NCBI GenBank assembly: GCA_050951545.1
Contig: JBMNJG010000004.1
Location: forward strand, 125,406-189,405
Source: Limnochordia bacterium
GTDB lineage: Bacteria; Bacillota; Limnochordia; DTU080
DNA length: 64,000 nt
Direction of reading: 5' to 3'
This document shows positions 1-64,000 of the stretch, piece after piece. Made by a program: the position numbers and the translations under genes. Below the pieces are notes generated by a model that ran no database searches, was not told the origin of the DNA, and was given only the letters and a program-made list of their open reading frames with translations. Positions within the stretch are counted from its first letter, which is position 1; every line of letters begins with the position of its first letter.

Positions 1-581
1 TGCTGCCAGAGCTCCGTCATAAAGGGGATCATTGTCCAATTGACCGTGGCGATGAGTCTGGTTCGCGAGAACAGTTCGATCAACTGAGGCAGAGGGATGG
101 CCGCCAGAAGGTTCTCCCAGTTGATATCCTTAATAGTCTCGAGCTTTCCTAACATGACCTTACCATCGCTGAACTCCAGGGCGTCGGTGTGTCCAGGATC
201 GGCGATAGAGATGACCCGGGCCTTTAGAGCCAACTCCCTAAAGACTGGATGCAAGGGTTGGCCAACGGCACCAATGTACGTAATATCCAGGCCCAGTGCG
301 GCCAGGGCGTTGGCCATAATGGGGCCGTTGCCTCCCAGTTTGACTGCTTTGGGGACGAGCTCGATGTTAGTGGAAAGCCCTGCAGCTTTTGTGATCCTTT
401 CGCCAAGCTCTGCGATGGTGCCAATCTTGGTGTAGGTGTCGGGTGAAGTGCGCTTGTCGACTGCTTCAATGATCTCATCAACGAACCCGTCAAACCCAAT
501 CACAGCTTGGGTCCCAGCTATCTGCGCGCTGCTTAGAGCATCTTTGGCGCGCTGTATCGCGTTCGATATTTCTACAGTCAT
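1..581 (-). CDS. ADP-dependent sugar kinase family protein (ADP-PFK/GK-like), partial; 5' end in window, 3' end beyond position 1
   Basis: Minus-strand translation from ATG at 581 reads MTVEISNAIQRAKDAL...KLGGNGPIMANALAALG. The GGNxxIMAN motif matches the second homolog at 34636. RBS AAGGAGGG lies upstream (revcomp of 586-596). Confidence 0.5.
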   Translation of the reverse strand, partial: MTVEISNAIQRAKDALSSAQIAGTQAVIGFDGFVDEIIEAVDKRTSPDTYTKIGTIAELGERITKAAGLSTNIELVPKAVKLGGNGPIMANALAALGLDITYIGAVGQPLHPVFRELALKARVISIADPGHTDALEFSDGKVMLGKLETIKDINWENLLAAIPLPQLIELFSRTRLIATVNWTMIPFMTELWQ

Positions 582-799
582 GGCAGTCCCTCCTTGAATG
601 GTTTCCCTAGCAGATGGAGTTCGTCTGCCATGCATCTATAACCTCCCTGTGTGCATACCGAAGAGCATGAAGTGTGGGCCAACGGCAAACACTTCGGATG
701 CACAGACAGGCGTATGCTCTTTGACACTGCTGGAGCGGTGTGGTAACCTACAGTGAAAATGACACGGCATCCTTTTACAGGCAGGGGGATATTGTATCG

Positions 800-2584
800 A
801 TGACGTCCAACACGAAGCTCCTTCAATGGGTCAAGAAGATGGCAGAACTCTGCCAGCCAGACGCCGTTTACTGGTGCAATGGATCACAGCAGGAGTATGA
901 CGACCTCTGCGATCTCATGGTCGCTCAGGGTACGTTTGTGAGGCTCAATGAACAGAAACGTCCCGGTAGCTTCCTGTGCCGTTCTCATCCGGATGATGTG
1001 GCGCGCGTAGAAGACAGAACGTTCATCTGTACCCGCCGTCGTGAAGATGCTGGTCCAACGAATAACTGGGTAGACCCTGTGGAGATGAAGACGACCCTGA
1101 AGGGGCTGTTTAGAGGCTCCATGCGAGGGCGGACCATGTATGTGATTCCGTTTAGCATGGGGCCCTTGGGTTCTGACATTTCGCACATTGGGGTAGAGCT
1201 GACGGATTCCCCGTATGTGGTGGCCAACATGCGCATCATGACGCGTATGGGGCAGGCTGTCCTTGACGTATTGGGCCCAGATGGCGATTTCGTGCCCTGC
1301 CTGCATTCTGTAGGTGCGCCGTTGCAGCCGGGTGAGAAGGACGTCCCCTGGCCGTGCAATCCGGAGCACAAGTATATTGTCCATTTTCCCGAGGAGAAGA
1401 GCATTTGGTCCTATGGCAGTGGTTATGGGGGCAATGCTCTCTTGGGTAAGAAGTGTTTTGCGCTGCGCATAGCATCTTATATGGCGCGGGAACAGGGCTG
1501 GCTGGCTGAGCACATGCTTATTGTGGGTTTTGAGTCGCCCGAGGGCGAAAAGACTTATGTGGCCGCTGCCTTTCCCAGCGCGTGTGGCAAGACCAATCTG
1601 GCCATGCTCATCCCGCCTGCGCATCTCGAGGGCTGGAAGGTCTGGACGGTCGGCGACGACATCGCGTGGATCAAACCGGGCCAGGATGGTCGCTTATATG
1701 CCATCAATCCCGAGGCAGGTTTCTTTGGTGTGGCACCAGGGACATCCATGTCGTCTAACAGGAACGCCATGCTGTCAATCCGCGCGAACTCCATTTTCAC
1801 CAACGTAGCGCTCACTCCTGATGGGGATGTCTGGTGGGAGGGTATGAGCGAGACTCCGCCAGCGTCATGTATCGACTGGCTGGGACAGGAATGGACCCCG
1901 GACAGCGGTCGGCCAGCGGCCCATCCTAACGCTCGTTTTACCGCTCCGATCGCACAGTGCCCGGTTGTGGATCCAGCTTGGGATGACCCCCAGGGCGTGC
2001 CCATTAGTGCTTTCGTGTTCGGTGGTCGCCGTGCCAACAATGTACCCTTGGTCTTTGAGGCCTATAACTGGGGACACGGAGTCTACTTGGGGGCCACCAT
2101 GGGCTCTGAGACAACCGCAGCCGCTGCAGGTGCCGTGGGTCGGGTGCGAAGAGATCCTTTTGCCATGCTGCCGTTTGCTGGCTACCACATGGGAGATTAC
2201 TTTGCGCATTGGATCAGCATGCGCAAACGGGTGGCACACCCTCCGCGTTTTTTCCACGTCAACTGGTTCCGTAAGAATGAAGAGGGTAACATCGTGTGGC
2301 CTGGATTCGGCGAGAACATGCGCGTAATGAAGTGGATTGTCGACCGTTGCCGAGGGCGGGTCGGGGCTGTCGAAACACCGTTAGGATGGGCGCCTGAGCC
2401 CGGCGACTTTGACCTAGGTGATCTGCCGGACTTCACCGCCGAGGACCTGGCCTGGGTGCAATCTATTGATCGAGAAGACTGGAAGAGAGAAGCGCATGAA
2501 CAAGACGAGTTGTTCATCCAGCTTCATGATCGGCTACCCAAGGATCTGCTCTGTGAACGGGAGCTTCTAATATCCCGCCTCTAG
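800..2584 (+). CDS. pckG: Phosphoenolpyruvate carboxykinase (GTP)
   Basis: Carries the [13 protein letters not shown] kinase-1a motif and [21 protein letters not shown], hallmarks of GTP-PEPCK. Length is about 595 aa. The start was set at ATG 800 (MTSNTKLL) rather than the track's upstream start. Confidence 0.88.
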
Positions 2585-2606
2585 GGCTGGTTGCAGGTTT
2601 CGTGTG

Positions 2607-2631
2607 GAGGGGGGCTGAGTGTGCCCCCCTC
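2607..2631. terminator. Hairpin between convergent pckG and the lipoprotein gene (9-bp GC-rich stem gaggggggc/gcccccctc, 7-nt loop)
   Basis: A perfect inverted repeat is visible in the sequence between two convergent stop codons. Confidence 0.45.
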
Positions 2632-2639
2632 TGTTGGAC

Positions 2640-3710
2640 CTACGATGCAATGTAGACGATGCTGACCACTTCTGAGCGGTTGCTCTCTTGGCCGCCCTGG
2701 TCAACAGCAGTGACAACCACCTCGAGAACCCTGCCCGCGCCCAGTTGTTTGGTCGGATGGGTGTAGAGCCTTGTCCCTGCGTCGACTTCGTGTACCAGGC
2801 CGAATTTGTCGAGCGGATCTTGCCGCAGATAGATACGGTATCCTTCGAGGTCACCCTCTGCATCTGGTACTTCAGGCCAGCTGATGTGCAGGCCGTCGCC
2901 TGTGATCGCTAGTTCCACATTGGTGGGGGCGGGTGGCGGATTGTCAATATTGCCGATGACCACGCACTCGCCAGTTACAGGATCCCACTGCAGAGAGGTT
3001 GTGCGTCCGGGCAAGATGCTTACTGTGTCCCAGTGGCTTTCATAGATCCGATCCTTGGCATAGAAGGAGTTGCTATACAGGGCGATGCTGTAGTCGTAGG
3101 TACCAGCTGGCAGCATCTTCGTCGCTGTCAGTGTACCGTCTGGCTCTTCCGTCATCGAGGTATAGCCACCTGGGTTAATGTAGAGGCGACCTTTCTGTGC
3201 TGCATGTAGTTGCGGATGAGCTTCTGGGTTCACAGTGACAGTAAGATAGCCTGGCAGAGGCCGTAGCACTAGCTCAAGCGTGGCGGTGTTGTTGGGCAAG
3301 ATGCTGACATCGCCTTCGGCTTCATAGACTGCTTCGTCAGTGTCATCACAGACGCGCAGGGCTACGTGCCACACGCCAGGAAGCAAGTCCCCGACGGTCG
3401 CTGAGGCTTGAGAATCTACCACAGGAACTTGCTGTGTGCGCTGCCTGCCATCTTTGCTTACAATGAGAGTGACCGCAGAGGCATCGGGGGATAGGTCGGG
3501 AATGGAAGACAAGTTGGCGGCAATCATGAGACGACCGGAAGCCTGTGAGTCTTCTTGGACATTACTCAGGCGGTTCACGCTTCGCATGGGCAGTAGACTG
3601 CACCCGCCAGCGAGTGCCGCTATTGCCACGACAGTTGCCGCTCTCCACACCAAGGAGCGCCATCGGCTTTTGGGTAGTTGCCCAGCTCGTAAGAGAGGAG
3701 ATGTGCTCAT
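2640..3710 (-). CDS. Putative lipoprotein with a C-terminal fibronectin-III-like domain
   Basis: The N-terminal signal peptide ends in the lipobox-like LAGGC. The C-terminus has PPPAPTNVELAITGDGLHISWPEV...YRIY (FN3-like). GGAGG RBS lies upstream. Confidence 0.5.
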   Translation of the reverse strand: MSTSPLLRAGQLPKSRWRSLVWRAATVVAIAALAGGCSLLPMRSVNRLSNVQEDSQASGRLMIAANLSSIPDLSPDASAVTLIVSKDGRQRTQQVPVVDSQASATVGDLLPGVWHVALRVCDDTDEAVYEAEGDVSILPNNTATLELVLRPLPGYLTVTVNPEAHPQLHAAQKGRLYINPGGYTSMTEEPDGTLTATKMLPAGTYDYSIALYSNSFYAKDRIYESHWDTVSILPGRTTSLQWDPVTGECVVIGNIDNPPPAPTNVELAITGDGLHISWPEVPDAEGDLEGYRIYLRQDPLDKFGLVHEVDAGTRLYTHPTKQLGAGRVLEVVVTAVDQGGQESNRSEVVSIVYIAS

Positions 3711-3966
3711 GTCCTTGGGCCTCCTATCTCCCTCCGGGTGGCCCGTATATCATAGCCTGTAAGCACCGGAGTACCAAACGCGCTAGGCACGCTTGTCGCA
3801 CCGTTTGGGCAGAACGGGCACCGGACGAGCCTTTGCCAGACTCGCTCGCACGCCCGATTCGCCTCCCAGCACAGCGGAGCGTCAGGAGTCATGGACAGAT
3901 AACTGCTTTTGCACTATGATGAGAAATGAAGCTGGAAAGCATGTTCGTTGCGGAAAGGGGAAGCGC

Positions 3967-5367
3967 ATGGCTAAGAGCCAGCTCGACCTCAGTTACGAGT
4001 ACAAGTATGGGTTTCGCGATGCGGAGAACTATGCCTTTAAGAGCCAGAAGGGCTTGAGCAAGGAGATCGTGGCTCAGATATCAGAGATGAAAGGCGAGCC
4101 AGCGTGGATGCGAGAACTGCGCCTGCGCGCCTACGAAATATTCGTGAGCAGACCCATGCCCACCTGGGGTGCCGATCTATCAGGGGTCGACTTCCAAGAC
4201 ATCTTCTACTACGTGCGGGCTAGCGAAAGGCCTGGTCAGACGTGGGATGAGGTTCCTACGGAAATCAAGAACACGTTTGATCGCCTCGGTATTCCCGAGG
4301 CTGAGCGCAAGTTTCTGGCAGGGGTTTCTGCTCAATATGAGTCAGAGGTGGTCTACCAGAGTATTCACAGCGATCTGAAGCGGCAGGGAGTCATCTTCTG
4401 TGATACGGACACGGCCCTGCGCGAGCATCCGGAGTTGTTCCGTGAGCACTTCGGTACAGTGGTACCACCTACCGACAACAAGTTCGCAGCGCTGAACTCT
4501 GCAGTATGGAGCGGCGGCAGCTTTATCTGGGTTCCGGAGGGGGTCAGCGTGGATATTCCATTGCAGGCTTACTTCCGTATCAATACGGAGAACATGGGGC
4601 AGTTCGAACGAACTTTGATCATATGCGAGCCTGGCAGTTTCGTGCACTACGTAGAAGGGTGCACTGCGCCTCAGTACTCATCAAGCTCGCTTCACAGTGC
4701 TGTCGTTGAGATCATCGTCAAAAAGGGTGCTCGTTGTCGTTACAGCACGATCCAGAACTGGTCCAAGAACGTCTACAACCTCGTTACTAAGCGCGCTCAC
4801 GCTCATGAAGAGGCGACTATGGAGTGGATTGACGGCAACCTAGGCAGTCTTGTCACCATGAAGTATCCCGCTGTCTACATGTTGGGGCGCGGCGCCAAGG
4901 CAGACATCCTTTCCATCGCTCTCGCTAGTGCTGAGCAGCAGCTAGATGCGGGTGCCAAGGTAGTACACGCAGCTCCAGATACCACCTCCACGGTCGTCTC
5001 CAAGTCGATCAGCGTTGCAGGCGGGCATACCACCTATCGGGGACTCGTGCACATCGCGGGCAATGCGCAAGGCAGTAGAACCAAGGTCAACTGCGATACC
5101 CTGATTTTTGATGAAACGTCGAAATCAGACACGATTCCGCGCATCCAGGTACACAGCGACGATGTGACGATGGAGCATGAGGCTACAGTGTCAAAGGTAA
5201 GCGAGGAGCAGCTATTCTATCTCCAGAGCAGGGGCTTGAGCGAAGAGCAGGCTACCATGATGATCGTGATGGGTTTCATCGAACCATTCGCCAAGGAGCT
5301 GCCCATGGAGTATGCAGTAGAGCTCAACCGTCTCATTCAACTCGAGATGGAAGGTTCGGTGGGCTGA
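3967..5367 (+). CDS. sufB: Fe-S cluster assembly protein SufB
   Basis: Opens [18 protein letters not shown]... and is SufB-like throughout. The start was reset to ATG 3967 (the track ORF begins at 3793). Confidence 0.85.
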
Positions 5368-5389
5368 GAAGCGGGGAGGTTCCCGTGAG

Positions 5390-6484
5390 TTGCGCAGGTG
5401 GGGTACAAAGCTGTTCCTGGCACTATCGGTTCTTGTTTTTGCCCTTGATCTCTTTCTGCGTGGTGCCCTTCTGGAGTGGGGTGCTAAGTCTCCAGCGATC
5501 TGGGCAGGGGAGTACCATCGGCTGTTCAGCGCCACTTTCTTGCACGCTGATCTTCGTCATCTTCTGTTTAACATGTATGCTCTGTTTGTGTTCGGCAGTG
5601 TTGTGGAGAACCTCGTAGGCTCCGTTCGGTTCTGCATAGTATTCCTGCTGGGAGGGGCTGCAGGTTACGTAGCTAGTCTACTCGTGCAGCCCCAGTCGTT
5701 GGCTGTCGGAGCCTCCGCAGCCATTTTTGGTCTCATTGGCTATACAGTACATTTTCGCCTGCGGCGGTTGCCCAAGCGATACATGCGTATCGATACTGAG
5801 TTGCTTCAGATTCTGGGACTCAATCTTCTCATTGGTCTCCTAGTGCCGCGCATCGATCAGATCGCGCATGTAGGGGGCTTCTTGGGTGGGGCCTTGGCTG
5901 GTTCGCTGGTCGGGCTACCCAGCCCGGAGGGCCAGAGAAGCCCGACCAGCATTGAGAGGGCTATGGGCCTGCTGCCATTTGCCCTCATGGCAGCATTGGT
6001 GCTCAGCCCAGAGTGGGTCTTGACTACAACGCGGGCCATTTCGCCAGATGTCGGGGCGTATGTAGATCGTCGCTATGGTCCGTATATCCAGCCTCTGCGA
6101 GCCGATGCACAGATACTGATGTGGATCTACAGCGACGGGCGTGAGGGGGGTTGGCAGCCAGTGGACAAGGTGTTGCAGATTGATACGCGGCGGCCCGCAC
6201 AACTAGCTTTATTCTGGCGGTGGGAAAAGGGCCGCGGCGCGACCACGGCGGGGTTCCCCTACGTTGTCCATTGGGAACGTCTGGACCCCAGCGGGCAGGT
6301 AACGGCTTATCATATGGAGACGGGCACCGCCTATGCACCGGATCCGGACCCCACTCTGATCTATGCCAGGAGCAGCATGCCAGTTGCCATTGGGCGCTGG
6401 CAGGTGCGACTCGTGGTCGATGGTCGTGAGGTTTGGAGGCAGCGCTGTGATGTGGTGGAGGAAGGGAGAAGAGCAGAAGGATGA
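5390..6484 (+). CDS. Rhomboid-family intramembrane serine protease with a long C-terminal extracytoplasmic extension
   Basis: GASAAIFGL (GxSG) and the HVGGFLGGALAG histidine-bearing TM segment are present. Likely TTG start with GGGGAGG RBS. Confidence 0.7.
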   Translation: MRRWGTKLFLALSVLVFALDLFLRGALLEWGAKSPAIWAGEYHRLFSATFLHADLRHLLFNMYALFVFGSVVENLVGSVRFCIVFLLGGAAGYVASLLVQPQSLAVGASAAIFGLIGYTVHFRLRRLPKRYMRIDTELLQILGLNLLIGLLVPRIDQIAHVGGFLGGALAGSLVGLPSPEGQRSPTSIERAMGLLPFALMAALVLSPEWVLTTTRAISPDVGAYVDRRYGPYIQPLRADAQILMWIYSDGREGGWQPVDKVLQIDTRRPAQLALFWRWEKGRGATTAGFPYVVHWERLDPSGQVTAYHMETGTAYAPDPDPTLIYARSSMPVAIGRWQVRLVVDGREVWRQRCDVVEEGRRAEG

Positions 6485-7329
6485 GTCAAGTGGTCTATTT
6501 GAACGGATCGTTTGTGCCCTATGCAGAAGCAGTAGTTCCCATAGAGGATCGCGGTTTTGTCTTCGCGGATGGCGTCTACGAAGCGGTTCGCTTCTACGGA
6601 GGGAAGCCTTTTGCGTTGGATGAGCATCTCGCTCGCTTGGAGCGTAGTGCGGCAGCTATCGACCTCGAGCTACCTGCTGTGGAAGAGCTTGCCATGGCCA
6701 CTCGCGAGACAGTTGTGCGCAACAGATGCTCAGACGCTGTTGTCTATCTGCAGGTGACACGAGGTAGCGCTCCCCGCAAACATGAGTTTCCCGTACCGAG
6801 CACTACCCCCACTGTCTTCATGATCGCTCGTGAGGTTGCTCGCCCTGATGCCAAGCGGCTGGCTGCAGGCGTAGCCTGTATCACGGTTCCAGACATACGT
6901 TGGCATCGGTGCAACATCAAGTCGATTGCTCTGCTGCCGAATGTGCTCGCTAAGCAACAGGCGGCCGAGGCTGGTGCGGCTGAGGCGGTTTTAGTGCGTG
7001 ACGGAGTCGTGACTGAGGGGGGGAGCTCCAATTTCTTCCTCGTCCGCGATAGCTGCCTGTTCACACATCCGGCTGATGAGCATATCCTCGCGGGGATCAC
7101 CCGCGGTATCGTGCTTTCCTTGGCTCGCGAGCTGCGGATCGAGGTACGAGAAGAGAAGTTCGGTCTTTCAGAAGTGGAAACGGCCAATGAGGCCTTTATT
7201 TCCAGTACGGGCATTGAGATCTTGCCTGTCACGACCATAGATGACAGGCGTGTGGGATGCGGGCTTCCGGGCCCCGTGACTATGCGCCTTTGGCAAGCAT
7301 ACGATGCACGAATTGCTCAGCTGTCATAG
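6481..7329 (+). CDS. Class IV aminotransferase (D-amino-acid or branched-chain aminotransferase family)
   Basis: Opens MSQVVYLNGSFVPYAEAVVPIEDRGFVFADGVYEAVRFYGG, typical of fold-type IV PLP enzymes. ATGA overlap with the upstream gene. Confidence 0.72.
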   Translation: MSQVVYLNGSFVPYAEAVVPIEDRGFVFADGVYEAVRFYGGKPFALDEHLARLERSAAAIDLELPAVEELAMATRETVVRNRCSDAVVYLQVTRGSAPRKHEFPVPSTTPTVFMIAREVARPDAKRLAAGVACITVPDIRWHRCNIKSIALLPNVLAKQQAAEAGAAEAVLVRDGVVTEGGSSNFFLVRDSCLFTHPADEHILAGITRGIVLSLARELRIEVREEKFGLSEVETANEAFISSTGIEILPVTTIDDRRVGCGLPGPVTMRLWQAYDARIAQLS

Positions 7330-7391
7330 ATCACAGGGGGCGAGCTCGTATGAGACTCGCCCCACAGTCGCTCCTCATAACACAGTCGACG

Positions 7392-8231
7392 TCAGTGCGT
7401 GAGTTGCAGCCTGAGGCTCAGATCAAGGACGGGCGCTGAGTGTGTAAGCCAGCCCATCGAGATAATATCAACGCCCGTGGCAGCCACCGTGGCGATGTGC
7501 TCGATTCGGATGTTTCCGGAGGCTTCAACGAGGGCTCGGCGGTCGATCCTGATGACAGCTTCGCGCATGGTCTCGGGATCCATGTTGTCCAACATGATGG
7601 TGTCTACGCGGGCTGCCAGTGCCTCATCCACCTGAGCAAGGGTCTCCACCTCGACTTCGATCTTCACCAAATGGCCAATTCGCTCGCGTACTCGTCGGAC
7701 TGCTTCGCTGATACCGCCTGCTACGGCCAGATGGTTGTCCTTGATCAGCACTGCATCGTCGAGCCCGAGACGGTGGTTGAAGCCACCGCCCACGCGCACC
7801 GCGTATTTCTCAAGGGCTCGTAGGCCTGGGGTGGTCTTACGTGTGTCTACGATGCGGGTGGCATAGGGGGCAACGGCCTCTACTGCCAATGCCGTTGCAC
7901 TAGCGATACCAGAGAGGCGCTGGAGGAAATTCAGGGCCACGCGCTCGCCCAAAAGAACGCTCGCCGCTGGGCCCCGCAGGTGAAGCACTGTATCTCCGGG
8001 CTTCACGTCGGTGCCATCCGGAGCGTCGACGGTCATCTCCACGTTGGGTTCCAGCAGTTGAAAGGTCAGCATAGCTACTTCAATGCCAGCGATTCGTCCA
8101 GCCGCTTTGGCGACGATCTTGCCTCTTGCTTCGCTGCTCGATGGCACAATCGCTTCGGTAGTTAGATCGCCGTATCCGATGTCCTCATGAAGGCTACGGC
8201 GGACCGTTTCTTCAAGCCAGATGGGATTCAC
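7392..8231 (-). CDS. nadC: Nicotinate-nucleotide pyrophosphorylase (quinolinate phosphoribosyltransferase)
   Basis: Full-length similarity pattern to NadC. Sits immediately downstream of nadB on the same strand. Confidence 0.85.
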   Translation of the reverse strand: MNPIWLEETVRRSLHEDIGYGDLTTEAIVPSSSEARGKIVAKAAGRIAGIEVAMLTFQLLEPNVEMTVDAPDGTDVKPGDTVLHLRGPAASVLLGERVALNFLQRLSGIASATALAVEAVAPYATRIVDTRKTTPGLRALEKYAVRVGGGFNHRLGLDDAVLIKDNHLAVAGGISEAVRRVRERIGHLVKIEVEVETLAQVDEALAARVDTIMLDNMDPETMREAVIRIDRRALVEASGNIRIEHIATVAATGVDIISMGWLTHSAPVLDLSLRLQLTH

Positions 8232-8263
8232 GTGCTTGCTCCTTTGCAGTATCTTTCCTCCGT

Positions 8264-9862
8264 TTACGATAAAGGCGAGGCATGCTCCAAAGGACCATCC
8301 GTGAACGAGATAACAAACACCCCGTCACGGTTGGTCGCGACACGCCGTTGCGCCCACCATGTCTGTTCAGAAGGGAAGTCCTTTCGGTAGTGGCCTCCTC
8401 GGCTCTCCTCGCGGGTAGCGGCTGCGTTGACGATCGCTTCTGCCACCTGCAGCATATTACATGCTGGATGCGTATGCGCAGCGTCTGTTGACGCGAGAAG
8501 AGCGAGCTCTTCTTTCGCCTTGGTAAGGCCGGGGGAACTGCGTTCAATTCCGGCCCTGTCCCACATAAGCTCCTGTAGGCGCTGGACGAGCTGATCGCTT
8601 TCGGGGGCTTGCGAGGGTGGCGAAGGCTGGGACATAGGACCAGCGGGCCTAGCCTTGGCACTTACGTGTGGAGTCAGAGGAGGCATGCCTTCTATCGCTG
8701 ACGCTACGCGTGCCGCGAAGACCATCCCTTCCAGGAGTGAGTTGCTGGCCAGGCGGTTAGCGCCATGAACTCCAGTGCACGCAACTTCACCGCAGGCGAA
8801 GAGCCCGGGCACTGCCGTGGCTCCTTCGGTATCGGTCTGCACCCCTCCCATGATGAAGTGAGCAGCAGGGGCTACTGGTATCAGCTCGTGCCGCGGATCG
8901 ATCCCTCGCTCACTGCACAGACCGAAGATAGTAGGAAAGCGAGTGGCGAAGCGTTCGCCCATATGCGTAGCGTCAAGATAGACTGCGCTGCCTCGCTGCA
9001 TCTGCTCGAAAATGGCGCGGGCGACCACATCCCGTGGCGCCAGCTCTTGCCAGGGATGAATGGCGGACATGAAACGCTGGCCCTGTGCATTGAGTAGACG
9101 GGCGCCCTCGCCTCGTACAGCTTCGGAAATCAGAGGCATCGGGTTGGCATCTGTGGCTAGTGCCGTAGGGTGAAACTGCACGAACTCCATGTCTAGCAGT
9201 CGGGCTCCCGCTCTGATAGCCATGGCCTGACCATCACCAGTGGCCACAGTGGGATTGGTCGTATAGCGGTACAGCTGCCCGCAACCGCCTGAGGCCAGTA
9301 CCGTGGCTCGGGCAAGACACCAGGAAAGCTCTCCGGACTCCGCGAGCAAGGCAGCACCAACACAGCGACCGCCACTGACGAGCAACTCAAGAGCCAGGCA
9401 TCGCTCAACAATCGTCAGGTTGGGTGTGCGTCTAGCGTGGTCAGCCAGTGACTCTGTGAGTTCGGCGCCTGTGGCATCGCCTCGGGCGTGAACAATGCGT
9501 CGATGGCTGTGTGCAGCTTCCCTGCCCAAGACAAGCTCCCCTGATGGCGAACGATCAAAATGGGTTCCCAGAGATATCAGGTCAAGTATGCGCTGGGGAC
9601 CTTCGGTCACCAACACGGCCACCGCTTCCTCTAGACAAAGACCAGCGCCAGCCTGCAACGTATCATAGAGGTGCGCCTGTGGGGAATCCGACTCGCTGAT
9701 GGCGGCAGCGATACCACCCTGAGCGTACCATGTGTTGCTCTCAAGCAGCCGGCCTTTGGTGACGAGGGTCACCGAACCATGTGCTGCGGCTCGGATGGCC
9801 GTGTAGAGACCAGCTACACCACTACCGATAATAAGGAAATCAGTTTTCCGATGCTCTGTCAT
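8264..9862 (-). CDS. nadB: L-aspartate oxidase
   Basis: N-terminal FAD-binding DFLIIGSGVAGLYTAIRAA. Succinate dehydrogenase/fumarate reductase flavoprotein-like throughout. Confidence 0.88.
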   Translation of the reverse strand: MTEHRKTDFLIIGSGVAGLYTAIRAAAHGSVTLVTKGRLLESNTWYAQGGIAAAISESDSPQAHLYDTLQAGAGLCLEEAVAVLVTEGPQRILDLISLGTHFDRSPSGELVLGREAAHSHRRIVHARGDATGAELTESLADHARRTPNLTIVERCLALELLVSGGRCVGAALLAESGELSWCLARATVLASGGCGQLYRYTTNPTVATGDGQAMAIRAGARLLDMEFVQFHPTALATDANPMPLISEAVRGEGARLLNAQGQRFMSAIHPWQELAPRDVVARAIFEQMQRGSAVYLDATHMGERFATRFPTIFGLCSERGIDPRHELIPVAPAAHFIMGGVQTDTEGATAVPGLFACGEVACTGVHGANRLASNSLLEGMVFAARVASAIEGMPPLTPHVSAKARPAGPMSQPSPPSQAPESDQLVQRLQELMWDRAGIERSSPGLTKAKEELALLASTDAAHTHPACNMLQVAEAIVNAAATREESRGGHYRKDFPSEQTWWAQRRVATNRDGVFVISFTDGPLEHASPLS

Positions 9863-9957
9863 GCCGCTAGAATCAGTCCTATCTAAAGGGAGCGCGAATG
9901 GCGAGCTGTCTAGGGCGACGGGCCGGGGTGTGTGCCGCGGCCCATCGTATGCTGATG

Positions 9958-11007
9958 CTAGAGATTAGCGCAGATCAGGTCGCCGATTTCGCTCGTAGAG
10001 TATCCCATGCGGCCCGCCGCCATGCTGTCTAGCATGGGGCAGACCTTCGCTATGGCCTGCTCAACGGCTGTCCCTGCTTCGCTGTTGCCCAGCGCGTCCA
10101 GCATCATCGAGACCGCGGAAATGGCCGCCAATGGGTTGATCACATTCCTGCCTGTGTACTTCGGCGCGGAGCCACCAATGGGCTCGAACATCGATACACC
10201 TTCAGGGTTGATGTTGCCACCTGCGGCGATGCCCATGCCTCCCTGAATGATTGCCCCAAGATCCGTAATGATATCGCCGAACATGTTATCCGTGACAATG
10301 CAGTCGAACCACTCGGGGTTTTTCACCATCCACATGACGGTGGCGTCTACGTGAGCGTAATCGCGTTGGATGTCGGGGTACTCCGTAGAGCCCAGTTCGT
10401 GAAAAGTCCGTTCCCACAGGTCAAAGGCAAAGGTGAGTACATTAGTCTTGCCGCATAGGGTGAGCTTCCGCTGTCTGTTGCGCTTGCGGGCGAGCTCAAA
10501 GGCGTAGCGCAGGCAACGCTCAACACCTCGCCGTGTGTTCACAGACTCCTGTATGGCCACCTCATCGGGTGTTCCGCGCCGTAGAAATCCACCTGCACCA
10601 GTGTAGAGACCTTCGGTATTTTCGCGGACGACCATGAAGTCGATCTCAGCGGGACCTTTGTCTTTTAGGGGGGTCTCTACGCCTGGGTAGAGCTTTACAG
10701 GACGCAGGTTGATGTACTGGTCCAACTCAAAACGGAGGCGCAGCAAAATCCCCTTTTCCAAGACACCAGGCTTAACCTCTGGGTGCCCGATGGCACCAAG
10801 ATAGATGGCATCAAACTGCCGCAACTCGTCCACCGCTGAGTCAGGAAGAACTTCGCCGGTACGTAGGTAGCGTTCGCCGCCAAAATCGTAGGTCACCGTT
10901 TCGTAGCGGAAGCCGTACTTGGCAGCCACCGCTTCGAGTACTTTCAATCCCTCGCGAACCACTTCCGGGCCGGTTCCGTCGCCCCCAATAACTGCGATCC
11001 TGTACAT
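9958..11007 (-). CDS. Isocitrate/isopropylmalate dehydrogenase family protein (LeuB/tartrate dehydrogenase-like)
   Basis: Opens [17 protein letters not shown]..., with [10 protein letters not shown] and ENTEGLYTG motifs. 349 aa. Confidence 0.75.
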
Positions 11008-11119
11008 GGACAGCCTCCCCAGTGAATCGTGTCACGCTGTGCGGGCACTTGAAGAATCAAGCTTCGTTGACGTCGCCTTTTCTCCTGCCAGGAGCATGCT
11101 TCTCACGCTGTATACAAGC

Positions 11120-12166
11120 CTACGCAAGCCAACGGCGCATGAACGGCCATATGCCCGCCTTGTAGTATCGGTGACCACCCTCGCCAGTGTAGAGCTCACA
11201 GCGCTCGCCCACACCAGCTGCCGTATACGCTTCTTTCACCCTCTCGAATGCAGCCTGTGTAGCTTCATAGGGGAAGATGGGGTCTGTGCGGCCAGCTACG
11301 GCCAAAAAGGCGCGAGGGGCAGTGAGGCTGGCCACGTCATACATCTCGGCAACGGCCAACAGGCCTGGCACGTAGTTGCATTCGCAGTGGCGTATAGAAC
11401 CGATAGAGTGCTCGAACGTACAGAAATAAGAGGATGGAGCGCTAACCGTGATTCGCTCGTCACAGGCGCCAGCGAACAGGGAGACGGTACCGCCACCCGA
11501 GTTTCCTGTGACAGCGACCCGCGAAGTGTCAATCTCAGGGCGCGTGGTCGCGTAATCGATCAAACGCATCACATCCCAGACACGCTCACCAATCAAGGTT
11601 CTGCCAAACATCATGGCGTGCATTTGCATTGTGCGACAGGAGTTGTTCGCATCCTTGTCGATCTCAGGTTGGCGGCGCAGCCCCGCGAAACCTCGCATGT
11701 CAGGGGCGATAGCCACATAGCCTTCGCGCACAGCCTGCAAGGCGACATCACGTTCACCAGCTTCTAGGTCTTTGCGCTCAGCTTCAGTCTCCCACATCCC
11801 AACGTACGTCTTTTTCGCCGCTTTTCCGTGACCGTGGGGAGTAATGACGAGCGGAAGGGCTCCGTCTTGTGTTTTGGGGCGCAGCAGATAGAAGGGCACC
11901 ATAAAGCCCGGCTCCGTCTCTAGTGTCCACTCTTCGCGGAGATGATCGTCCATCTCCTCAGTCCCTATTTGCCGGGCTACAGGGGCATTGCTGCAACGAG
12001 CAGAGATTCTGTTGAGCCCCAGGAGTTTGTGCAGATACGGTCGGAAATCGCGCTGCCAGGCCTCGAATTCCGCTTTCGTCTTGGCGCGGCAGGCGAAAGG
12101 ACGGTAGCTCTCCGACGCGAGTACGTGTACATAGTTATCCGGTGTGAGCTGCAAGGTTTCGGTCAT
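11120..12166 (-). CDS. Alpha/beta hydrolase (esterase/dienelactone-hydrolase-like)
   Basis: GNSGGG nucleophile elbow. Start reset to ATG 12166 (MTETLQL) with GGAGG RBS. The track's N-terminal extension looks non-coding. Confidence 0.6.
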   Translation of the reverse strand: MTETLQLTPDNYVHVLASESYRPFACRAKTKAEFEAWQRDFRPYLHKLLGLNRISARCSNAPVARQIGTEEMDDHLREEWTLETEPGFMVPFYLLRPKTQDGALPLVITPHGHGKAAKKTYVGMWETEAERKDLEAGERDVALQAVREGYVAIAPDMRGFAGLRRQPEIDKDANNSCRTMQMHAMMFGRTLIGERVWDVMRLIDYATTRPEIDTSRVAVTGNSGGGTVSLFAGACDERITVSAPSSYFCTFEHSIGSIRHCECNYVPGLLAVAEMYDVASLTAPRAFLAVAGRTDPIFPYEATQAAFERVKEAYTAAGVGERCELYTGEGGHRYYKAGIWPFMRRWLA

Positions 12167-12306
12167 ATAGCCCACGCCTCCCTTTCTAAGGAATGGCTTG
12201 ATACCAGAATGGGGTTCTAGTCCAGATGTCGGGATCCTTCCACTCGGCGCAGGAGAAAGGCGTCTTTCCAGGAAATCTGTCGGTGTTTCTCGAGATGCGG
12301 TAGGAT

Positions 12307-14256
12307 GTGAAAGGGGAGCGTCGCTTGGCTCAGGTAGGTTCTGATGCGGTCGTGGCACGCAAGCGAGGGCGCCGCGGACGCGTGGCAGCGCTTGTGGGAG
12401 CATGGTTGGGGCTCGTGGTCTGGGCAGCGGCTAGTTACGCGCCTTTGGATCAGCTAGGCGTGGAACTCTATCGACCGTATTTCCTCCCCTGTGCTACTGT
12501 GCTATCGCTGTGGCTGCCCCTAAGCCGGGCAATTGATTGGGTGCGCACCCGTCGCGTAGAAAGCGGTGCAGTTTACCTGCTCTTGGCCGTCGGTTCGGTT
12601 CTGGCCGGGAGGTGGTCGGATGCGGTGCTTATTCTCAGTGTTGGGACGTCAGTGTCTGCACTCCGTGCCTCATTATGCGAGCGGGCTAGCCAGCCTGTTG
12701 AGATGTGGCAAGAGGTTTTGGATGCCGCTCAGGCTGCAGCGCAGACCTCCAGCCAAGTCACGGATGACGGTGGCCTCGCCACGGTGGTTGTCCCGACAGA
12801 CACGGTGGTCCCATATGATGGTTTCGTCTTGGGCGACGGGGCGTGGGTGGCCTCCTTCTGGGCAGAGTCTCCCACGGTCAGCCTAGAGCCCGAAGACCCA
12901 GTCTTTGCGGGTGATATCAACCTAGGTGATCCACTGAGTCTCGTGGTCGCTCGTAGCGGAGCTGACACGGTGCTCTCTCGCACGGTGGCCATGGGGCAAG
13001 CTGCTCTATGTCAGGGTGAGGGGGCGAATGTGCTGCTCTCTGCACTCAACAGGTGGTCCTTGGTGTGTACCATAGCAGCCGTGGTGATGGCCGTGGGTCT
13101 CCCCGTGCTGTGGGGCGCCTCCGTCAAAAGGGTATTGGTTAGAAGCATGAGTCTCGTGGCGCTAGCGATCCCTGGGGCTTGGTCTGTAGCTGCTGAACTG
13201 CCGCATGTCGCAGCAGTAGGGGCTGCTTTGCGCAGAGGCGTGATTCCTATGTACCAATCGGTTCTTAGTCGAGTTGCTCGGTTGCGAATGCTCGTGGTCG
13301 TGAATGTGACGACGATTACCAGTCGCCAGGCACTGGTCGTCGACGTACTGCCCCTGAAGCCGCAGGCGTGCGCCCCTGATGAACTGCTAACTGTGGCAGC
13401 CGCAGTAGAGACTGCGGCCAGGGCGAGCCATCCTTTTGCAAGAGCCATTCGCCGAGCATCTCGTAACGAAAAGCTTGCTTTGCCGCATGCTGAGCAAGGG
13501 AGGCAGTGGCCTGGTTTGGGTGTTTCAGCTCTCGTGGACGGGCACCATTGCCTAGTGGGCAATGAGGATCTGATGCGGCAACATGGGCTGAACACAGCTG
13601 CCTTAGATCATTTGGTCGCTCAGACGAGAGAGGATGCGTGTGTACCCATCTTCTGTGCCGCCGATGGCCACATCCTTGGCGTGCTAGGTATCAGCGAGAC
13701 GGAGTGTCAAGCGTGGCCGCGCACAAGTGCTCGACTGGAGAAACTCGGAGTGAAATCACTACTGCTCAGCAGTAGTGATTCGGACAGGCAGCAGCGTACT
13801 GCGTGGTTGCCCGCAAACAGCTGGGAAGTGACGCTGCTAGGTGGTCAGGAGCTGTCTACACTACGAGCTTGGGCAGGGCCTGGAGCCGTCATCGGTGTGG
13901 CTGCCGACGTTGACAGCGAACCTACGATGCTTCAGCAAGCTGATCTGGGCATCGGGCTAGGACCGATAGCGCTTCTGGGCGATGAAGGCCAGCTGGCGCT
14001 ACCCAGACGCAATCTTGGTGACCTTCCCTGGCTTATCATGCAGGCGAGGCGTTTGCGGAGGAGGGCTGTCGTGATCGGTCTTGCTGCAGTGCTTTCGCGC
14101 CTAGCGCTGGCAGTGATGGTATTGCGCGGCCACTTCGAGACTCTCCAAGTGGTGCTGTTCGATGGGGCGGCGGCCGTGATACTCACAGGGGCCGCTTGGC
14201 GTCTACTGGGACGTCGATCGCCCAGCATGCCTCGGCCTTCGGCAGCCAGCAAGTAG
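12307..14256 (+). CDS. Degenerate (pseudo-enzyme) P1B-type ATPase homolog; catalytic motifs lost
   Basis: Co-linear with heavy-metal P-type ATPases: TM6 CPC replaced by AIP, TGES by TVSL, DKTGT by NVTTIT, HP present as SHPFARAI, VDGxxxxVGN retained, TGDN by SSSD, GDGxND by ADVDSE. GTG start; start uncertain. Confidence 0.6.
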   Translation: MKGERRLAQVGSDAVVARKRGRRGRVAALVGAWLGLVVWAAASYAPLDQLGVELYRPYFLPCATVLSLWLPLSRAIDWVRTRRVESGAVYLLLAVGSVLAGRWSDAVLILSVGTSVSALRASLCERASQPVEMWQEVLDAAQAAAQTSSQVTDDGGLATVVVPTDTVVPYDGFVLGDGAWVASFWAESPTVSLEPEDPVFAGDINLGDPLSLVVARSGADTVLSRTVAMGQAALCQGEGANVLLSALNRWSLVCTIAAVVMAVGLPVLWGASVKRVLVRSMSLVALAIPGAWSVAAELPHVAAVGAALRRGVIPMYQSVLSRVARLRMLVVVNVTTITSRQALVVDVLPLKPQACAPDELLTVAAAVETAARASHPFARAIRRASRNEKLALPHAEQGRQWPGLGVSALVDGHHCLVGNEDLMRQHGLNTAALDHLVAQTREDACVPIFCAADGHILGVLGISETECQAWPRTSARLEKLGVKSLLLSSSDSDRQQRTAWLPANSWEVTLLGGQELSTLRAWAGPGAVIGVAADVDSEPTMLQQADLGIGLGPIALLGDEGQLALPRRNLGDLPWLIMQARRLRRRAVVIGLAAVLSRLALAVMVLRGHFETLQVVLFDGAAAVILTGAAWRLLGRRSPSMPRPSAASK

Positions 14257-14318
14257 GGGAGGGGAGCAGCAAGCCCCCCAATCGCTGCTCCTAGCGGTAC
14301 GGCGATTGGGGGGGATGA

Positions 14319-15797
14319 TCAGGCATGAGGCCCGCACAGGGTGATTGCCTTGCGAATGCGCTCGAGGCAGCTCTGACGGCCTAGAATCTCCATGCTCTCG
14401 ACGAGCGGCGGGCTAACCAAGCGCCCTGTGATGGCGATGCGCAAGGGCTGGAAAGCATCCCTGGCCTTGACTTCAAGCTGCTCAGCGACACCCCGCACAG
14501 CCGCCTCTAGGTCGGTGGGCTGCCAGGGCGTGTGTGACAGCTTCTCCTCTAGAGTCATGAGAACTCGTTTTGCCTTGGCTGTCAGGGCCTTCTTCACAGC
14601 TTTGGGGTCGTACTGCGGTGGGCAGAAAAAGAAATCGGTGATGGCGCCGATTTCTGACAGCACCTTGATGCGCTCTTGTGCTAAGGCGACCACTTTTTCT
14701 AACCGCTCTAGTTCGATACCTTCGGGAGGCCCAGATAGGTATCCCGCTTTCTGCAGAAAGGGGACACAGGCTTGAGTGAGCTCGTCGATTGGCATCGAGC
14801 GGATGTAGTAGCCGTTGAGCCATTCGAGCTTTGTCAGATCGAAAATCGAGGGCGCTCTTGTGACCCGGTCGAGGCTGAATTCGGCTATCATGCGTTCGCG
14901 GCTTATCTCTTCGTTGCCGTCGACTGGTGACCAGCCCATGAGGACCAGGAAATTCAGCAAAGCTTCGGGCAGGAAACCCTTGTCGCGGTAGTCTCCGACG
15001 AAACTATCGCCGTGGCGTTTGCTGAGTTTCGTACGATCTGAGCCCAGGATGTGACCTACGTGAGCGATAACAGGCGGCTCTGCCCCCAGGGCTTCGTAGA
15101 TCAGGATCTGCTGAGGCGTGTTGCTGATGTGTCCCTCGCCTCGGATGACATGGGTGATGCGCATCTCAATGTCGTCAACGGCCACGGCGAAGTTATAGGT
15201 AGGTACACCGTTGCTGCGCACAATGATCGGGTCGGACATGTCATCGGTAGGGGTCTGTATCTGTCCTCGTAAAATGTCTTCGAAGCAGACCACGCTGCCA
15301 TCGGGAACGCGAAAGCGGATGGTTGGCTGGCGTCCCTCTCGCTCCAGAGCGGCCCTTTGGGTTGCACTCAGATGCAGACAGCGGCGGCTGTACGTGTATC
15401 CCGCGCCCTTCTCTTGCGCCTGGGCTCTCTCGGTAGCAAGCTCTTCTGGCGTGCAGTAGCAGAAGTACGCGTGATCCGATTCGATCAGGCGCTTGGCATA
15501 GCGATCGTAGATGCCTAGCCGCTCCATCTGCCGGTAGGGTCCATAGGCACCGCCTATGTCGGGGCCTTCATCCCAAGTTAGGCCGAGCCAGCGCATCTCA
15601 TTGTAGATCACGCTTTCCCATTCAGGTTTGGATCGCTCTTGGTCGGTATCTTCAAACCGCAGAATAAAAACGCCATTCTGACTGCGGGCAAACAGCCAGT
15701 TGAAAAGCGCTGTATGCAGGTTGCCGACGTGGATGGGCCCCGTGGGAGAAGGTGCCATGCGCACGCGGACCTGTGTCTCCTGTGCCACTCGTATCAC
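14319..15797 (-). CDS. gltX: Glutamate--tRNA ligase
   Basis: HIGH-region APSPTGPIHVGNLHTALFNWLFAR, with FILRFEDTD and a KLSKR-type motif. Confidence 0.9.
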   Translation of the reverse strand: MIRVAQETQVRVRMAPSPTGPIHVGNLHTALFNWLFARSQNGVFILRFEDTDQERSKPEWESVIYNEMRWLGLTWDEGPDIGGAYGPYRQMERLGIYDRYAKRLIESDHAYFCYCTPEELATERAQAQEKGAGYTYSRRCLHLSATQRAALEREGRQPTIRFRVPDGSVVCFEDILRGQIQTPTDDMSDPIIVRSNGVPTYNFAVAVDDIEMRITHVIRGEGHISNTPQQILIYEALGAEPPVIAHVGHILGSDRTKLSKRHGDSFVGDYRDKGFLPEALLNFLVLMGWSPVDGNEEISRERMIAEFSLDRVTRAPSIFDLTKLEWLNGYYIRSMPIDELTQACVPFLQKAGYLSGPPEGIELERLEKVVALAQERIKVLSEIGAITDFFFCPPQYDPKAVKKALTAKAKRVLMTLEEKLSHTPWQPTDLEAAVRGVAEQLEVKARDAFQPLRIAITGRLVSPPLVESMEILGRQSCLERIRKAITLCGPHA

Positions 15798-16142
15798 TCC
15801 TCAGAGTATCCTTCTACGTTGAAACATGGCAGGTGGTAGGTCACCATGCATGATTGTACCATACCGCAATACTGACGCGCTTGGTCTGCTTGCTTTCTGG
15901 CCGCTCCGAGAAAATCGAGTGATGCTGTACGGGTGCACGTCGGCGGCTGCTCTCAGTGTTCGCAGTTTGTGACACAAGCTTGCCACCGATAGTGTACGTT
16001 ACGGCGGTGTCAGGAAGCCTTATTCGAGGTTTAGCTCTGCCGATTTCTCGACATAGAGTCATTGCTATAGGAAGGATACTATGGAGGTCTAAGGGAAATG
16101 TGGAGGTGTAATAGGTAGTTATCAACTGAGGGGGTTGAGACA

Positions 16143-17480
16143 ATGGCGCGTCAGATTCGCTGGTGTTTGGCAGTATGCTTGGTGCTCGCTTTGGTCTGGA
16201 TACCAGGGGCCTTGGCGAAGGAACAGGTGGTCTTAAAGTGGACCACATGCTGTGGGCAGGTGGATCGCCACGAGCTGTTTCAGTCGTGGGCACGGCGCTA
16301 TGAGTCCCGTAATCCAGGAATAAAAGTCGAGTGGGAGTACCCTTCTGGTAGCTATGGGGCCGTATTGTTAACGCGAATCGTTGGGGGTGCGGGCCCTGAT
16401 GTGATGTGGATCGGAGGTGCCTACTCAGAGCTGGCCGACCTATTCGCCTCAGTTGACGACATGCGCACGCGCACTGGTGGGCCACTGCGCGATGTCATGC
16501 CTTCGGTGTTTCCCCTGTTCTCGTGGGGAGGGAAGCTAGGTGCTGCACCCTACGGGGCCAACACAGTGCCGTTCTTCATCAACCAGCGCCTCTTCGCTGA
16601 GGCAGGTCTCCAGGTACCGTCACCCAGCTGGACCTGGGATGATTTCCTGGTCTTGATCAAGCGTCTTACGGCGGATCTCGATGGCGATGGCGAGCCCGAC
16701 AGATGGGGCTTTGATATTCGTTCCGGTGGGTACCAAGGTACTGCGGTGTCGTGGGGGGGAGCACCGTTCACCCCGGACGGACGAAAGGTGGCCTTCAACA
16801 ACCCCATTACGGTTGGGGTTACGCAGATTATCGTGGATCTGGTGACCAACAAGCACGGGCCCTATCAGTTACCTGCAGGCCGGGGTGACTTCGCGGCCGT
16901 AGCTAGGTCAGGTGCGGCGGCCATTGTGGCGGGCGGTGTCTGGGGGGTTCCTGCTCTGCGTCAGTTGCCCGAGGATGAATGGGAGGGCATCATCTTCCCT
17001 GGTTATGAGTATCAGGGTGAGCGATATCACGGCACGTATCTCTCAGGAGAGGCGTGGGCCATCTCAAACACAACACCCTACCCAGCAGAGGCTCGGCGCT
17101 TTGTGGAGTTCTTGCTGGATAAGGAGCAGATGCGCGAGTTCGCTCGTCTGGGCGGCATCATCCCCACCCAGCAAGCGGTGGCTCGGGAGTTCTTCCACCC
17201 ATCGACCTCGAAGCCACAAAATATGGCGGCATTCTTGGATTGCCTCGAGGTGGGCAAGCCTCTCTGGAACACCCACCCCGCTGGTAATGAGGTGATTACC
17301 CGGTCAGGTACGGTCTGGTCAGACCTCTGGGCAGGTAGACTGCCTGCCATCACAGCTTACGAGCAGATGGAAGTGATTGGGAACGCCGTCTTGGCCGACT
17401 TTCTGGGCAAAGAAGCAGTAAGGTATTCTCTAGGCGGTCCGTCTCATTCTATAATGACAAGTATGGTTGACGCCTGCTGA
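16143..17480 (+). CDS. ABC transporter substrate-binding protein (family 1, sugar-type), copy 1 of array; divergent, C-terminus frameshifted relative to copies 2-4
   Basis: Signal peptide then KEQVVLKWTTCCGQ... Roughly 85-90% identity to copies 2-4 judged by eye. A 1-nt difference (tttctggg vs ttttggg) removes the canonical stop and extends the ORF 20 codons through the terminator hairpin. Confidence 0.7.
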   Translation: MARQIRWCLAVCLVLALVWIPGALAKEQVVLKWTTCCGQVDRHELFQSWARRYESRNPGIKVEWEYPSGSYGAVLLTRIVGGAGPDVMWIGGAYSELADLFASVDDMRTRTGGPLRDVMPSVFPLFSWGGKLGAAPYGANTVPFFINQRLFAEAGLQVPSPSWTWDDFLVLIKRLTADLDGDGEPDRWGFDIRSGGYQGTAVSWGGAPFTPDGRKVAFNNPITVGVTQIIVDLVTNKHGPYQLPAGRGDFAAVARSGAAAIVAGGVWGVPALRQLPEDEWEGIIFPGYEYQGERYHGTYLSGEAWAISNTTPYPAEARRFVEFLLDKEQMREFARLGGIIPTQQAVAREFFHPSTSKPQNMAAFLDCLEVGKPLWNTHPAGNEVITRSGTVWSDLWAGRLPAITAYEQMEVIGNAVLADFLGKEAVRYSLGGPSHSIMTSMVDAC

Positions 17481-17495
17481 TTAGCGGGCGTCAAC
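17466..17495 (+). terminator. Intrinsic-terminator-like hairpin after SBP copy 1 (gttgacgcctgc/gcgggcgtcaac, loop tgatta), followed by attatctcttt
   Basis: 12-bp stem with one G-U pair. Repeated identically at 18946..18975 and 20426..20455. Confidence 0.5.
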
Positions 17496-17623
17496 ATTAT
17501 CTCTTTGCATAGTTGCTAGACAATGGGGGTCGTAGGTAGAAGGAGATCAATAGAGTCGAAGGGAAACAGGGAGGTGAAATTGTCAGCTATCAAAGCTATC
17601 AGATCGAGGGGGGTTATCACAGA

Positions 17624-18901
17624 ATGACGCGTCCGATTCGCTGGTGTTTGGCACTGTACTTGGTGCTCGCTTTGGTTTGGATACCAGGGGCCTTGGCGAA
17701 GGAACAGGTGGTCTTGAAGTGGACCACATGCTGTGGGCAACTGGATCGTCACGAGCTGTTTCAGTCGTGGGCGCGCCGCTATGAATCTCGTAATCCGGGA
17801 GTTAAGGTGGAGTGGGAGTACCCTGCTGGGAGCTATGGGAACGTGTTGCTGACCCGGATCGTTGGCGGCGCGGGACCTGACGTCATGTGGATCGGGGGCG
17901 CCTACTCACAGTTAGCTGACCTATTCGCCTCTGTGGAAGACATGCGAACGCGCGCTGGGGGGCCGCTGCGTGAGGTCATGCCCCAGGTATTCCCTCTTTT
18001 CACTTGGGGAGGGAAGCTGGGTGCGGCACCTTACGGGGCGAACACGGTGCCGTTCTTTGTCAACCAACGCCTTTTCGCTGAAGCAGGTCTGAGAATACCT
18101 CCACCCAACTGGACCTGGGATGATTTCCTCGTCTTGGTCAAGCGTCTTACTGTGGATCTCGATGGCGATGGCCAGCCCGATCGATGGGGTTTTGACATCC
18201 GCTCCGGAGGATACCAGTTGACCGCGCTCTCCTGGGGAGGAGCACCCTTCTCGCCTGACGGGCGCAAGGTGGCCTTCAATAACCCCATCACGGTTGGGGC
18301 TACACAAACTCTCGCAGATCTAGCAAACAACAGACACGGCCCCTATCAGTTGCCAGCAGGCCGAGGTGACTTCGCGGCAGTGGCGAGGTCTGGCGTGGTG
18401 GCTGTCGTAGCGGGCGGTGTCTGGGGGGTTCCTGCTCTGCGTCAGTTGCCCGAGGATGAATGGGAGGGCATCGTCTTTCCTGCCTATGAATATCAGGGTG
18501 AGCGCTATCACGGCTCCTATCTGTCAGGTGAGGCGTGGGCGATCTCTAACACAACACCATACCCAGAAGAAGCACGGCGGTTCGTAGAGTTCCTGCTGGA
18601 GAAGGAGCAGATGCGTGAGTTCGCCCGTCTGGGCGGCATCATTCCGACCCAGCAGTCGGTGGCCCGGGAGTTCTTCCACCCATCGACCTCGAAGCCACAA
18701 AACATGGCGGCATTCTTGGATTGCCTCGAGGTGGGCAAGCCTCTATACAATATCCACCCCGCTGGAAATGACATCATCTCCCGGTCTGGTCCGGTCTGGT
18801 CAGAGCTGTGGGCAGGCAGAATGCCCGCCTCTGCGGCACTAGAACAGATGGAGGTGATCGGAAACGCCGTCTTGGCCGACTTTTGGGCAAAGAAGCAGTA
18901 A
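17624..18901 (+). CDS. ABC transporter substrate-binding protein (family 1), array copy 2
   Basis: Translation identical to copy 3. GGGGGG RBS. Secretory signal ALA|KEQ without a lipobox Cys. Confidence 0.75.
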   Translation: MTRPIRWCLALYLVLALVWIPGALAKEQVVLKWTTCCGQLDRHELFQSWARRYESRNPGVKVEWEYPAGSYGNVLLTRIVGGAGPDVMWIGGAYSQLADLFASVEDMRTRAGGPLREVMPQVFPLFTWGGKLGAAPYGANTVPFFVNQRLFAEAGLRIPPPNWTWDDFLVLVKRLTVDLDGDGQPDRWGFDIRSGGYQLTALSWGGAPFSPDGRKVAFNNPITVGATQTLADLANNRHGPYQLPAGRGDFAAVARSGVVAVVAGGVWGVPALRQLPEDEWEGIVFPAYEYQGERYHGSYLSGEAWAISNTTPYPEEARRFVEFLLEKEQMREFARLGGIIPTQQSVAREFFHPSTSKPQNMAAFLDCLEVGKPLYNIHPAGNDIISRSGPVWSELWAGRMPASAALEQMEVIGNAVLADFWAKKQ

Positions 18902-18945
18902 GGTATTCTCTAGGCGGTCCGTCTCATTCTATAATGACAAGTATG

Positions 18946-18975
18946 GTTGACGCCTGCTGATTAGCGGGCGTCAAC
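18946..18975 (+). terminator. Same hairpin, copy after SBP 2
   Basis: Identical sequence, part of the 1480-bp repeat. Confidence 0.5.
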
Positions 18976-19103
18976 ATTATCTCTTTGCATAGTTGCTAGA
19001 CAATGGGGGTCGTAGGTAGAAGGAGATCAATAGAGTCGAAGGGAAACAGGGAGGTGAAATTGTCAGCTATCAAAGCTATCAGATCGAGGGGGGTTATCAC
19101 AGA

Positions 19104-20381
19104 ATGACGCGTCCGATTCGCTGGTGTTTGGCACTGTACTTGGTGCTCGCTTTGGTTTGGATACCAGGGGCCTTGGCGAAGGAACAGGTGGTCTTGAAGT
19201 GGACCACATGCTGTGGGCAACTGGATCGTCACGAGCTGTTTCAGTCGTGGGCGCGCCGCTATGAATCTCGTAATCCGGGAGTTAAGGTGGAGTGGGAGTA
19301 CCCTGCTGGGAGCTATGGGAACGTGTTGCTGACCCGGATCGTTGGCGGCGCGGGACCTGACGTCATGTGGATCGGGGGCGCCTACTCACAGTTAGCTGAC
19401 CTATTCGCCTCTGTGGAAGACATGCGAACGCGCGCTGGGGGGCCGCTGCGTGAGGTCATGCCCCAGGTATTCCCTCTTTTCACTTGGGGAGGGAAGCTGG
19501 GTGCGGCACCTTACGGGGCGAACACGGTGCCGTTCTTTGTCAACCAACGCCTTTTCGCTGAAGCAGGTCTGAGAATACCTCCACCCAACTGGACCTGGGA
19601 TGATTTCCTCGTCTTGGTCAAGCGTCTTACTGTGGATCTCGATGGCGATGGCCAGCCCGATCGATGGGGTTTTGACATCCGCTCCGGAGGATACCAGTTG
19701 ACCGCGCTCTCCTGGGGAGGAGCACCCTTCTCGCCTGACGGGCGCAAGGTGGCCTTCAATAACCCCATCACGGTTGGGGCTACACAAACTCTCGCAGATC
19801 TAGCAAACAACAGACACGGCCCCTATCAGTTGCCAGCAGGCCGAGGTGACTTCGCGGCAGTGGCGAGGTCTGGCGTGGTGGCTGTCGTAGCGGGCGGTGT
19901 CTGGGGGGTTCCTGCTCTGCGTCAGTTGCCCGAGGATGAATGGGAGGGCATCGTCTTTCCTGCCTATGAATATCAGGGTGAGCGCTATCACGGCTCCTAT
20001 CTGTCAGGTGAGGCGTGGGCGATCTCTAACACAACACCATACCCAGAAGAAGCACGGCGGTTCGTAGAGTTCCTGCTGGAGAAGGAGCAGATGCGTGAGT
20101 TCGCCCGTCTGGGCGGCATCATTCCGACCCAGCAGTCGGTGGCCCGGGAGTTCTTCCACCCATCGACCTCGAAGCCACAAAACATGGCGGCATTCTTGGA
20201 TTGCCTCGAGGTGGGCAAGCCTCTATACAATATCCACCCCGCTGGAAATGACATCATCTCCCGGTCTGGTCCGGTCTGGTCAGAGCTGTGGGCAGGCAGA
20301 ATGCCCGCCTCTGCGGCACTAGAACAGATGGAGGTGATCGGAAACGCCGTCTTGGCCGACTTTTGGGCAAAGAAGCAGTAA
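19104..20381 (+). CDS. ABC transporter substrate-binding protein (family 1), array copy 3
   Basis: Identical to copy 2 at the sampled nucleotides and in the full translation. Confidence 0.75.
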   Translation: MTRPIRWCLALYLVLALVWIPGALAKEQVVLKWTTCCGQLDRHELFQSWARRYESRNPGVKVEWEYPAGSYGNVLLTRIVGGAGPDVMWIGGAYSQLADLFASVEDMRTRAGGPLREVMPQVFPLFTWGGKLGAAPYGANTVPFFVNQRLFAEAGLRIPPPNWTWDDFLVLVKRLTVDLDGDGQPDRWGFDIRSGGYQLTALSWGGAPFSPDGRKVAFNNPITVGATQTLADLANNRHGPYQLPAGRGDFAAVARSGVVAVVAGGVWGVPALRQLPEDEWEGIVFPAYEYQGERYHGSYLSGEAWAISNTTPYPEEARRFVEFLLEKEQMREFARLGGIIPTQQSVAREFFHPSTSKPQNMAAFLDCLEVGKPLYNIHPAGNDIISRSGPVWSELWAGRMPASAALEQMEVIGNAVLADFWAKKQ

Positions 20382-20425
20382 GGTATTCTCTAGGCGGTCC
20401 GTCTCATTCTATAATGACAAGTATG

Positions 20426-20455
20426 GTTGACGCCTGCTGATTAGCGGGCGTCAAC
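20426..20455 (+). terminator. Same hairpin, copy after SBP 3
   Basis: Identical sequence, part of the 1480-bp repeat. Confidence 0.5.
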
Positions 20456-20583
20456 ATTATCTCTTTGCATAGTTGCTAGACAATGGGGGTCGTAGGTAGA
20501 AGGAGATCAATAGAGTCGAAGGGAAACAGGGAGGTGAAATTGTCAGCTATCAAAGCTATCAGATCGAGGGGGGTTATCACAGA

Positions 20584-21861
20584 ATGACGCGTCCGATTCG
20601 CTGGTGTTTGGCACTGTACTTGGTGCTCGCTTTGGTTTGGATACCAGGGGCCTTGGCGAAGGAACAGGTGGTCTTGAAGTGGACCACATGCTGTGGGCAA
20701 CTGGATCGTCACGAGCTGTTTCAGTCGTGGGCGCGCCGCTATGAATCTCGTAATCCGGGAGTTAAGGTGGAGTGGGAGTACCCTGCTGGGAGCTATGGGA
20801 ACGTGTTGCTGACCCGGATCGTTGGCGGCGCGGGACCTGACGTCATGTGGATCGGGGGCGCCTACTCACAGTTAGCTGACCTATTCGCCTCTGTGGAAGA
20901 CATGCGAACGCGCGCTGGGGGGCCGCTGCGTGAGGTCATGCCCCAGGTATTCCCTCTTTTCACTTGGGGAGGGAAGCTGGGTGCGGCACCTTACGGGGCG
21001 AACACGGTGCCGTTCTTTGTCAACCAACGCCTTTTCGCTGAAGCAGGTCTGAGAATACCTCCACCCAACTGGACCTGGGATGATTTCCTCGTCTTGGTCA
21101 AGCGTCTTACTGTGGATCTCGATGGCGATGGCCAGCCCGATCGATGGGGTTTTGACATCCGCTCCGGAGGATACCAGTTGACCGCGCTCTCCTGGGGAGG
21201 AGCACCCTTCTCGCCTGACGGGCGCAAGGTGGCCTTCAATAACCCCATCACGGTTGGGGCTACACAAACTCTCGCAGATCTAGCAAACAACAGACACGGC
21301 CCCTATCAGTTGCCAGCAGGCCGAGGTGACTTCGCGGCAGTGGCGAGGTCTGGCGTGGTGGCTGTCGTAGCGGGCGGTGTCTGGGGGGTTCCTGCTCTGC
21401 GTCAGTTGCCCGAGGATGAATGGGAGGGCATCGTCTTTCCTGCCTATGAATATCAGGGTGAGCGCTATCACGGCTCCTATCTGTCAGGTGAGGCGTGGGC
21501 GATCTCTAACACAACACCATACCCAGAAGAAGCACGGCGGTTCGTAGAGTTCCTGCTGGAGAAGGAGCAGATGCGTGAGTTCGCCCGTCTGGGCGGCATC
21601 ATTCCGACCCAGCAGTCGGTGGCCCGGGAGTTCTTCCACCCATCGACCTCGAAGCCACAAAACATGGCGGCATTCTTGGATTGCCTCGAGGTGGGCAAGC
21701 CTCTATACAATATCCACCCCGCTGGAAATGACATCATCTCCCGGTCTGGTCCGGTCTGGTCAGAGCTGTGGGCAGGCAGAATGCCCGCCTCTGCGGCACT
21801 AGAACAGATGGAGGTGATCGGAAACGCCGTCTTGGCCGACTTTTGGGCGCAGAAAAAGTAG
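20584..21861 (+). CDS. ABC transporter substrate-binding protein (family 1), array copy 4
   Basis: Identical to copies 2 and 3 except the last 4 residues (WAQKK vs WAKKQ). Repeat identity ends at 21848. Confidence 0.75.
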   Translation: MTRPIRWCLALYLVLALVWIPGALAKEQVVLKWTTCCGQLDRHELFQSWARRYESRNPGVKVEWEYPAGSYGNVLLTRIVGGAGPDVMWIGGAYSQLADLFASVEDMRTRAGGPLREVMPQVFPLFTWGGKLGAAPYGANTVPFFVNQRLFAEAGLRIPPPNWTWDDFLVLVKRLTVDLDGDGQPDRWGFDIRSGGYQLTALSWGGAPFSPDGRKVAFNNPITVGATQTLADLANNRHGPYQLPAGRGDFAAVARSGVVAVVAGGVWGVPALRQLPEDEWEGIVFPAYEYQGERYHGSYLSGEAWAISNTTPYPEEARRFVEFLLEKEQMREFARLGGIIPTQQSVAREFFHPSTSKPQNMAAFLDCLEVGKPLYNIHPAGNDIISRSGPVWSELWAGRMPASAALEQMEVIGNAVLADFWAQKK

Positions 21862-21905
21862 CATCGTGTGCCTGTTGTCTGCGGCTTTATGATGGGAAGC
21901 ACGCG

Positions 21906-21933
21906 CATAGGCGCCCGGGTTCGGGCGCCTATG
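21906..21933. promoter_or_regulatory. Perfect 12-bp-arm palindrome (cataggcgcccg ggtt cgggcgcctatg) between SBP copy 4 and the Gfo/Idh/MocA gene
   Basis: Exact inverted repeat with no downstream T-run. Candidate operator or RNA stem rather than a terminator. Confidence 0.35.
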
Positions 21934-21963
21934 CCTACCAACCAGGAAGAAAGGGATGAAAGT

Positions 21964-22974
21964 ATGAGTAGGGTCCGTCTGGCAGTGGTTGGTTGCGGGG
22001 CGATGTTCAATACTCACGCTCAGGGTCTGAAGCAGCTGCTCGATCGTGTTGAGATCACCTATGCAGTCGATGCTGTTGAGGATAGGGCGCAGAAAGCGGC
22101 AGCGCAGTTTCCAGGCACCAAGGCCGCTACAGACTACCGACAGGTACTCGACGAAGTCGATGCGGTGATGCTGGTTCTGCCATACCACCTTCACCATCCG
22201 GTAGCCAAGGCATGCCTCGGTGCTGGCAAGCATGTGCTCCTAGAGAAACCCATGGCCAACAGCGAGGCAGAATGCCTGGATCTAATCGAAACAGCGGAAA
22301 GGTCTGGCCAGGTGTTCATGATCGCCTACTGCATGCGCTTCCATCCTCTGGTGCTCGCCATGAAAAAGCTACTGGATGAGAGAGCCTATGGCGATGTGTT
22401 CCAGGTCTCGATCTGGACGGAGCAGCTGACCATTCGTCCGCCTGATCACTGGTCACACCTACCATCAACGGGTGGGGGGCAGCTGTTTACGCATGGGTGT
22501 CACTACATCGACATCCTCCTCTGGCTCTTGGGTCGGCCACTGCGGGGCACACATATCGGTACGGAATTTGGCACCCCTTGGATGAGCAGAGAAGGGACCA
22601 GCAACGTCTGCCTCGAGTTCGAAGGTGGTCGGCTGGCTTACCACTTCGGGACATGGGGCGCTAGAGGCACGCGCCTAGGGTACGCTTTCCATGCCCACTG
22701 CACTGACGGCATGATAGAAGCAGATATCCGACACAGTCGACTAGTCGTGCACCGAAGAGGTCAGCAGATCGTGCTTGTTGAGAGCGCAGCTGGCAAACAG
22801 ACTGAAAATGAGATGCATCACTTTCTCGAGTGCATTGAGACAAGCAGGCGGCCGCTGACCGACGGGCCCGGAAGTCTGCAGGGTCTGAGAGTGATCTGGC
22901 GACTGTATGAGGCTGAACGGCAACAGACAGTGGCCGATCTGCGTGGATTGGGTCTTGACGAGTACCAACGGTAA
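21964..22974 (+). CDS. Gfo/Idh/MocA family NAD(P)-dependent oxidoreductase
   Basis: Opens MSRVRLAVVGCGAMFNTHAQ with a Rossmann N-terminus. Start reset to ATG 21964 with AGGAAGAAAGGG RBS. Confidence 0.75.
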   Translation: MSRVRLAVVGCGAMFNTHAQGLKQLLDRVEITYAVDAVEDRAQKAAAQFPGTKAATDYRQVLDEVDAVMLVLPYHLHHPVAKACLGAGKHVLLEKPMANSEAECLDLIETAERSGQVFMIAYCMRFHPLVLAMKKLLDERAYGDVFQVSIWTEQLTIRPPDHWSHLPSTGGGQLFTHGCHYIDILLWLLGRPLRGTHIGTEFGTPWMSREGTSNVCLEFEGGRLAYHFGTWGARGTRLGYAFHAHCTDGMIEADIRHSRLVVHRRGQQIVLVESAAGKQTENEMHHFLECIETSRRPLTDGPGSLQGLRVIWRLYEAERQQTVADLRGLGLDEYQR

Positions 22975-23100
22975 ACTTTCTGTGGCTCTATGACAACCGC
23001 ACGGACAACAACATTGCCAGAGGCTTGTTCTCACGCCCAGAGATAAGGAACACGGGTACGATCGGGATTTCGTCATGCACGAGCTAGGGAGGGAGAGTCT

Positions 23101-24402
23101 ATGACGTTATTCATGATGTTAACCGACAGGGCGAGATGGGGAACCGGACAGCGAATATTTCGACTGATGCTTGCTATGATGTTGTTGCTGCACATAGCCA
23201 CTGGGACAGTGAACAGTGCGGATAAGACAAAGGTGACGATGAGTACATGGGGATCACCGGAGTTCTGGGATCTGCACGAGGAAGGCATTGCCGAGTTTGA
23301 GAAGTTGAACCCACAGATAGATGTCGAGCTTCTGCGCCTACCCTGTTGCGATAAGCAATACTGGGAAGCGGTTATGGTCAGAAGTGCGGCAGGGCAGATG
23401 CCCGATGTCTTTCGCATCTGGTCAACCCAACAGACAGACATCTACCGCTCTGGGCTGGCCTTGGATATTTCCTCATATGTTTCTAAGGATGCCACGTATT
23501 TCAAGCAGTTTTTCGTTCCTCCGCTAGGCCTGGGCAAGCGCACCTATGCCCTCGCTGATGTGGTAATAGTCAACTATCTCCATACCAATGAGGACATGAT
23601 GGCCAAAGTGGGATTGGAGTCGCCAGCCGATCTGTACGTCAAGGGAGCGTGGGACTACCGCGCGCTCGAGGCGACGTCGCGTCGCGTAGCGCAACGCGAC
23701 GAGCACGGCAATCCGAAGGCCTTAGGGATGATCATGATCGTGCCTGACGTCTTTTTCGTTGGTGCGTGGGTGCAGATCTTTGGCGGCAGCTGGTTTGATG
23801 CTGAATTCCGTGCTTCTCAGTTTAACCAGCCTCCGGCTCTGCAAGCTCTGACGTGGTTGCAGGAGCGCTTGTCGGAGGGTAGCTTCGTCGCTAACGGTCG
23901 GTACGCTTCCTTGGAGAAGGCTGGGGAATGGGGATTGTGGTTTCAGTGGAACCTGCCCCCGGCGCCTGGTGGAGCCTATGGCAACATGCAAGCTGGCTAT
24001 GTGCCATTCCCGCGAGGACCAGCTCGTGACACGACGAGCTTCCGCGTGGAGCCGTGGGCGGTGGCTGCAGCCAGTAAGCATCCGCAAGAGGCGTATGAAC
24101 TCATCAAGTACATGGCAGGTCCGGGAATACGCTTCATGATCGGAAAGCAGGGGAAGGTGCCCAACTATCGCCCATCCATGGGGCTTCTGAATGCTCACGC
24201 CTCTCGCTTCGCCTACGGACTTGGCCCGCTACAGCAGCAACTCGACAAGATGGTTCCTCAGCCTGTGCCTCCTGAGCAGCGGCGGATATATGACACTCTG
24301 TTCCCCGCACTGCGTAGCATCGCAGAGGGCCAGATAGGCGCACAAGCTGCGATGGATGATGTAGCACGCCAGGTAGACGCCATCCTGCAATCAGTTAACT
24401 GA
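23101..24402 (+). CDS. ABC transporter substrate-binding protein (family 1, carbohydrate)
   Basis: Signal peptide plus SBP_bac_1-like composition. GGGAGGGAG RBS. Confidence 0.7.
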   Translation: MTLFMMLTDRARWGTGQRIFRLMLAMMLLLHIATGTVNSADKTKVTMSTWGSPEFWDLHEEGIAEFEKLNPQIDVELLRLPCCDKQYWEAVMVRSAAGQMPDVFRIWSTQQTDIYRSGLALDISSYVSKDATYFKQFFVPPLGLGKRTYALADVVIVNYLHTNEDMMAKVGLESPADLYVKGAWDYRALEATSRRVAQRDEHGNPKALGMIMIVPDVFFVGAWVQIFGGSWFDAEFRASQFNQPPALQALTWLQERLSEGSFVANGRYASLEKAGEWGLWFQWNLPPAPGGAYGNMQAGYVPFPRGPARDTTSFRVEPWAVAAASKHPQEAYELIKYMAGPGIRFMIGKQGKVPNYRPSMGLLNAHASRFAYGLGPLQQQLDKMVPQPVPPEQRRIYDTLFPALRSIAEGQIGAQAAMDDVARQVDAILQSVN

Positions 24403-24436
24403 TGAAGCAAGCACATACAAAGGGGCTGAACACACT

Positions 24437-26737
24437 GTGGCTTCCGATCTCGGGGAGAATGCTTTGCTGGAACACACGAAATCAAGCTGTGCTTTTAGGA
24501 CAGGATCCGGTGTCTTTGTGCGCATCGAGGCCATCTCGCCACACATCATGCGCTGGCGTCTATCCCATGACGGGAAGTGGAGGCAGTCCCCGCTTAACAG
24601 GTATGGGTTTGTCAGTGAGAATGTGGGGAGTGACAGTCCGCACATTGTGCTCACCGAGCGCCCGGATGCCATCCAGCTGGCCACTGAAGTGTTGCAGGTG
24701 CGCACAGAACGCGCCTCTGGGCGGATGCAGTTCTGTAACGCCTCGGGGCGCCGTCTACTCCAGGGAAGTGCTACCGACGGTTTCAGGGTAAGCGCCGAGG
24801 GCCATGTGGCCAGCTTTGACATTGGCCCAGATGAGCTTTTTTACGGTTTCGGTGATCAGAATCGAGAACGGTTAGAACACCGAGGCACAAGTCCTCGCAT
24901 GTGGGTGACCAATGTCAACCGCTACATCCCCATCCCCTTCTTCATGAGCAACCGAGGGTATGGGATGCTCGTCAACACCACCCGAGATCTCGCTTTCGAT
25001 ATAGGAAGTAAGTCGGCCGATCGTTTGACCTTCACAGTCATCGGTACCGATGTCGACTTCTACTTCATCTACGGACCGGAGCCTGCGGCCATTCTCGATC
25101 ATTACACTCGATTGACGGGAAGACCCACGCTACCGCCAAAGTGGTCATTCGGTCTGTGGTTTGTCTGTCGCACGCAGGCGAATGATCATGAAGTGATTAC
25201 CGATGCTTATACTTTCCGTCGCGAAGGTATTCCTTGCGATGCCATCATGCTGGAGCCCGGTTGGATGCAGACCTTCTACGACGCTTCTGTGAAGAAGGAT
25301 TGGCACGTAGAACGTTTTCCCATTCCATCGTATAGCCGTACGGGTCCTGACAACTTCCCTGCGGCACTCAAGAGAATGGGCTTCAAAATCGGTCTATGGG
25401 AATGCAATGACTATGATCTGTCCATAGAGGCTGAGCGCCGACTCATGAGCCAAGAAGAGATGGATGCCCGAGACCAGGATCGCGGGGTGGACGACGGCAC
25501 AAGCGAAGCGATCTACTTGGAGCCCGATGAGCATCTACGTATGCCTAGACGGCTTGATTCGCTGACTCAGAAGAACGAACCGTGGTTTGAGCATCACAAG
25601 AAGTTCATCGATCAGGGCGTGGACTTTTTCAAGCAGGATGGGGCCTATCAAGTTCTGGATCACCCGGACCGTCTCTGGGCGAACGGAATGACAGATGCTG
25701 AGATGCACAATTTGTACCCCCTGTTGTACTCGCAGCAAATGTACGAGGGCTTCAAGGAGTATACGAAGCGGCGACCCTGTTGCTTTACGCCAGCTGGTTG
25801 GGCTGGTTTGCAGCGCTACACGGGCACCTGGACCGGAGACACAGGTGGTGGCCCAGGCACTATTCTGGCTTGTCTCAATTTGGCTATGAGCGGCCATCAC
25901 CTCGTCACGTGTGATATGCAGGTAACGAGCAAGGAGGGCATCCACTACGGTTTTCTCCTTCCTTGGGCACAGGTCAACAGCTGGAACTACTGGCGGCATC
26001 CGTGGCTTCTCGGCGATGAGCTCGGGCCTATCTTCAAGGAGTATGCAGAACTGCGCTACCGCCTTCTGCCATACATCTATAGCTGCGCTTATGAAGCCCA
26101 TCTGACTGGCATGCCACTGATGCGACCGATGCCCCTGGCCTTTGCCACCGAGCCAGAATCTCATAACTATCTACGGCAGTGGATGTTTGGCCCGGCGCTC
26201 TTAGTGGGGGCCTTCTGCGATGAGCTATATCTGCCAGGCAGTGGAGTCTGGCACGATTACTGGACGGGAGAGTGCATTCAGGCGCCGTGTACCATTGTCT
26301 ACACTGCACCGCCCAATCGAGGCGGAGCTCTGTTTGTCAAGGGCGGTACGCTTCTTCCAATGGCGCCGCCTCAGCCTTATGTGGGGTCAGCTCCAGCGAA
26401 CACGATGACACTCGAGGTATTCCCCGGCGCTGACGGCCATTTCCGGCTATATGACGATGACGGGGTCAGTCTGGACTATGAACACGGTCGTTACGCGGTG
26501 ACGCCATTCTGCGTGAAGCAGGAGACCAATGCTCTGACCATCGGTATTGGCGAGCGTCAGGGAAGCTATTCTGGCATGCCTGACCAGGTGCTTTATACGC
26601 TGGAGGTTCACATGCCAGAGCAGCCCGCGCGCGTGAGCACAGATGCTGGCGAAGCCAAGTGGTGCCACAAGGATGGTCTGTTGCGGGTGGATCTGGGTGC
26701 AGTGGGCCGCAAGGGATGTGTGTGCAAAATCATGTAG
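24437..26737 (+). CDS. Glycoside hydrolase family 31 (alpha-glucosidase/alpha-xylosidase-like)
   Basis: 766 aa carrying the GH31-type HNLYPLL motif and KQDGAYQV region. GTG start. Confidence 0.7.
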   Translation: MASDLGENALLEHTKSSCAFRTGSGVFVRIEAISPHIMRWRLSHDGKWRQSPLNRYGFVSENVGSDSPHIVLTERPDAIQLATEVLQVRTERASGRMQFCNASGRRLLQGSATDGFRVSAEGHVASFDIGPDELFYGFGDQNRERLEHRGTSPRMWVTNVNRYIPIPFFMSNRGYGMLVNTTRDLAFDIGSKSADRLTFTVIGTDVDFYFIYGPEPAAILDHYTRLTGRPTLPPKWSFGLWFVCRTQANDHEVITDAYTFRREGIPCDAIMLEPGWMQTFYDASVKKDWHVERFPIPSYSRTGPDNFPAALKRMGFKIGLWECNDYDLSIEAERRLMSQEEMDARDQDRGVDDGTSEAIYLEPDEHLRMPRRLDSLTQKNEPWFEHHKKFIDQGVDFFKQDGAYQVLDHPDRLWANGMTDAEMHNLYPLLYSQQMYEGFKEYTKRRPCCFTPAGWAGLQRYTGTWTGDTGGGPGTILACLNLAMSGHHLVTCDMQVTSKEGIHYGFLLPWAQVNSWNYWRHPWLLGDELGPIFKEYAELRYRLLPYIYSCAYEAHLTGMPLMRPMPLAFATEPESHNYLRQWMFGPALLVGAFCDELYLPGSGVWHDYWTGECIQAPCTIVYTAPPNRGGALFVKGGTLLPMAPPQPYVGSAPANTMTLEVFPGADGHFRLYDDDGVSLDYEHGRYAVTPFCVKQETNALTIGIGERQGSYSGMPDQVLYTLEVHMPEQPARVSTDAGEAKWCHKDGLLRVDLGAVGRKGCVCKIM

Positions 26738-26759
26738 TAGAAGTAGGGGAGGACTAGTC

Positions 26760-28037
26760 ATGAGGATGATCGGGCGAAAGAGCACGGCTTGTCGTATTCT
26801 TATGGTCTTCGCAGTGGTGTTTTCCAGTGTACTGGCTCAAGGGGCTAAGGTGCAACTCGTACACTTCACGTACTCGGGCCATGGCGAGCGATGGCAGGCG
26901 TGGCTGGGGGCCATCGCGAAGGATTTCGAGGCTGCTACAGGTATTGGCGTAAGGGTAGAGGTGTCGATGAGCAGCGGCGACTACCAGCCCAAGCTGTTGA
27001 CAATGGTGGCTGGTGGAGTGGCGCCCGATGTCACTGATGCTCATCCCATGCTGGCGGCACCTTTCATCGCTCAGGACATTTTCGAAGACCTGGGCCCGTA
27101 CATCAAGCGAGACAAGGTGCCGTTGGAGCGGATACCTCCTGCGATTGTCAGAGGGGTACAGACACCTGATGGTGTGATGTGGGGTCTCCCAGTCAGCGTC
27201 TACCCGGTCGTTACGTTCTTCAATGCCGATATGTTTGCAGAAGCCGGAATAGCCAACCCTATTCAGCTTGGCGAAAACTGGACCTGGGAAACGGCAACCA
27301 CGAGTGCTCAACGGCTGACTGTTGATGCGGACCGGGATGGCGTGCCCGAACGCTATGGTCTCAACGCTATCTCCGCACGCTATGAACAGCAGGTTCATCA
27401 GGCAGGCGGCACTCTCTACGATCGCCTCGTCTATCCTACAAACAGCCGCTTCAACACGCCACCAGTTCAAACTGCACTCCAATGGATTCAGTCTCTATAC
27501 GTTGACCGACTGGCATCAACTAGCGGCAATGTGCAGGTGTATCGTGGCAATGCTGCGTTTAGCGTGACAGAAGGCCCAGGTTTTATCTCGGCATACTACC
27601 AAGACGTCCCCTTTAGCTGGGATATCGCCGTTCAGCCCAAGGGCCCTGCCAATCGCGCCGCACGCGTCAACCCTGATGGTTTTCAGATCTTGGCAGCTAG
27701 TCAACACAAAGATGCCGCATGGAAGTGGATCCATTTTCTGACTACGAGTGTGGATAACCAACTGGAGTTGGTAAGATACACTAGCCGCATGCCCGCTCTG
27801 AGGGAGGCCATGCTGCGTTACCCGAAAGTGAGTACGGGAAAGCAACCGGATAACTGGTATGCGCTGGTTGATACAGCCTTCGATCCCGACGGCTATGCCG
27901 CCTACGTAATCCCCAACGCCACGGTCATCGATCCTGTGGTAAACGCGGTGCTTAACCGGATATGGCGGGGCGAGATAGCCGTGGCCACTGCGCTGGAGCA
28001 GATCGACCAACAGGTGAACGCATTGCTTCGGCCATAG
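26760..28037 (+). CDS. ABC transporter substrate-binding protein (family 1)
   Basis: Opens MRMIGRKSTACRILMVFAVVFSSVLAQG (signal peptide) and is SBP-like thereafter. Start reset to ATG 26760 with GGGGAGG RBS. Confidence 0.7.
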   Translation: MRMIGRKSTACRILMVFAVVFSSVLAQGAKVQLVHFTYSGHGERWQAWLGAIAKDFEAATGIGVRVEVSMSSGDYQPKLLTMVAGGVAPDVTDAHPMLAAPFIAQDIFEDLGPYIKRDKVPLERIPPAIVRGVQTPDGVMWGLPVSVYPVVTFFNADMFAEAGIANPIQLGENWTWETATTSAQRLTVDADRDGVPERYGLNAISARYEQQVHQAGGTLYDRLVYPTNSRFNTPPVQTALQWIQSLYVDRLASTSGNVQVYRGNAAFSVTEGPGFISAYYQDVPFSWDIAVQPKGPANRAARVNPDGFQILAASQHKDAAWKWIHFLTTSVDNQLELVRYTSRMPALREAMLRYPKVSTGKQPDNWYALVDTAFDPDGYAAYVIPNATVIDPVVNAVLNRIWRGEIAVATALEQIDQQVNALLRP

Positions 28038-28115
28038 GCCTGCAGGCGAAGCAAGCGCGGCTAGAGAAGCAGAACGGCAGGGTTAACCCGTGGGCCAGTT
28101 GAATGGGGGCATACA

Positions 28116-29372
28116 ATGGCGAACGATCATCCAAGAATCCGCGTGGGGGTGGTGGGCGTCAGGCGCGGCCGGACCTTCATGAATCAGGCGCCCGCCGCCG
28201 GGATGGAGCTCGTCGCGATCTGCGATACATGGGAAGAGAAGCTGAGAGAGGTCAATGCGAAGTATAACGTGGCGACATACACAGACTACGACGCTTTTCT
28301 AGAACACGATATGGATGCGGTCGTTACCGCCAACTACTTCCACCAGCACGCGCCCTTGGCGATCAAAGCTCTGCGAGCTGGCAAGCATGTCATGAGCGAA
28401 TGCGCGGCTTGTCATACGCTTGCGGAGGGAGTAGCGCTGTGTCGTGAGGTCGAGCGGAGCGGGCTGATCTACATGTTGGCTGAGAACTACCCATATACAG
28501 CAGCCAACCTTGAGTTACACCGGCTGTACCAAGCAGGAGCCATTGGTGAGGTCATGTACGCGGAGGGAGAGTACAACCATCCCATGAAAAGGGAGGACTG
28601 GATGCGCATCTCTCCTGGTCTCAGACACTGGCGCAACAATCTGGCGGCGACCTACTACTGCACGCACGCCCTGGCTCCACTGATGCACATCACTGACACC
28701 ATGCCGGTCTCCGTAAACGCCTTGGCTATACCCTGGGCGAAGCCAGACCCGCTTAGTGTCAGACGTCAAGATGCTGGGGCTGTCACTCTCTGTCGCATGG
28801 GCAATGGTGCTGTCTTTCGCCTTTTCGGCATCAACGTTCCGGGGCACAGTATTTGGTACCGCCTGCATGGATCACGCGGCTTGGCTGAACTGACGAGAGG
28901 TGGAGGCTATTGGGGTCCCGGTCACGTGCGCCTCGCGCATGACCCATGGGATGTGTTGCCAGGTGAAGAGGAGGAGCGGATTTATGCTCCTGAGTTTCCA
29001 GCCTGGGCTCAGAGAGCAGCAGAGGCGGGACATGGTGGCGGAGACTTCTTTACGAGTTACCTGTTCGCTGAGGCCATTCGAACTGGTGAGCAGCCGTATC
29101 TCAACGTCTATCGGGGCGTGGCTATGTCAGTGGTGGGCATACAGGCCTGGAAATCCTGCCTGGAGAATGGCCAGCCCTATGAGATCCCGGATTTCACGGA
29201 CGAAAAGGCGCGTGCATTGCACGAGAACGACCACTGGTCCCCATTTCCGGAGGATGCTGGTCCTGGCCAGCCGTTTCCAAGCATTCGGGGCGATATCCAG
29301 TCGACGCCAGAAGCAATCGCTTATGCCCGCCAACTCTGGGAGGAGCAGCTTGGTTTTCGCGAGCAAGACTGA
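28116..29372 (+). CDS. Gfo/Idh/MocA family oxidoreductase
   Basis: Opens MANDHPRIRVGVVGVRRGRTF... with an N-terminal Rossmann fold. Confidence 0.75.
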   Translation: MANDHPRIRVGVVGVRRGRTFMNQAPAAGMELVAICDTWEEKLREVNAKYNVATYTDYDAFLEHDMDAVVTANYFHQHAPLAIKALRAGKHVMSECAACHTLAEGVALCREVERSGLIYMLAENYPYTAANLELHRLYQAGAIGEVMYAEGEYNHPMKREDWMRISPGLRHWRNNLAATYYCTHALAPLMHITDTMPVSVNALAIPWAKPDPLSVRRQDAGAVTLCRMGNGAVFRLFGINVPGHSIWYRLHGSRGLAELTRGGGYWGPGHVRLAHDPWDVLPGEEEERIYAPEFPAWAQRAAEAGHGGGDFFTSYLFAEAIRTGEQPYLNVYRGVAMSVVGIQAWKSCLENGQPYEIPDFTDEKARALHENDHWSPFPEDAGPGQPFPSIRGDIQSTPEAIAYARQLWEEQLGFREQD

Positions 29373-29375
29373 GCT

Positions 29376-30029
29376 TTGAGGGCGAGGGTGACAGATGTGG
29401 AGCGGGTGATTCACGTCATCGTCAACGGTATTCAGCTGCATCTAGAGACGCGGCCTGGGTTGTTCTCGCCCGCTCGGCTAGATCCGGGGACGCTCGCCAT
29501 GCTATCGGTTACGAAGCTGGCACCTAGGGAGAAGGTGCTAGATCTCGGCTGCGGATACGGGCTTGTCGGTATCTACATGGCCAGACTGTGTGGTGCACAG
29601 CAGGTGGTGATGTCGGATGACGATCCGCTCGCGCTTGAGGTGGCTCGTCGAAACGCGGTCAGCAATGGCCTAGAGGATATCCGGGTTCTCTTGAGCGACG
29701 GGTTTGAGCAGATTGCTGATGAGGACTTCACGCTGATTATGGCGAACCCGCCCTATCATGCTGATTTCTCTGTGCCCAAGGGTTTCATCGAGGGGGCTCG
29801 ACGCCATCTGACCGTCGGTGGGCGTTTGGTGATGGTGGTTAAGCGCGTGACATGGTACAGAAACAAGATGCAGAGTGTCTTTGGCGGGGTACGGGTGACA
29901 CTAGCAGACGGCTACGCAGTGCTGGAGTCAGAGAAACGGGGTGGCTCGCCGAGAGCAAAGCCTATCAAGGCCACGACCAAGAAGCACTTGCGTCGTGTTC
30001 AGGCCTCCGCTGCAAGAAAGCGCCATTAG
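29376..30029 (+). CDS. Class I SAM-dependent methyltransferase (RsmC/MTS-like, NPPY motif)
   Basis: VLDLGCGYGLVG (motif I) and MANPPYH (motif IV). Confidence 0.65.
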   Translation: MRARVTDVERVIHVIVNGIQLHLETRPGLFSPARLDPGTLAMLSVTKLAPREKVLDLGCGYGLVGIYMARLCGAQQVVMSDDDPLALEVARRNAVSNGLEDIRVLLSDGFEQIADEDFTLIMANPPYHADFSVPKGFIEGARRHLTVGGRLVMVVKRVTWYRNKMQSVFGGVRVTLADGYAVLESEKRGGSPRAKPIKATTKKHLRRVQASAARKRH

Positions 30030-30084
30030 TTGAGGATGTGAATGGCGCGACTCAGGGTCGCGCCATTCGATATCTGCAGCGAAG

Positions 30085-33000
30085 CTAGCACTTCGTGTAG
30101 CCGCAAGCCTTGCAGACGAAGCAGCCCTCTTCGCGAGCAAGGGCGGCGATACCGCAGGTGGGGCACAGATCCATACCGGAGCCAAAATCAATCGTGACTT
30201 GGATGCCCTGACTGCGTTGACTGTCCTCTATATGCACCTTTAGTGTCTTGGCCAAGGCATCAGGCACCGACGAGATGCGATTGATACCAAAGCCAACTGA
30301 CGTAGAACCTCCGATGTCAGAGAGGTGTTTCACCAGCATCTGGACTTTCTCATCTGCGGTCTTCATCCCGGCGTGTTTCAGGAATAGGGTAGCCAGCCTT
30401 CCGAGTGCTTCAGACATCGCGGAGATGTCACTTCCTGCCTTGCCGATGTTGAGGAAGACTTCGATGGGATCGCCTTGATACTCGTTTACCGTAATGAACG
30501 CTTTGCCCAACGGCGTCAGCCACTCATATGTCGCACCAGACAATTTGTGAGGCCTACCGGGCCACCGACGCTCTCTTTCTGGCGCAGGTACATCGGCTGG
30601 AGGTGCTTGAGCAGGGGCCTCTTTGTGCGCTTCGTCGGGTGTTTCTTCCTTCTTGGTCAGCACCTGCTCATTGCGTGAACCGTCTCGATAGATGGTGACA
30701 CCTTTGCAGCCCAGTTCATAGGCGTACTCGTAGAGTTCCTTCGTTTGCTCGAGGCTATAGTGATTGGGCGCGTTGGCGGTCTTGCTGATGGAGGAGTCGG
30801 TCCACGCTTGTATGGCTGCCTGCACCTGAATATGCTCTTTCGGAGCCAGTTCCATGGCCGAGACAAAGTAGTCGGGTAGATTGTCGAGCTGGCTTTCGAG
30901 CTCGGGATGCTGCCTGAAATACTCAGCTACGATGCGTTCTTGCACCTCATTGACACCAAGGCGTCCTTTGCGCCAGTAGGTCCATGAGTAATAGGGTTCG
31001 ATGCCAGTACTAGTTCCAATCATCGTTCCTGTAGAGCCAGTTGGCGCCTGGGTGAGTACACACACATTGCGCATCCCTTTTTCCTCGATATGTGCTCGCA
31101 CGTGTTCCGGCAGCTTCTTAACGAACCCGCCTTGTAGGTACTTCTCTTTGTCAAATTTGGGAAAGGCGCCCTTTTCCGCCGACAGATTGGCACTTGCCGA
31201 ATACGCTTCCGTGGCTATGAACCGGTAAAGCTCGTCAATGAACTCGAGGCTTTCGGGCGAACCGTAGCGTATTCCCATACGGATGAGCATCTCGCCCAAG
31301 CCCATGGTACCCATGCCCACCCGGCGTTGCCCTTTCTGAACATCCTCGTTTTGGGGAAAGAAATACGGGGTGATGTCAATGATGTTGTCAAGGAAGCGCA
31401 CACCCGCATGGATGGCGCGACGCAATGACTCCCAATCTACACTAGCCTCGCCAATGGGACCTGCGGCGAAACGACTCAGGTTGATGTGTCCGAGATTGCA
31501 GACTCCCCAAGGGGGCAGGGGCTGTTCGGCACAGTTATGCACAATCAGTCCGTTGGCGCAGAAAGCGCTGGCCTGCTCTACCGTCAGATCATAGACCATC
31601 TCTTGGCCATCCGGCACAAGCGCCTTGAAAGTGGCCACAAAGCGCTCATCGCCAGTTTGGGGTGCCAATGCCTGGAGTTCGCTCTGTTTGTCCGAATCCA
31701 AGAGACCGATCTGTTCTTGAAGGCGCCTAAGGCTAGGGCCACTGATCTGTAACTGTGAGGAGGCACGAAGACGACCCAAGATACCGAAGTTGAGCAGCAA
31801 CAGCTGCACAGCTTGCAGAAACTGCTCCGAATCGCTCGCCAACGCCACTGCATTGCTCTCATTGTCGACAAACGCGTGGGCTGTGAACAGAGACTGTAGG
31901 AAGCCCATCTGCATCTCTCGGGTGCCCTGAAGTACGTGATAGGGTAGGTGGGAGCAGCTGGTGTCAGCGCCCAGGCTGCGGCCTAGCTCCAACGAACCGC
32001 TTTTACCGAAGGCTCCTCCCCGATTGTGTATGAGGATGCCGTCGCCGGGTGTCAGGTCTTGCGCTTGTACCCAGCCGCGATTGTCAGTGAGAAGACGATG
32101 GTCAGCAGTGAGGCGTAGTTCGAAACCTTCCTCGGTAGTGAGGCGGAACACGGGTTTGAACCCCGAAGCAAAAACCTCCGAAGCTGGTGTGAATGGTGGA
32201 GAGCCCAGGCGCGAATCCGTGGCGACGTTGAGAGCAGAATTGCGCAGATACAGATCATCGGTGCGCCAAAGCCCTTGATCTGTGTAAAGGATACTATCGC
32301 CAGTGACACATGGGTTGGTGCTGATCAGATCCTCGAAGTACCAGCTATTGGAGTACTCGTTCATACGCTCGAGAAAGACCACACCAGGTTCGGCGCTCAT
32401 CCACGCAGACTCCATGATGGTGTTCCATATTTCGCGAGCTTTCAGCGTACGATGTGTCTTGACTGGTTTGCCAAGCTTGCGCCATCGCTGCATGCTGCCG
32501 TCCCACAGTTCATCATACTCGGGGTCCTGCGTATCTGGGAACTCGAGGTTCCAGTTGGCGTCCTCTCTTACGGCTTCCATGAAGGCGTGGCTGATGGCAA
32601 CGGAGATATTGGCGTTATTGATGGCTTGCATGTCGCGCTTGGCCTTGATGAACTCCAAGAGATCAGGGTGCCAGTCTTCCAGAATAAGCATGAGGGCGCC
32701 TCTGCGGCTTCCGCCTTGCTCAACCAGGCCCGTAGCAAAGCTAAATAACGCCCCCCAGCTCACAGAGCCGGAGCTGCGTCCGTTGACCCCTGCAACATAA
32801 GACAGGCGCGGCCGCAGGGCAGAAAGGTTTATACCGACACCACCGCCTCGAGACATGATCTCCACCATGTTGCCCAGAGTATCGATGATCGCCTGTCGAG
32901 AGTCGATGCCACCATCACCGTCGGGGCGGATGGGGATGACGTAGCAGTTATAGGCTGTGAGATTCTGTCCCGTACCTAACATCGCGTTTATGCGCCCACC

Positions 33001-33432
33001 TGGGCTAAAACGAAAATCACCTAAGAGCCAGCGGAACTCCTTTCTCAGTTCAGCCTGCTTTGTTGGTTCCTCCACGGTCACCACGCTGCGCGCCATGCGA
33101 TCCCACATGTCTTCCGGGAGAAGCTCAAGCGGCTTATCTACTTTTTTGCGATCCTGAACGAAAAGCTCGCCCGAGCTTTTGAGCTCTATGGACAGCATGT
33201 CACCATCTATTGAGCGGACAACGCCCACGTCCTTTTGCGGAAACCGGGGGTCCTCCTTCACCAGTACGACGACGGTGTCGCCCGGTGCGATTCTCTTGTT
33301 AGGATCCTTCATGGCGTAGCGATCAAGGAAAATGAGTTCGGAGATGCCATCGAGAGTCACGCGCTCCTCCTCTGCGTCTGACGTGACAGATGGTGTGGGG
33401 TGAGGTTGGGAGTTGGGTAGAGATGATGTCAA
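30085..33432 (-). CDS. nrdJ: Adenosylcobalamin-dependent ribonucleoside-diphosphate reductase (class II, NrdJ) containing one intein
   Basis: The class II active-site motif TNP|C...AEQPLPPWGVCNLG is split by an insertion. C-terminal Zn-ribbon CPTCG...CKACG is present. Mature extein is about 856 aa. Confidence 0.85.
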   Translation of the reverse strand: MTSSLPNSQPHPTPSVTSDAEEERVTLDGISELIFLDRYAMKDPNKRIAPGDTVVVLVKEDPRFPQKDVGVVRSIDGDMLSIELKSSGELFVQDRKKVDKPLELLPEDMWDRMARSVVTVEEPTKQAELRKEFRWLLGDFRFSPGGRINAMLGTGQNLTAYNCYVIPIRPDGDGGIDSRQAIIDTLGNMVEIMSRGGGVGINLSALRPRLSYVAGVNGRSSGSVSWGALFSFATGLVEQGGSRRGALMLILEDWHPDLLEFIKAKRDMQAINNANISVAISHAFMEAVREDANWNLEFPDTQDPEYDELWDGSMQRWRKLGKPVKTHRTLKAREIWNTIMESAWMSAEPGVVFLERMNEYSNSWYFEDLISTNPCVTGDSILYTDQGLWRTDDLYLRNSALNVATDSRLGSPPFTPASEVFASGFKPVFRLTTEEGFELRLTADHRLLTDNRGWVQAQDLTPGDGILIHNRGGAFGKSGSLELGRSLGADTSCSHLPYHVLQGTREMQMGFLQSLFTAHAFVDNESNAVALASDSEQFLQAVQLLLLNFGILGRLRASSQLQISGPSLRRLQEQIGLLDSDKQSELQALAPQTGDERFVATFKALVPDGQEMVYDLTVEQASAFCANGLIVHNCAEQPLPPWGVCNLGHINLSRFAAGPIGEASVDWESLRRAIHAGVRFLDNIIDITPYFFPQNEDVQKGQRRVGMGTMGLGEMLIRMGIRYGSPESLEFIDELYRFIATEAYSASANLSAEKGAFPKFDKEKYLQGGFVKKLPEHVRAHIEEKGMRNVCVLTQAPTGSTGTMIGTSTGIEPYYSWTYWRKGRLGVNEVQERIVAEYFRQHPELESQLDNLPDYFVSAMELAPKEHIQVQAAIQAWTDSSISKTANAPNHYSLEQTKELYEYAYELGCKGVTIYRDGSRNEQVLTKKEETPDEAHKEAPAQAPPADVPAPERERRWPGRPHKLSGATYEWLTPLGKAFITVNEYQGDPIEVFLNIGKAGSDISAMSEALGRLATLFLKHAGMKTADEKVQMLVKHLSDIGGSTSVGFGINRISSVPDALAKTLKVHIEDSQRSQGIQVTIDFGSGMDLCPTCGIAALAREEGCFVCKACGYTKC
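31534..32310 (-). other. Intein (259 aa) inserted in the NrdJ active-site loop
   Basis: Begins with Cys (CVTGDSILYT) immediately after the extein TNP. Ends with ...GLIVHN followed by the +1 extein Cys (CAEQPL). The internal FLQSLFTAHAFVD may be a degenerate LAGLIDADG remnant. Confidence 0.8.
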
Positions 33433-33479
33433 GGAATGAGTCCTCCTTCTGAAAAAGACTTCGACACTTTGCCCCAGAC

Positions 33480-33965
33480 CTATCGTGAGTCTTCGTCGGG
33501 CTGGCTATGATGGAGCAGCTTCTGGAGTTCGTTCATGAAGCGCTGGATGTCGCCAAACTGGCGATACACTGATGCAAAGCGTACGTAGGCGACCTCATCG
33601 ATTTCGCGCAGCCCTTGCATTACCAGTTCGCCTACACTTCGTGAAGAGATCTCTTGCTCCATGCGATTGCGCAAGGTTGTCTCTACCTGATCGACAAGGT
33701 TCTCTAGGGTGGCTAGGGCAACTGGTCGCTTCTCACACGCGGTGAGGAGGCCGCGCAGTATCTTCTGGCGATCAAACTCCTCGCGCCTACCGTCCTTCTT
33801 GATCACCATGAGCGGTACAGACTCCACACGTTCGTAGGTAGTAAAGCGACCGTCACAACACGCACAGGCGCGACGGCGCCGAATGGCACGACCTTCGGAC
33901 GTTGGACGGGAGTCAACGACGCGGCTGTCCACTTCTCCACAGTAAGGGCATTTCACTATGTACAC
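33480..33965 (-). CDS. nrdR: Transcriptional repressor NrdR
   Basis: Zn-ribbon CPYCG...CxxC followed by an ATP-cone. GTG start at 33965. Sits directly upstream of nrdJ on the same strand. Confidence 0.85.
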
Positions 33966-34635
33966 CTGCTAGCACAACATATGGTACCCAGATCAGTATA
34001 GACCCCTACATCTTGACCGTCAAAAGAGATTAGATCACGTTTGGATGTGTCTGACTCCCATTTTCGCGTGCGCAGGAGCTTTTGCTCGCTATCTTGGACA
34101 GACTACAGTAGTGGTCCAGAGGAGTACGCATGCCCGCACAGCATCACATGATCCTCTGGGGAGGTGAGTGTTCATGGGAAACATAGGCACATACGATGCT
34201 TTGTTACGTATAGGCACCGGCGCTTTGGCCTTGGCGTGGGCGAGTAGCCGATCCCGCTGGAGCGGGATTACGTCGCTTGTCGCAACTTGTGGCGCTGTGC
34301 TTGTCGGGGAAGGCATCACTCGTTTCAGCCCTCTCTATGCTGTCATGTCTCTGACAACTGTCGAGGATGAGGGAGAAAAGGTGATCTTGCGTGTGGGCCC
34401 GGTGACCTATCGCCGCCGCCCCCATAGTTCGAGAGCTGGATGCACGCTATGGGGCGTGACTCAAGACACGACCCTGCTGACGAATCACCTGAGCTCAGTT
34501 CGCTGTCGGCGAACAAGACGGACTGGCATTCACCGCGACGATGGGAGCCTACTTGACCTAGTGGCAGGGAAAGCGCGCCAGATGTGGAAGAACCAGAGCG
34601 TGCGCAAAGCAGCTCAGGGAGGGTCAGGTAATAGT

Positions 34636-36084
34636 ATGGCAAATATCGATCAGCTTCGTAATACATGGAATCAGCTTTACCAGGAGAATTTGTCCGAAGG
34701 GTTCGCCGCTGTGCGCGACTTGCCAGGTGTAGTGGTGGGTATTCACTCAGTCATCGACGGACTCAAGCGCCTCGATGTCGCTCAGCTCGAACAGGTTTTG
34801 GCGGACGATCCAGACTTGGCGGATGCTGCTCTGGAGGCGAGCGAAAAGGAGCTTGTGCCAGGCGAGATCAACACCCCGCGCGATTTTATCATTGGGTTGT
34901 TCACATCCTTTAGTCGGGGCAAGGCCCTGCAGCTTATGATTCGGCAAGAGTCAGCCTTTAATTGGGCACTGGAGAAACTCGGCTATGACTTTCTCCGTAT
35001 GGGTGGTACTTCGGGTAACATGGCCAACTCGTTGTCACCGCTGGGTTTTCCCATGGTGGTCTACGCCAATCCGCTCACACGTGAGTTGGCCGAGCTTTTC
35101 GTCGACAGGCCGAACTTGAAGGTGTTGGCCGCTGATGGCACCCCGAAGCCGCCAAAAGAAGCTGCTCAAGGCGAGGGTATCAAGGCGCTGCACCTGATCG
35201 TGGAGTATTCCACTGGCGACACTGTCACTGTGAAGGGCAAGAAGATCACCACGCCACGGGCCAATCGGTTCATTGCCGCCTGGAACCCTGTCAACAATAA
35301 GTTGCAGATTGATCCCACATGGAAGACGAATTTCCTAGCTATGGCAGATCAGGTCAGTCACTTTGTGGTCTCCGGTTTCCATATTCTCTCGGAGCGCTAT
35401 CCGGATGGTACCACGTATGCGGACTATCTGGCTCCTGTAGGCGAGTACCTGGCCGAGGTGCGCGCTCGCCACCCGCATCTGCGCCTGCACTATGAGTTTG
35501 CCAGCATCGCGAGCTCACATATCCGTCGCGGCATCCTCAAAGACATCTTGCCAAGAGTGCACAGTCTTGGACTCAATGAGGTAGAGCTGGCAGCTGTGCT
35601 AGACGACATCGGTGCAGTCGAAGAGGCTGCGGCCATGCGCAGGGAGGAAGGCATGGCGGCTATTCTCAAGGGTATGGATCGGTTGATGCGCCATACAGGT
35701 CTCGATCGCATTCAGCTGCATGATTTGGGCTACTACCTCACCTTGGTTCGTCCTGGCTATGCACCGCAGGAGAAGACGCGTACGGGCCTGATCTTGGCGG
35801 CGACTCTGGCAGCGAGCCGCACAGCAACGGGCAAGGTAGGTACTGAGGCTGAGATACGACAAGGCCTAGAGTTCCCGTTCATGGATGCCGCTCTTAAGAA
35901 GGCTGCGGAGATCAGCGAGTTTATCGGTGACGAGCAGTTGACGAAGACGGGTCTGGGCACGTGGAAGGACTGGCAGGTTGCCTATTTGCCGACCCGCGTG
36001 GTACCAAAGCCAGTGCTGACTGTAGGCCTGGGCGACCTAATCTCCGCATCGGCGTTCACAGTGGGCAGTCCTACCCACGCCTAG
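34636..36084 (+). CDS. ADP-dependent sugar kinase family protein (ADP-PFK/ADP-GK-like)
   Basis: GGTSGNMANSLSPLG and the C-terminal TVGLGDLISASAF motif, both characteristic of ADP-dependent PFK/GK. GGGAGGG RBS lies before ATG 34636. Continuous in frame with an upstream DUF2892-like segment (see findings). Confidence 0.65.
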   Translation: MANIDQLRNTWNQLYQENLSEGFAAVRDLPGVVVGIHSVIDGLKRLDVAQLEQVLADDPDLADAALEASEKELVPGEINTPRDFIIGLFTSFSRGKALQLMIRQESAFNWALEKLGYDFLRMGGTSGNMANSLSPLGFPMVVYANPLTRELAELFVDRPNLKVLAADGTPKPPKEAAQGEGIKALHLIVEYSTGDTVTVKGKKITTPRANRFIAAWNPVNNKLQIDPTWKTNFLAMADQVSHFVVSGFHILSERYPDGTTYADYLAPVGEYLAEVRARHPHLRLHYEFASIASSHIRRGILKDILPRVHSLGLNEVELAAVLDDIGAVEEAAAMRREEGMAAILKGMDRLMRHTGLDRIQLHDLGYYLTLVRPGYAPQEKTRTGLILAATLAASRTATGKVGTEAEIRQGLEFPFMDAALKKAAEISEFIGDEQLTKTGLGTWKDWQVAYLPTRVVPKPVLTVGLGDLISASAFTVGSPTHA

Positions 36085-36102
36085 TTGCCTCCAAAAGAAG
36101 AA

Positions 36103-36140
36103 ACCGGTCGGTCATGTGCGGCCGACCGGTCCCTGAGCTT
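36103..36140. terminator. Bidirectional terminator hairpin between convergent ADP-kinase and cysK (accggtcgg...ccgaccggt, then ctttt)
   Basis: 9-bp perfect stem directly beyond both stop codons. Confidence 0.45.
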
Positions 36141-36141
36141 T

Positions 36142-37071
36142 TCATACTTCCTGCCACAACTCGGTGGAGAGGTAGCGTTCCCCAGTATCCGGCAAAATGA
36201 CAACAACAAGTTGGCCTTTGTTCTCTGGCCTGGTGGCGACAACAGAAGCTGCGTAGGCCGCGGCACCTGACGAGATGCCGACCAACACGCCCTCCTGGCG
36301 GGCTAGTTGACGGGCGGTTTCCATGGCCTCCTCGTCCCGGACTTGGAGGACCTCATCGATGAGTCGAGGGTCGTAGACATCCGGTACGAAACCAGCTCCG
36401 ATCCCCTGGATCTTATGTGGCCCGGGAGCGCCCCCGGAGAGCACCGGAGACCCGGCTGGCTCTACAGCGATTGTGCGAACCGCTGGCTTGTGCTTTTTCA
36501 GGCCTGCGGCGACGCCAGTGGCCGTGCCTCCTGTGCCTACAGTGCTCACGACAATGTCTACCGCCCCGTCTGTGTCACGCCAGATCTCCTCAGCGGTAAT
36601 ATCCCTATGAATCTGCGGATTTGCTGGATTGGAGAACTGCATCGGTACGAACGTGTCGGGCAGCTGACGTGCCAGCCCCTGCGCCTTGGCTATGGCTCCA
36701 GCCATGCCCTCAGCTCCTGGCGTGAGAATCAGCTCGGCTCCATATGCTTTGAGTAGCGCGCGACGCTCGCTACTCATTGTGTCGGGCATCGTCAGAATAA
36801 GCCTGTATCCTTTTGCCGCACAGACCAAAGCCAAGCCAATGCCTGTATTGCCGCTAGTAGGCTCAATCACCACTGTCTGTGAGCTCAAGAGGCCCTGCGC
36901 TTCGGCCGCGGCGATCATGTTGAAGCCGACGCGGTCTTTCACGCTTCCTCCGGGGTTAAAGCACTCCAATTTGGCGTACACATCGGCACCAGTGCGCTCG
37001 CTGATGTGGTTGAGCCTCAGCAGAGGCGTGTCGCCGATGAGATCAATGACGGAACTGGCCACTCTTGCCAT
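36142..37071 (-). CDS. cysK: Cysteine synthase A (O-acetylserine sulfhydrylase)
   Basis: PLP-lysine region PGGSVKDR and GNTGIGLA. 309 aa. Confidence 0.88.
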
Positions 37072-37162
37072 GCTGCATCTCCTTCTGGGAACAGGGCTCC
37101 GAGTGCATTCATGCTAGCATGAGTTGTCTGTGGGTGCAAGGACAGGACAGGTCATGAAAACA

Positions 37163-37191
37163 TTGACAGGAGGCCGGAGGCCAGGTATACT
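37163..37191 (+). promoter_or_regulatory. Sigma-A-type promoter TTGACA-17-TATACT driving the SAM riboswitch and metY-metX
   Basis: Hexamers TTGACA (37163-37168) and TATACT (37186-37191) with a 17-nt spacer, about 35 nt upstream of the aptamer. Confidence 0.5.
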
Positions 37192-37229
37192 CCAGATAAT
37201 CTGCACCACCAAAAGTGCATACTGGCAAG

Positions 37230-37402
37230 AACTCTTATCTAGAGTGGCAGAGGGACTGGCCCGATGAAGCCCGGCAACCGGCAACCCGTGTGGTTGTGTC
37301 ATGGTGCTAATTCCTGCAGGATCACAGATCCTGGAAGATGAGAGGGAGTCTGCAGATGATTTTTCGTCAATATGCCTCTCCCTTTCTCAGGAGAGGTTTT
37401 TT
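37230..37402 (+). ncRNA. SAM-I (S-box) riboswitch with terminator expression platform
   Basis: CTCTTATCtAGAGtGGcaGAGGGACTGGCCCGATGAAGCCCGGCAACC...GGTGCTAATTCCTGCAG...GATGAGAGG matches the S-box consensus. The terminator CCTCTCC-loop-GGAGAGG+TTTTTT lies at 37374-37402. Confidence 0.85.
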
Positions 37403-37430
37403 GCGTGCCAGATCAAGGAGGTCAACACCG

Positions 37431-38720
37431 ATGACATCAGCAAGCGAGTATCATTTCGATACACTAGCGGTTCATGCAGGTCAGGAGCCCGATCCTACGA
37501 CGGGTTCATGTGCGGTGCCCATTTACCAGACTGCGGCGTATGTCTTTCGCGATGCCGAGCACGCGGCCGATCTTTTCGCCCTCGAGCAGTCCGGTTACAT
37601 CTACAGCCGCTTGTCGAACCCCACGACCGCGGTCTTTGAAAGGCGCATGGCTACGCTAGAGGGAGGCGTCGGCGCCTTGGCAGTGGGGGCCGGACAGACT
37701 GCAGAGCTGTTCGCTGTGTGCAACATCGCTGGCGCAGGGGATGAGATCATCTCTTCAGCCAGTCTGTACGGCGGCACTTACACGCTATTTGGCAACACAC
37801 TGCGCAGGCTCGGCGTCACGGTTAAGTTTGTGGAACCCGGTGATCCGGAGAGCTTCCGCAGCGCCATCGGTCCGCATACCCGAGCTATCTATGCGGAGAC
37901 AATTGGTAACCCCAGGCTGGATGTGCTGGATATTGAGGCTGTTGCCAGCGTTGCGCATGAGAATGGGATTCCGCTTATCGTCGACAACACATTCGCTACG
38001 CCATATCTGTGCCGTCCCTTGGAGTGGGGAGCCGACGTCGTCATCCATTCCGCCACGAAGTGGATCGGCGGTCATGGCAGTTCGATTGGCGGAGTGATTG
38101 TCGATGGTGGCCGTTTCGCCTGGGACAATGGCAAATTCCCCGAGTTAACCCAGCCCGATAGCAGCTATCATGGCGTGGTCTACACAGAGCATTTCGGGCC
38201 CGCCGCTTATATTGCGAAGTGCCGTCTGCAGCTCATGCGAGACATGGGCGGGCCGCTCGCGCCATTCCACAGTTTCCTCTTTCTTCAGGGCCTCGAGACC
38301 TTGGCTGTACGAATGGAACGCCATGCCCGAAATGCTCAGGCAGTAGCACGTTTTCTCTCTGAGCACCCTGCCGTTAACTGGGTCAGTTATCCCGGGCTGC
38401 CAAGTCACGCCTCTTTTGCTCTAGCTCAAAAGTACTTGCCTCAAGGTGGTGGAGCTGTGGTCACGTTCGGTATCCGGGGTGGCAGGGAGGCTGGACGACG
38501 CTTCATTGGCGCTCTCGAGCTATTCGCTCTTGTAGCCAACGTGGGCGACACCCGATCACTCGTCATTCATCCAGCATCGACAACGCACCACCAGCTCACA
38601 CGCGAGGAGCAGGCGGCCAGCGGCGTAAGCGAGGATTTGATTCGGCTCTCAGTTGGCATCGAAAACGAACGGGATATCCTCGCAGATCTGGACCAGGCTT
38701 TGAGGCGAGCGGTCTCCTAA
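37431..38720 (+). CDS. metY: O-acetylhomoserine aminocarboxypropyltransferase (O-acetylhomoserine sulfhydrylase)
   Basis: Opens [21 protein letters not shown]-lysine ATKWIGGHG. Start reset to ATG 37431 with AAGGAGG RBS. The track ORF upstream is riboswitch sequence. Confidence 0.85.
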
Positions 38721-38763
38721 GGTGAGTGTGTCAGCGATCGCGTAAGAAAGGAGCATCTGTCCG

Positions 38764-39924
38764 ATGGCCTATCTGACTCAAACAGTGCCCCGCAGTGCAT
38801 TTCCGAACTTGAAGCGTCGTCCGTTCATGCGCTACTTCACTTTGGATCAGAGCGTACCATTCGTTTTAGACTGTGGGCTAGAGTTTGGGCCGGTGACCCT
38901 GGCCTATGAGACCTACGGCAAGCTAAACGCGGCTCGCGACAACGCTATACTCGTAGCCCATGCGCTTACGGGTGATTCCCATTGCGCTAGCCACGGCAGC
39001 CATGATCCGGAGGCTGGTTGGTGGGAGTCACTTGTGGGCCCAGGACGTGTCTTTGATACCCGCCGCTACTTTGTCATCTGCAGCAATGTGCTCGGTGGAT
39101 GCCAGGGCTCGACGGGACCAGCGAGTTACGATCCGTCTACCCAGGAACCCTATGCCATGCGCTTCCCAGTGATTACGATCCGGGATATGGTTCGTGCTCA
39201 GAAGGCGCTTGTCGAGCATCTGGGCATCACCCGTTTAGCAAGCGTGGTGGGGGGATCGATGGGAGGCATGCAGGCACTGACGTGGGCAGTGGAGTTTCCG
39301 GGTGCTGTAGACTCTCTCATGGTGATCGCGGCTCCAGGAAGAGCATCGTCGCAGTCTATCGCCTACAACGAGGTCATGCGGCGGGCTGTTATGACAGACC
39401 CACAATGGAAATCAGGCGACTATTATGGCACGCCGGGGCCAGTAAATGGACTCATGACGGCGCGCATGCTGGGCATGATCACGTACCAGAGTGACCAATC
39501 GATGATGCTCAAGTTTGGGCGAGGTGTTGTGGGCAATAGCATAGGTGATCTGTTTTGTATGGGCACGCAGTTTCAGGTCGAGAGTTACCTGCACTACCAG
39601 GGCACCAAATTGGTCGAGCGATTTGATGCCAACACCTATCTATACCTGACCCGAGCTATCGACCTTTTCGATCTCAGCCTGGGCTATGCCTCCTATGAGG
39701 CTGCCCTAGACCGCATCTCGTGCCCGGTCCTTGTGGTGGGGGTTTCCTCTGATATCCTTTATCCTACTTGGCAGCAAGAGGAGATTGCCGCGCTTCTCAG
39801 AAGTCAGGATAAGCGAGTCGAATATGAGACGATAGAGACGCCATATGGACATGACGGGTTCTTGATCGAGTTCGAGAAGATGGTCCCCGTGTTGAAGGTT
39901 TTTTTGTCCCGGTGCAGCAACTGA
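38764..39924 (+). CDS. metX: Homoserine O-acetyltransferase
   Basis: GGSMGGMQALTWA nucleophile elbow and an alpha/beta-hydrolase MetX pattern. The start may be the internal ATG 38827. Confidence 0.82.
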   Translation: MAYLTQTVPRSAFPNLKRRPFMRYFTLDQSVPFVLDCGLEFGPVTLAYETYGKLNAARDNAILVAHALTGDSHCASHGSHDPEAGWWESLVGPGRVFDTRRYFVICSNVLGGCQGSTGPASYDPSTQEPYAMRFPVITIRDMVRAQKALVEHLGITRLASVVGGSMGGMQALTWAVEFPGAVDSLMVIAAPGRASSQSIAYNEVMRRAVMTDPQWKSGDYYGTPGPVNGLMTARMLGMITYQSDQSMMLKFGRGVVGNSIGDLFCMGTQFQVESYLHYQGTKLVERFDANTYLYLTRAIDLFDLSLGYASYEAALDRISCPVLVVGVSSDILYPTWQQEEIAALLRSQDKRVEYETIETPYGHDGFLIEFEKMVPVLKVFLSRCSN

Positions 39925-39939
39925 AGACTAGTCTATACG

Positions 39940-40518
39940 TTGGAGGGGGAGCGGTACTGCTTGTCTACTGGATGCCTGATATTCATCATGGGTCGCCAGC
40001 GATCGGGTAAAGATACGGCCGCTGACTACTTGGTGCACTACTACGGTTTTCACAAGATCTCTTTGGCTAAGCCTGTCTACGACATCGCTCGTAGGCTATG
40101 CGGCATGGTTGGCAAAGACCGGGGGTTACTGATTGACATTGGCGTCAAGATGCGTGAGATTGACCCCGATGTCTTTCCGAAAGCGCTCTGGCGGGAGGCT
40201 GTAGGTTGCTCAGAGGGTGCAGACGAGCAGCTCTCGTTGCCCGCAAACACGCGCATCGTGGTACCTGATACGCGTTTTCCGAACGAGTGGGATTTCTTTA
40301 AGAAACGGGGTGGCAGAGGTATTCGCGTGGTTGCTTCGCAGGAAATACGAGCCCGACGACCGGGCTATCACGCAGAGTTTGAGCTAGATCCTACAGAGAC
40401 TGGCCTCGATAGTGCCCCGGCGGATGCCGTGATCACCAACGAGGGCAGCTATGGCGCCTTCTATGACGCTCTCGATCTTTTCCTGACTCGCGATGTGGGA
40501 CTTGAGCGCGTGGGATGA
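39940..40518 (+). CDS. Deoxynucleoside monophosphate kinase-like protein (phage T4 gp1/Dnk family)
   Basis: LIFIMGRQRSGKDTAADYL, IVPDTRFPNE and ITNEGSYGAFY align with T4 Dnk motifs (LIFLSGVKRSGKDTTADF, IVPDTRQDHE, ITNDGSLEELF). TTG start at 39940 or 39961. Confidence 0.55.
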   Translation: MEGERYCLSTGCLIFIMGRQRSGKDTAADYLVHYYGFHKISLAKPVYDIARRLCGMVGKDRGLLIDIGVKMREIDPDVFPKALWREAVGCSEGADEQLSLPANTRIVVPDTRFPNEWDFFKKRGGRGIRVVASQEIRARRPGYHAEFELDPTETGLDSAPADAVITNEGSYGAFYDALDLFLTRDVGLERVG

Positions 40519-40593
40519 TGTAGTCTCGGGGTGTGTTGGGCAGCTGCGTGCTGCGAACCAGATACCGAGCAGCAAGAAAGCGAGGTGCGGTCT

Positions 40594-41646
40594 ATGGCAG
40601 ACACGGAATCCACTAAGCAAGTCGTGAGGTTGGGGTTTGTGGGTTGTGGCTCTCATGCCCGTCTGGCATTGTACCCGAAGATTCATCGCGTTCCTGAGCT
40701 TGATCTTGTGGCTGTCTGTGATCTCAACGAGGCCCGTCGAACCAAGACAAAGCGTGACTTCGGTGCGCTGTATGACTACGCCGATCTACATACCATGTGC
40801 GACAAACAAGAGCTCGATGCCATCTGTATCGTGGGACCTCCGTTTATGCAGTATGAGGTCGGAATGGAGGTTCTTAAGCGCTACCGTCTGCCGATATTTC
40901 TCGAAAAGCCACCTGCGCTCACCTATGCGCAGGCTCTGGAACTGGCACAGGCTGCCAAAGAAGCAGGCGTGTTCGGCATGACTGGCTTCATGAAGCGCTT
41001 TGCCCCAGCTTACGTTGCTGCAGAGCGTATCTGTCGAAGCGACAGTTTCGGGCGTGTGACTCTGGTGGATTTACGCTACACTCACGGTCCCTACCCCCTT
41101 ATTTGGGGACTCTCACCCGAACCGTACTGCTGCCTTGTGGGAAACAGCTGCCACATTCTCGATCTGGCTAGGTTCTTTGGTGGCGATGTGGCAGAGCTGT
41201 ATGCCCGTCTCTGGTACCCAGGTTCGGGCGGTAGCTTCGCCTTTGCCATCACCCTTGCGTATACCAATGGGGCAGTGGGCCTGATCAACTGCAATGGAAC
41301 TGATGATGCGGGATGGATCATGCGAGAGCACTGTGCGGTAAGCGGCATCTGTGCGAGCGTGGAAGTCGATGATATGACCCATCTGCGCTATCGCAGTGGC
41401 GAACGCTGGGATAGTGGTCCGGAGGTGCGATCGTGGCATCAGGGTCAGATCATGCATCCCCACGCAGTTGCTGGCAGCACTGGTAATGACGACTATGGCT
41501 ATCAAGGCGAACTCCAGCACTTTGCACGATGTGTGCTGGGTACACAGGCCCCTCGTTCGACACTGCTTGACGGGGCCAAGTGTCTACAGATGGCGGAAGC
41601 CATATGGCAGAGCGCACAATCCAGACAACCCGTATCACTGACCTAG
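40594..41646 (+). CDS. Gfo/Idh/MocA family oxidoreductase
   Basis: VVRLGFVGCGSHARLALYPK Rossmann N-terminus. Start reset to ATG 40594. Confidence 0.72.
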   Translation: MADTESTKQVVRLGFVGCGSHARLALYPKIHRVPELDLVAVCDLNEARRTKTKRDFGALYDYADLHTMCDKQELDAICIVGPPFMQYEVGMEVLKRYRLPIFLEKPPALTYAQALELAQAAKEAGVFGMTGFMKRFAPAYVAAERICRSDSFGRVTLVDLRYTHGPYPLIWGLSPEPYCCLVGNSCHILDLARFFGGDVAELYARLWYPGSGGSFAFAITLAYTNGAVGLINCNGTDDAGWIMREHCAVSGICASVEVDDMTHLRYRSGERWDSGPEVRSWHQGQIMHPHAVAGSTGNDDYGYQGELQHFARCVLGTQAPRSTLLDGAKCLQMAEAIWQSAQSRQPVSLT

Positions 41647-41666
41647 CGGACTGAGGAGGCGTTCAC

Positions 41667-42569
41667 ATGATTCGCTTAGGAATTGTCGATTTTGATTCGT
41701 CGCATACGGTGGCTTTTACTCAGATCCTCAATCACACCCATCCCTCACAGGAGCAGTGGGTCGAAGGAGCCAAAATCGTTGCTGGCTGTGCATTGCCTTC
41801 GGAGATTCAGACCGAAGCGAAAGTCAGGGAGTATGCGGAACGCTGTGCAGCCTATGGCGTTGAGATGGTAAGCTCTCCGGAGGAGCTCATCGGGAAAGTG
41901 GACGGAGTGATGCTCGAATCGGATGATGGTCGAACGCATCTTGAGCGGGCGCGGCTGTTTCTACAGGCTGGTGTGCCAACCTGGATTGACAAGCCACTCA
42001 CCTTCTCTTTGGCGGAGGGGCGAGAGATTCTACAACTGGCCGCTACACATAAGGCACCGCTTTTTTCTGCCTCTTCATTGCGGTTTGCTTCTGAGGTGGC
42101 TGATGTGCGACAAAACAAGGAAACCTATGGCGGTGTCTTGGGAGCTATCACCTACAGCCCGGCGAAAGACCAGGGGCCTAACCCTGGACTCATCTACTAC
42201 GGTATCCACGCCATCGAGATGCTCTATGGATTGATGGGTGCAGGATGCCAGTGGGTGAGCAGCGCCGAAAGTCCGCACGGCATCGTCGTCACTGGTCAGT
42301 GGGATGACGGGCGGATCTGTTCGCTGCGCGGCACAACCGAAGGTGCACACTCCTATGGGTTTACCGCCTGGTGCGAGAAGACTGTCGTGCAAAAAGTGGT
42401 GAACGCAAGTTTTATCTACCGGGAGCTCATGAAGCAGGTGGTCAGGTTTTTCCAGACAGGTGTCTCACCAGTGGCGCCTGAAGAGACGCTAGAGACGATT
42501 GCTTTTGGCCGGGCCGCGCTCGCGTCGCTGCAGAGGCAGGGCCAGCGTGTGTCACTAGAACGCTGCTAG
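41667..42569 (+). CDS. Gfo/Idh/MocA-like oxidoreductase
   Basis: Opens MIRLGIVDFDSSHTVAFTQILNH with similarity to oxidoreductase-family N- and C-terminal domains. Confidence 0.55.
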   Translation: MIRLGIVDFDSSHTVAFTQILNHTHPSQEQWVEGAKIVAGCALPSEIQTEAKVREYAERCAAYGVEMVSSPEELIGKVDGVMLESDDGRTHLERARLFLQAGVPTWIDKPLTFSLAEGREILQLAATHKAPLFSASSLRFASEVADVRQNKETYGGVLGAITYSPAKDQGPNPGLIYYGIHAIEMLYGLMGAGCQWVSSAESPHGIVVTGQWDDGRICSLRGTTEGAHSYGFTAWCEKTVVQKVVNASFIYRELMKQVVRFFQTGVSPVAPEETLETIAFGRAALASLQRQGQRVSLERC

Positions 42570-42573
42570 CGAC

Positions 42574-43182
42574 ATGCATGATGCAAGAAGGAGTTCGACA
42601 AACGTGACCGATGCAAGGACAATTGACGAGGTAACGCGTGAAAAGGCTTGGCAGCTACTTACTCAGCATGTTTCGAACGAGGGTCTGCTCAAGCATGCCC
42701 TGGCAGTGGAGGCCTGCATGCGCGCCTATGCGCGCAAGTACAGTCAGGATGAGGAAAGATGGGCGGTGACCGGACTGCTGCACGATGTGGATTTTGAGCA
42801 GCATCCCTCCCCCGAAGAGCACCCTGCGGTAGGGGTGGCGCTGTTGCGTGAAGAGGGGTACCCCGAGGACATTGTGGAAGCCGTGGCAGGACACGCCGAC
42901 CGCCTGCAAGTACCCCGTACATCACGCATGGCCAAAGCGCTCTATGCAGTCGATGAGCTGTCTGGCTTTGTTACAGCCGTGGCTCTTGTGCGCCCGTCCA
43001 AAAGAGTGGCAGATGTAAAGGTCAGCTCCGTTAAGAAGAAGATGAAAGACAAGGCCTTTGCTCGCGCCTGCGACCGAGAGCAGATGCGACGGTCAGCTGA
43101 GGAGCTGGGTGAGCCCTTTGACGCGCATGTGGAGCTTGTCATCCAAGCAATGTCAGAGGCGGCCGATACCTTAGGGCTATAG
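42574..43182 (+). CDS. HD-domain phosphohydrolase
   Basis: LLHDVD...HPAVG...GHAD HD-superfamily metal-binding residues. Confidence 0.65.
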   Translation: MHDARRSSTNVTDARTIDEVTREKAWQLLTQHVSNEGLLKHALAVEACMRAYARKYSQDEERWAVTGLLHDVDFEQHPSPEEHPAVGVALLREEGYPEDIVEAVAGHADRLQVPRTSRMAKALYAVDELSGFVTAVALVRPSKRVADVKVSSVKKKMKDKAFARACDREQMRRSAEELGEPFDAHVELVIQAMSEAADTLGL

Positions 43183-43187
43183 AAGCA

Positions 43188-43754
43188 TCAGGCACGCGGC
43201 AGGATGAGGTGAAACACCTCCTGCCGCGTCTTTTCATCTGTGCGGAAGCCGCCACGCAAAGCGGAGGTGATGGTTAGGCTGCCCGGCTTTCTTATGCCGC
43301 GCATACTCATACACATATGCTCTGCTTCGATCACGACGCAGACGCCACGTGGTTTCAGTCGTTCAACAAGCAGGTCTGCGATCTGAGACGTAAGCCGTTC
43401 TTGCATCTGGGGCCTGCGAGCCATGCCTTCGACTACCCGGGCCAGCTTGCTCAGGCCTGTAACTCGTCCACGCGTGGGTATGTAGGCGACGTGGGCCTTA
43501 CCGATAAAAGGGAGGAAATGGTGTTCACACATAGAGTAAAAGGCGATGTTTTTGACCAGGATCAGTTCTTCATGGCCCTCTTCGAACACAACTTCTAGAT
43601 GATGCCCGACATCTTCATACAAGCCGGCAAAGATCTCTTGGTACATCTCCGCAACGCGGCGCGGCGTGTCCTGAAGCCCTTCGCGATCCGGATCTTCACC
43701 TATTGCTTCAATCATCATCCGCATCGCCGTGCGGATCTTTTCTTGATCAACCAC
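43188..43754 (-). CDS. folE: GTP cyclohydrolase I
   Basis: [20 protein letters not shown] and zinc-ligand region. 188 aa. Confidence 0.88.
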
Positions 43755-43952
43755 ATGTATCGCCTCCAGTTGATGGCTCCGTCATTCTCCTAAGGGCCGA
43801 CTTCCTCCTGCATGGGTCCCCATGTGCATATTGCCGTGTCAACTCGAAGATGAGTTGAATCTATCGAGGTCCGTTCTTGCTCATTCGACACGTTTCTTTG
43901 GCTTTACCTGATAGCATGTGCTGCACCATGGGACTAGGTGGTGCCTTGTTGC

Positions 43953-46181
43953 ATGTCAAAGCGTTTCGCTTCCCAGCCATCCACATTCTCCACTCGCCAA
44001 GCTCAAAGACGGACAAGCACCCTTCGGCGGTTGGTCTTCCTGTTGTACCGGCTTTTTGCGGCATCTGATGCGTGGGCCATCAACGTACTCAGTTTCTTGG
44101 CAGGGCGAGCTGGTCTCATGGGCGAGATCCATCCCTTTGGAATCGCGTTGTTCTTCATCACATTGCGGACGGGCCATCGAGTGCGGGCCGTGTCCACGGC
44201 ACTGAGCGTTCTGGCAGGTTTGGCTACTGTGGCTGGCTTGGGTCGAGTAATGAGCGTTACTGCGGCGCTAGTAGCAGCCTATCTTTTCCAGAAAACACAG
44301 AAGAGCTCATCTGATCCGGTGGCCTGGCCTGGGGCCCTAGAGCTAACGGGCCTGCTGACGATCACTCGTCTGGCCGAGGGCTATGTGCTGGGTATTACGC
44401 CTCGGAGCGTGGCGGTGATCCTCTTAGAGGCTATGATGGTGTTGCTGGCCACGTTGCTCTTTGCGCCCTTGGCCCGGTTGGTGCGGGAAGAATGGCCTTA
44501 CAGGCTGCATAGGGAGCAGCTCGTATCTGTCGGATTGGCAGCTGTTGTGGTAGGCATGGGGCTGGGGGGGCTCAGCGTCGGCCCCGTACAGCTGTGCGAA
44601 GTGTGGAATCGTTGGGTAACACTTGTGGCGGCCCTGTTGGGGCACGGGGCCATTGGTGCTGCTCAGGGAGTAGCCCTTGGCATCATGGCGGAGCTGTCAT
44701 CTCTGCGTCTGTTAGGCGGCGGGGTAGGGGTATATGGTATCTCGGGACTGCTGGGAGGACTGTTCAGCAATGGTGGCAAGGTCACCGTAATAGCAGGTTT
44801 TCTTGTAGGGAATCTGATCGCCTCGGTACAGGCTGTGTCGGGCGAGAGCATCGTCATGGGCTTTGCGCACTCGTTGGCTGCAATTGCCCTCTTTGTGGCC
44901 ACTCCCGAACGGTTCATATGGCGATTAGCCAGGGCTATCCCAGGTACCGAAGCTGAGACTGCGGTAGCAGCCGCACGAGAGATCCACCTGCGAGAGACTG
45001 TGACCGAAAGACTCGAGCAGCTGTCCGGAATATTCGGTGAGTTAGCTGAGGTATTCGCCGAGGTGCACCATGGCAAGCCCTCGGTTAGCCAGCACGCGGG
45101 TGATCTATCGATGCGTCTCGAGCAAGCGCATCAGATTGTGCCGAGCCAGCTTCGCGGATTGCAGCAGATCGCCGCGCATATCGCGGAACAGGTACGGGTG
45201 GACACTGGGCGTTCGGAGGAACTCGAAGCGCGTGTGTCAGAAGAACTGATGCGACGAAATATCCCGTATGCTGAGCTACGGGTCCTGCACGCTGCGGGAG
45301 AGCATCCGGAGGTGAGCCTTGTCTACAACAGAGCTTGCGATGGGGAGGGCAGTTGCTGCCGTCAGGTGGCTCAAGCAGTGACCTCAGCCTTGATTGAGAC
45401 CTATACACCCTGGCAGATCGAATGTAGGGGACGTCAAGGAGGTTGCCGCATTCGGCTTCTTCCCGAACGACCCTATGAGCTTATCGTGCGAGGGGCCACT
45501 CTGGCGAAGGAGCTCGGAGGCGTATCAGGAGACACTTATGCCAAGGCCGAACTGGCGGATGGGAAGGTAGCCTTGTTACTCAGTGACGGCATGGGGGTGG
45601 GTCCACGGGCAGCACTGGAAAGCAGGGCCACGGTCACGATGCTGCAGAGACTGATCAGTGTGGGCTTTGACCGAGAGTTTGCTGTACAGACTGTAAACTC
45701 AGTGATGCTGTTGCGCTCATTTGAGGAGACCTACGCAACATTAGACCTGGCCGTAATCGATCTGTTCTCCGGTGAGTTGGAGTTTCTCAAGATCGCCTCC
45801 GCTCCCAGCTTTATCCGTCGCAAGCGGAATGTGGAGGTGATCCGCTCCAATTCGCTCCCAGTAGGCATTCTCAGTGATATCAAGGTTCCGACGCAAAGAA
45901 GCCAGCTACATGCGGAAGACATACTTGTGATGGTTACTGATGGTGTTCTCGATGCATTGCCGGAAAGATTGGACCCGGAGGAGTGGTTAGCGCGCTACAT
46001 ACGTCGAGACACGGGTGACGACGCCATGGGCTTGGCAGAAGGCCTCCTGACCCTAAGTGGCGAGAAGGCAGGCGACATACGAGATGACATGACTGTCGTT
46101 GTGGCAAAGCTATTGCGGCGCACGGTGGATCTCGAGACGCTGCTGCGGGGTGACCTTCCGGTTTTCCATCGGCACCGATAG
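43953..46181 (+). CDS. spoIIE: Stage II sporulation protein E (SpoIIE) PP2C-type phosphatase with polytopic N-terminal membrane domain
   Basis: N-terminal multi-TM region resembles B. subtilis SpoIIE (GRAGLMGEIHPFGIALFF). C-terminal PP2C (LLSDGMGVGPRAA...VTDGVLDA). Start uncertain: 43938 GTG or 43953 ATG. Confidence 0.75.
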   Translation: MSKRFASQPSTFSTRQAQRRTSTLRRLVFLLYRLFAASDAWAINVLSFLAGRAGLMGEIHPFGIALFFITLRTGHRVRAVSTALSVLAGLATVAGLGRVMSVTAALVAAYLFQKTQKSSSDPVAWPGALELTGLLTITRLAEGYVLGITPRSVAVILLEAMMVLLATLLFAPLARLVREEWPYRLHREQLVSVGLAAVVVGMGLGGLSVGPVQLCEVWNRWVTLVAALLGHGAIGAAQGVALGIMAELSSLRLLGGGVGVYGISGLLGGLFSNGGKVTVIAGFLVGNLIASVQAVSGESIVMGFAHSLAAIALFVATPERFIWRLARAIPGTEAETAVAAAREIHLRETVTERLEQLSGIFGELAEVFAEVHHGKPSVSQHAGDLSMRLEQAHQIVPSQLRGLQQIAAHIAEQVRVDTGRSEELEARVSEELMRRNIPYAELRVLHAAGEHPEVSLVYNRACDGEGSCCRQVAQAVTSALIETYTPWQIECRGRQGGCRIRLLPERPYELIVRGATLAKELGGVSGDTYAKAELADGKVALLLSDGMGVGPRAALESRATVTMLQRLISVGFDREFAVQTVNSVMLLRSFEETYATLDLAVIDLFSGELEFLKIASAPSFIRRKRNVEVIRSNSLPVGILSDIKVPTQRSQLHAEDILVMVTDGVLDALPERLDPEEWLARYIRRDTGDDAMGLAEGLLTLSGEKAGDIRDDMTVVVAKLLRRTVDLETLLRGDLPVFHRHR

Positions 46182-46225
46182 CATGTATAATAGGAGCGAG
46201 AGCCACGTCTTACTGGAGTGACAAG

Positions 46226-47641
46226 ATGTCGCACATGCTCCGTCCAAAGGTAGAAGCCTTGATACACCGTTACGGCATGGTGGTGCCAGGTGACGGTGTT
46301 ATTGTCGCGTGCTCAGGAGGTCCGGACTCGCTGACTCTTCTAGGGTTGCTCGTGGCTTTACGGAAAGACTACAGCCTGTGCCTAACCGCTGTCTACATCG
46401 ACCATGGCCTGCGCCCTCAAGCTGCTGAAGAGGGCGAATACGTGAAGCATATGGCCCGGCGATGGGGAGTGCCAGCACTCGTGCGTCGCGTGGAAAGGGA
46501 TCTGCATGTGACTGGAGAGTCTGTTCAAGCGCAGGCCCGTCAGGAGCGCTATCGTCTTCTGGACGAGGTGGCTCGTCAGGTGGGTGCCGCTCGTATTGCC
46601 ACAGGGCACACTGCTGACGATCAGGCTGAGACTCTGGTGATGCGCTTCGCACGCGGTACTGGTTGCTGCGGGCTTGCAGGTATCTTGCCAGTGGTTGGCA
46701 GAGTCATCCGGCCGTTGTTGCTTGTGCGCCGCGAAGAGACCGAAGACTACTGCGCCAGGCAAGGGATTGTTCCCGTCCATGACCCGAGCAACGACGAGGA
46801 TGTCTACTTGCGTAATCGAGTTCGCCACCACCTCATGCCTGAGCTTTCTGCCTTTAACCCCCGGTTCGTGGAGGTTTTGGCTAACCTGGCAGAATCCGCT
46901 CGCGCCGAGAATGAGTGGATGGAGCAAGAGGCAGCGAAGCTGCTGGCTAGCGCTGTTCATACAGACGGCGGGTGGTGGTTTCCCACGCTAGCTTTTCTAG
47001 ACCAGCCGTTGGCATTGCAGCGCCGTGCCTTGCGCGCTCTTCTGCGCAGGTTGGTTTCGGGACGAGAACTGGGCTTTGATCATGTGGGAGCTGTCCTGGA
47101 TATGCTAGTTCGTGGACAGACGGGGGCCAGTGTATCTTTGCCTGGAGGTCTTGTGGCCTGGGCGGAAAAAGAGGGCTTCTGGGTAGGACCCCAAAGACCT
47201 GTTGTCGAATTTGATATCGTCTTAGCAGCACCAGGGCGTGTTCGTCTTCCTGGTTCTGATCTGTGTCTTGATGCTGCTGTTCAGGCAGGAGGGCTTGACT
47301 GTATAGGCGAAGTGGAGTATCGAAGGACGAAAACCAGGCGACCATGGGAGCCCAATGGTGAGAGCGTTGTTTTCGACCGGCAGCGAGTTCAAGGGCGTCT
47401 ACGCGTTCGCAATTGGCGTGCAGGTGATCGTTTTCGCCCGCTGGGTATGCCAGGAGAGAAGAAGCTGCAGGATATGTTCGTGGATGACGGGATTCCCAAG
47501 CGCTGGCGCGATCGCTTGCCCGTTGTGGTTGACGACCAGGGGATTCTATGGGTTGCAGGAGCCAAACTGGCTGACAGGGCGAAGATTACCTCCACTACGA
47601 AAGTGCTCGTTGAGCTGCGTTTGTGCAGAAACGATGCATAG
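46226..47641 (+). CDS. tilS: tRNA(Ile)-lysidine synthetase
   Basis: PP-loop VACSGGPDSLTLL. Position follows spoIIE as in Bacillus. Confidence 0.85.
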   Translation: MSHMLRPKVEALIHRYGMVVPGDGVIVACSGGPDSLTLLGLLVALRKDYSLCLTAVYIDHGLRPQAAEEGEYVKHMARRWGVPALVRRVERDLHVTGESVQAQARQERYRLLDEVARQVGAARIATGHTADDQAETLVMRFARGTGCCGLAGILPVVGRVIRPLLLVRREETEDYCARQGIVPVHDPSNDEDVYLRNRVRHHLMPELSAFNPRFVEVLANLAESARAENEWMEQEAAKLLASAVHTDGGWWFPTLAFLDQPLALQRRALRALLRRLVSGRELGFDHVGAVLDMLVRGQTGASVSLPGGLVAWAEKEGFWVGPQRPVVEFDIVLAAPGRVRLPGSDLCLDAAVQAGGLDCIGEVEYRRTKTRRPWEPNGESVVFDRQRVQGRLRVRNWRAGDRFRPLGMPGEKKLQDMFVDDGIPKRWRDRLPVVVDDQGILWVAGAKLADRAKITSTTKVLVELRLCRNDA

Positions 47642-47790
47642 CATGGAAGTGCAAGACTATGCTCACCTGCCCACCTATGCTATAATGGATCGCATAAGAT
47701 TATCGGATCACATGTTCCCATTGCACTGTCGACGCCTGTCAGGGTGGGTCATCCGCCCTTTTTGTGTGCTGCTTGAGGGGAGGGCGCGTT

Positions 47791-49746
47791 TTGAAAAGGT
47801 TTCTCAGGGGTATCAGCCTATACTTGCTGATCGCCGTCCTGGCAGTCTCCATCGTGAGTAGCCTGTATTCGCCGCAAGACCCAAGGAAGCCCATTAGTTA
47901 CAGTGATTTCATGCGCTTACTTGATCAGGGGAAAATCGCGAGTGTGCGTCTCATCGGCGAACAGGCTCTTGAGGGTGTGCTGACAGATGGCAATAGATTC
48001 TCCACCTATGTACCAGTAGGCACGATGAACCTGGGTGATCGCCTTACCGCAGCTGGGGTAGAGGTCGACGCTCAACCGGCGCCGCCCACGCCTTGGTGGG
48101 TGGCTCTACTGCCGAACATCATTACGCTGGTCATTTTTGTTGCCATTTGGCTTTTTATCCTGAATCAGATGCAAGGCAGCAATAACAGAGCGATGTCTTT
48201 TGGCAAGAGTCGCGCGAAGCTACACACCGAGGATAAGCCCAAGGTTCGTTTCGAGGATGTGGCAGGTGTCGATGAGGCCAAGCAAGAGCTTGCTGAGGTA
48301 GTCGAGTTCCTGAAACAGCCGAAAAAATTCGTGGAGATAGGGGCGAAGATTCCCAAAGGCGTGCTGCTAATGGGGCCTCCGGGCACTGGCAAGACTCTGC
48401 TGGGTAGGGCTGTGGCCGGTGAGGCAGGGGTTCCCTTCTTCACCATATCAGGTTCGGATTTTGTGGAGATGTTTGTCGGCGTTGGTGCCTCGCGTGTACG
48501 TGACCTGTTTGAGACGGCCAAGAAGAATAGCCCTTGCATCATTTTCATCGATGAACTTGATGCAGTGGGCCGTCAGCGCGGGGCTGGTTTGGGTGGCGGA
48601 CATGATGAGCGTGAGCAAACGCTCAACCAGCTTCTGGTGGAGCTGGACGGTTTTGAGTCGAGCAGTGGCATTATTGTCATGGCGGCCACCAACAGGCCGG
48701 ATGTTCTCGATCCGGCGCTGTTGCGTCCCGGCCGCTTTGATCGTAAGGTTATCGTCGACCGCCCGGACGTGGATGGGCGTGAGGCGATCCTCAAGATCCA
48801 TGCTCGTAACAAGCCGCTGGCCGACGATGTGGATCTGGAGGTTCTGGCTAAGAGCACCCCTGGGTTGTCTGGGGCTGATCTAGAGAACATGCTTAATGAA
48901 GCAGCCATTTTGGCGGCACGGCGTAACAAGAGAGCCGTCAGTATGGCAGAAATGGAAGAGGCCGTCGATCGCGTTATCATGGGTCCACAGCGCCCAAGCC
49001 GCCGGGTGACAGAGAGAGACAAAGAAGTCTTTGCCTTTCACGAAGCTGGGCATGCGGTCGTTGCCTATCTCCTACCTAATGGTGATCCCGTGCACAAGGT
49101 GACCATCGTCGGGCGAGGGTTTGCTGGTGGATATACCATGACCCTACCCGAAGAAGAGAGAGTCGTGCACACCCGAGCTCAGATGAAGGACATTCTGACA
49201 GACATGCTCGGAGGGCGGGCTGCAGAAGAGATCGCCTTTGACAAAGAGGAGATCACCACCGGGGCGCAAAATGACCTGGAGCGCGTGACAAAGCTGGCTC
49301 GTAGGATGATCACGGAGTGGGGCATGAGCGAGCGGCTTGGGCCGATTACCTACGGCCAACAGCACGAAGAGCAGATTTTCTTAGGGCGAGACATTTCTCG
49401 GCAGCGCAACTACAGTGAGGAGATTGCCGCGGCCATTGACCAGGAAGTACGTGAACTGGTAGATGAGGCGTACCAGAGGGCCCTTGGTCTTTTACGGGCC
49501 AATTGGGGCAAGCTGACTGCCGTTGTCGAGGCACTGAAGGAAAAAGAGACGCTAAATCGTGATGCCTTCGAGCGGATCATGGAGGCCGCACCGGAACAGG
49601 CGGCTCCCGCTGCGCGAGAATCTAGTAACGAAGCTATGGCACCGGACGTTGTTCCTCAGCTGGCACGTCCTGCGGAGGCCAAGTCGGATAAGCCTCGGAG
49701 CCTGGACAAACCAAAGGCAGCTAAGCCTGCCGTGGGTCTTGAGTAG
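47791..49746 (+). CDS. ftsH: ATP-dependent zinc metalloprotease FtsH
   Basis: Walker [18 protein letters not shown] zinc motif. Likely TTG start 47791 with GGGGAGGG RBS (track start 47764). Confidence 0.88.
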
Positions 49747-49753
49747 GAGGCCG

Positions 49754-50140
49754 ATGGATCTGGACCGTTTGACCTTGCAGGGGATGCTCTTTCATGGAAC
49801 CCACGGCGTCTATGTTGAAGAGGCTCGCCTTGGGCAGCGTTTTGAGCTCGACGTGGATCTGCACACGAATGCAGACCATGCGGGCATGAGTGACCAGTTG
49901 GAAGATGCGATCAACTACGGTGATGTATACCGGAGTGTGCGCGGTATTGTTGAGGGACGCCGTTTTCGGCTGATCGAAGCCTTGGCGACGGCTGTTGCCA
50001 GAGAGCTACTGCGGGAGTTTCTGACATTGGAGGCCGTTACGGTGCGTGTGCGAAAACCTCATGCTCCGATCAACGGTGTGCTGGATGGGGTAGAAATACA
50101 GATCCATCGTACACGCGATTGGTTCGAGGCCTTGGAGTAG
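49754..50140 (+). CDS. folB: Dihydroneopterin aldolase
   Basis: Opens MDLDRLTLQGMLFHGTHGVYVEEARLGQRFELDVDL. 128 aa. Start reset to ATG 49754 with AGGAGG RBS. Confidence 0.8.
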   Translation: MDLDRLTLQGMLFHGTHGVYVEEARLGQRFELDVDLHTNADHAGMSDQLEDAINYGDVYRSVRGIVEGRRFRLIEALATAVARELLREFLTLEAVTVRVRKPHAPINGVLDGVEIQIHRTRDWFEALE

Positions 50141-50151
50141 GAGCATGGTCG

Positions 50152-51078
50152 ATGCAGCCGTGGGAACAGACACCTGTAGAGAAAGCACGAGCCGCGATTC
50201 TGGAGGAGTTACGGGGTTCTGAAGGCCCCGTGTCGGGGCAGGCACTCAGTCAGCAGCTGGCCATCGGGCGCAATGCGGTCTGGAAGCACGTAGAAGCTTT
50301 GCGCGAGATGGGCTACCGAATAGAAGGCAAGACGCGCCGGGGCTATCGTTTGCTGTCGATCCCTGAGGCTCCTCTACCCTTTGAAATCACGCACGGCCTA
50401 GCGACTCATACGTTGGGCCGTTCTGTGATCTTCTTGCCTGTCGCGGGGTCTACGAACGACGTGATCCGCGATCTGGCCAAGCAGGGGGCTCCGGAAGGCC
50501 TCCTGGTGGTGGCGGACAGCCAGCTTGCGGGAAGGGGCAGACGCGGACACATGTGGGAGTCGCCTGCCGGGGGCGGCTTGTGGGTATCGGTGCTTCTGCG
50601 GCCCGCGTTGGCACCTGCCCAGGCGCCACTTTTGGCGCTTCTGGCAGCTGTGGCAGTGGCGGTAGCGATACGGAAACAGACTGGGTTGGAGGCCCTAGTC
50701 AAATGGCCTAACGACGTGCTCATCAGCGGGCGCAAAGTGTGTGGTGTCTTGGTGGAGATGGCCGCCGAAAGCGAATCAATCCATTACGTCGTGATCGGCA
50801 TGGGGATTAACGTCAACCTGACAAGAGAGCAGTTGCCTGAGGCACTGCGATCCTCAGCTACCTCCCTGCGCGAAGAGTGCCGGGGTCGTGTTTCTCGGGT
50901 GGCCCTATTGCGCACGATTCTGCGTGAAATGGAGCTTCGCTACGATGCCCTAGTAACGAGCGGGCCAGAGTCACTAGTGGAGGAGAACCGTTCGCTTTCA
51001 GCAGTCTTAGGTGAAGGAGATTTGCGTGGTCAGTGTATCTGGTGTGCAGCGGGGGCTGGCGATAGGTATAGAGAATGA
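50152..51078 (+). CDS. birA: Biotin--[acetyl-CoA-carboxylase] ligase / bio-operon repressor BirA; C-terminus apparently frameshifted
   Basis: N-terminal HTH, central BPL domain (GRGRRGHMWESPAGGGL). The conserved C-terminal domain (GLAIGIENDGALRVRL...GEVSVR) is encoded in the +1 frame at 51011-51163. Confidence 0.7.
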   Translation: MQPWEQTPVEKARAAILEELRGSEGPVSGQALSQQLAIGRNAVWKHVEALREMGYRIEGKTRRGYRLLSIPEAPLPFEITHGLATHTLGRSVIFLPVAGSTNDVIRDLAKQGAPEGLLVVADSQLAGRGRRGHMWESPAGGGLWVSVLLRPALAPAQAPLLALLAAVAVAVAIRKQTGLEALVKWPNDVLISGRKVCGVLVEMAAESESIHYVVIGMGINVNLTREQLPEALRSSATSLREECRGRVSRVALLRTILREMELRYDALVTSGPESLVEENRSLSAVLGEGDLRGQCIWCAAGAGDRYRE

Positions 51079-51200
51079 CGGTGCATTGCGCGTACGATTG
51101 GCCTGTGGAGATGAGAAGCTGTTCTACGCTGGTGAGGTATCGGTGCGCAGCCGAATGCCTTGACTTGAGGATGCGTGGGCAATGCGTTGATGTGGTATCA

Positions 51201-51230
51201 TTGTCACCTGAGTGCGATAAGGCGGGTGAC
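51201..51230. promoter_or_regulatory. Candidate BirA operator: TGTCACC-N16-GGTGACA palindrome upstream of bioY
   Basis: Perfect 7-bp inverted repeat with a 16-nt spacer, about 20 bp upstream of the bioY start. Geometry matches Firmicute BirA boxes (TGTnAAC-N-GTTnACA type). Confidence 0.5.
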
Positions 51231-51251
51231 ATATAGGGGGGGGTACGTCCT

Positions 51252-51845
51252 GTGCAGCAGGGATCTGACCCGGCGCCATACGAGCAACTTGAACAGGTGC
51301 GGGAGCTCACGCGTTCAGCGCTCTTTGCATCTTTGACCGCCGTGGGGGCTTGGATGGCTCTTCCGATTCCTTTGAGTCCAGTGCCCTTGACGCTACAGGT
51401 GCTATTCATGCTCATGTCGGGGATGCTCTTGGGGGGCCGACAGGGTGCTGCAAGTCAAGCCTTGTACGTGGTCATGGGAGGACTAGGTCTGCCAGTCTTC
51501 TCTAGAGGAGGCGGAGGTGTGGGCGTGTTGCTCGGACCTACCGGCGGCTATCTCATAGGCTTCATCCCCGCAGCGTGGCTGACGGGTACTCTAGCGGAAC
51601 GCCTGCGAAGGGTCACACCAGAAGGGCATTGGTTGCGGGGGATCGGGTATGTAGTTGCAGGATTAGTTGGCGTGACGTGCCTTCACAGCGTGGGTGTGGC
51701 ACGGCTGACTTCAGTGTTGCATATCGAATGGCCTAAGGCGTTTGCCGTCGGCTCCTTGCCGTTCCTCGTAACGGATAGTCTGAAAGCGATAGTCGCTGCT
51801 CTACTGGTGGTAGGGTTAGAAAAACGTGGCTTAGGAAAAGCCTAA
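51252..51845 (+). CDS. bioY: Biotin transporter BioY (ECF S-component)
   Basis: Polytopic membrane protein with a BioY-like sequence (LTLQVLFMLMSGMLLG...LGPTGGYLIGF). Confidence 0.8.
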   Translation: MQQGSDPAPYEQLEQVRELTRSALFASLTAVGAWMALPIPLSPVPLTLQVLFMLMSGMLLGGRQGAASQALYVVMGGLGLPVFSRGGGGVGVLLGPTGGYLIGFIPAAWLTGTLAERLRRVTPEGHWLRGIGYVVAGLVGVTCLHSVGVARLTSVLHIEWPKAFAVGSLPFLVTDSLKAIVAALLVVGLEKRGLGKA

Positions 51846-51875
51846 GGGATCGGCGGGAGAGGGGGGCGAGCCTAG

Positions 51876-53192
51876 ATGATTACGGTAATCGGCGGTGGCT
51901 TGGCAGGTACGGAGGCAGCTTGGCAGGCTGCGAATCTGGGTGTCGACGTGATCTTATATGAGATGCGGCCCGAAGAACCGACCCCAGCTCATACGAGCGC
52001 GGATCTGGCGGAGTTGGTCTGCAGCAACTCACTCGGGAGTAATCTGCTAAGCAGCGCCTCTGGTCTGCTGAAGGAAGAGATGCGACAGTTGGGCTCAATA
52101 CTGATGGCGGCAGCGGATGAGACGGCTGTCCCGGCTGGGAGTGCATTAGCCGTAGACAGAGCAGCCTTTGCGCAGCTAGTCACTGACCGTATTGCGACGC
52201 ATCCGCGCATTACCATCGTGCGCGAGCAGGCACGCAACATCCCTGACGGTATCTGCATCATCGCCAGTGGGCCGCTGACGTCGCCAGCACTGGCAGGGGA
52301 GATTCAGAGGCTTACGGGTGCTCACGATCTGTACTTCTATGATGCCGCTGCTCCTATTGTCACGTTCGAGAGCCTTGACACGACTAAGGGGTACTGGGCC
52401 GGACGCTATGGCAAGGGCGGCGACGACTACTTTAACTGTCCAATGAGCAAGCAGGAGTACCTTTGCTTCTGGGAGGCACTTGTGCATGCTGAGAAGCATG
52501 ACGGGCACATAGAAGAGCCGTTGCGTTTTTTCGAGGCATGCGTGCCCATAGAGGAGCTAGCAAGCCGGGGTGCTCATACCATGCGTTTCGGCCCGATGCG
52601 TCCGGTGGGCCTAGCCGATCCAGCCACAGGCAGGAGGCCGTACGCTGTGGTACAGTTGCGTAAGGAAAACCGAGAGGGCAGTCTGCTTAATCTCGTCGGC
52701 TTTCAGACTCGTCTCAAGTGGAATGAGCAGCGGCGGGTCTTTCGCATGATACCCGGCTTGGCTGAAGCGGAGTTTGCTCGTTTTGGGGTAATGCACCGTA
52801 ACACCTTTCTCAATGCACCTCGAGTGTTGCGACCGACGTACCAGTGGCGCCAACGCGACACCCTTTTCTTCGCTGGCCAAATCACGGGTGTAGAAGGCTA
52901 TGTGGAGTCTGCAGGTTCCGGACTGATTGCTGGTCGTAATGCCGCACGCCTGGCCAAAGGGCAGAGTGCACAATTTCTACCGACAGAGACCATGCTCGGT
53001 GCGTTGGCAGAGTACATTACGACGGCGAATCCCGCCTACTTCCAGCCCATGAATGCCAACTTTGGCCTCCTGCCTTCCGGTGTCGACGTGAAGGACCGTG
53101 CCCAGCGCAAGCAGCTACTGGCCGAGAGATCACTCAGCACTCTGGAGCGCTGGCAAAGCGAAGTGGGCAATACTGATCTCTCACAGAGGTAG
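51876..53192 (+). CDS. trmFO: Methylenetetrahydrofolate--tRNA-(uracil54-C5)-methyltransferase
   Basis: Opens MITVIGGGLAGTEAAWQAA with FAD-binding. 438 aa, TrmFO/Gid family. Confidence 0.85.
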   Translation: MITVIGGGLAGTEAAWQAANLGVDVILYEMRPEEPTPAHTSADLAELVCSNSLGSNLLSSASGLLKEEMRQLGSILMAAADETAVPAGSALAVDRAAFAQLVTDRIATHPRITIVREQARNIPDGICIIASGPLTSPALAGEIQRLTGAHDLYFYDAAAPIVTFESLDTTKGYWAGRYGKGGDDYFNCPMSKQEYLCFWEALVHAEKHDGHIEEPLRFFEACVPIEELASRGAHTMRFGPMRPVGLADPATGRRPYAVVQLRKENREGSLLNLVGFQTRLKWNEQRRVFRMIPGLAEAEFARFGVMHRNTFLNAPRVLRPTYQWRQRDTLFFAGQITGVEGYVESAGSGLIAGRNAARLAKGQSAQFLPTETMLGALAEYITTANPAYFQPMNANFGLLPSGVDVKDRAQRKQLLAERSLSTLERWQSEVGNTDLSQR

Positions 53193-53210
53193 TCGAGCAC
53201 ATCATCGGTG

Positions 53211-54008
53211 TTACCATACCGTGGCGCCTCCTTCGACGGGCAGTATCACGCCTGTTACGAAGGCGGCCTCTTGGGATGCCAGGAATACGGCTGCGGCAGC
53301 GATATCATCGGGAGTGGCCACCCTCCCCAGCGGATGTCTGCCAATGATGTCATCCCAGAGGGGTGAATCCTTCATCAGATCTGCAGTCATCGGCGTCATT
53401 ACCCAGCCTGGAGCGATGGCGTTCACCCGGATGCCCCTGGGAGCATAACTGATGGCCATCGCTCGAGTAAGGGCGACAAGACCGCCTTTACTGGCTACGT
53501 AGGCGTGGGTGTCGTGCGGTGGCCGAGGCCCAATGAGCGCGTCATCCGAGGCGATATGCACGATACTTCCGCGCTGTTCTGTGATAAGGGGTAGGAAGTA
53601 CTTGCAGGTCAGATAGACTGCTGTCAGGTTCGTGGTCAAGACTCTGTGCCAAGTGTCTTCCGGGCACACATCCACGGGTCCATCACCTAGTGGGCGGCCA
53701 CTTATGCCAGCACTGTTGACGAGGATATCCAGTTTGGCCCATCTGTCGGCAATCGCCTTGGCGGCTGCACCGACTTGCTGCGGCTGAGTGATGTCGGCCG
53801 TCAAGCAGACCAGGGGGCCTGACTCGGCGGCAAGTTTGCGCATGCCCTCTTGATCGATATCGATGAGTGCAACCTCAGCCCCTGCCGCCAAGAAGTGGCG
53901 GGCGATAGCCGATCCGATGCCACCAGCACCTCCTGTAATGACGGCTCTCAGACCTGCCAGGCGGCCACCCGGGATAGATGGTATCATTGCTATGGCTCCC
54001 TTCATCAA
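53211..54008 (-). CDS. SDR-family oxidoreductase
   Basis: TGGAGGIGSAIA glycine-rich NAD(P) motif. YxxxK expected. Confidence 0.75.
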   Translation of the reverse strand: MMKGAIAMIPSIPGGRLAGLRAVITGGAGGIGSAIARHFLAAGAEVALIDIDQEGMRKLAAESGPLVCLTADITQPQQVGAAAKAIADRWAKLDILVNSAGISGRPLGDGPVDVCPEDTWHRVLTTNLTAVYLTCKYFLPLITEQRGSIVHIASDDALIGPRPPHDTHAYVASKGGLVALTRAMAISYAPRGIRVNAIAPGWVMTPMTADLMKDSPLWDDIIGRHPLGRVATPDDIAAAAVFLASQEAAFVTGVILPVEGGATVW

Positions 54009-54145
54009 ACCAGACTTTGGCAGAATGTAACCCTAGACTTCCAGCTTCTACTATACCAAACACAGACTGCATTTCGTTGTGGAGAAGCCTAGCACGCTAA
54101 TGGTACAATGGAATCATCAACTTGAAACCGTAAAGAGGCGAATGG

Positions 54146-54805
54146 ATGAATCTAGTCATGGCCAACTTGCCATTCCAAAACGGGGAGCGTGTTGTTTTTC
54201 AGGGCGATAGTATCACCGACGTGGGTCGCCGCCGCAACGTCATGTTTGACCTCGGCAATGGCTACGTCACGATGATCCGAGGACTGATCTCTGCGCTGCG
54301 TCCTGACCTGCAAGTGGACATTCTTAATCGGGGCAATTCGGGAGATCGCACTACTGAGTTGGTGGAGCGTTGGCAGCAAGACTGTCTCGACCTCAAGCCA
54401 GACTGGCTTTCGATCTTCATAGGTGTCAACGATGTCTGGCGTAAGCGTACGGAGAAACAGGGTGGTCAAAGGCATGTGCCGCTTTCGGAGTACGTGACCA
54501 ACTATCGCCGCTTGCTTGACCAAGCACAGCGAGCAGGTATCCCGCATCTGGTACTTGTCTCACCTACCTTCATCGATAAGTACCTAGAAAGCGATCTCAA
54601 TGAGTTGCTGGGCGAATACGATGTAGCGGTACGAGGGCTAGCCAAGGAGTATGGAGCACTGTATGTACCCTTGCGTCAACGCCTCCTGGAGGTTCTGCAG
54701 CGTAGCCCTGAGATTGAGTGGCTGAGCGATGGCTGCCACCCCACGCCCGCGGGGCACGCCCTGATCGCTGCCACCTGGTTGGAGACGGTAATTCAAGGAG
54801 CGTAG
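54146..54805 (+). CDS. SGNH/GDSL hydrolase family protein
   Basis: N-terminal GDSIT motif and a C-terminal DGxHP block. Confidence 0.7.
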   Translation: MNLVMANLPFQNGERVVFQGDSITDVGRRRNVMFDLGNGYVTMIRGLISALRPDLQVDILNRGNSGDRTTELVERWQQDCLDLKPDWLSIFIGVNDVWRKRTEKQGGQRHVPLSEYVTNYRRLLDQAQRAGIPHLVLVSPTFIDKYLESDLNELLGEYDVAVRGLAKEYGALYVPLRQRLLEVLQRSPEIEWLSDGCHPTPAGHALIAATWLETVIQGA

Positions 54806-54890
54806 CAGGCCTCTCTTCGCAGTTCGCCTGGTTGCATGGGCACATAGCGATCGTCGCGACTGGGACAAACTGTGGAGGAGGTGATCAGAG

Positions 54891-55574
54891 TTGACTCGTC
54901 GTGCGTCGTTGGTCGTGCTGTCGACTATAGTGCTTGTGCTCTTTTGCTTGGCGGTTGTCGAACCCGAGGCCCGCGCGACACTTTACTGGGGTAGCAGAGG
55001 CACTGATGTGCGCACCCTGCAATGGCGCCTTTCTCAATGGGGTTACTACCGGGGCACCGTAGATGGCGTGTTTGGCGCACAGACTGCCGCGGCGGTGCGA
55101 GATTTTCAGCGAAAAAACGGGCTGCCAGTCGATGGCATCGTGGGCGCAGCCACGTGGGTAGCTCTAGGTCTTGGGGGAGGGGCTGCTTCCCCTTCCGTCG
55201 CTGCGCCAGTCTCTTACGGAACGTCAACACAGACACTGTTATCGCGCTTGGTCGCTGCCGAGGCCCGCGATGAGCCATATGTGGGGCAGGTGGCAGTAGC
55301 AGCAGTTGTACTTAACAGGGTGGCGGACCCGCGCTTTCCCAATACGCTCGCGGGTGTAGTATACCAGCCACATGCTTTCGAATCGGTAAGTAATGGGTTG
55401 GTTTGGGCGCGCAGCCCAACTTCCGTGGAGCAGCGAGCCGCACGTGATGCCTTGACTGGCTGGGATCCTTCCTACGGGTCTGTGTTCTTCTGGAACCCGT
55501 CGAAACCAGTCAGCTCATGGATCTGGACGCGCTCGATCGTGGCCAGAATAGGCAACCACGTCTTTGCGTACTGA
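54891..55574 (+). CDS. sleB: Spore cortex-lytic enzyme SleB-like cell-wall hydrolase
   Basis: N-terminal PG_binding_1 repeat (TLQWRLSQWGYY...DGVFGAQTAAAVRDFQ) plus C-terminal Hydrolase_2 domain (VVLNRVADPRFPNTLAGVVYQP). TTG start with GGAGGAGGTGAT RBS. Confidence 0.75.
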   Translation: MTRRASLVVLSTIVLVLFCLAVVEPEARATLYWGSRGTDVRTLQWRLSQWGYYRGTVDGVFGAQTAAAVRDFQRKNGLPVDGIVGAATWVALGLGGGAASPSVAAPVSYGTSTQTLLSRLVAAEARDEPYVGQVAVAAVVLNRVADPRFPNTLAGVVYQPHAFESVSNGLVWARSPTSVEQRAARDALTGWDPSYGSVFFWNPSKPVSSWIWTRSIVARIGNHVFAY

Positions 55575-55612
55575 GTATGCGAGGCTGCTCCTCTGACAGG
55601 AGAGGATCAGCA

Positions 55613-56743
55613 ATGCCAGCAGAACTTGACCTGGTGACAATCCGCAGGGATCTGCATCAGTATCCAGAGACCGCTTTGAATGAGCATCGGACCGCCCGGG
55701 TCATCGCTAACCACCTGCAATCACTAGGGCTGCAGCCGCGATTTGTGGCTACTACAGGCGTGGTGGCTGAGATATCGGGTGTTCAGAAAGGGCCTGTCGT
55801 AGCCCTGCGAGCGGACATCGATGCCCTGCCAGTACAGGAACAAAGTGCAGTGGAGTTCGCCAGCCGACAGCCTGGGGTGATGCATGCCTGTGGGCATGAT
55901 GTGCACACCACGGTGTTGCTCGGGGCCGCTCAGCTGCTGTGTCAGGCTCGCCATGAGCTGCGCGGCAGAGTTCGTCTGATCTTCCAGCCAGCCGAAGAGA
56001 CGACTCAGGGAGCCCGAGCCTTGGTCGAGGCCGGGGTCATCGAGCAGGTGGCGGCCATCTTTGGCCTCCACAACTATCCGAGTCTGGCAGCAGGGCAGGT
56101 CGCCTTTCGCACAGGCCCTCTGATGGCCGCCTCTGATCGTCTGCGGATAGTGGTGCGTGGCCGAGGCGGCCACGCTGCGCAGCCGCATCTCACAGCCGAT
56201 CCGTTAGTGGCTGCCGCAGCTGTCTTGATGGGGCTGCAGACCGCTGTAAGCCGCCTGGTGGATCCTCTGGAACCGTTGGTTGTGAGCATCGGTCACCTGA
56301 CTGGCGGAAGCACATTCAACGTGATTCCCGATGTGGCCATGATGGAGGGTACGGTGCGCTGCTTCAGCTCGGCACTGCGCTCCGCCTTGCCGCAGCAGTT
56401 GCGGAGCATCGTCACGGGGATCGCAGAAGGCCACCGTTGCGGTGCCGAGGTAGAGTACCTGCCTATGGTTCCACCAGTCACAAATGATCCTTTCTTGACT
56501 GAACTCGCTATGCGGTGTGCGACTGACCTTTTCGGCGTAGAGAGCACCTCGCTCGCGCAACGCTCCTTGGCGGCGGAAGATTTCGCCGTGTACCAGCAGC
56601 AGGTGCCTGGATGTTTTTTCTGGCTGGGTTCGGGTGGGTCCCATGGGTGGCACCATCCCGAGTTCTGTATCGATGAGCGAGCACTGGACGTGGGGGCGCG
56701 TCTGCTGGCTAAGATCGCCATGGAGGCAACAAAAGCTCTGTAG
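55613..56743 (+). CDS. M20D-family amidohydrolase (aminoacylase/HipO-like)
   Basis: MHACGHDVHT metal-binding motif. Start reset to ATG 55613. Confidence 0.75.
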   Translation: MPAELDLVTIRRDLHQYPETALNEHRTARVIANHLQSLGLQPRFVATTGVVAEISGVQKGPVVALRADIDALPVQEQSAVEFASRQPGVMHACGHDVHTTVLLGAAQLLCQARHELRGRVRLIFQPAEETTQGARALVEAGVIEQVAAIFGLHNYPSLAAGQVAFRTGPLMAASDRLRIVVRGRGGHAAQPHLTADPLVAAAAVLMGLQTAVSRLVDPLEPLVVSIGHLTGGSTFNVIPDVAMMEGTVRCFSSALRSALPQQLRSIVTGIAEGHRCGAEVEYLPMVPPVTNDPFLTELAMRCATDLFGVESTSLAQRSLAAEDFAVYQQQVPGCFFWLGSGGSHGWHHPEFCIDERALDVGARLLAKIAMEATKAL

Positions 56744-56802
56744 ATCCGTCTTGCCCGGGGCATACTGACGACAGGCATGCCGAGGCTTGACGGGGGGATA
56801 GC

Positions 56803-57387
56803 GTGAAACGCGCGTGGATCTGGGTGCTTATTGGCGGAGTGTTGCTTGGAGTGGCTGGTGTCTATGCTATCGGCAGCAGAAGTCAGCCGCCAGCCGAGAT
56901 ACGGATACCCAAACCGTCACAGGTGACAACTGAACGTCTCAAGCTGGAGCAGGTGGCTAGTAGCGGTCTAGCAGGTTCTCTAGAGCTTAAGAAGGCAGAG
57001 AAGACGCCACAGGGATGGGTGGTGCAGCTGCGCACTGATGCGAATCACGCCAACTTAGGCTCGCTGCTCGAGCAAGCCAAGGCTGTGTTCGCTGAGGTGA
57101 AGCGGACCAAAATACCTGTTGCCGCATTGGAGCTAGACATCCGCACGGATGAGCTGCGGGACGAATTTGGAAGGCAGCTGACGAATGAGCCGATTGCCAG
57201 GCTTGGCCTCACGGGAGAGACTTTTGCCAAGATCGTGTGGGATGAATTTGATCCGCGGGATTTTGCACGCGTGGCCGATGATTACTGGCTACACGTCAGA
57301 TTGCGTCCTCAGCACGATACCATGCTCGAGGGGAAAAAGAAGGACGAAGAGCACGGCGCCATCTCAGTTCGGAAACCTGGCCCTTGA
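56803..57387 (+). CDS. Hypothetical membrane-anchored/secreted protein
   Basis: N-terminal hydrophobic segment. No recognisable domain. Confidence 0.35.
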   Translation: MKRAWIWVLIGGVLLGVAGVYAIGSRSQPPAEIRIPKPSQVTTERLKLEQVASSGLAGSLELKKAEKTPQGWVVQLRTDANHANLGSLLEQAKAVFAEVKRTKIPVAALELDIRTDELRDEFGRQLTNEPIARLGLTGETFAKIVWDEFDPRDFARVADDYWLHVRLRPQHDTMLEGKKKDEEHGAISVRKPGP

Positions 57388-57391
57388 TAGG

Positions 57392-58096
57392 CTACTTGTC
57401 TCGTCCGGAGCTCCATACACGACCACCGTCTGCGGGCTCGATGCACCGGGGGTGGTCGTTGGCAGGCGAGTTGGCCAGGGGTAGCACTTCATAGCCTTCC
57501 AGACCGGGTATCGGGCGAGGAGCCAGCAGGCCTTGCAGAGCTGTCGGGTCAAAATGGCAGTGGTCAAGCCATTGGTCTGTCTCTTTAGGGGAAAACAAAA
57601 TGGCTGGCATCCGATGATGAACGGCCCCTACGGTCGCGTTGGCCTTTGTCGTGACAATCGTGAATGTGCGCAGCGGCCCTTGTGGCGAAAGCCACTCTTC
57701 CCACAGACCAGCCAGGCCGAAAGGCTGACCCGCATCTAGCCTGAAATGAACGGGCACCTTTCTACCTGCATATGTATGCCATTCATAGAACCCGGTAGCA
57801 GGGATAACACACCGACGTTGTTGGAAGGCCTGTCGAAAAGCGGGTCTTTGCGCGAGAGTCTCGGCCCTAGCGTTGATCATTCTTTGGCCTATGGAGATCT
57901 CCTTGGCCCAATGCGGCACTAACCCCCAGCGCAATAGGGCTGCTTGTCGCCCGTGCAGGGGATCTTGGTAGATGCTTACTGCCAGCTGACTCGGTGCTAT
58001 GTTGTAGCGGGCGGCGAAGCCCACTGGCATCTGTGGCACGGCGAAGAGCCGGGCCAATAGCTCCGCGTTGCTGGCCAGAGAGAAACGGCCACACAT
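57392..58096 (-). CDS. SOS-response-associated peptidase (SRAP/YedK family) abasic-site processing protein
   Basis: Begins MCGRFSL (catalytic Cys2). Start reset to ATG 58096 with GGAGGG RBS. Confidence 0.75.
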   Translation of the reverse strand: MCGRFSLASNAELLARLFAVPQMPVGFAARYNIAPSQLAVSIYQDPLHGRQAALLRWGLVPHWAKEISIGQRMINARAETLAQRPAFRQAFQQRRCVIPATGFYEWHTYAGRKVPVHFRLDAGQPFGLAGLWEEWLSPQGPLRTFTIVTTKANATVGAVHHRMPAILFSPKETDQWLDHCHFDPTALQGLLAPRPIPGLEGYEVLPLANSPANDHPRCIEPADGGRVWSSGRDK

Positions 58097-58118
58097 GTTC
58101 TTTCCCTCCGTTTCGTGA

Positions 58119-59201
58119 TCAGTGATAGCCAAGCAGTGCTCTTTTCTCTCTGTGGTAGTACAGGTAGTTATCCAAAGGGACTCCGCATGGAACGCGGTGA
58201 TCAACGTGGGGAATGAAGCCGCCCTCTTCTACCACTGGTGCTAGGCGCTTGAGCTCATTCAGAATAGCGTCTCGATCTCGATAGAGCACCATCTTGTCAA
58301 AGCCACCTAGCAGAAGCAGCTCCTTGCCGTACTTACGGCGCAGCATGACAGGATCAGACCCTGCCCGCACCTCAATGGGGAACATGCAGTTGTAGCCAGC
58401 CTCAAGCCAGATATCGACCACCTCAGTGATGTTACCGTCGCAGTCCGTCCAGATGACGTCCACACCATGTTGGCGCAAGAGGCAAGAGATGCGTTTGTAG
58501 CGCGGCAGCAGAAACTCCCGTAGCATCGCCGGGCTAAACAGCGGCCCGTTGTTGAAGCAGAAGTCTTCCCACCCAGCGGCGTAGTCAAACTCGATGCGTT
58601 CCAGAAACGGCGTGATCCCATGCATGATCAGTTGGCATTGGGTTTCCACCATATCATCTACCAGCTCGGGATCATCGTAGGCCAACAAAGCGATCTGCTC
58701 AAATCCCGTCCAATCGCGAGGTTTGCCCAGCAGAGAGCCAATGTTGATCCCTACAGGAACCTCACTTCGCCGACATCGCTCGGCTATCTCGTCCATATTG
58801 GCCACTTGTCGCTGTGGTGAACGAGGGTTGAGACGCTCCTTAAAGCAGCTCCAAGACGCCCGATCCTTGATTGGAAATTCCAGGTAGTGGGGGATGCTTG
58901 CTTCTCCGCTATCGTGTACTTCGCAAATCACCCCTTCGGCGTCTTGGTACACCCTGCGACCATCCTCGACGCGCAGGGTTCTCGCCTTGAATGACGGAAT
59001 CAGTCCCAGAGGGGGGCCGACGATGACCTTGCGGTCGAGGCCGAAGTAGGCATCCGCCGCCTTCTCATCTTTGACCTCAACCGGAAGTCCCTGAGCATGC
59101 CATTCCGGGTAGAGCTGGTCCCAGTAGCCAAACTCATAGTTGGGAATCCGATCTACCTTCTGGAAGTGGAAGACCCTTTGCCAACGCTCTCTTGGGTTCA
59201 A
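58119..59201 (-). CDS. Uroporphyrinogen-decarboxylase-fold methyltransferase (MtaA/CmuA-like, putative methylcobamide methyltransferase)
   Basis: URO-D-like composition. Last gene of the corrinoid-protein / RACo operon. Confidence 0.5.
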   Translation of the reverse strand: MNPRERWQRVFHFQKVDRIPNYEFGYWDQLYPEWHAQGLPVEVKDEKAADAYFGLDRKVIVGPPLGLIPSFKARTLRVEDGRRVYQDAEGVICEVHDSGEASIPHYLEFPIKDRASWSCFKERLNPRSPQRQVANMDEIAERCRRSEVPVGINIGSLLGKPRDWTGFEQIALLAYDDPELVDDMVETQCQLIMHGITPFLERIEFDYAAGWEDFCFNNGPLFSPAMLREFLLPRYKRISCLLRQHGVDVIWTDCDGNITEVVDIWLEAGYNCMFPIEVRAGSDPVMLRRKYGKELLLLGGFDKMVLYRDRDAILNELKRLAPVVEEGGFIPHVDHRVPCGVPLDNYLYYHREKRALLGYH

Positions 59202-59236
59202 GGCTCATGCACCTCACAAGGGGGTAATGCTGCCTA

Positions 59237-61054
59237 TCAGAAGAACATGGCTTCGACGAATCTCTCCTGAAATGCCAGTTCGCCGCCTAGATCCACATGC
59301 TCAGCTCGTTTGGCCAGCTCAACGCAAGCAGTGCGGGCAGTCCTAGAGGTAAGGGCCAACACAGCACCTGCTCCAGCGGCATTGCCCAGAGATCGAATGC
59401 GGGGCAGGGGCAGAGGTGGCAACAGCCCGATGCACAGGGCACTGTCTTTGCGGACATAAGTGCCGAAGGCACCAGCTAGCAGAACCTCATCGAGTTCGGT
59501 AGCCAGTATGCCGGCGCGCAGGCAGCAGATGTCGACCGCTGCTCGAATCGCGCCCTTGGCCAGCTGCACCTGACGAATGTCTGCTTGCGTGAAGTCGATC
59601 GTCTGTGGCCTCTCAGTGAGACGGAAAACAATCCCACCATCTGTCTCTACCAAGTGACCAGCGAGACCCGGTTTGCCTGCAGCGGCGACCTCTTCGGAGG
59701 ATCGCAGGCGTCCAGTCTCATCAATCACGTCGAGGCGTACCAGCTCAGCCACAAGATCAATGAGTCCGGAACCACAGATGCCTCTGGCTGAATCATTGTC
59801 ACCCAGCACATGTAACTGCACGCCATCAGGATTCAGGGCGACGCCGTCGATAGCTCCGGGTTCAGCGCGCATGCCGTTCAGGATCTGTACTCCTTCAAAG
59901 GCGGGCCCTGCGGCAGCTGAGCAGGCCCATATGCGCCCATTGGCAGAAAGAAGGATCTCACCGTTAGTACCTAGATCGATCAGGAGGCGCGGCTTGTTGT
60001 CTGATAGCAGTTGGCCAGCGACGGCGGCTGCTACAGCGTCGGCCCCCACAAACCCACCGACAAGTGGACCACTCCAAAGCAGCGTGTCCGGAAAGCCATC
60101 GATGCCAAGCGCGGCTGCGGTCGTGAAAACCTCAGATCTGTGCACAGGCAGATAGGGCGATTGGCCAAGTCGTCTGGGAGACAGCCCCAAAAGCAGATGG
60201 TGCATACAGGTGTTTCCTACAACGCTCATGGCCACGATGTCGCTGGGCGCCACCGTTTTTGAAGCTGCCAAGGCACTCGCCATTTCGCCCATGGTAGAGG
60301 TGATCTCACCATGCAGAAGCTGCAGGCCCTCGCGCGTAGAAGCCACATCGATACGCGACATGACATCAGCCCCGTGCGCCGCCTGTGGATTGGCACGAGG
60401 CAATGCCCCTACTACCTCCCTGCTTTGCAGGTCTACGAGATAGGCGACCAGCGTGGTGGTCCCTATGTCGAAAGCCACCCCGTAGTAGCAGAGGCGGTTT
60501 TGACCTACTGGGCGAACACAAAGCAACTGCTCGGCAAAACTGGCCACTTCCAGCTCTTGAACGTCGCCAGCGAGAGCCTCAGGCATCATGCGCAGCAGGC
60601 CAATGTGAGGCGACTCAGCCTGAATGGTACCATTGCTAGCCGATACGAGACGTTCCCAGTCAGAGAGAGACTCCGGTAACGCTGGCGGCAACTGGATCCG
60701 TTGGAGCTGAAGGTTGCTATCGCCGACATGCAGATCGCCGTAGCCATCTACTAGGATGGCGGAGTCTGAAGCTTTTGGTAATGAGTGAACCAAAACCTCG
60801 CCTCCCGATGAACGGGCCTGGCAGATAAGGCGAATGCCTGTGGCGAGATCCGCAGCAGAGAGATGCTGGAGTTCGGTAGCGTTGGGAGCCTGCAAGGCTC
60901 CGGTTACGAGCGCTCGGCATTTTCCGCATGAGCCACGACCATTGCAGGGGAGTGTGATACTCTCCCCTGCGGCCATAAGGCTATCGGCAAGAAGAGCGCC
61001 TTGTTTCATCTGTAGGCGGAGAATCCCCTCAGCAGTGTTTCTAGCGAATGACAT
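59237..61054 (-). CDS. Corrinoid reductive activation protein (RACo-like; N-terminal [2Fe-2S] ferredoxin + ASKHA ATPase domain)
   Basis: CNGRGSCGKCRALV plant-type ferredoxin Cys cluster, followed by an ASKHA/DUF4445-like ATPase domain. Confidence 0.65.
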   Translation of the reverse strand: MSFARNTAEGILRLQMKQGALLADSLMAAGESITLPCNGRGSCGKCRALVTGALQAPNATELQHLSAADLATGIRLICQARSSGGEVLVHSLPKASDSAILVDGYGDLHVGDSNLQLQRIQLPPALPESLSDWERLVSASNGTIQAESPHIGLLRMMPEALAGDVQELEVASFAEQLLCVRPVGQNRLCYYGVAFDIGTTTLVAYLVDLQSREVVGALPRANPQAAHGADVMSRIDVASTREGLQLLHGEITSTMGEMASALAASKTVAPSDIVAMSVVGNTCMHHLLLGLSPRRLGQSPYLPVHRSEVFTTAAALGIDGFPDTLLWSGPLVGGFVGADAVAAAVAGQLLSDNKPRLLIDLGTNGEILLSANGRIWACSAAAGPAFEGVQILNGMRAEPGAIDGVALNPDGVQLHVLGDNDSARGICGSGLIDLVAELVRLDVIDETGRLRSSEEVAAAGKPGLAGHLVETDGGIVFRLTERPQTIDFTQADIRQVQLAKGAIRAAVDICCLRAGILATELDEVLLAGAFGTYVRKDSALCIGLLPPLPLPRIRSLGNAAGAGAVLALTSRTARTACVELAKRAEHVDLGGELAFQERFVEAMFF

Positions 61055-61074
61055 GAGTCACAGGGAACCCCATT

Positions 61075-61707
61075 TCAGGCAACGAGTGATTTGGCCACAT
61101 CTACAGCGGAACCAGCGTCAGGCGCATAGGCATCGGCGCCAATTTCCTGAGCGAAGGCATCGGTGATCGGAGCGCCACCAATAATCACCTTCACCTGGTC
61201 GCGTAGACCTTTCTCGACAAGAAACTTGATTGTCTGTGCCATAGCGGGCATGGTAGTGGTAAGTAGGGCTGACATGCCTAGAATATGGGGCTGGTGCTCG
61301 CGAACCGCCTCCACGAACCTCTCTGGTGAGACATCGATGCCCAGGTCCACAACGTCAAATCCGGCTCCCTCTAGCATCATAGCCACGAGTTTCTTGCCGA
61401 TATCATGCAAGTCGCCTTTTACCGTGCCTATGATTACCTTGCCAATGGGCTGCAGGTCAGACTCAGAGACTAAGGGTTTCACGATGGCGAGCCCGGCATT
61501 CATGGCCCTAGCTGCGATGAGCACTTCGGGCACATAGATCTCATTATTCTTGAACCTGTCAGCGACGACCTCCATACCAGCTATCAGGCCTTGGTTGATA
61601 AGCTCTGCAGGCTTGGTGCCACTGGCGATAGCTTCGTTTATCAGTCGTTCGGTCTCTGGGGCTCTTCCATTGATGACCGCCTGCGCAATCTGCTGGAACT
61701 GACTCAA
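61075..61707 (-). CDS. Corrinoid (cobalamin-binding) protein, MtaC/MtbC-like
   Basis: B12-binding-2 cap plus GDLHDIGKKLV (DxHxxG) and a Rossmann-like B12-binding domain. TTG start with GGGAGGG RBS. Confidence 0.75.
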   Translation of the reverse strand: MSQFQQIAQAVINGRAPETERLINEAIASGTKPAELINQGLIAGMEVVADRFKNNEIYVPEVLIAARAMNAGLAIVKPLVSESDLQPIGKVIIGTVKGDLHDIGKKLVAMMLEGAGFDVVDLGIDVSPERFVEAVREHQPHILGMSALLTTTMPAMAQTIKFLVEKGLRDQVKVIIGGAPITDAFAQEIGADAYAPDAGSAVDVAKSLVA

Positions 61708-62121
61708 AAGTGACTCCCTCCCTATTCGGATAGTGGGGCTCTACTTAAGCAGTGGTAGTGCAGATTTCGCCCACGTGCTAATCTTCTCCTTGTTTTTTCG
61801 CGGTTCGGTTGGGTACCCTTTACTGGATCATCAACGGCAAGCCAGTCTTTATTTCGCGTATTCCCGACCAGGAGGCCTTTCGTCAGAGATCCTGGAGGGG
61901 ACGTGTCCAAGATGAACTGCGACTCCTAGGCCCTTTCGCTTCGCGACGCGTATAATAACACTGGAATATGCTTTTCGCGCTTTCTGTGTACTGTCGAATG
62001 GGAGGAGTGGCGCATGCCAGCGTGTGGATGGAGTTCGTTTCCTCCGGAAACAGCCAGCGACACTGCGGGAGCGGTGCAGCCTGCGAGTGATCAAGTGCGA
62101 CAAATAGCAGGGGCAGGGAGG

Positions 62122-62367
62122 ATGACTTGCCGCAGAGAGCAGCCGACCTTTCAAGGCCAACTGGAGGATCTAGAGGGCGTTCTGGTGACCTTGTACACCA
62201 CTAGCGGTCGAAGTGTGGGCGGTCGGATTGAGCAGGTCTATCGAGACTACCTGACGTTTGTCTCTGGAGGTGTCCAGGAAGCGATTCCGCTCAGTCAGAT
62301 AACGAACCTCCGAGTGTGTCCCGCAGTCGCGGCGAATTCTCAAGCGACAACTGTCGTTGTTGGGTAG
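62122..62367 (+). CDS. Small DUF2642-like protein (Firmicute spore-associated small protein family)
   Basis: LEGVLVTLYTTSGRSVGGRIEQVYRDYLTFVSGGVQEAIPLSQITNLRV pattern. Start reset to ATG 62122 with GGGAGG RBS. Confidence 0.45.
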   Translation: MTCRREQPTFQGQLEDLEGVLVTLYTTSGRSVGGRIEQVYRDYLTFVSGGVQEAIPLSQITNLRVCPAVAANSQATTVVVG

Positions 62368-62643
62368 ACGCACGTATGTCACCCGGCTGGAGAGCTCAGG
62401 CTGTACGCCTGGGCTCTCCGTATTGTCTACGCACGTGGCTCTATTTTCTGCGCGTGTGTGCGGAAGTCCCGCGTCAGCCATGCGTCATATGGTGCGCGAG
62501 GTTCATCCGGATGTGCTGCTACGGGGGTAGCCGATCCCGATGAGGTTGGAGGCCTCGGAGACCACCCTGAGCTGCTTGAACTTTACGCGCCATGGCGCAA
62601 TGTCTGCCTGGCCTCATCCACACGGGAGCATCATTCATCCCGC

Positions 62644-63972
62644 CTACAGAGGGTACATCTTGAACAGGATCTGAGCCAGGACGATCTTGGTGATCATCCC
62701 TACGGGGTAGGCAATGGCGTAGCTCAGATTGGGTAGCTCTGATTGGGACCGCTCGTTCGAGTAGACCAGAGCGGCAGGTTGCGTCTGCAGACCAGAGAGG
62801 GTACCGATGGCCAGGGCCATGGGCACTTTCAGCACCTTGTGGTAGATAAAGAGGGTGAGGCTACCATAGATGAAGGTGACAGCGGCGCCACCAAGCAGAA
62901 CCAGAGGTCCCAGTTCCTTGAAGGTCGAGGCGAAGTCGTATCCCGAGCGTGTACCAATACCCGCCAGAAACAGGACAATGCCTAGTTGCCGCACGGTGTG
63001 ACTCACGCCGTCGGGCATGCTCCACACGAGGCGACCAGTACGGCCAGCCCGACCGAGAATCAGGGCCGCGATAAGAGGCCCGCCCACGAAACCAAGCCGA
63101 AAGGAGAGTCCCCCAGGCAGTGGGATGGGCACCAGACCCAAGAGAAGCCCCAAGGAGATTCCCAGGGGCATGGTGAGAAGATTGAGCCCCTCCACCTCGA
63201 GTTTCTGCGGTTCTTTGCTCTCTGCGTCAGCGAGCGAGGCAGTGTGCTCTCTGGCTTCTTGCGCAAAGTCAACGCGCCATATGACGGAGAACATATGGAT
63301 GGCGAGAATAATACCAATAACTCCAAAAGGGTAGGTGAGAGAGTACCCCACGACTGGCTCAGCCAGAAGCCGCTCTGCGAAAGGCTCGCCGCTGGACTTC
63401 AGTGCTTCGATGACCGCTGCCAGTGCGGGAGTATTCGTAAGGCTGCCTGCAAAGAGGCCAGCGACAAGAGTGCGTGGCAGATGCAACAGACGGCCTACCC
63501 ACGCAGAAAGCAGACAAGCCAATGCCAAGAGAGCAACCCCGAGCGAGACATCGCGGAGCCCATGACGTCGCAAGGCGGTAAAGAAAGCAGAGCCCGAAGA
63601 AAGGCCTACGCCATAGACAAACAGAATGAGGCCCAACTGATAGACAATCTCGGGTAACCCCAGTTGTGGATGTAGGGCGCCAAGGGCCAGACCGACAAAG
63701 AGAATGGCGGCGACTCCTAGGCGGAAGCTTCCGATACGCACCTCGCCCAGTCTGTAACCTAGGCCAATCACCACGAATAGCAGCAGCAATGGGTTGGCCA
63801 AGAAAAGATCGACAAGTGGATCAAGGTAGTGCAACCGTATTAACCTCCAGTCTCTTCCGTGCCTCCTGGCTGAGCGCAGGAGGTCTGCTATGCGAGTTAG
63901 GTCAAAGGCACTTGGCTGCCGTGACGACCATGGAAACGGGTAAGCGTGGTATAGCCTACCTCTTTCGCCCAT
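62644..63972 (-). CDS. AAE-family (aspartate:alanine exchanger / YidE-YbjL-like) transporter
   Basis: Polytopic membrane protein with the GLGYRLGEVRIGSFRLG motif typical of Asp-Al_Ex repeats. True start probably downstream of the track start. Confidence 0.55.
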   Translation of the reverse strand: MGERGRLYHAYPFPWSSRQPSAFDLTRIADLLRSARRHGRDWRLIRLHYLDPLVDLFLANPLLLLFVVIGLGYRLGEVRIGSFRLGVAAILFVGLALGALHPQLGLPEIVYQLGLILFVYGVGLSSGSAFFTALRRHGLRDVSLGVALLALACLLSAWVGRLLHLPRTLVAGLFAGSLTNTPALAAVIEALKSSGEPFAERLLAEPVVGYSLTYPFGVIGIILAIHMFSVIWRVDFAQEAREHTASLADAESKEPQKLEVEGLNLLTMPLGISLGLLLGLVPIPLPGGLSFRLGFVGGPLIAALILGRAGRTGRLVWSMPDGVSHTVRQLGIVLFLAGIGTRSGYDFASTFKELGPLVLLGGAAVTFIYGSLTLFIYHKVLKVPMALAIGTLSGLQTQPAALVYSNERSQSELPNLSYAIAYPVGMITKIVLAQILFKMYPL

Positions 63973-64000
63973 TGCGCAGCTGCCCCCAGTTGGAGGCCCA

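Follow-up and report, generated by a model that had tools for sequence, protein, structure and literature searches.

Does a Limnochordia bacterium synthesize a sugar kinase of an essentially archaeal, ADP-dependent type that is tethered to its membrane? The question is raised by an uninterrupted reading frame in the 64,000-nucleotide stretch of DNA analysed here (the window), which starts at GTG 34168 or ATG 34174, ends at 36084 and encodes 638 or 636 residues. The first-pass annotation had described this frame as a DUF2892-like membrane module fused without a stop to an ADP-dependent kinase and had left the choice between a tethered enzyme and a pair of genes with an intervening stop that had been lost or wrongly sequenced. 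Direct reading of the window confirms that the frame is open throughout. Nevertheless, the apparent fusion very probably represents two adjacent, separate genes that were joined by a frameshift in a single assembly. The features of the locus are listed in Table 1.

Table 1. Features of the locus and of the window start (window positions)
Feature	Position	Strand	Basis
SD-like GGGGAGGTGA before the DUF2892 gene start	34158..34167	+	direct sequence reading
DUF2892/YgaP-like membrane protein gene, unaffected codons 1-98	34174..34467	+	PF11127, Kyte-Doolittle, orthologue alignment
Frameshift site, polymorphic micro-indel, window allele CAAGACACGACCCTG	34466..34470	+	strain comparison
DUF2892 gene, last ~28 codons, out of frame in the window	34471..34553	+	alignment and frame translation
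DUF2892 native TGA stop, out of frame in the window	34554..34556	+	L004/L005 and L012/L013 gene ends; frame translation
Intergenic spacer / kinase 5' leader, 79 nt	34557..34635	+	locus comparison
Kinase Shine-Dalgarno GGGAGGG	34617..34623	+	sequence; conserved in L012, L006, L001
ADP_PFK_GK-family sugar kinase, 482 aa, own start MANIDQ...	34636..36084	+	PF04587, 245.7 bits
NrdR, divergent neighbour; synteny only, outside the kinase system	33480..33965	-	conserved synteny
CysK cysteine synthase A, convergent neighbour; synteny only	36142..37071	-	TIGR01139, 448 bits, cut-off 351
SAM riboswitch	37232-37344		Rfam
PF25270 (prokaryotic ketohexokinase) family kinase, N-terminal 193 codons	581->1	-	Pfam HMM

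Both modules of the reading frame were identified as claimed. Residues 3-63 match PF11127 (YgaP-like_TM) with 41.7 bits, above the gathering score of 25.3, and residues 185-629 match PF04587 (ADP_PFK_GK) with 244 bits against a cut-off of 27; PfkB/ribokinase Pfam models scored no higher. The predicted ribosome-binding sites in front of both starts are present, as are the GGTSGNMAN and VGLGDLISASAF motifs of the kinase. The segment between the modules had been taken for an 80-residue low-complexity linker but is composed of three unlike pieces. Residues 64-98 (...VILRVGPVTYRR...CTLWGVTQD) form a C-terminal tail that is conserved among the DUF2892 orthologues, which align over the entire stretch of codons 1-98. 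Residues 99-126 are the continuation of this tail in the wrong frame, and residues 127-154 are translated intergenic spacer; the Arg-rich character of the joining peptide is that of out-of-frame sequence. The native frame of the tail reads PADESPELSSLSANKTDWHSPRRWEPT followed by the stop, the window frame TLLTNHLSSVRCRRTRRTGIHRDDGSLL. Codon usage/GC3 of the 28-codon tail scored -0.11 and -0.07 bits/codon in the two frames. A run of 55 stop-free codons after the shift (34471-34635) has a chance of approximately 13%, as computed from the GC content of 57%, so that the open frame itself is unremarkable.

In all of the approximately 250 homologues the kinase domain stands alone. Neither the 120 listed clusters at 90% identity nor the 150 listed representatives at 50% identity include the fusion architecture; all contain PF04587 only, at lengths of about 430-566 residues, and a hydrophobic N-terminal extension was found in none of the listed kinase homologues. 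A query with the DUF2892 part returned only proteins of 119-127 residues in 2 clusters, in a word index that is less sensitive for a query of 98 residues. In every related genome examined, a DUF2892 gene of 112-127 codons with its own stop precedes the kinase gene. The order divergent nrdR, DUF2892 gene with stop, kinase gene is kept in L006 (90% identity), L001 (87%), L002 (71%) and L003 (67%). Loci almost identical to the window, L004/L005 (99.4%) and L012/L013 (99.7-99.8%), likewise encode a separate DUF2892 protein of 126 or 127 residues, the gene of which stops 25 nt upstream of ATG 34582. L004 and L005 are identical to each other and may be two assemblies of one sample. The two-gene cluster members P0126-P0132 occur on at least 17 contigs (NCBI, JGI, Logan). 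The fusion is on record only once, as P0123 (MGI6609545.1), a protein that agrees exactly with the window reading frame and therefore stems from the window's own genome. Exact look-ups of the 636-, 638- and 482-residue products and of P0123 returned no entry. The first-pass annotation had named a restored stop behind the DUF2892 segment as the observation that would speak against a fusion, and the sister strains show just such a sequence difference. These strains and the relatives do not support the tethered kinase; they favour the reading of two genes with a lost stop, and a micro-indel of 1-2 nt explains the read-through.

A selected fusion, in which a membrane-anchored ADP-dependent kinase is coupled, for example, to sugar uptake, would agree with the continuous reading frame, with the DUF2892-kinase adjacency kept in the close clade and with a YgaP-type hairpin, which, judged from the architecture of YgaP, would leave the kinase in the cytoplasm. 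Arguing against this possibility are the lack of any other fused protein among the homologue clusters, the stop in strains at 99.4-99.8% identity and a joining peptide made of out-of-frame tail and translated spacer. In addition, the kinase has no DUF2892 neighbour at the loci with 53%, 45%, 42% and 37% identity. The reading frame thus does not qualify as a natural DUF2892-ADP_PFK_GK fusion, and a selected fusion, largely refuted by these data, is highly improbable. A general functional linkage of the two proteins was likewise rejected, since the adjacency is lost at 53% identity and below. Adjacency is also all that speaks for programmed ribosomal frameshifting or stop read-through coupling both genes. 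The two frames differ in the in-frame strains, with a stop between them, a slippery site is not conserved, the spacer is unconserved beyond the close clade, and an Rfam search (E<=1) over 33400-37400 revealed the SAM riboswitch as the only RNA element and none in the linker. Such coupling can be practically dismissed.

How the frameshift arose is revealed in part by the site itself. The in-frame alleles at this position are CAAGACAACCCTG (126-residue protein) and CAAGATGACGACCCTG (127 residues); the window allele has 2 nt more than one of them and 1 nt less than the other and is a reproducible column-wise mosaic of both. A metagenome collection scanned for the two alleles gave 0 hits and thus does not contain this species. 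When CG is removed from the window sequence, the resulting tail is 1 residue off that of L004 and resembles those of L006 and L002. Since both in-frame alleles co-occur in the species, an error of consensus building or polishing in a mixed-strain, probably long-read, metagenome assembly is the most likely origin. The use of long reads is suggested by three tandem repeats of 1.48 kb each, 99.5-100% identical, that are resolved in the window. A close alternative, somewhat less probable than an error of the consensus, is a genuine strain-private frameshift that deprives the DUF2892 protein of its native last 28 residues and creates a nascent fusion, either neutral or slightly harmful. Support for this alternative comes from the natural hypervariability of the site, for which three in-frame alleles exist in the population, from its location where the DUF2892 protein is least conserved and from the intact SD and start of the kinase. 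Moreover, the site lies outside any homopolymer and is the single indel in 11.9 kb relative to L013, the closest relative, which indicates that the assembly is not grossly error-prone. Against a genuine mutation stand the occurrence of the allele in one record, as opposed to in-frame alleles on at least 17 contigs, its exact mosaic structure and the presence of other 1-nt indels in the assembly: relative to L012 the window has three further ones, of which two are of the homopolymer type and one shifts the start of SpoIIE. Were the allele real, ribosomes initiating at 34174 would synthesize some tethered fusion beside free kinase made from the internal SD and ATG, and a tethered, active kinase would be topologically possible; that the allele is both real and gives rise to a functional membrane-tethered kinase is very unlikely. 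Whichever of the two origins applies, assembly-consensus error or strain-private mutation, the frameshift is not an evolved fusion.

Based on these observations, the following organization is proposed. The first gene would encode a DUF2892/YgaP-like two-helix membrane protein of about 126 residues with a lineage-specific soluble tail and would end at the native stop. The second would encode a cytoplasmic ADP_PFK_GK-family sugar kinase of 482 residues, with an SD and a start ATG of its own. Only in the window assembly would the micro-indel shift the DUF2892 frame past the native stop, so that it crosses 28 codons read out of frame, then the 79-nt spacer, and enters the frame of the kinase. The kinase would be unaffected, whether the shift is an error or a real mutation.

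The DUF2892 protein matches PF11127 with 41.7-44.4 bits (cut-off 25.3) and contains a two-helix hydrophobic hairpin at residues ~9-50, with hydrophobic Kyte-Doolittle windows that begin at residues 9-10 and 29-35. It has no rhodanese domain, in contrast to E. coli YgaP. Within the spacer, members of the close clade share a conserved block, TGTGGAAGAACCAGAGCGTGCGCAAAGCAGCTCAGGGAGG; the locus comparison revealed no conservation of the spacer outside this clade. No terminator-like site was found in the linker, and its one promoter-like site is on the opposite strand. Some gene callers use ATG 34582, located in frame upstream of the kinase start, and predict 500 residues; the start of the 482-residue protein is the one common to relatives at 67-90% identity.

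The 482-residue kinase covers positions 2-429 of the 430 of PF04587 (244-246 bits), and its best PDB matches, 6c8z and 1gc5, are homologous over the full length (E 2e-68 and 2e-59). It contains G464-L-G-D467, H285-x-E287, N314-x-x-E317 and R211, and 114-117 of 117 homologues have the same catalytic and ADP-site residues. Codon differences between strains amount to 8 synonymous:1 nonsynonymous and 6:1. By analogy with the roles assigned to catalytic and pocket residues in ADP-dependent kinases (PMC7948494), R211, H285-x-E287, N314-x-x-E317 and G464-x-G-D467 would serve to pass the beta-phosphate of ADP to a non-phosphorylated sugar. ADP dependence and a sugar substrate are predicted from family membership. 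The sugar pocket is remodelled such that it fits neither known motif, the positions of which are given in AncMsPFK numbering. Of the GK motif N32/N34/D36, E90, Q116 and H181, it retains D36 and H181 alone, the other residues being H37, V39, Q99 and T125; in place of K179, N181 and R212, which bind phosphate in PFK and bifunctional enzymes, the kinase has A184, H186 and N217. It also scores below every NCBIfam equivalog cut-off, with 230 against 554 bits (NF010641) and 208 against 387 bits (NF010642) for GK and 243 against 408 bits (TIGR02045) for PFK. Glucose would be the default guess for the sugar, with a pocket that differs from that of characterised glucokinases.

The occurrence of such a kinase in a Firmicute had been considered notable, which is not supported. 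Bacterial PF04587 proteins form more than 117 clusters at 90% identity, many of which are named 'ADP-dependent glucokinase/phosphofructokinase' by NCBI or JGI, and the family has been reported in bacteria (PMC7948494). At 50% identity, the bacterial clade falls into about 14 clusters from Limnochordia and other Bacillota, Omnitrophota, Latescibacterota, Poribacteria and Athalassotoga, and its pocket is invariantly H32, V/T34, Q90, T116, A179, H181, N212 and H244. In the limited library of literature searched, no characterised bacterial enzyme was found. Judged by sequence, these proteins represent a coherent uncharacterised subfamily of a mostly archaeal family, with an intact core and a remodelled pocket. 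Among ADP-dependent kinases they may, tentatively, constitute a third specificity class, acting on a sugar that is neither glucose nor fructose-6-phosphate. An ADP-dependent serine kinase, prompted by the neighbouring CysK, was considered and rejected, since SerK (TK0378) belongs to the ParB-like proteins, outside PF04587 (PMC5120207), and is absent among the PDB matches. CysK itself gives no such hint: its gene is convergent with that of the kinase, and the protein scores above the cut-off of the ordinary cysK equivalog.

A second ADP_PFK_GK paralog had been proposed at the window start. The gene in question (581->1) matches PF25270 at positions 5-193 of 365 with 123.9 bits (cut-off 35), and scores 21.3 bits against ADP_PFK_GK, below the cut-off of 27. 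Since it continues past the window edge, its N-terminal half alone lies in the window, and it resembles the 34636-36084 kinase only in a 39-residue stretch around the GG motif (E 0.006). Its profile match places it in the predicted ATP-dependent prokaryotic ketohexokinase (Khk) family; it is no PF04587 paralog.

The locus is a cautionary case: the tempting membrane-tethered archaeal-type kinase of a Firmicute is the product of a frameshift that one assembly shows at a polymorphic micro-indel and that has already been carried into NCBI as a 636-residue 'ADP-dependent glucokinase/phosphofructokinase'. PF04587 proteins occur widely among bacteria and have been annotated before; the new lead would be a pocket of neither GK nor PFK type in proteins that keep all catalytic and ADP motifs, and the question for enzymology is whether bacterial ADP-dependent phosphorylation targets a new sugar.

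Compared with known systems, the fused frame resembles the chimeric reading frames that frameshifts create in metagenome assemblies, in that a single fused record is opposed by two-gene sister assemblies, the joining peptide is Arg-rich and out of frame, and the indel lies at a polymorphic site. It differs from them by the location of the indel outside a homopolymer and by the very good agreement of the window with independent assemblies. The DUF2892 protein shares the ~60-residue two-helix hairpin with stand-alone PF11127 proteins but carries in addition a lineage-specific soluble tail of ~60 residues (…RxGPxxYRR…LWGV… acidic … W-x-x before the stop) outside the Pfam model. The window-start gene resembles haloarchaeal ketohexokinases (H. 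volcanii and H. hispanica; PMC11519228) over its N-terminal 193 residues (E 1e-35), whereas it is bacterial and its ketohexokinase activity is predicted from the family; ATP-dependent conversion of fructose to fructose-1-phosphate is known only for haloarchaeal PF25270 members (PMC11519228). With the archaeal ADP-GK/PFK enzymes (AncMsPFK, 6C8Z/6XIO; Thermococcus litoralis GK, 1GC5/4B8S) the kinase shares the two-domain ribokinase-like family, D36, R206, HXE, (N/D)XXE, the catalytic Asp of GXGD and the adenine/ribose pocket residues H360, L362, V459 and V460. It is a bacterial protein, with 29-33% identity to the nearest canonical representatives, and deviates from the archaeal pocket by N32->H, N34->V/T, E90->Q, Q116->T, K179->A, R212->N and Q244->H, with H181 alone being GK-like.

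A continuous ORF that joins a DUF2892 segment to an ADP_PFK_GK kinase had been reported in the first-pass annotation, and this raw observation is correct: the reading frame is uninterrupted (see table), Pfam places PF11127 (YgaP-like_TM) on ORF residues 3-63 (41.7 bits, cut-off 25.3) and PF04587 (ADP_PFK_GK) on residues 185-629 (244 bits, cut-off 27), and the window sequence also contains the two SD-like sites and the two motifs that had been quoted. The fusion is a frameshift of a single assembly across two genes of known families and not a biological architecture. A search with the whole ORF yielded 137 clusters, and the matches listed (120) were proteins of 371-566 aa with PF04587 alone. 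HMMER, run exhaustively over 1.84 billion representatives, gave 628 family members; none of the best 150 carried an N-terminal module comparable to that of the window ORF, nor was a hydrophobic N-terminal extension found in the longer kinase homologues. The DUF2892 part alone matched only proteins of 119-127 aa. The related genomes L006, L001, L002 and L003, whose kinases are 90%, 87%, 71% and 67% identical to that of the window, have the same gene order (NrdR on the opposite strand, DUF2892, kinase), and their DUF2892 gene has its own stop 86-260 nt upstream of the kinase start. Throughout this clade the DUF2892 gene is divergent from nrdR. On at least 17 contigs (NCBI, JGI, Logan), the 90% cluster of the small DUF2892 protein is represented by seven sequence variants. 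The sole fused record, MGI6609545.1 of NCBI ('MAG: ADP-dependent glucokinase/phosphofructokinase [Limnochordia bacterium]', on a 350-kb contig), is identical to the window ORF residue for residue and hence stems from the window's own genome. Since no homologue shares the fusion and relatives and sister strains have the DUF2892 stop, a membrane-tethered kinase, as had been proposed, must be abandoned as an architecture.

Positions of the features in the window
Feature	Position	Strand	Details
PF25270-family gene	1-581	-	continues past window edge
GTP-dependent PEP carboxykinase	740-2584	+	adjoins and diverges from PF25270-family gene
Three tandem SBP_bac_1-like solute-binding protein genes	17624-21861	+	425 aa each; 1480-nt repeat unit
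Ribonucleotide reductase (Ribonuc_red_lgC + TSCPD)	30085-33432	-	1115 aa with intein
Joined ORF	GTG 34168 / ATG 34174 to stop 36082-36084	+	638/636 aa
DUF2892 soluble tail motif	34363-34467	+	also in L001, L002, L003, L006; outside Pfam model
CG at frameshift site	34469-34470
DUF2892 native stop (TGA)	34554-34556	+	25 nt before ATG 34582
Kinase leader block	34573-34623	+	~45 nt, TGTGGAAGAACCAGAGCGTGCGCAAAGCAGCTCAGGGAGG
Kinase SD	34617-34623	+
Kinase gene	34636-36084	+	482 aa
SAM riboswitch RF00162	37232-37344	+	95.8 bits, E 5e-23
O-acetylhomoserine sulfhydrylase-like gene (Cys_Met_Meta_PP)	to 38720	+	longest-ORF start 37338
1-nt indels relative to L012	43789; 43814; 43972		43814 GGG/GG; 43972 CCC/CC

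The separating stop is present in four near-identical strain assemblies, L004 (JGI 3300065814) and L005 (Logan SRR31128965), which are mutually identical and 99.4% identical to the window over 7.5 kb, L012 (JGI 3300053716, a 304-kb contig; 99.73% over 21.5 kb) and L013 (Logan SRR31065934; 99.82% over 11.9 kb). All contain a separate DUF2892 gene that ends at the TGA and encodes 126 aa in L004 and L005 and 127 aa in L012 and L013. The L004 allele is CAAGACAACCCTG (…QDNPADE), the L012 allele CAAGATGACGACCCTG (…QDDDPADE) and the L013 allele CAAGATGACGACTCTG; the frameshifted window allele, CAAGACACGACCCTG, is 2 nt longer than that of L004 and 1 nt shorter than that of L012. Over 11.9 kb the alignment of the window with L013 contains a single indel, which is the frameshift site. 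The tail read in the window frame, TLLTNHLSSVRCRRTRRTGIHRDDGSLL, bypasses the native stop, crosses a 79-nt spacer and enters the kinase frame; according to our calculation, the chance of 55 stop-free codons after such a shift is ~13% at this base composition. Removal of the CG gives back PADESPELSSLSANKTDWHSPRRWEPT followed by the stop, one residue off L004. The sister assemblies and this deletion bear out the other reading of the first-pass annotation, two genes whose separating stop was lost or mis-sequenced.

As revealed by alignment, DUF2892 orthologues of related genomes are 112-126 aa long and not ~63 aa; they have in common a tail of V-x-[LF]-R-[VLI]-G-P-x-x-Y-R-R … C-T-L-W-G-V-T-Q, after which come an acidic stretch and a C-terminal W-x-x. 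Genuine conserved DUF2892 coding sequence therefore makes up the presumed 80-aa linker for its first ~35 residues, and the remainder is out-of-frame tail plus translated spacer. A codon-usage test on the tail, with 28 codons only, did not separate the two frames.

With regard to the origin of the frameshift, we lean somewhat towards a consensus artefact. The window allele is reproduced exactly when the L004-type allele supplies two adjacent columns (T→C, G→gap) and the L012-type allele all others, which speaks for an artefact because such a mosaic is what column-wise polishing would yield from a mixed-strain pile-up. That the window resolves three 1.48-kb tandem SBP_bac_1-like gene copies, 99.5-100% identical also at the protein level, suggests a long-read assembly; repeats of this kind are normally resolved by long reads only. 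The repeat itself could be a feature of the assembly or, alternatively, the product of recent tandem amplification. Three further 1-nt indels distinguish the window from the 99.7%-identical L012. The indel at 43972, located 44 nt inside the SpoIIE CDS called in L012, shifts the start in the window to GTG 43938 and is a second frame-affecting indel private to the window assembly. Both the mosaic and these indels argue against a genuine strain-private mutation, which we consider possible but the less probable origin, although the site is not a homopolymer, is naturally indel-polymorphic within a poorly constrained tail, and the assembly is clean apart from the listed indels. Were the allele real, the strain would produce some fused protein, with the kinase, judged by YgaP hairpin topology, on the cytoplasmic side. 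Whether artefact or mutation, the frameshift leaves the kinase gene unaffected: its SD and ATG are kept in L012, L006 and L001, the start of the 482-aa protein is that common to the relatives, and synonymous to nonsynonymous codon differences between strains amount to 8:1 and 6:1.

The leader block of the kinase is near-invariant in the window, L012, L006 and L001, the flanking proteins being 87-90% identical. Its hairpin, GAGCGUGC...GCAGCUC, abuts the SD (fold z-score -2.5), and an Rfam search of the block gave no match. The block may serve in the control of translation or transcription. Downstream, the SAM riboswitch lies immediately 5' of the sulfhydrylase-like gene, the true start of which is probably the downstream one of L004/L012 (429 aa) since the longest-ORF start overlaps the riboswitch. 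The intein of the ribonucleotide reductase bears a LAGLIDADG homing-endonuclease domain; the L001 orthologue (873 aa) is without intein.

The gene at the window start had been taken for a second ADP-kinase paralog. It fits best into PF25270, prokaryotic ketohexokinase, with 123.9 bits; against ADP_PFK_GK it scores 21.3 bits, which is under threshold, and BLASTP of its product against the kinase aligned one 39-residue GG-motif stretch only (E 0.006), so that there is no pair of paralogs. PF25270 consists of ATP-dependent haloarchaeal-type ketohexokinases that form a separate cluster in the ribokinase/PfkB superfamily (PMC11519228). The family is characterised so far in haloarchaea only, and the member described here resides in a Limnochordia genome.

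This genome, a Limnochordia (Bacillota) MAG, agrees with the earlier guess of a Firmicute. The view that ADP-dependent kinases are essentially archaeal holds insofar as most are archaeal; their occurrence in bacteria is not remarkable, as it is acknowledged in PMC7948494 and PMC12525153, and many bacterial members are already named in databases. The literature searched contained no biochemically characterised bacterial member. Genomic surroundings differ among distant members. A Limnochordales MAG has a ROK regulator, glucodextranase and GH66 there, Athalassotoga has a GH2-GH4-transporter operon, and another genome has lpxK/waaA beside the kinase gene; other loci of distant members had no informative neighbours. 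DUF2892 was absent from all distant loci examined, and its adjacency to the kinase is thus local synteny of one lineage and not a functional module.

The nearest solved structures are the ancestral Methanosarcinales ADP-PFK (6C8Z/6XIO, E 2e-68) and the T. litoralis ADP-GK (1GC5, E 2e-59); the kinase reaches no cut-off of the NCBIfam equivalog models. Residues defined experimentally in PMC7948494 were mapped onto the window kinase and 117 homologues. In AncMsPFK numbering, with the window residue in brackets, the catalytic residues D36 (D41), R206 (R211), HXE (H285/E287), NXXE (N314/E317) and GXGD (G464/D467) are kept, which makes the kinase a bona fide family member, and the adenine/ribose pocket (H360, L362, V459, V460) is kept as well. 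In the sugar pocket N32 is replaced by H37, N34 by V39 (V or T in the clade), E90 by Q99, Q116 by T125, K179 by A184, R212 by N217, Q244 by H249, and N181 by H186, the last as in glucokinases. These substitutions are almost invariant in the kinase clade, and among the best 150 of 628 50%-identity representatives the signature is limited to the ~14 highest-ranking clusters (>=37% identity), beyond which it changes abruptly to the GK type (N-N-D-E-Q-L-H-R-D) or the PFK type (N-N-D-x-Q-K-N-R-R). From these residues we infer that the kinase would be ADP-dependent and act on some non-phosphorylated sugar, and the clade-specific sugar pocket of these bacterial PF04587 kinases is the one lead worth recording. 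Unlike the PFKs, the window kinase is devoid of the phosphate-binding residues and, unlike the GKs, it lacks several of the glucose-contacting residues.

Follow-up and report, generated by a model that had tools for sequence, protein, structure and literature searches.

The window analysed in this study is a 64,000-nucleotide stretch of DNA from a Limnochordia bacterium, an organism related to Limnochordia of biogas reactors. It carries SpoIIE and SleB-like genes, which agrees with the spore-former setting given in the first-pass annotation. Three closely spaced genes on the minus strand span exactly positions 58119-61707. They encode a corrinoid protein (CP; ORF 61707..61075), a RACo-type activase (61054..59237) and a URO-D-fold protein (59201..58119), with gaps of 20 nt between the CP and RACo genes and 35 nt between the RACo and URO-D genes. 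A three-gene operon with these limits and these domain assignments had been proposed before, and the ORFs and domain searches bore out both. The features of the locus are as follows.

57392..58096, minus strand: SRAP/YedK-family gene (PF02586, 219 bits)
58119..59201, minus strand: TIM-barrel protein of the URO-D superfamily, 360 aa, from an uncharacterised clade; a proposed corrinoid methyltransferase that probably acts on the donor side (MT I)
59237..61054, minus strand: predicted ATP-dependent reductive activase for corrinoid proteins, RACo/RamA type, 605 aa (Raco_middle and RACo_C_ter)
61075..61707, minus strand: corrinoid (cobalamin-binding) protein, 210 aa (Pfam B12-binding_2 and B12-binding)
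61708..62121, no strand: intergenic leader/divergent promoter region, with two blocks conserved with the relative L009

The conserved blocks of the leader lie at 61949-61958, which holds TATAAT on the plus strand, and at about 61903-61928. No sigma-70 consensus promoter or terminator was found in 61708..62121, and the riboswitch search of this region against Rfam was empty even at E<=1. The leader had been described as 410 bp long and as ending at a divergent small gene of DUF2642-like type. Counted to the ATG at 62122, its length is about 414 nt; 306 nt separate the operon from the longest ORF start at 62014. The DUF2642 assignment was not confirmed, that is, no such Pfam match was obtained. 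At the other end of the operon, the SRAP/YedK gene lies 22 nt downstream of the URO-D gene and has its own RBS. Because of this short gap, the transcription unit may comprise four genes. The corresponding gap is 181 nt in L009, and the SRAP gene is on the opposite strand in L099, the closest Limnochordia MAG. We think that the SRAP/YedK gene is probably co-transcribed with the operon yet stands outside the methyl-transfer system.

The CP gene starts with TTG, preceded by GGGAGGGAG, and this RBS and the TTG start are kept in L009, whose protein is 84% identical. The product contains a B12-binding cap (PF02607, 81.2 bits, residues 4-77) and a Rossmann B12-binding domain (PF02310, 105.7 bits, residues 89-198), and it matches the Moorella corrinoid protein (PDB 1Y80) with 243 bits. 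The base-off/His-on signature is complete (D99-L-H101-D-I-G104, S146-A-L148 and G177-G178), and its residues align identically with those of 1Y80. The DxHxxG motif recognized earlier was thus verified, with H101 as the His ligand. With TIGR02370 it reached 214.0 bits, short of the cutoff of 215.3. The scores for the MtgC, MtbC and MtaC equivalogs were all far under their cutoffs, the best NCBIfam match being of the MtgC type. Judged from these matches, the protein is a generic member of the methyltransferase cognate type (TIGR02370; MtaC/MtgC/MtbC), without a substrate assignment.

The activase possesses Raco_middle (PF17651, 164 bits) and RACo_C_ter (ASKHA; PF14574, 235 bits) domains, and its residues 18-604 align to RACo of Carboxydothermus hydrogenoformans (PDB 3ZYY) with 230.6 bits. 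It is collinear with RACo/AcsV over the full length, having the [2Fe-2S], middle and ASKHA ATPase domains, but it differs from them in lacking a CODH/ACS or CoFeSP context. The four Cys residues of the N-terminal [2Fe-2S] ferredoxin-like domain are Cys37, 43, 46 and 78. The Fer2 match was weak (18.2 bits, E 0.0024, under the gathering score of 21), and weak matches to the NqrF Fer2 domain were obtained at residues 14-81 and 18-81. The AcsV model, whose cutoff is 800, gave 333 bits, which ruled out an AcsV equivalog. The client of the activase is likely an MtaC-type monomeric corrinoid protein.

The third protein has the URO-D (beta/alpha)8 fold, marginally nearer to HemE than to MtaA, and is less than 20% identical to the solved UroD-superfamily structures. 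It reaches no family cutoff. Its score against TIGR01463 (mtaA_cmuA) was 19.8 bits, as compared to a cutoff of 235.4, and the best E-value of its clade against this model was 2.8e-11. The leanings of the family were weak: 50 of 56 members matched mtaA_cmuA, 42 of 56 the methylcobalamin:CoM methyltransferase models and 8 of 56 hemE. For the HemE model (TIGR01464), the best value in the clade was 1.3e-5, and the window protein gave no match at E<=0.01. HemE sequences of the PDB matched it with E 0.04-0.2, only over the C-terminal 60 residues, and its identity to HemE structures is 12-17%.

The positions of the His-Cys-Cys zinc triad are occupied in the clade by Thr/Val252, Cys254 and His335, as read from an alignment with URO-D paralogues carrying H-x-C, not with MtaA itself. 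That is, the triad His is replaced. Cys254 is kept in 77 of the 86 clade sequences, and the invariant Asp253, Asp255 and Asp334 flank the triad positions. A His-Cys-Cys zinc site is regarded as the mark of thiol-activating UroD enzymes (PMC10418091), and the literature ties loss of the zinc triad together with carboxylates to O-(de)methylases. By these sequence characters, the protein is a member of a deep-branching, uncharacterised UroD-superfamily clade and is neither HemE nor an MT2 of the MtaA/CmuA type. The first-pass annotation had called it an MT2 component of the MtaA/CmuA kind. The MtaA/CmuA assignment fails on the score and the triad His, and the MT2 role is not supported, since the zinc triad is not kept and the comparative context favours the donor side. 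Its distinction from genuine HemE stood, because TIGR01464 gave no match and the family leans to mtaA_cmuA.

The gene content of the window was taken as the 50 ORFs with a length of at least 90 aa, 48 of which were scanned with Pfam. Genes for MttB, MtaB, a pterin-binding methyltransferase or a homocysteine methyltransferase were not among them, so the earlier statement that no classical MT1 (MttB/MtaB) lies in the window was correct. The scanned ORFs also included no tetrapyrrole-synthesis family, and the neighbours of the URO-D gene are the CP, RACo and SRAP genes. When the window was searched by tblastn with pterin-binding, PF02574, DUF1638 and PF02965-like queries, no match was obtained. 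Neither Pterin_bind (PF00809) nor PF02574 occurred in the window or in the roughly 6 kb past its end. We therefore rejected a split cobalamin-dependent methionine synthase in the window, as these two modules are absent beside the B12 protein.

We then surveyed the family to which the URO-D protein belongs. The clade comprises 889 clusters at 50% identity in more than 10 phyla; the groups that contain it include Planctomycetota, Armatimonadota, Latescibacterota, Chloroflexota, Lentisphaerota, Poribacteria and Limnochordia. Its members lie mostly in carbohydrate-utilisation loci, largely as stand-alone genes and with several paralogues per genome. The neighbours there are GH2, GH3, GH20, GH30, GH42, sulfatases, LacI, sugar ABC/MFS transporters, GFO/IDH/MocA and AP_endonuc_2. 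In 86 independent, non-redundant loci, the commonest neighbours were URO-D paralogues (14 loci) and GFO/IDH/MocA oxidoreductases (10), followed by corrinoid components. An orthologous CP was present within 5 kb in 14 of the 86 loci. RACo was nearby in 8 loci, DUF1638 in 6 and the PF02574 homocysteine methyltransferase in 4. Outside the lineage of the window, the linked CPs are 47-60% identical to the window CP. In eight loci, including L102, which was fetched after the survey, the CP lies within about 210 nt of the URO-D-like gene. CP-linked members occur at no fewer than nine scattered places in the family tree, in Latescibacterota, Poribacteria, Armatimonadota, Planctomycetota, Lentisphaerota, Chloroflexota and Bacillota. 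The family is thus recurrently linked to corrinoid machinery.

The composition of these clusters varied. The order in L102 is URO-D-like/CP/Pterin_bind, and that in L078 is MTHFR/Pterin_bind/.../CP/URO-D-like/RACo. In L018, L092, L094 and L044, the partner is a PF02574 homocysteine S-methyltransferase and the pterin module is absent; the first three carry both DUF1638 and PF02574. Genetic evidence connects DUF1638 and RamA-like proteins with the reactivation of corrinoids. A second URO-D paralogue is present in every SMT-containing cluster. In L009, the URO-D protein is 81% identical to that of the window, and the gap before its gene is 26 nt. In L099, the gene after the syntenic CP-RACo pair is PF02965-like (MetH-activation-like) and not a URO-D gene. 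The third gene of the operon is thus exchangeable, and the URO-D gene is a lineage-specific addition. In Mahella, a member of the CP clade of the window has Pterin_bind and a PF02965-like protein as its neighbours. The CP-RACo pair may primarily serve an enzyme other than the URO-D protein.

On balance, and with considerable reserve, we favour the interpretation that the module performs corrinoid-dependent methyl transfer and that the URO-D protein is most likely its donor-side enzyme, MT I. The 210-aa protein would carry a cobamide in the base-off/His-on state, cycling between Co(I) and CH3-Co(III). The RACo-type protein would use an electron passed via its [2Fe-2S] cluster, together with ATP, to regain Co(I) from the Co(II) that arises by accidental oxidation. 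The URO-D protein would bind the methylated substrate at the mouth of the TIM barrel and present it to the Co(I) of the CP, and the methyl group would then go to tetrahydrofolate or homocysteine via an acceptor-side enzyme encoded outside the window. If the URO-D protein is more likely on the donor side, what the window lacks is more probably an acceptor-side methyltransferase than the MT1 that had been thought missing. From the carboxylate-rich site, we infer that the donor substrate is probably an O-methyl compound; methylated sugars would be a guess.

The MT I role is suggested by several features. MT I enzymes are numerous in the UroD superfamily (OdmB, VdmB, MtvB, MtoB, CdmB, CmuA and MecE). 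The clusters L102 and L078 mirror, in their gene context, the known MT I/CP/MT II triads with a UroD-superfamily MT I (cdmBCA and the MtvB, OdmB, VdmB and MtoB systems). The window resembles these systems in having a UroD-fold methyltransferase gene beside an MtaC-type His-on CP and a RACo/RACE-type activase. In addition, the zinc site is not conserved and the invariant carboxylates form the pattern tied to O-(de)methylases. The zinc triad is likewise dispensable in UroD-superfamily MT I systems, and CdmB works without zinc. Furthermore, a donor role is the one assignment that fits both the pterin-type and the homocysteine-type clusters, which favours MT I. The window differs from the known systems in that a pterin-binding MT II is absent, and the clade is found chiefly among polysaccharide-degrading phyla, in sugar loci, instead of among acetogens or methanogens.

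Other observations count against MT I. About 84% of the family loci have no nearby CP. One large subclade, of Anaerolineae/Brocadiaceae, has no CP-linked member, and the closest relatives beyond the lineage of the window (L001 and L012; 65-66% identity) are unlinked as well. L099 keeps the CP-RACo pair without URO-D, and the second URO-D paralogue of the SMT clusters could be the true donor enzyme.

According to the earlier reading, the URO-D protein would be an MT II, with MT I or a methyl-THF donor module located elsewhere. It would pass the methyl group of CH3-Co(III)-CP to an acceptor, for which a thiol, a sugar or a hydroxyl compound may be considered. We consider this somewhat unlikely. 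The family matches to mtaA_cmuA and the methylcobalamin:CoM models are preferential, Cys254 is retained in most sequences, and L102 has a pterin-binding methyltransferase adjoining the CP. L078, with MTHFR and a pterin-binding methyltransferase, is also a MetH-like, methyl-THF-dependent arrangement and can be read in reverse, with methyl-THF as the donor and the URO-D-like protein as the acceptor-side MT II. The CP-RACo pairs of the same clade in Mahella and Limnochordia are found in MetH-like sets (Pterin_bind, PF02965-like). However, the model scores are far under their cutoffs and the triad His is Thr/Val; the site differs from MtaA/MtbA/MtsA and CmuA (TIGR01463) also in being flanked by invariant Asp, and the organisms of the clade do not use coenzyme M. 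The four homocysteine-module clusters without a pterin module would hold two acceptors, so that the paralogue would have to be the donor, and all bacterial UroD/CP/pterin triads that have been characterised use their UroD member as MT I.

The linkage might also be incidental. That is, the CP-RACo pair would serve a split methionine synthase or another methyltransferase elsewhere, and the URO-D-like protein would be a cofactor-independent carbohydrate enzyme, such as a decarboxylase or a TIM-barrel enzyme of some other activity, inserted by chance. The stand-alone majority of the family, the syntenic pair of L099 and the fold marginally nearer to HemE fit this explanation. We judge it quite improbable, because family members directly adjoin orthologous CPs time and again, in seven phyla or more, with variable gene order and scattered tree positions, RACo, DUF1638, SMT and Pterin_bind share the same clusters, and the spacing before the URO-D gene is as short as 35 nt in the window and 26 nt in L009. 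There is hardly any chance that the gene encodes a divergent genuine HemE for tetrapyrrole (heme/cobamide) synthesis, given the HemE model and identity values above, the lack of heme-synthesis neighbours, the multiple paralogues in sugar loci and the fact that, to our knowledge, HemE has no part in the anaerobic cobamide pathway.

Two further known systems resemble the module in part. Cobalamin-dependent methionine synthase of the split kind, which is reactivated by DUF1638 and RamA-like proteins (Price et al. 2018, PMC5764234; MtgC-linked system, PMC12478193), shares with it a stand-alone protein of B12 cap and B12-binding domain and a RamA/RACo-like activase, and further parts of such systems lie in L018, L092 and L094 (DUF1638, PF02574) and beside the Mahella CP (Pterin_bind, PF02965-like). 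The window differs in having no Pterin_bind, PF02574, PF02965-like protein or DUF1638, and in having a URO-D-fold gene as the third gene. Type 1 mlp clusters of non-methylotrophic anaerobes combine UroD-superfamily methyltransferase(s), a CP and Ram/RACE without an H4folate methyltransferase (Kountz & Balskus, PMC10418091), and the window has the same orphan set. Those clusters require both Mlp2 and Mlp3, which each share about 30% identity with CoM methyltransferases and have His-Cys-Cys-type sites (PMC10418091). We rejected this assignment for the window operon, which has a single URO-D gene, marginal similarity to the SCMT models and a carboxylate-rich site.

Corrinoid methyltransferase systems determine which methylated compounds anaerobes use, and new MT I assignments have each opened a substrate class: methoxylated aromatics, quaternary amines and chloromethane. 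The present clade is large, phylogenetically broad and uncharacterised, and its hosts are uncultured polysaccharide degraders. If its members are donor-side methyltransferases, they would represent an unaccounted methyl source in anoxic carbohydrate turnover, and methionine or C1-folate synthesis could bypass de novo methyl-THF. We speculate, while considering it rather unlikely, that the clade is a new family of cobamide-dependent demethylases for methylated carbohydrates or glycan-derived methyl ethers or esters, which would pass the methyl group via a shared CP to tetrahydrofolate or directly to methionine under anoxic conditions. Such a family would match the P450 sugar O-demethylases on the anaerobic side, and the window operon would be its compact version with its own CP and activase. 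Because CP, activase and enzyme are encoded in one compact operon of a Limnochordia related to those of biogas reactors, they would offer a convenient three-gene set for in-vitro reconstitution.

Three minus-strand open reading frames, whose limits are exactly those proposed in the first-pass annotation, form the operon, and a further gene lies 22 nt past the stop codon of the third.

61707-61075, minus strand, corrinoid protein (CP), 210 aa
61054-59237, minus strand, reductive activase (RACo), 605 aa
59201-58119, minus strand, URO-D-fold protein (URO-D-like protein), 360 aa
57392-58096, minus strand, SRAP/YedK-family protein, with its own GGAGGG ribosome-binding site

The gaps between the three genes are 20 nt (CP/RACo) and 35 nt (RACo/URO-D-like), and a plausible ribosome-binding site precedes each of them. 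The first and third genes begin with TTG; a relative with 81-84% identity conserves the start, and the N-terminal consensus of the family, MxxRERW, also supports these assignments. The SRAP/YedK gene probably shares a transcript with the methyltransferase operon; its spacing and orientation vary among relatives. A search of the operon leader with Rfam revealed no riboswitch or other RNA family, and a promoter and terminator scan of it gave nothing exceeding chance. Two blocks of the leader are kept between the window and the relative with 81% identity, and one block holds TATAAT on the plus strand (61951-61956), an element that more probably serves the small divergent gene. The label "DUF2642" given earlier to that small gene could not be reproduced, and its sole match was a weak one to a RimP SH3-like domain (E 0.008).

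The CP and the RACo protein are conventional components. The CP consists of a B12 cap and a Rossmann B12-binding domain (Pfam) and matches the Moorella corrinoid protein 1Y80 with 243 bits; the DxHxxG motif noticed at first pass is part of a complete base-off/His-on signature (D99xH101xxG104, S146xL148, G177G178). It scores 1.3 bits short of the TIGR02370 cutoff and far below all substrate-specific equivalogs of NCBIfam, and thus its sequence is uninformative on the substrate. The 605-aa protein, which had been read as a RACo-type activator, is indeed collinear with RACo 3ZYY over residues 18-604. It possesses Raco_middle and ASKHA domains and four N-terminal cysteines in a ferredoxin-like domain, and it is not an AcsV equivalog.

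The product of the third gene is more distant from known proteins. Its score against Pfam URO-D was 29.5 bits, barely over the threshold, and that against the mtaA_cmuA model was 19.8 bits, where the cutoff is 235; the membership of the MtaA/CmuA family that had been proposed for it was therefore not sustained. No significant relative was found among all PDB sequences, either with the single sequence (E 0.17) or with a family profile of 56 sequences (E 0.036), and the protein was placed by fold comparison only. Among the 56 family members, 50 matched mtaA_cmuA, 42 the methylcobalamin:CoM methyltransferase model and eight hemE, all far under the cutoffs, and these scores lean to the methyltransferase branch. 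The first-pass annotation had made its reading depend on the protein not clustering with HemE; identity with HemE was rejected, because hemE was matched by so few members and so far under its cutoff. The protein is a member of a large orphan clade within the UroD superfamily, one that passes neither the MtaA/CmuA nor the HemE membership test. The family has 1404 matches in a 90%-clustered database; clusters at 50% identity number 889 at E<=1e-30 and 4895 at E<=1e-10. No family member carries a functional name. A fused B12 domain was considered in the 548-aa member P0286 and rejected, since its extra C-terminal 175 residues have neither a Pfam match nor similarity to the CP.

Because the whole neighbourhood is syntenic within the window's lineage, conservation there proves little, and loci outside that lineage were therefore surveyed. 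Eighty family loci from species-representative genomes, together with contexts from the protein database, gave 86 non-redundant loci, in which ORFs were called with a GC3-aware caller. A CP gene was present within 5 kb of the clade gene at 14 of the 86 loci, and at 6 of the 44 loci whose flanks reach at least 5 kb in both directions. Outside the window's lineage, the linked CPs are 47-60% identical to the window CP. At eight loci, including L102, which was added after the 86-locus survey, the distance is within about 210 nt. Other corrinoid neighbours in the 86 loci were RACo (8), DUF1638 (6) and the PF02574 homocysteine S-methyltransferase (SMT; 4). Within 5 kb, further URO-D paralogues (14 loci) were the commonest neighbours together with GFO/IDH/MocA oxidoreductases (10 loci), followed by CP, RACo, DUF1638 and SMT. 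In a neighbour-joining tree, the CP-linked members occupy at least nine scattered positions, interleaved with unlinked members, and none falls in one large Anaerolineae/Brocadiaceae subclade.

Gene orders at loci where the clade member (UROD) is linked to a CP
L018: CP-RACo-DUF1638-UROD-nitroreductase-UROD2-SMT
L092: CP-RACo-DUF1638-UROD2-URODx-UROD-SMT
L094: UROD-CP-(URO-D/thioredoxin fusion)-SMT
L065: CP-DUF1638-RACo-UROD
L102: UROD-CP-Pterin_bind
L078: MTHFR-Pterin_bind-amidohydrolase-CP-UROD-RACo
L024 and L021: UROD-CP-GalK-like

In the fusion protein of L094 (12013-13386, from a Fimbriimonadaceae MAG), which lies between the corrinoid protein and the SMT, a URO-D domain of canonical score (224 bits) is followed by a C-terminal domain resembling thioredoxin. 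Genetic data show that a split cobalamin-dependent methionine synthase requires DUF1638 and RamA-like proteins (PMC5764234), and both are induced together with a corrinoid-dependent betaine demethylase (PMC12478193). Such linkage would be difficult to account for if the clade did not work with a corrinoid protein, and we regard the three genes as a real corrinoid methyl-transfer operon.

The next point is the side of the corrinoid cycle on which the clade acts. The first-pass annotation had described an MT2-type enzyme, that is, an acceptor-side methyltransferase (MT II). The UroD superfamily includes MT II enzymes (MtaA, MtbA, MtsA) and also many donor-side enzymes (MT I), which place the methyl group onto the Co(I) corrinoid protein (OdmB, VdmB, MtvB, MtoB, CdmB, CmuA, MecE), and thus the URO-D fold does not imply MT II. 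Characterised bacterial systems (cdmBCA and those of MtvB, OdmB, VdmB and MtoB) comprise an MT I of the UroD superfamily, a CP and an MT II, which is pterin-binding where described, and L102 and L078 show the same layout. At L018, L092, L094 and L044 the partner is a homocysteine-binding module, without a pterin module, so that the donor enzyme must be among their URO-D proteins. In MetH, the homocysteine-binding module is the acceptor.

The residues of the clade also bear on this question. E212, D213, D253, D255, D334, H335 and R336 are invariant in 86 of 86 sequences and sit at or just past the C-termini of predicted beta-strands, where the active site of a TIM barrel usually lies. The URO-D paralogues of the same loci possess an H-x-C motif, and at the aligned positions the clade has Thr/Val252 and Cys254 (77/86). 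The invariant Asp253, Asp255 and Asp334 flank the aligned metal-site positions, and His335 is near the C-terminus. His-Cys-Cys marks the S-methyltransferases of the superfamily, and O-(de)methylases have carboxylates or non-ligands in place of these residues (Kountz & Balskus, PMC10418091). CdmB does not need zinc.

Only MT I, as one assignment, accommodates both types of cluster as well as the carboxylate-rich site, and for this reason we lean somewhat towards a donor-side role of the clade. That the protein is instead an MT II seems rather unlikely to us, even though L078 and L102 can also be read in reverse, with methyl-THF as donor, and the true donor could be the second URO-D paralogue present in every SMT cluster. 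Thus, of the earlier reading, a URO-D-fold enzyme working with a corrinoid protein was retained, and the comparative context favours the donor side over the MT II role.

The window CP clade is common to MetH-like sets. Mahella australiensis has the order PocR/AraC-Pterin_bind-CP (65% identical)-PF02965-like-RACo, and two Limnochordia assemblies have CP (76-77%)-RACo (62%)-PF02965-like. In L099, CP-RACo-PF02965-like occupies a site syntenic with the window, with DeoR, PHP and Asp-Al_Ex upstream and SRAP, M20 and SleB downstream, and this site contains no URO-D gene. CP-RACo is thus a stable core with an exchangeable third gene, and the URO-D-like gene fills the third position in the window's lineage. 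This exchange shows the modularity typical of corrinoid systems, and it also means that CP-RACo may act for other partners whose genes lie elsewhere.

The PF02965-like protein (about 230-250 aa) is weak, distant kin of the MetH activation domain and is encoded at L099 12520-13278, L101 12520-13278, L098 10704-11387 and L001 14394-15008. Its gene follows CP-RACo in Limnochordia and lies between them in Mahella; in L001 it is 3.3 kb from an "unlinked" URO-D-like gene, directly behind a sulfatase gene. A second, stand-alone CP paralogue, 77% identical to the window CP, is present in a Limnochordia MAG (GCA_050951525.1; L100 10001-10633) within a carbohydrate locus (AraC-type regulator, AP_endonuc_2, GH42). 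Some 10 kb further downstream (20312-20633) is a LacI-SBP-SBP-URO-D set, whose URO-D belongs to another subfamily.

The window is a Bacillota chromosome segment of 55-59% G+C that encodes SpoIIE, TilS, FtsH and a SleB-like hydrolase, and the module has its closest annotated relatives in Limnochordia MAGs and biogas-reactor metagenome contigs. The window and about 6 kb past its end hold no pterin-binding, PF02574, PF02965-like or DUF1638 gene. Two of its features touch on cobamide and methionine metabolism.

30085-33432, minus strand, ribonucleotide reductase, 1115 aa, with a TSCPD domain; an intein bearing a LAGLIDADG endonuclease domain interrupts it
37232-37344, plus strand, SAM riboswitch (95.8 bits), followed downstream by genes for a Cys/Met PLP enzyme and an alpha/beta-hydrolase

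The reductase is probably a B12-dependent class II enzyme, a class for which the TSCPD domain is typical, and its presence makes cobamide use by the organism plausible. The genes behind the riboswitch look like those of O-acetylhomoserine sulfhydrylase and homoserine O-acetyltransferase, that is, of homocysteine synthesis. No methionine synthase gene was found in the window.

Several other features were observed in the window. A 1480-bp unit with a gene for a 425-aa sugar-type solute-binding protein (SBP) occurs in three tandem copies (17404-21861; mutually 99.5-100% identical), reflecting a recent tandem amplification or, alternatively, an artefact of assembly, and a fourth, diverged SBP gene lies upstream (16143-17480). 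The stretch 11126-12085 (minus strand), in a gap of the ORF list, shows 31% identity (E 2e-41) to a CE15-like/Abhydrolase_7 protein adjoining the corrinoid protein in L085. At 34168-36084 (plus strand), one protein joins a YgaP-like transmembrane domain at its N-terminus to an ADP-dependent phosphofructokinase/glucokinase-family domain, a combination that is unusual among bacterial sugar kinases.

As for the substrate, the neighbours of the stand-alone clade members include GH2, GH3, GH20, GH30, GH42, DUF2961 (presumably the GH172 family), sulfatases and a CE15-like esterase, together with LacI regulators, sugar ABC/MFS transporters, FGGY and GalK-like kinases, GFO/IDH/MocA and AP_endonuc_2. 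From these sugar-locus neighbours and the phyla involved, our guess is that the clade acts on glycan-derived methyl groups, that is, methyl ethers or esters of sugars. GalE/K/T and DeoR just past the window end were rejected as evidence for a sugar, because the same backbone flanks CP-RACo in a Limnochordia MAG without the URO-D gene, and the window's own neighbours give a sugar substrate no independent support. Literature searches brought up nothing relevant on the removal of methyl groups from methylated sugars by corrinoid- or cobalamin-dependent systems, or on a part played by UroD-family enzymes in the use of polysaccharides.
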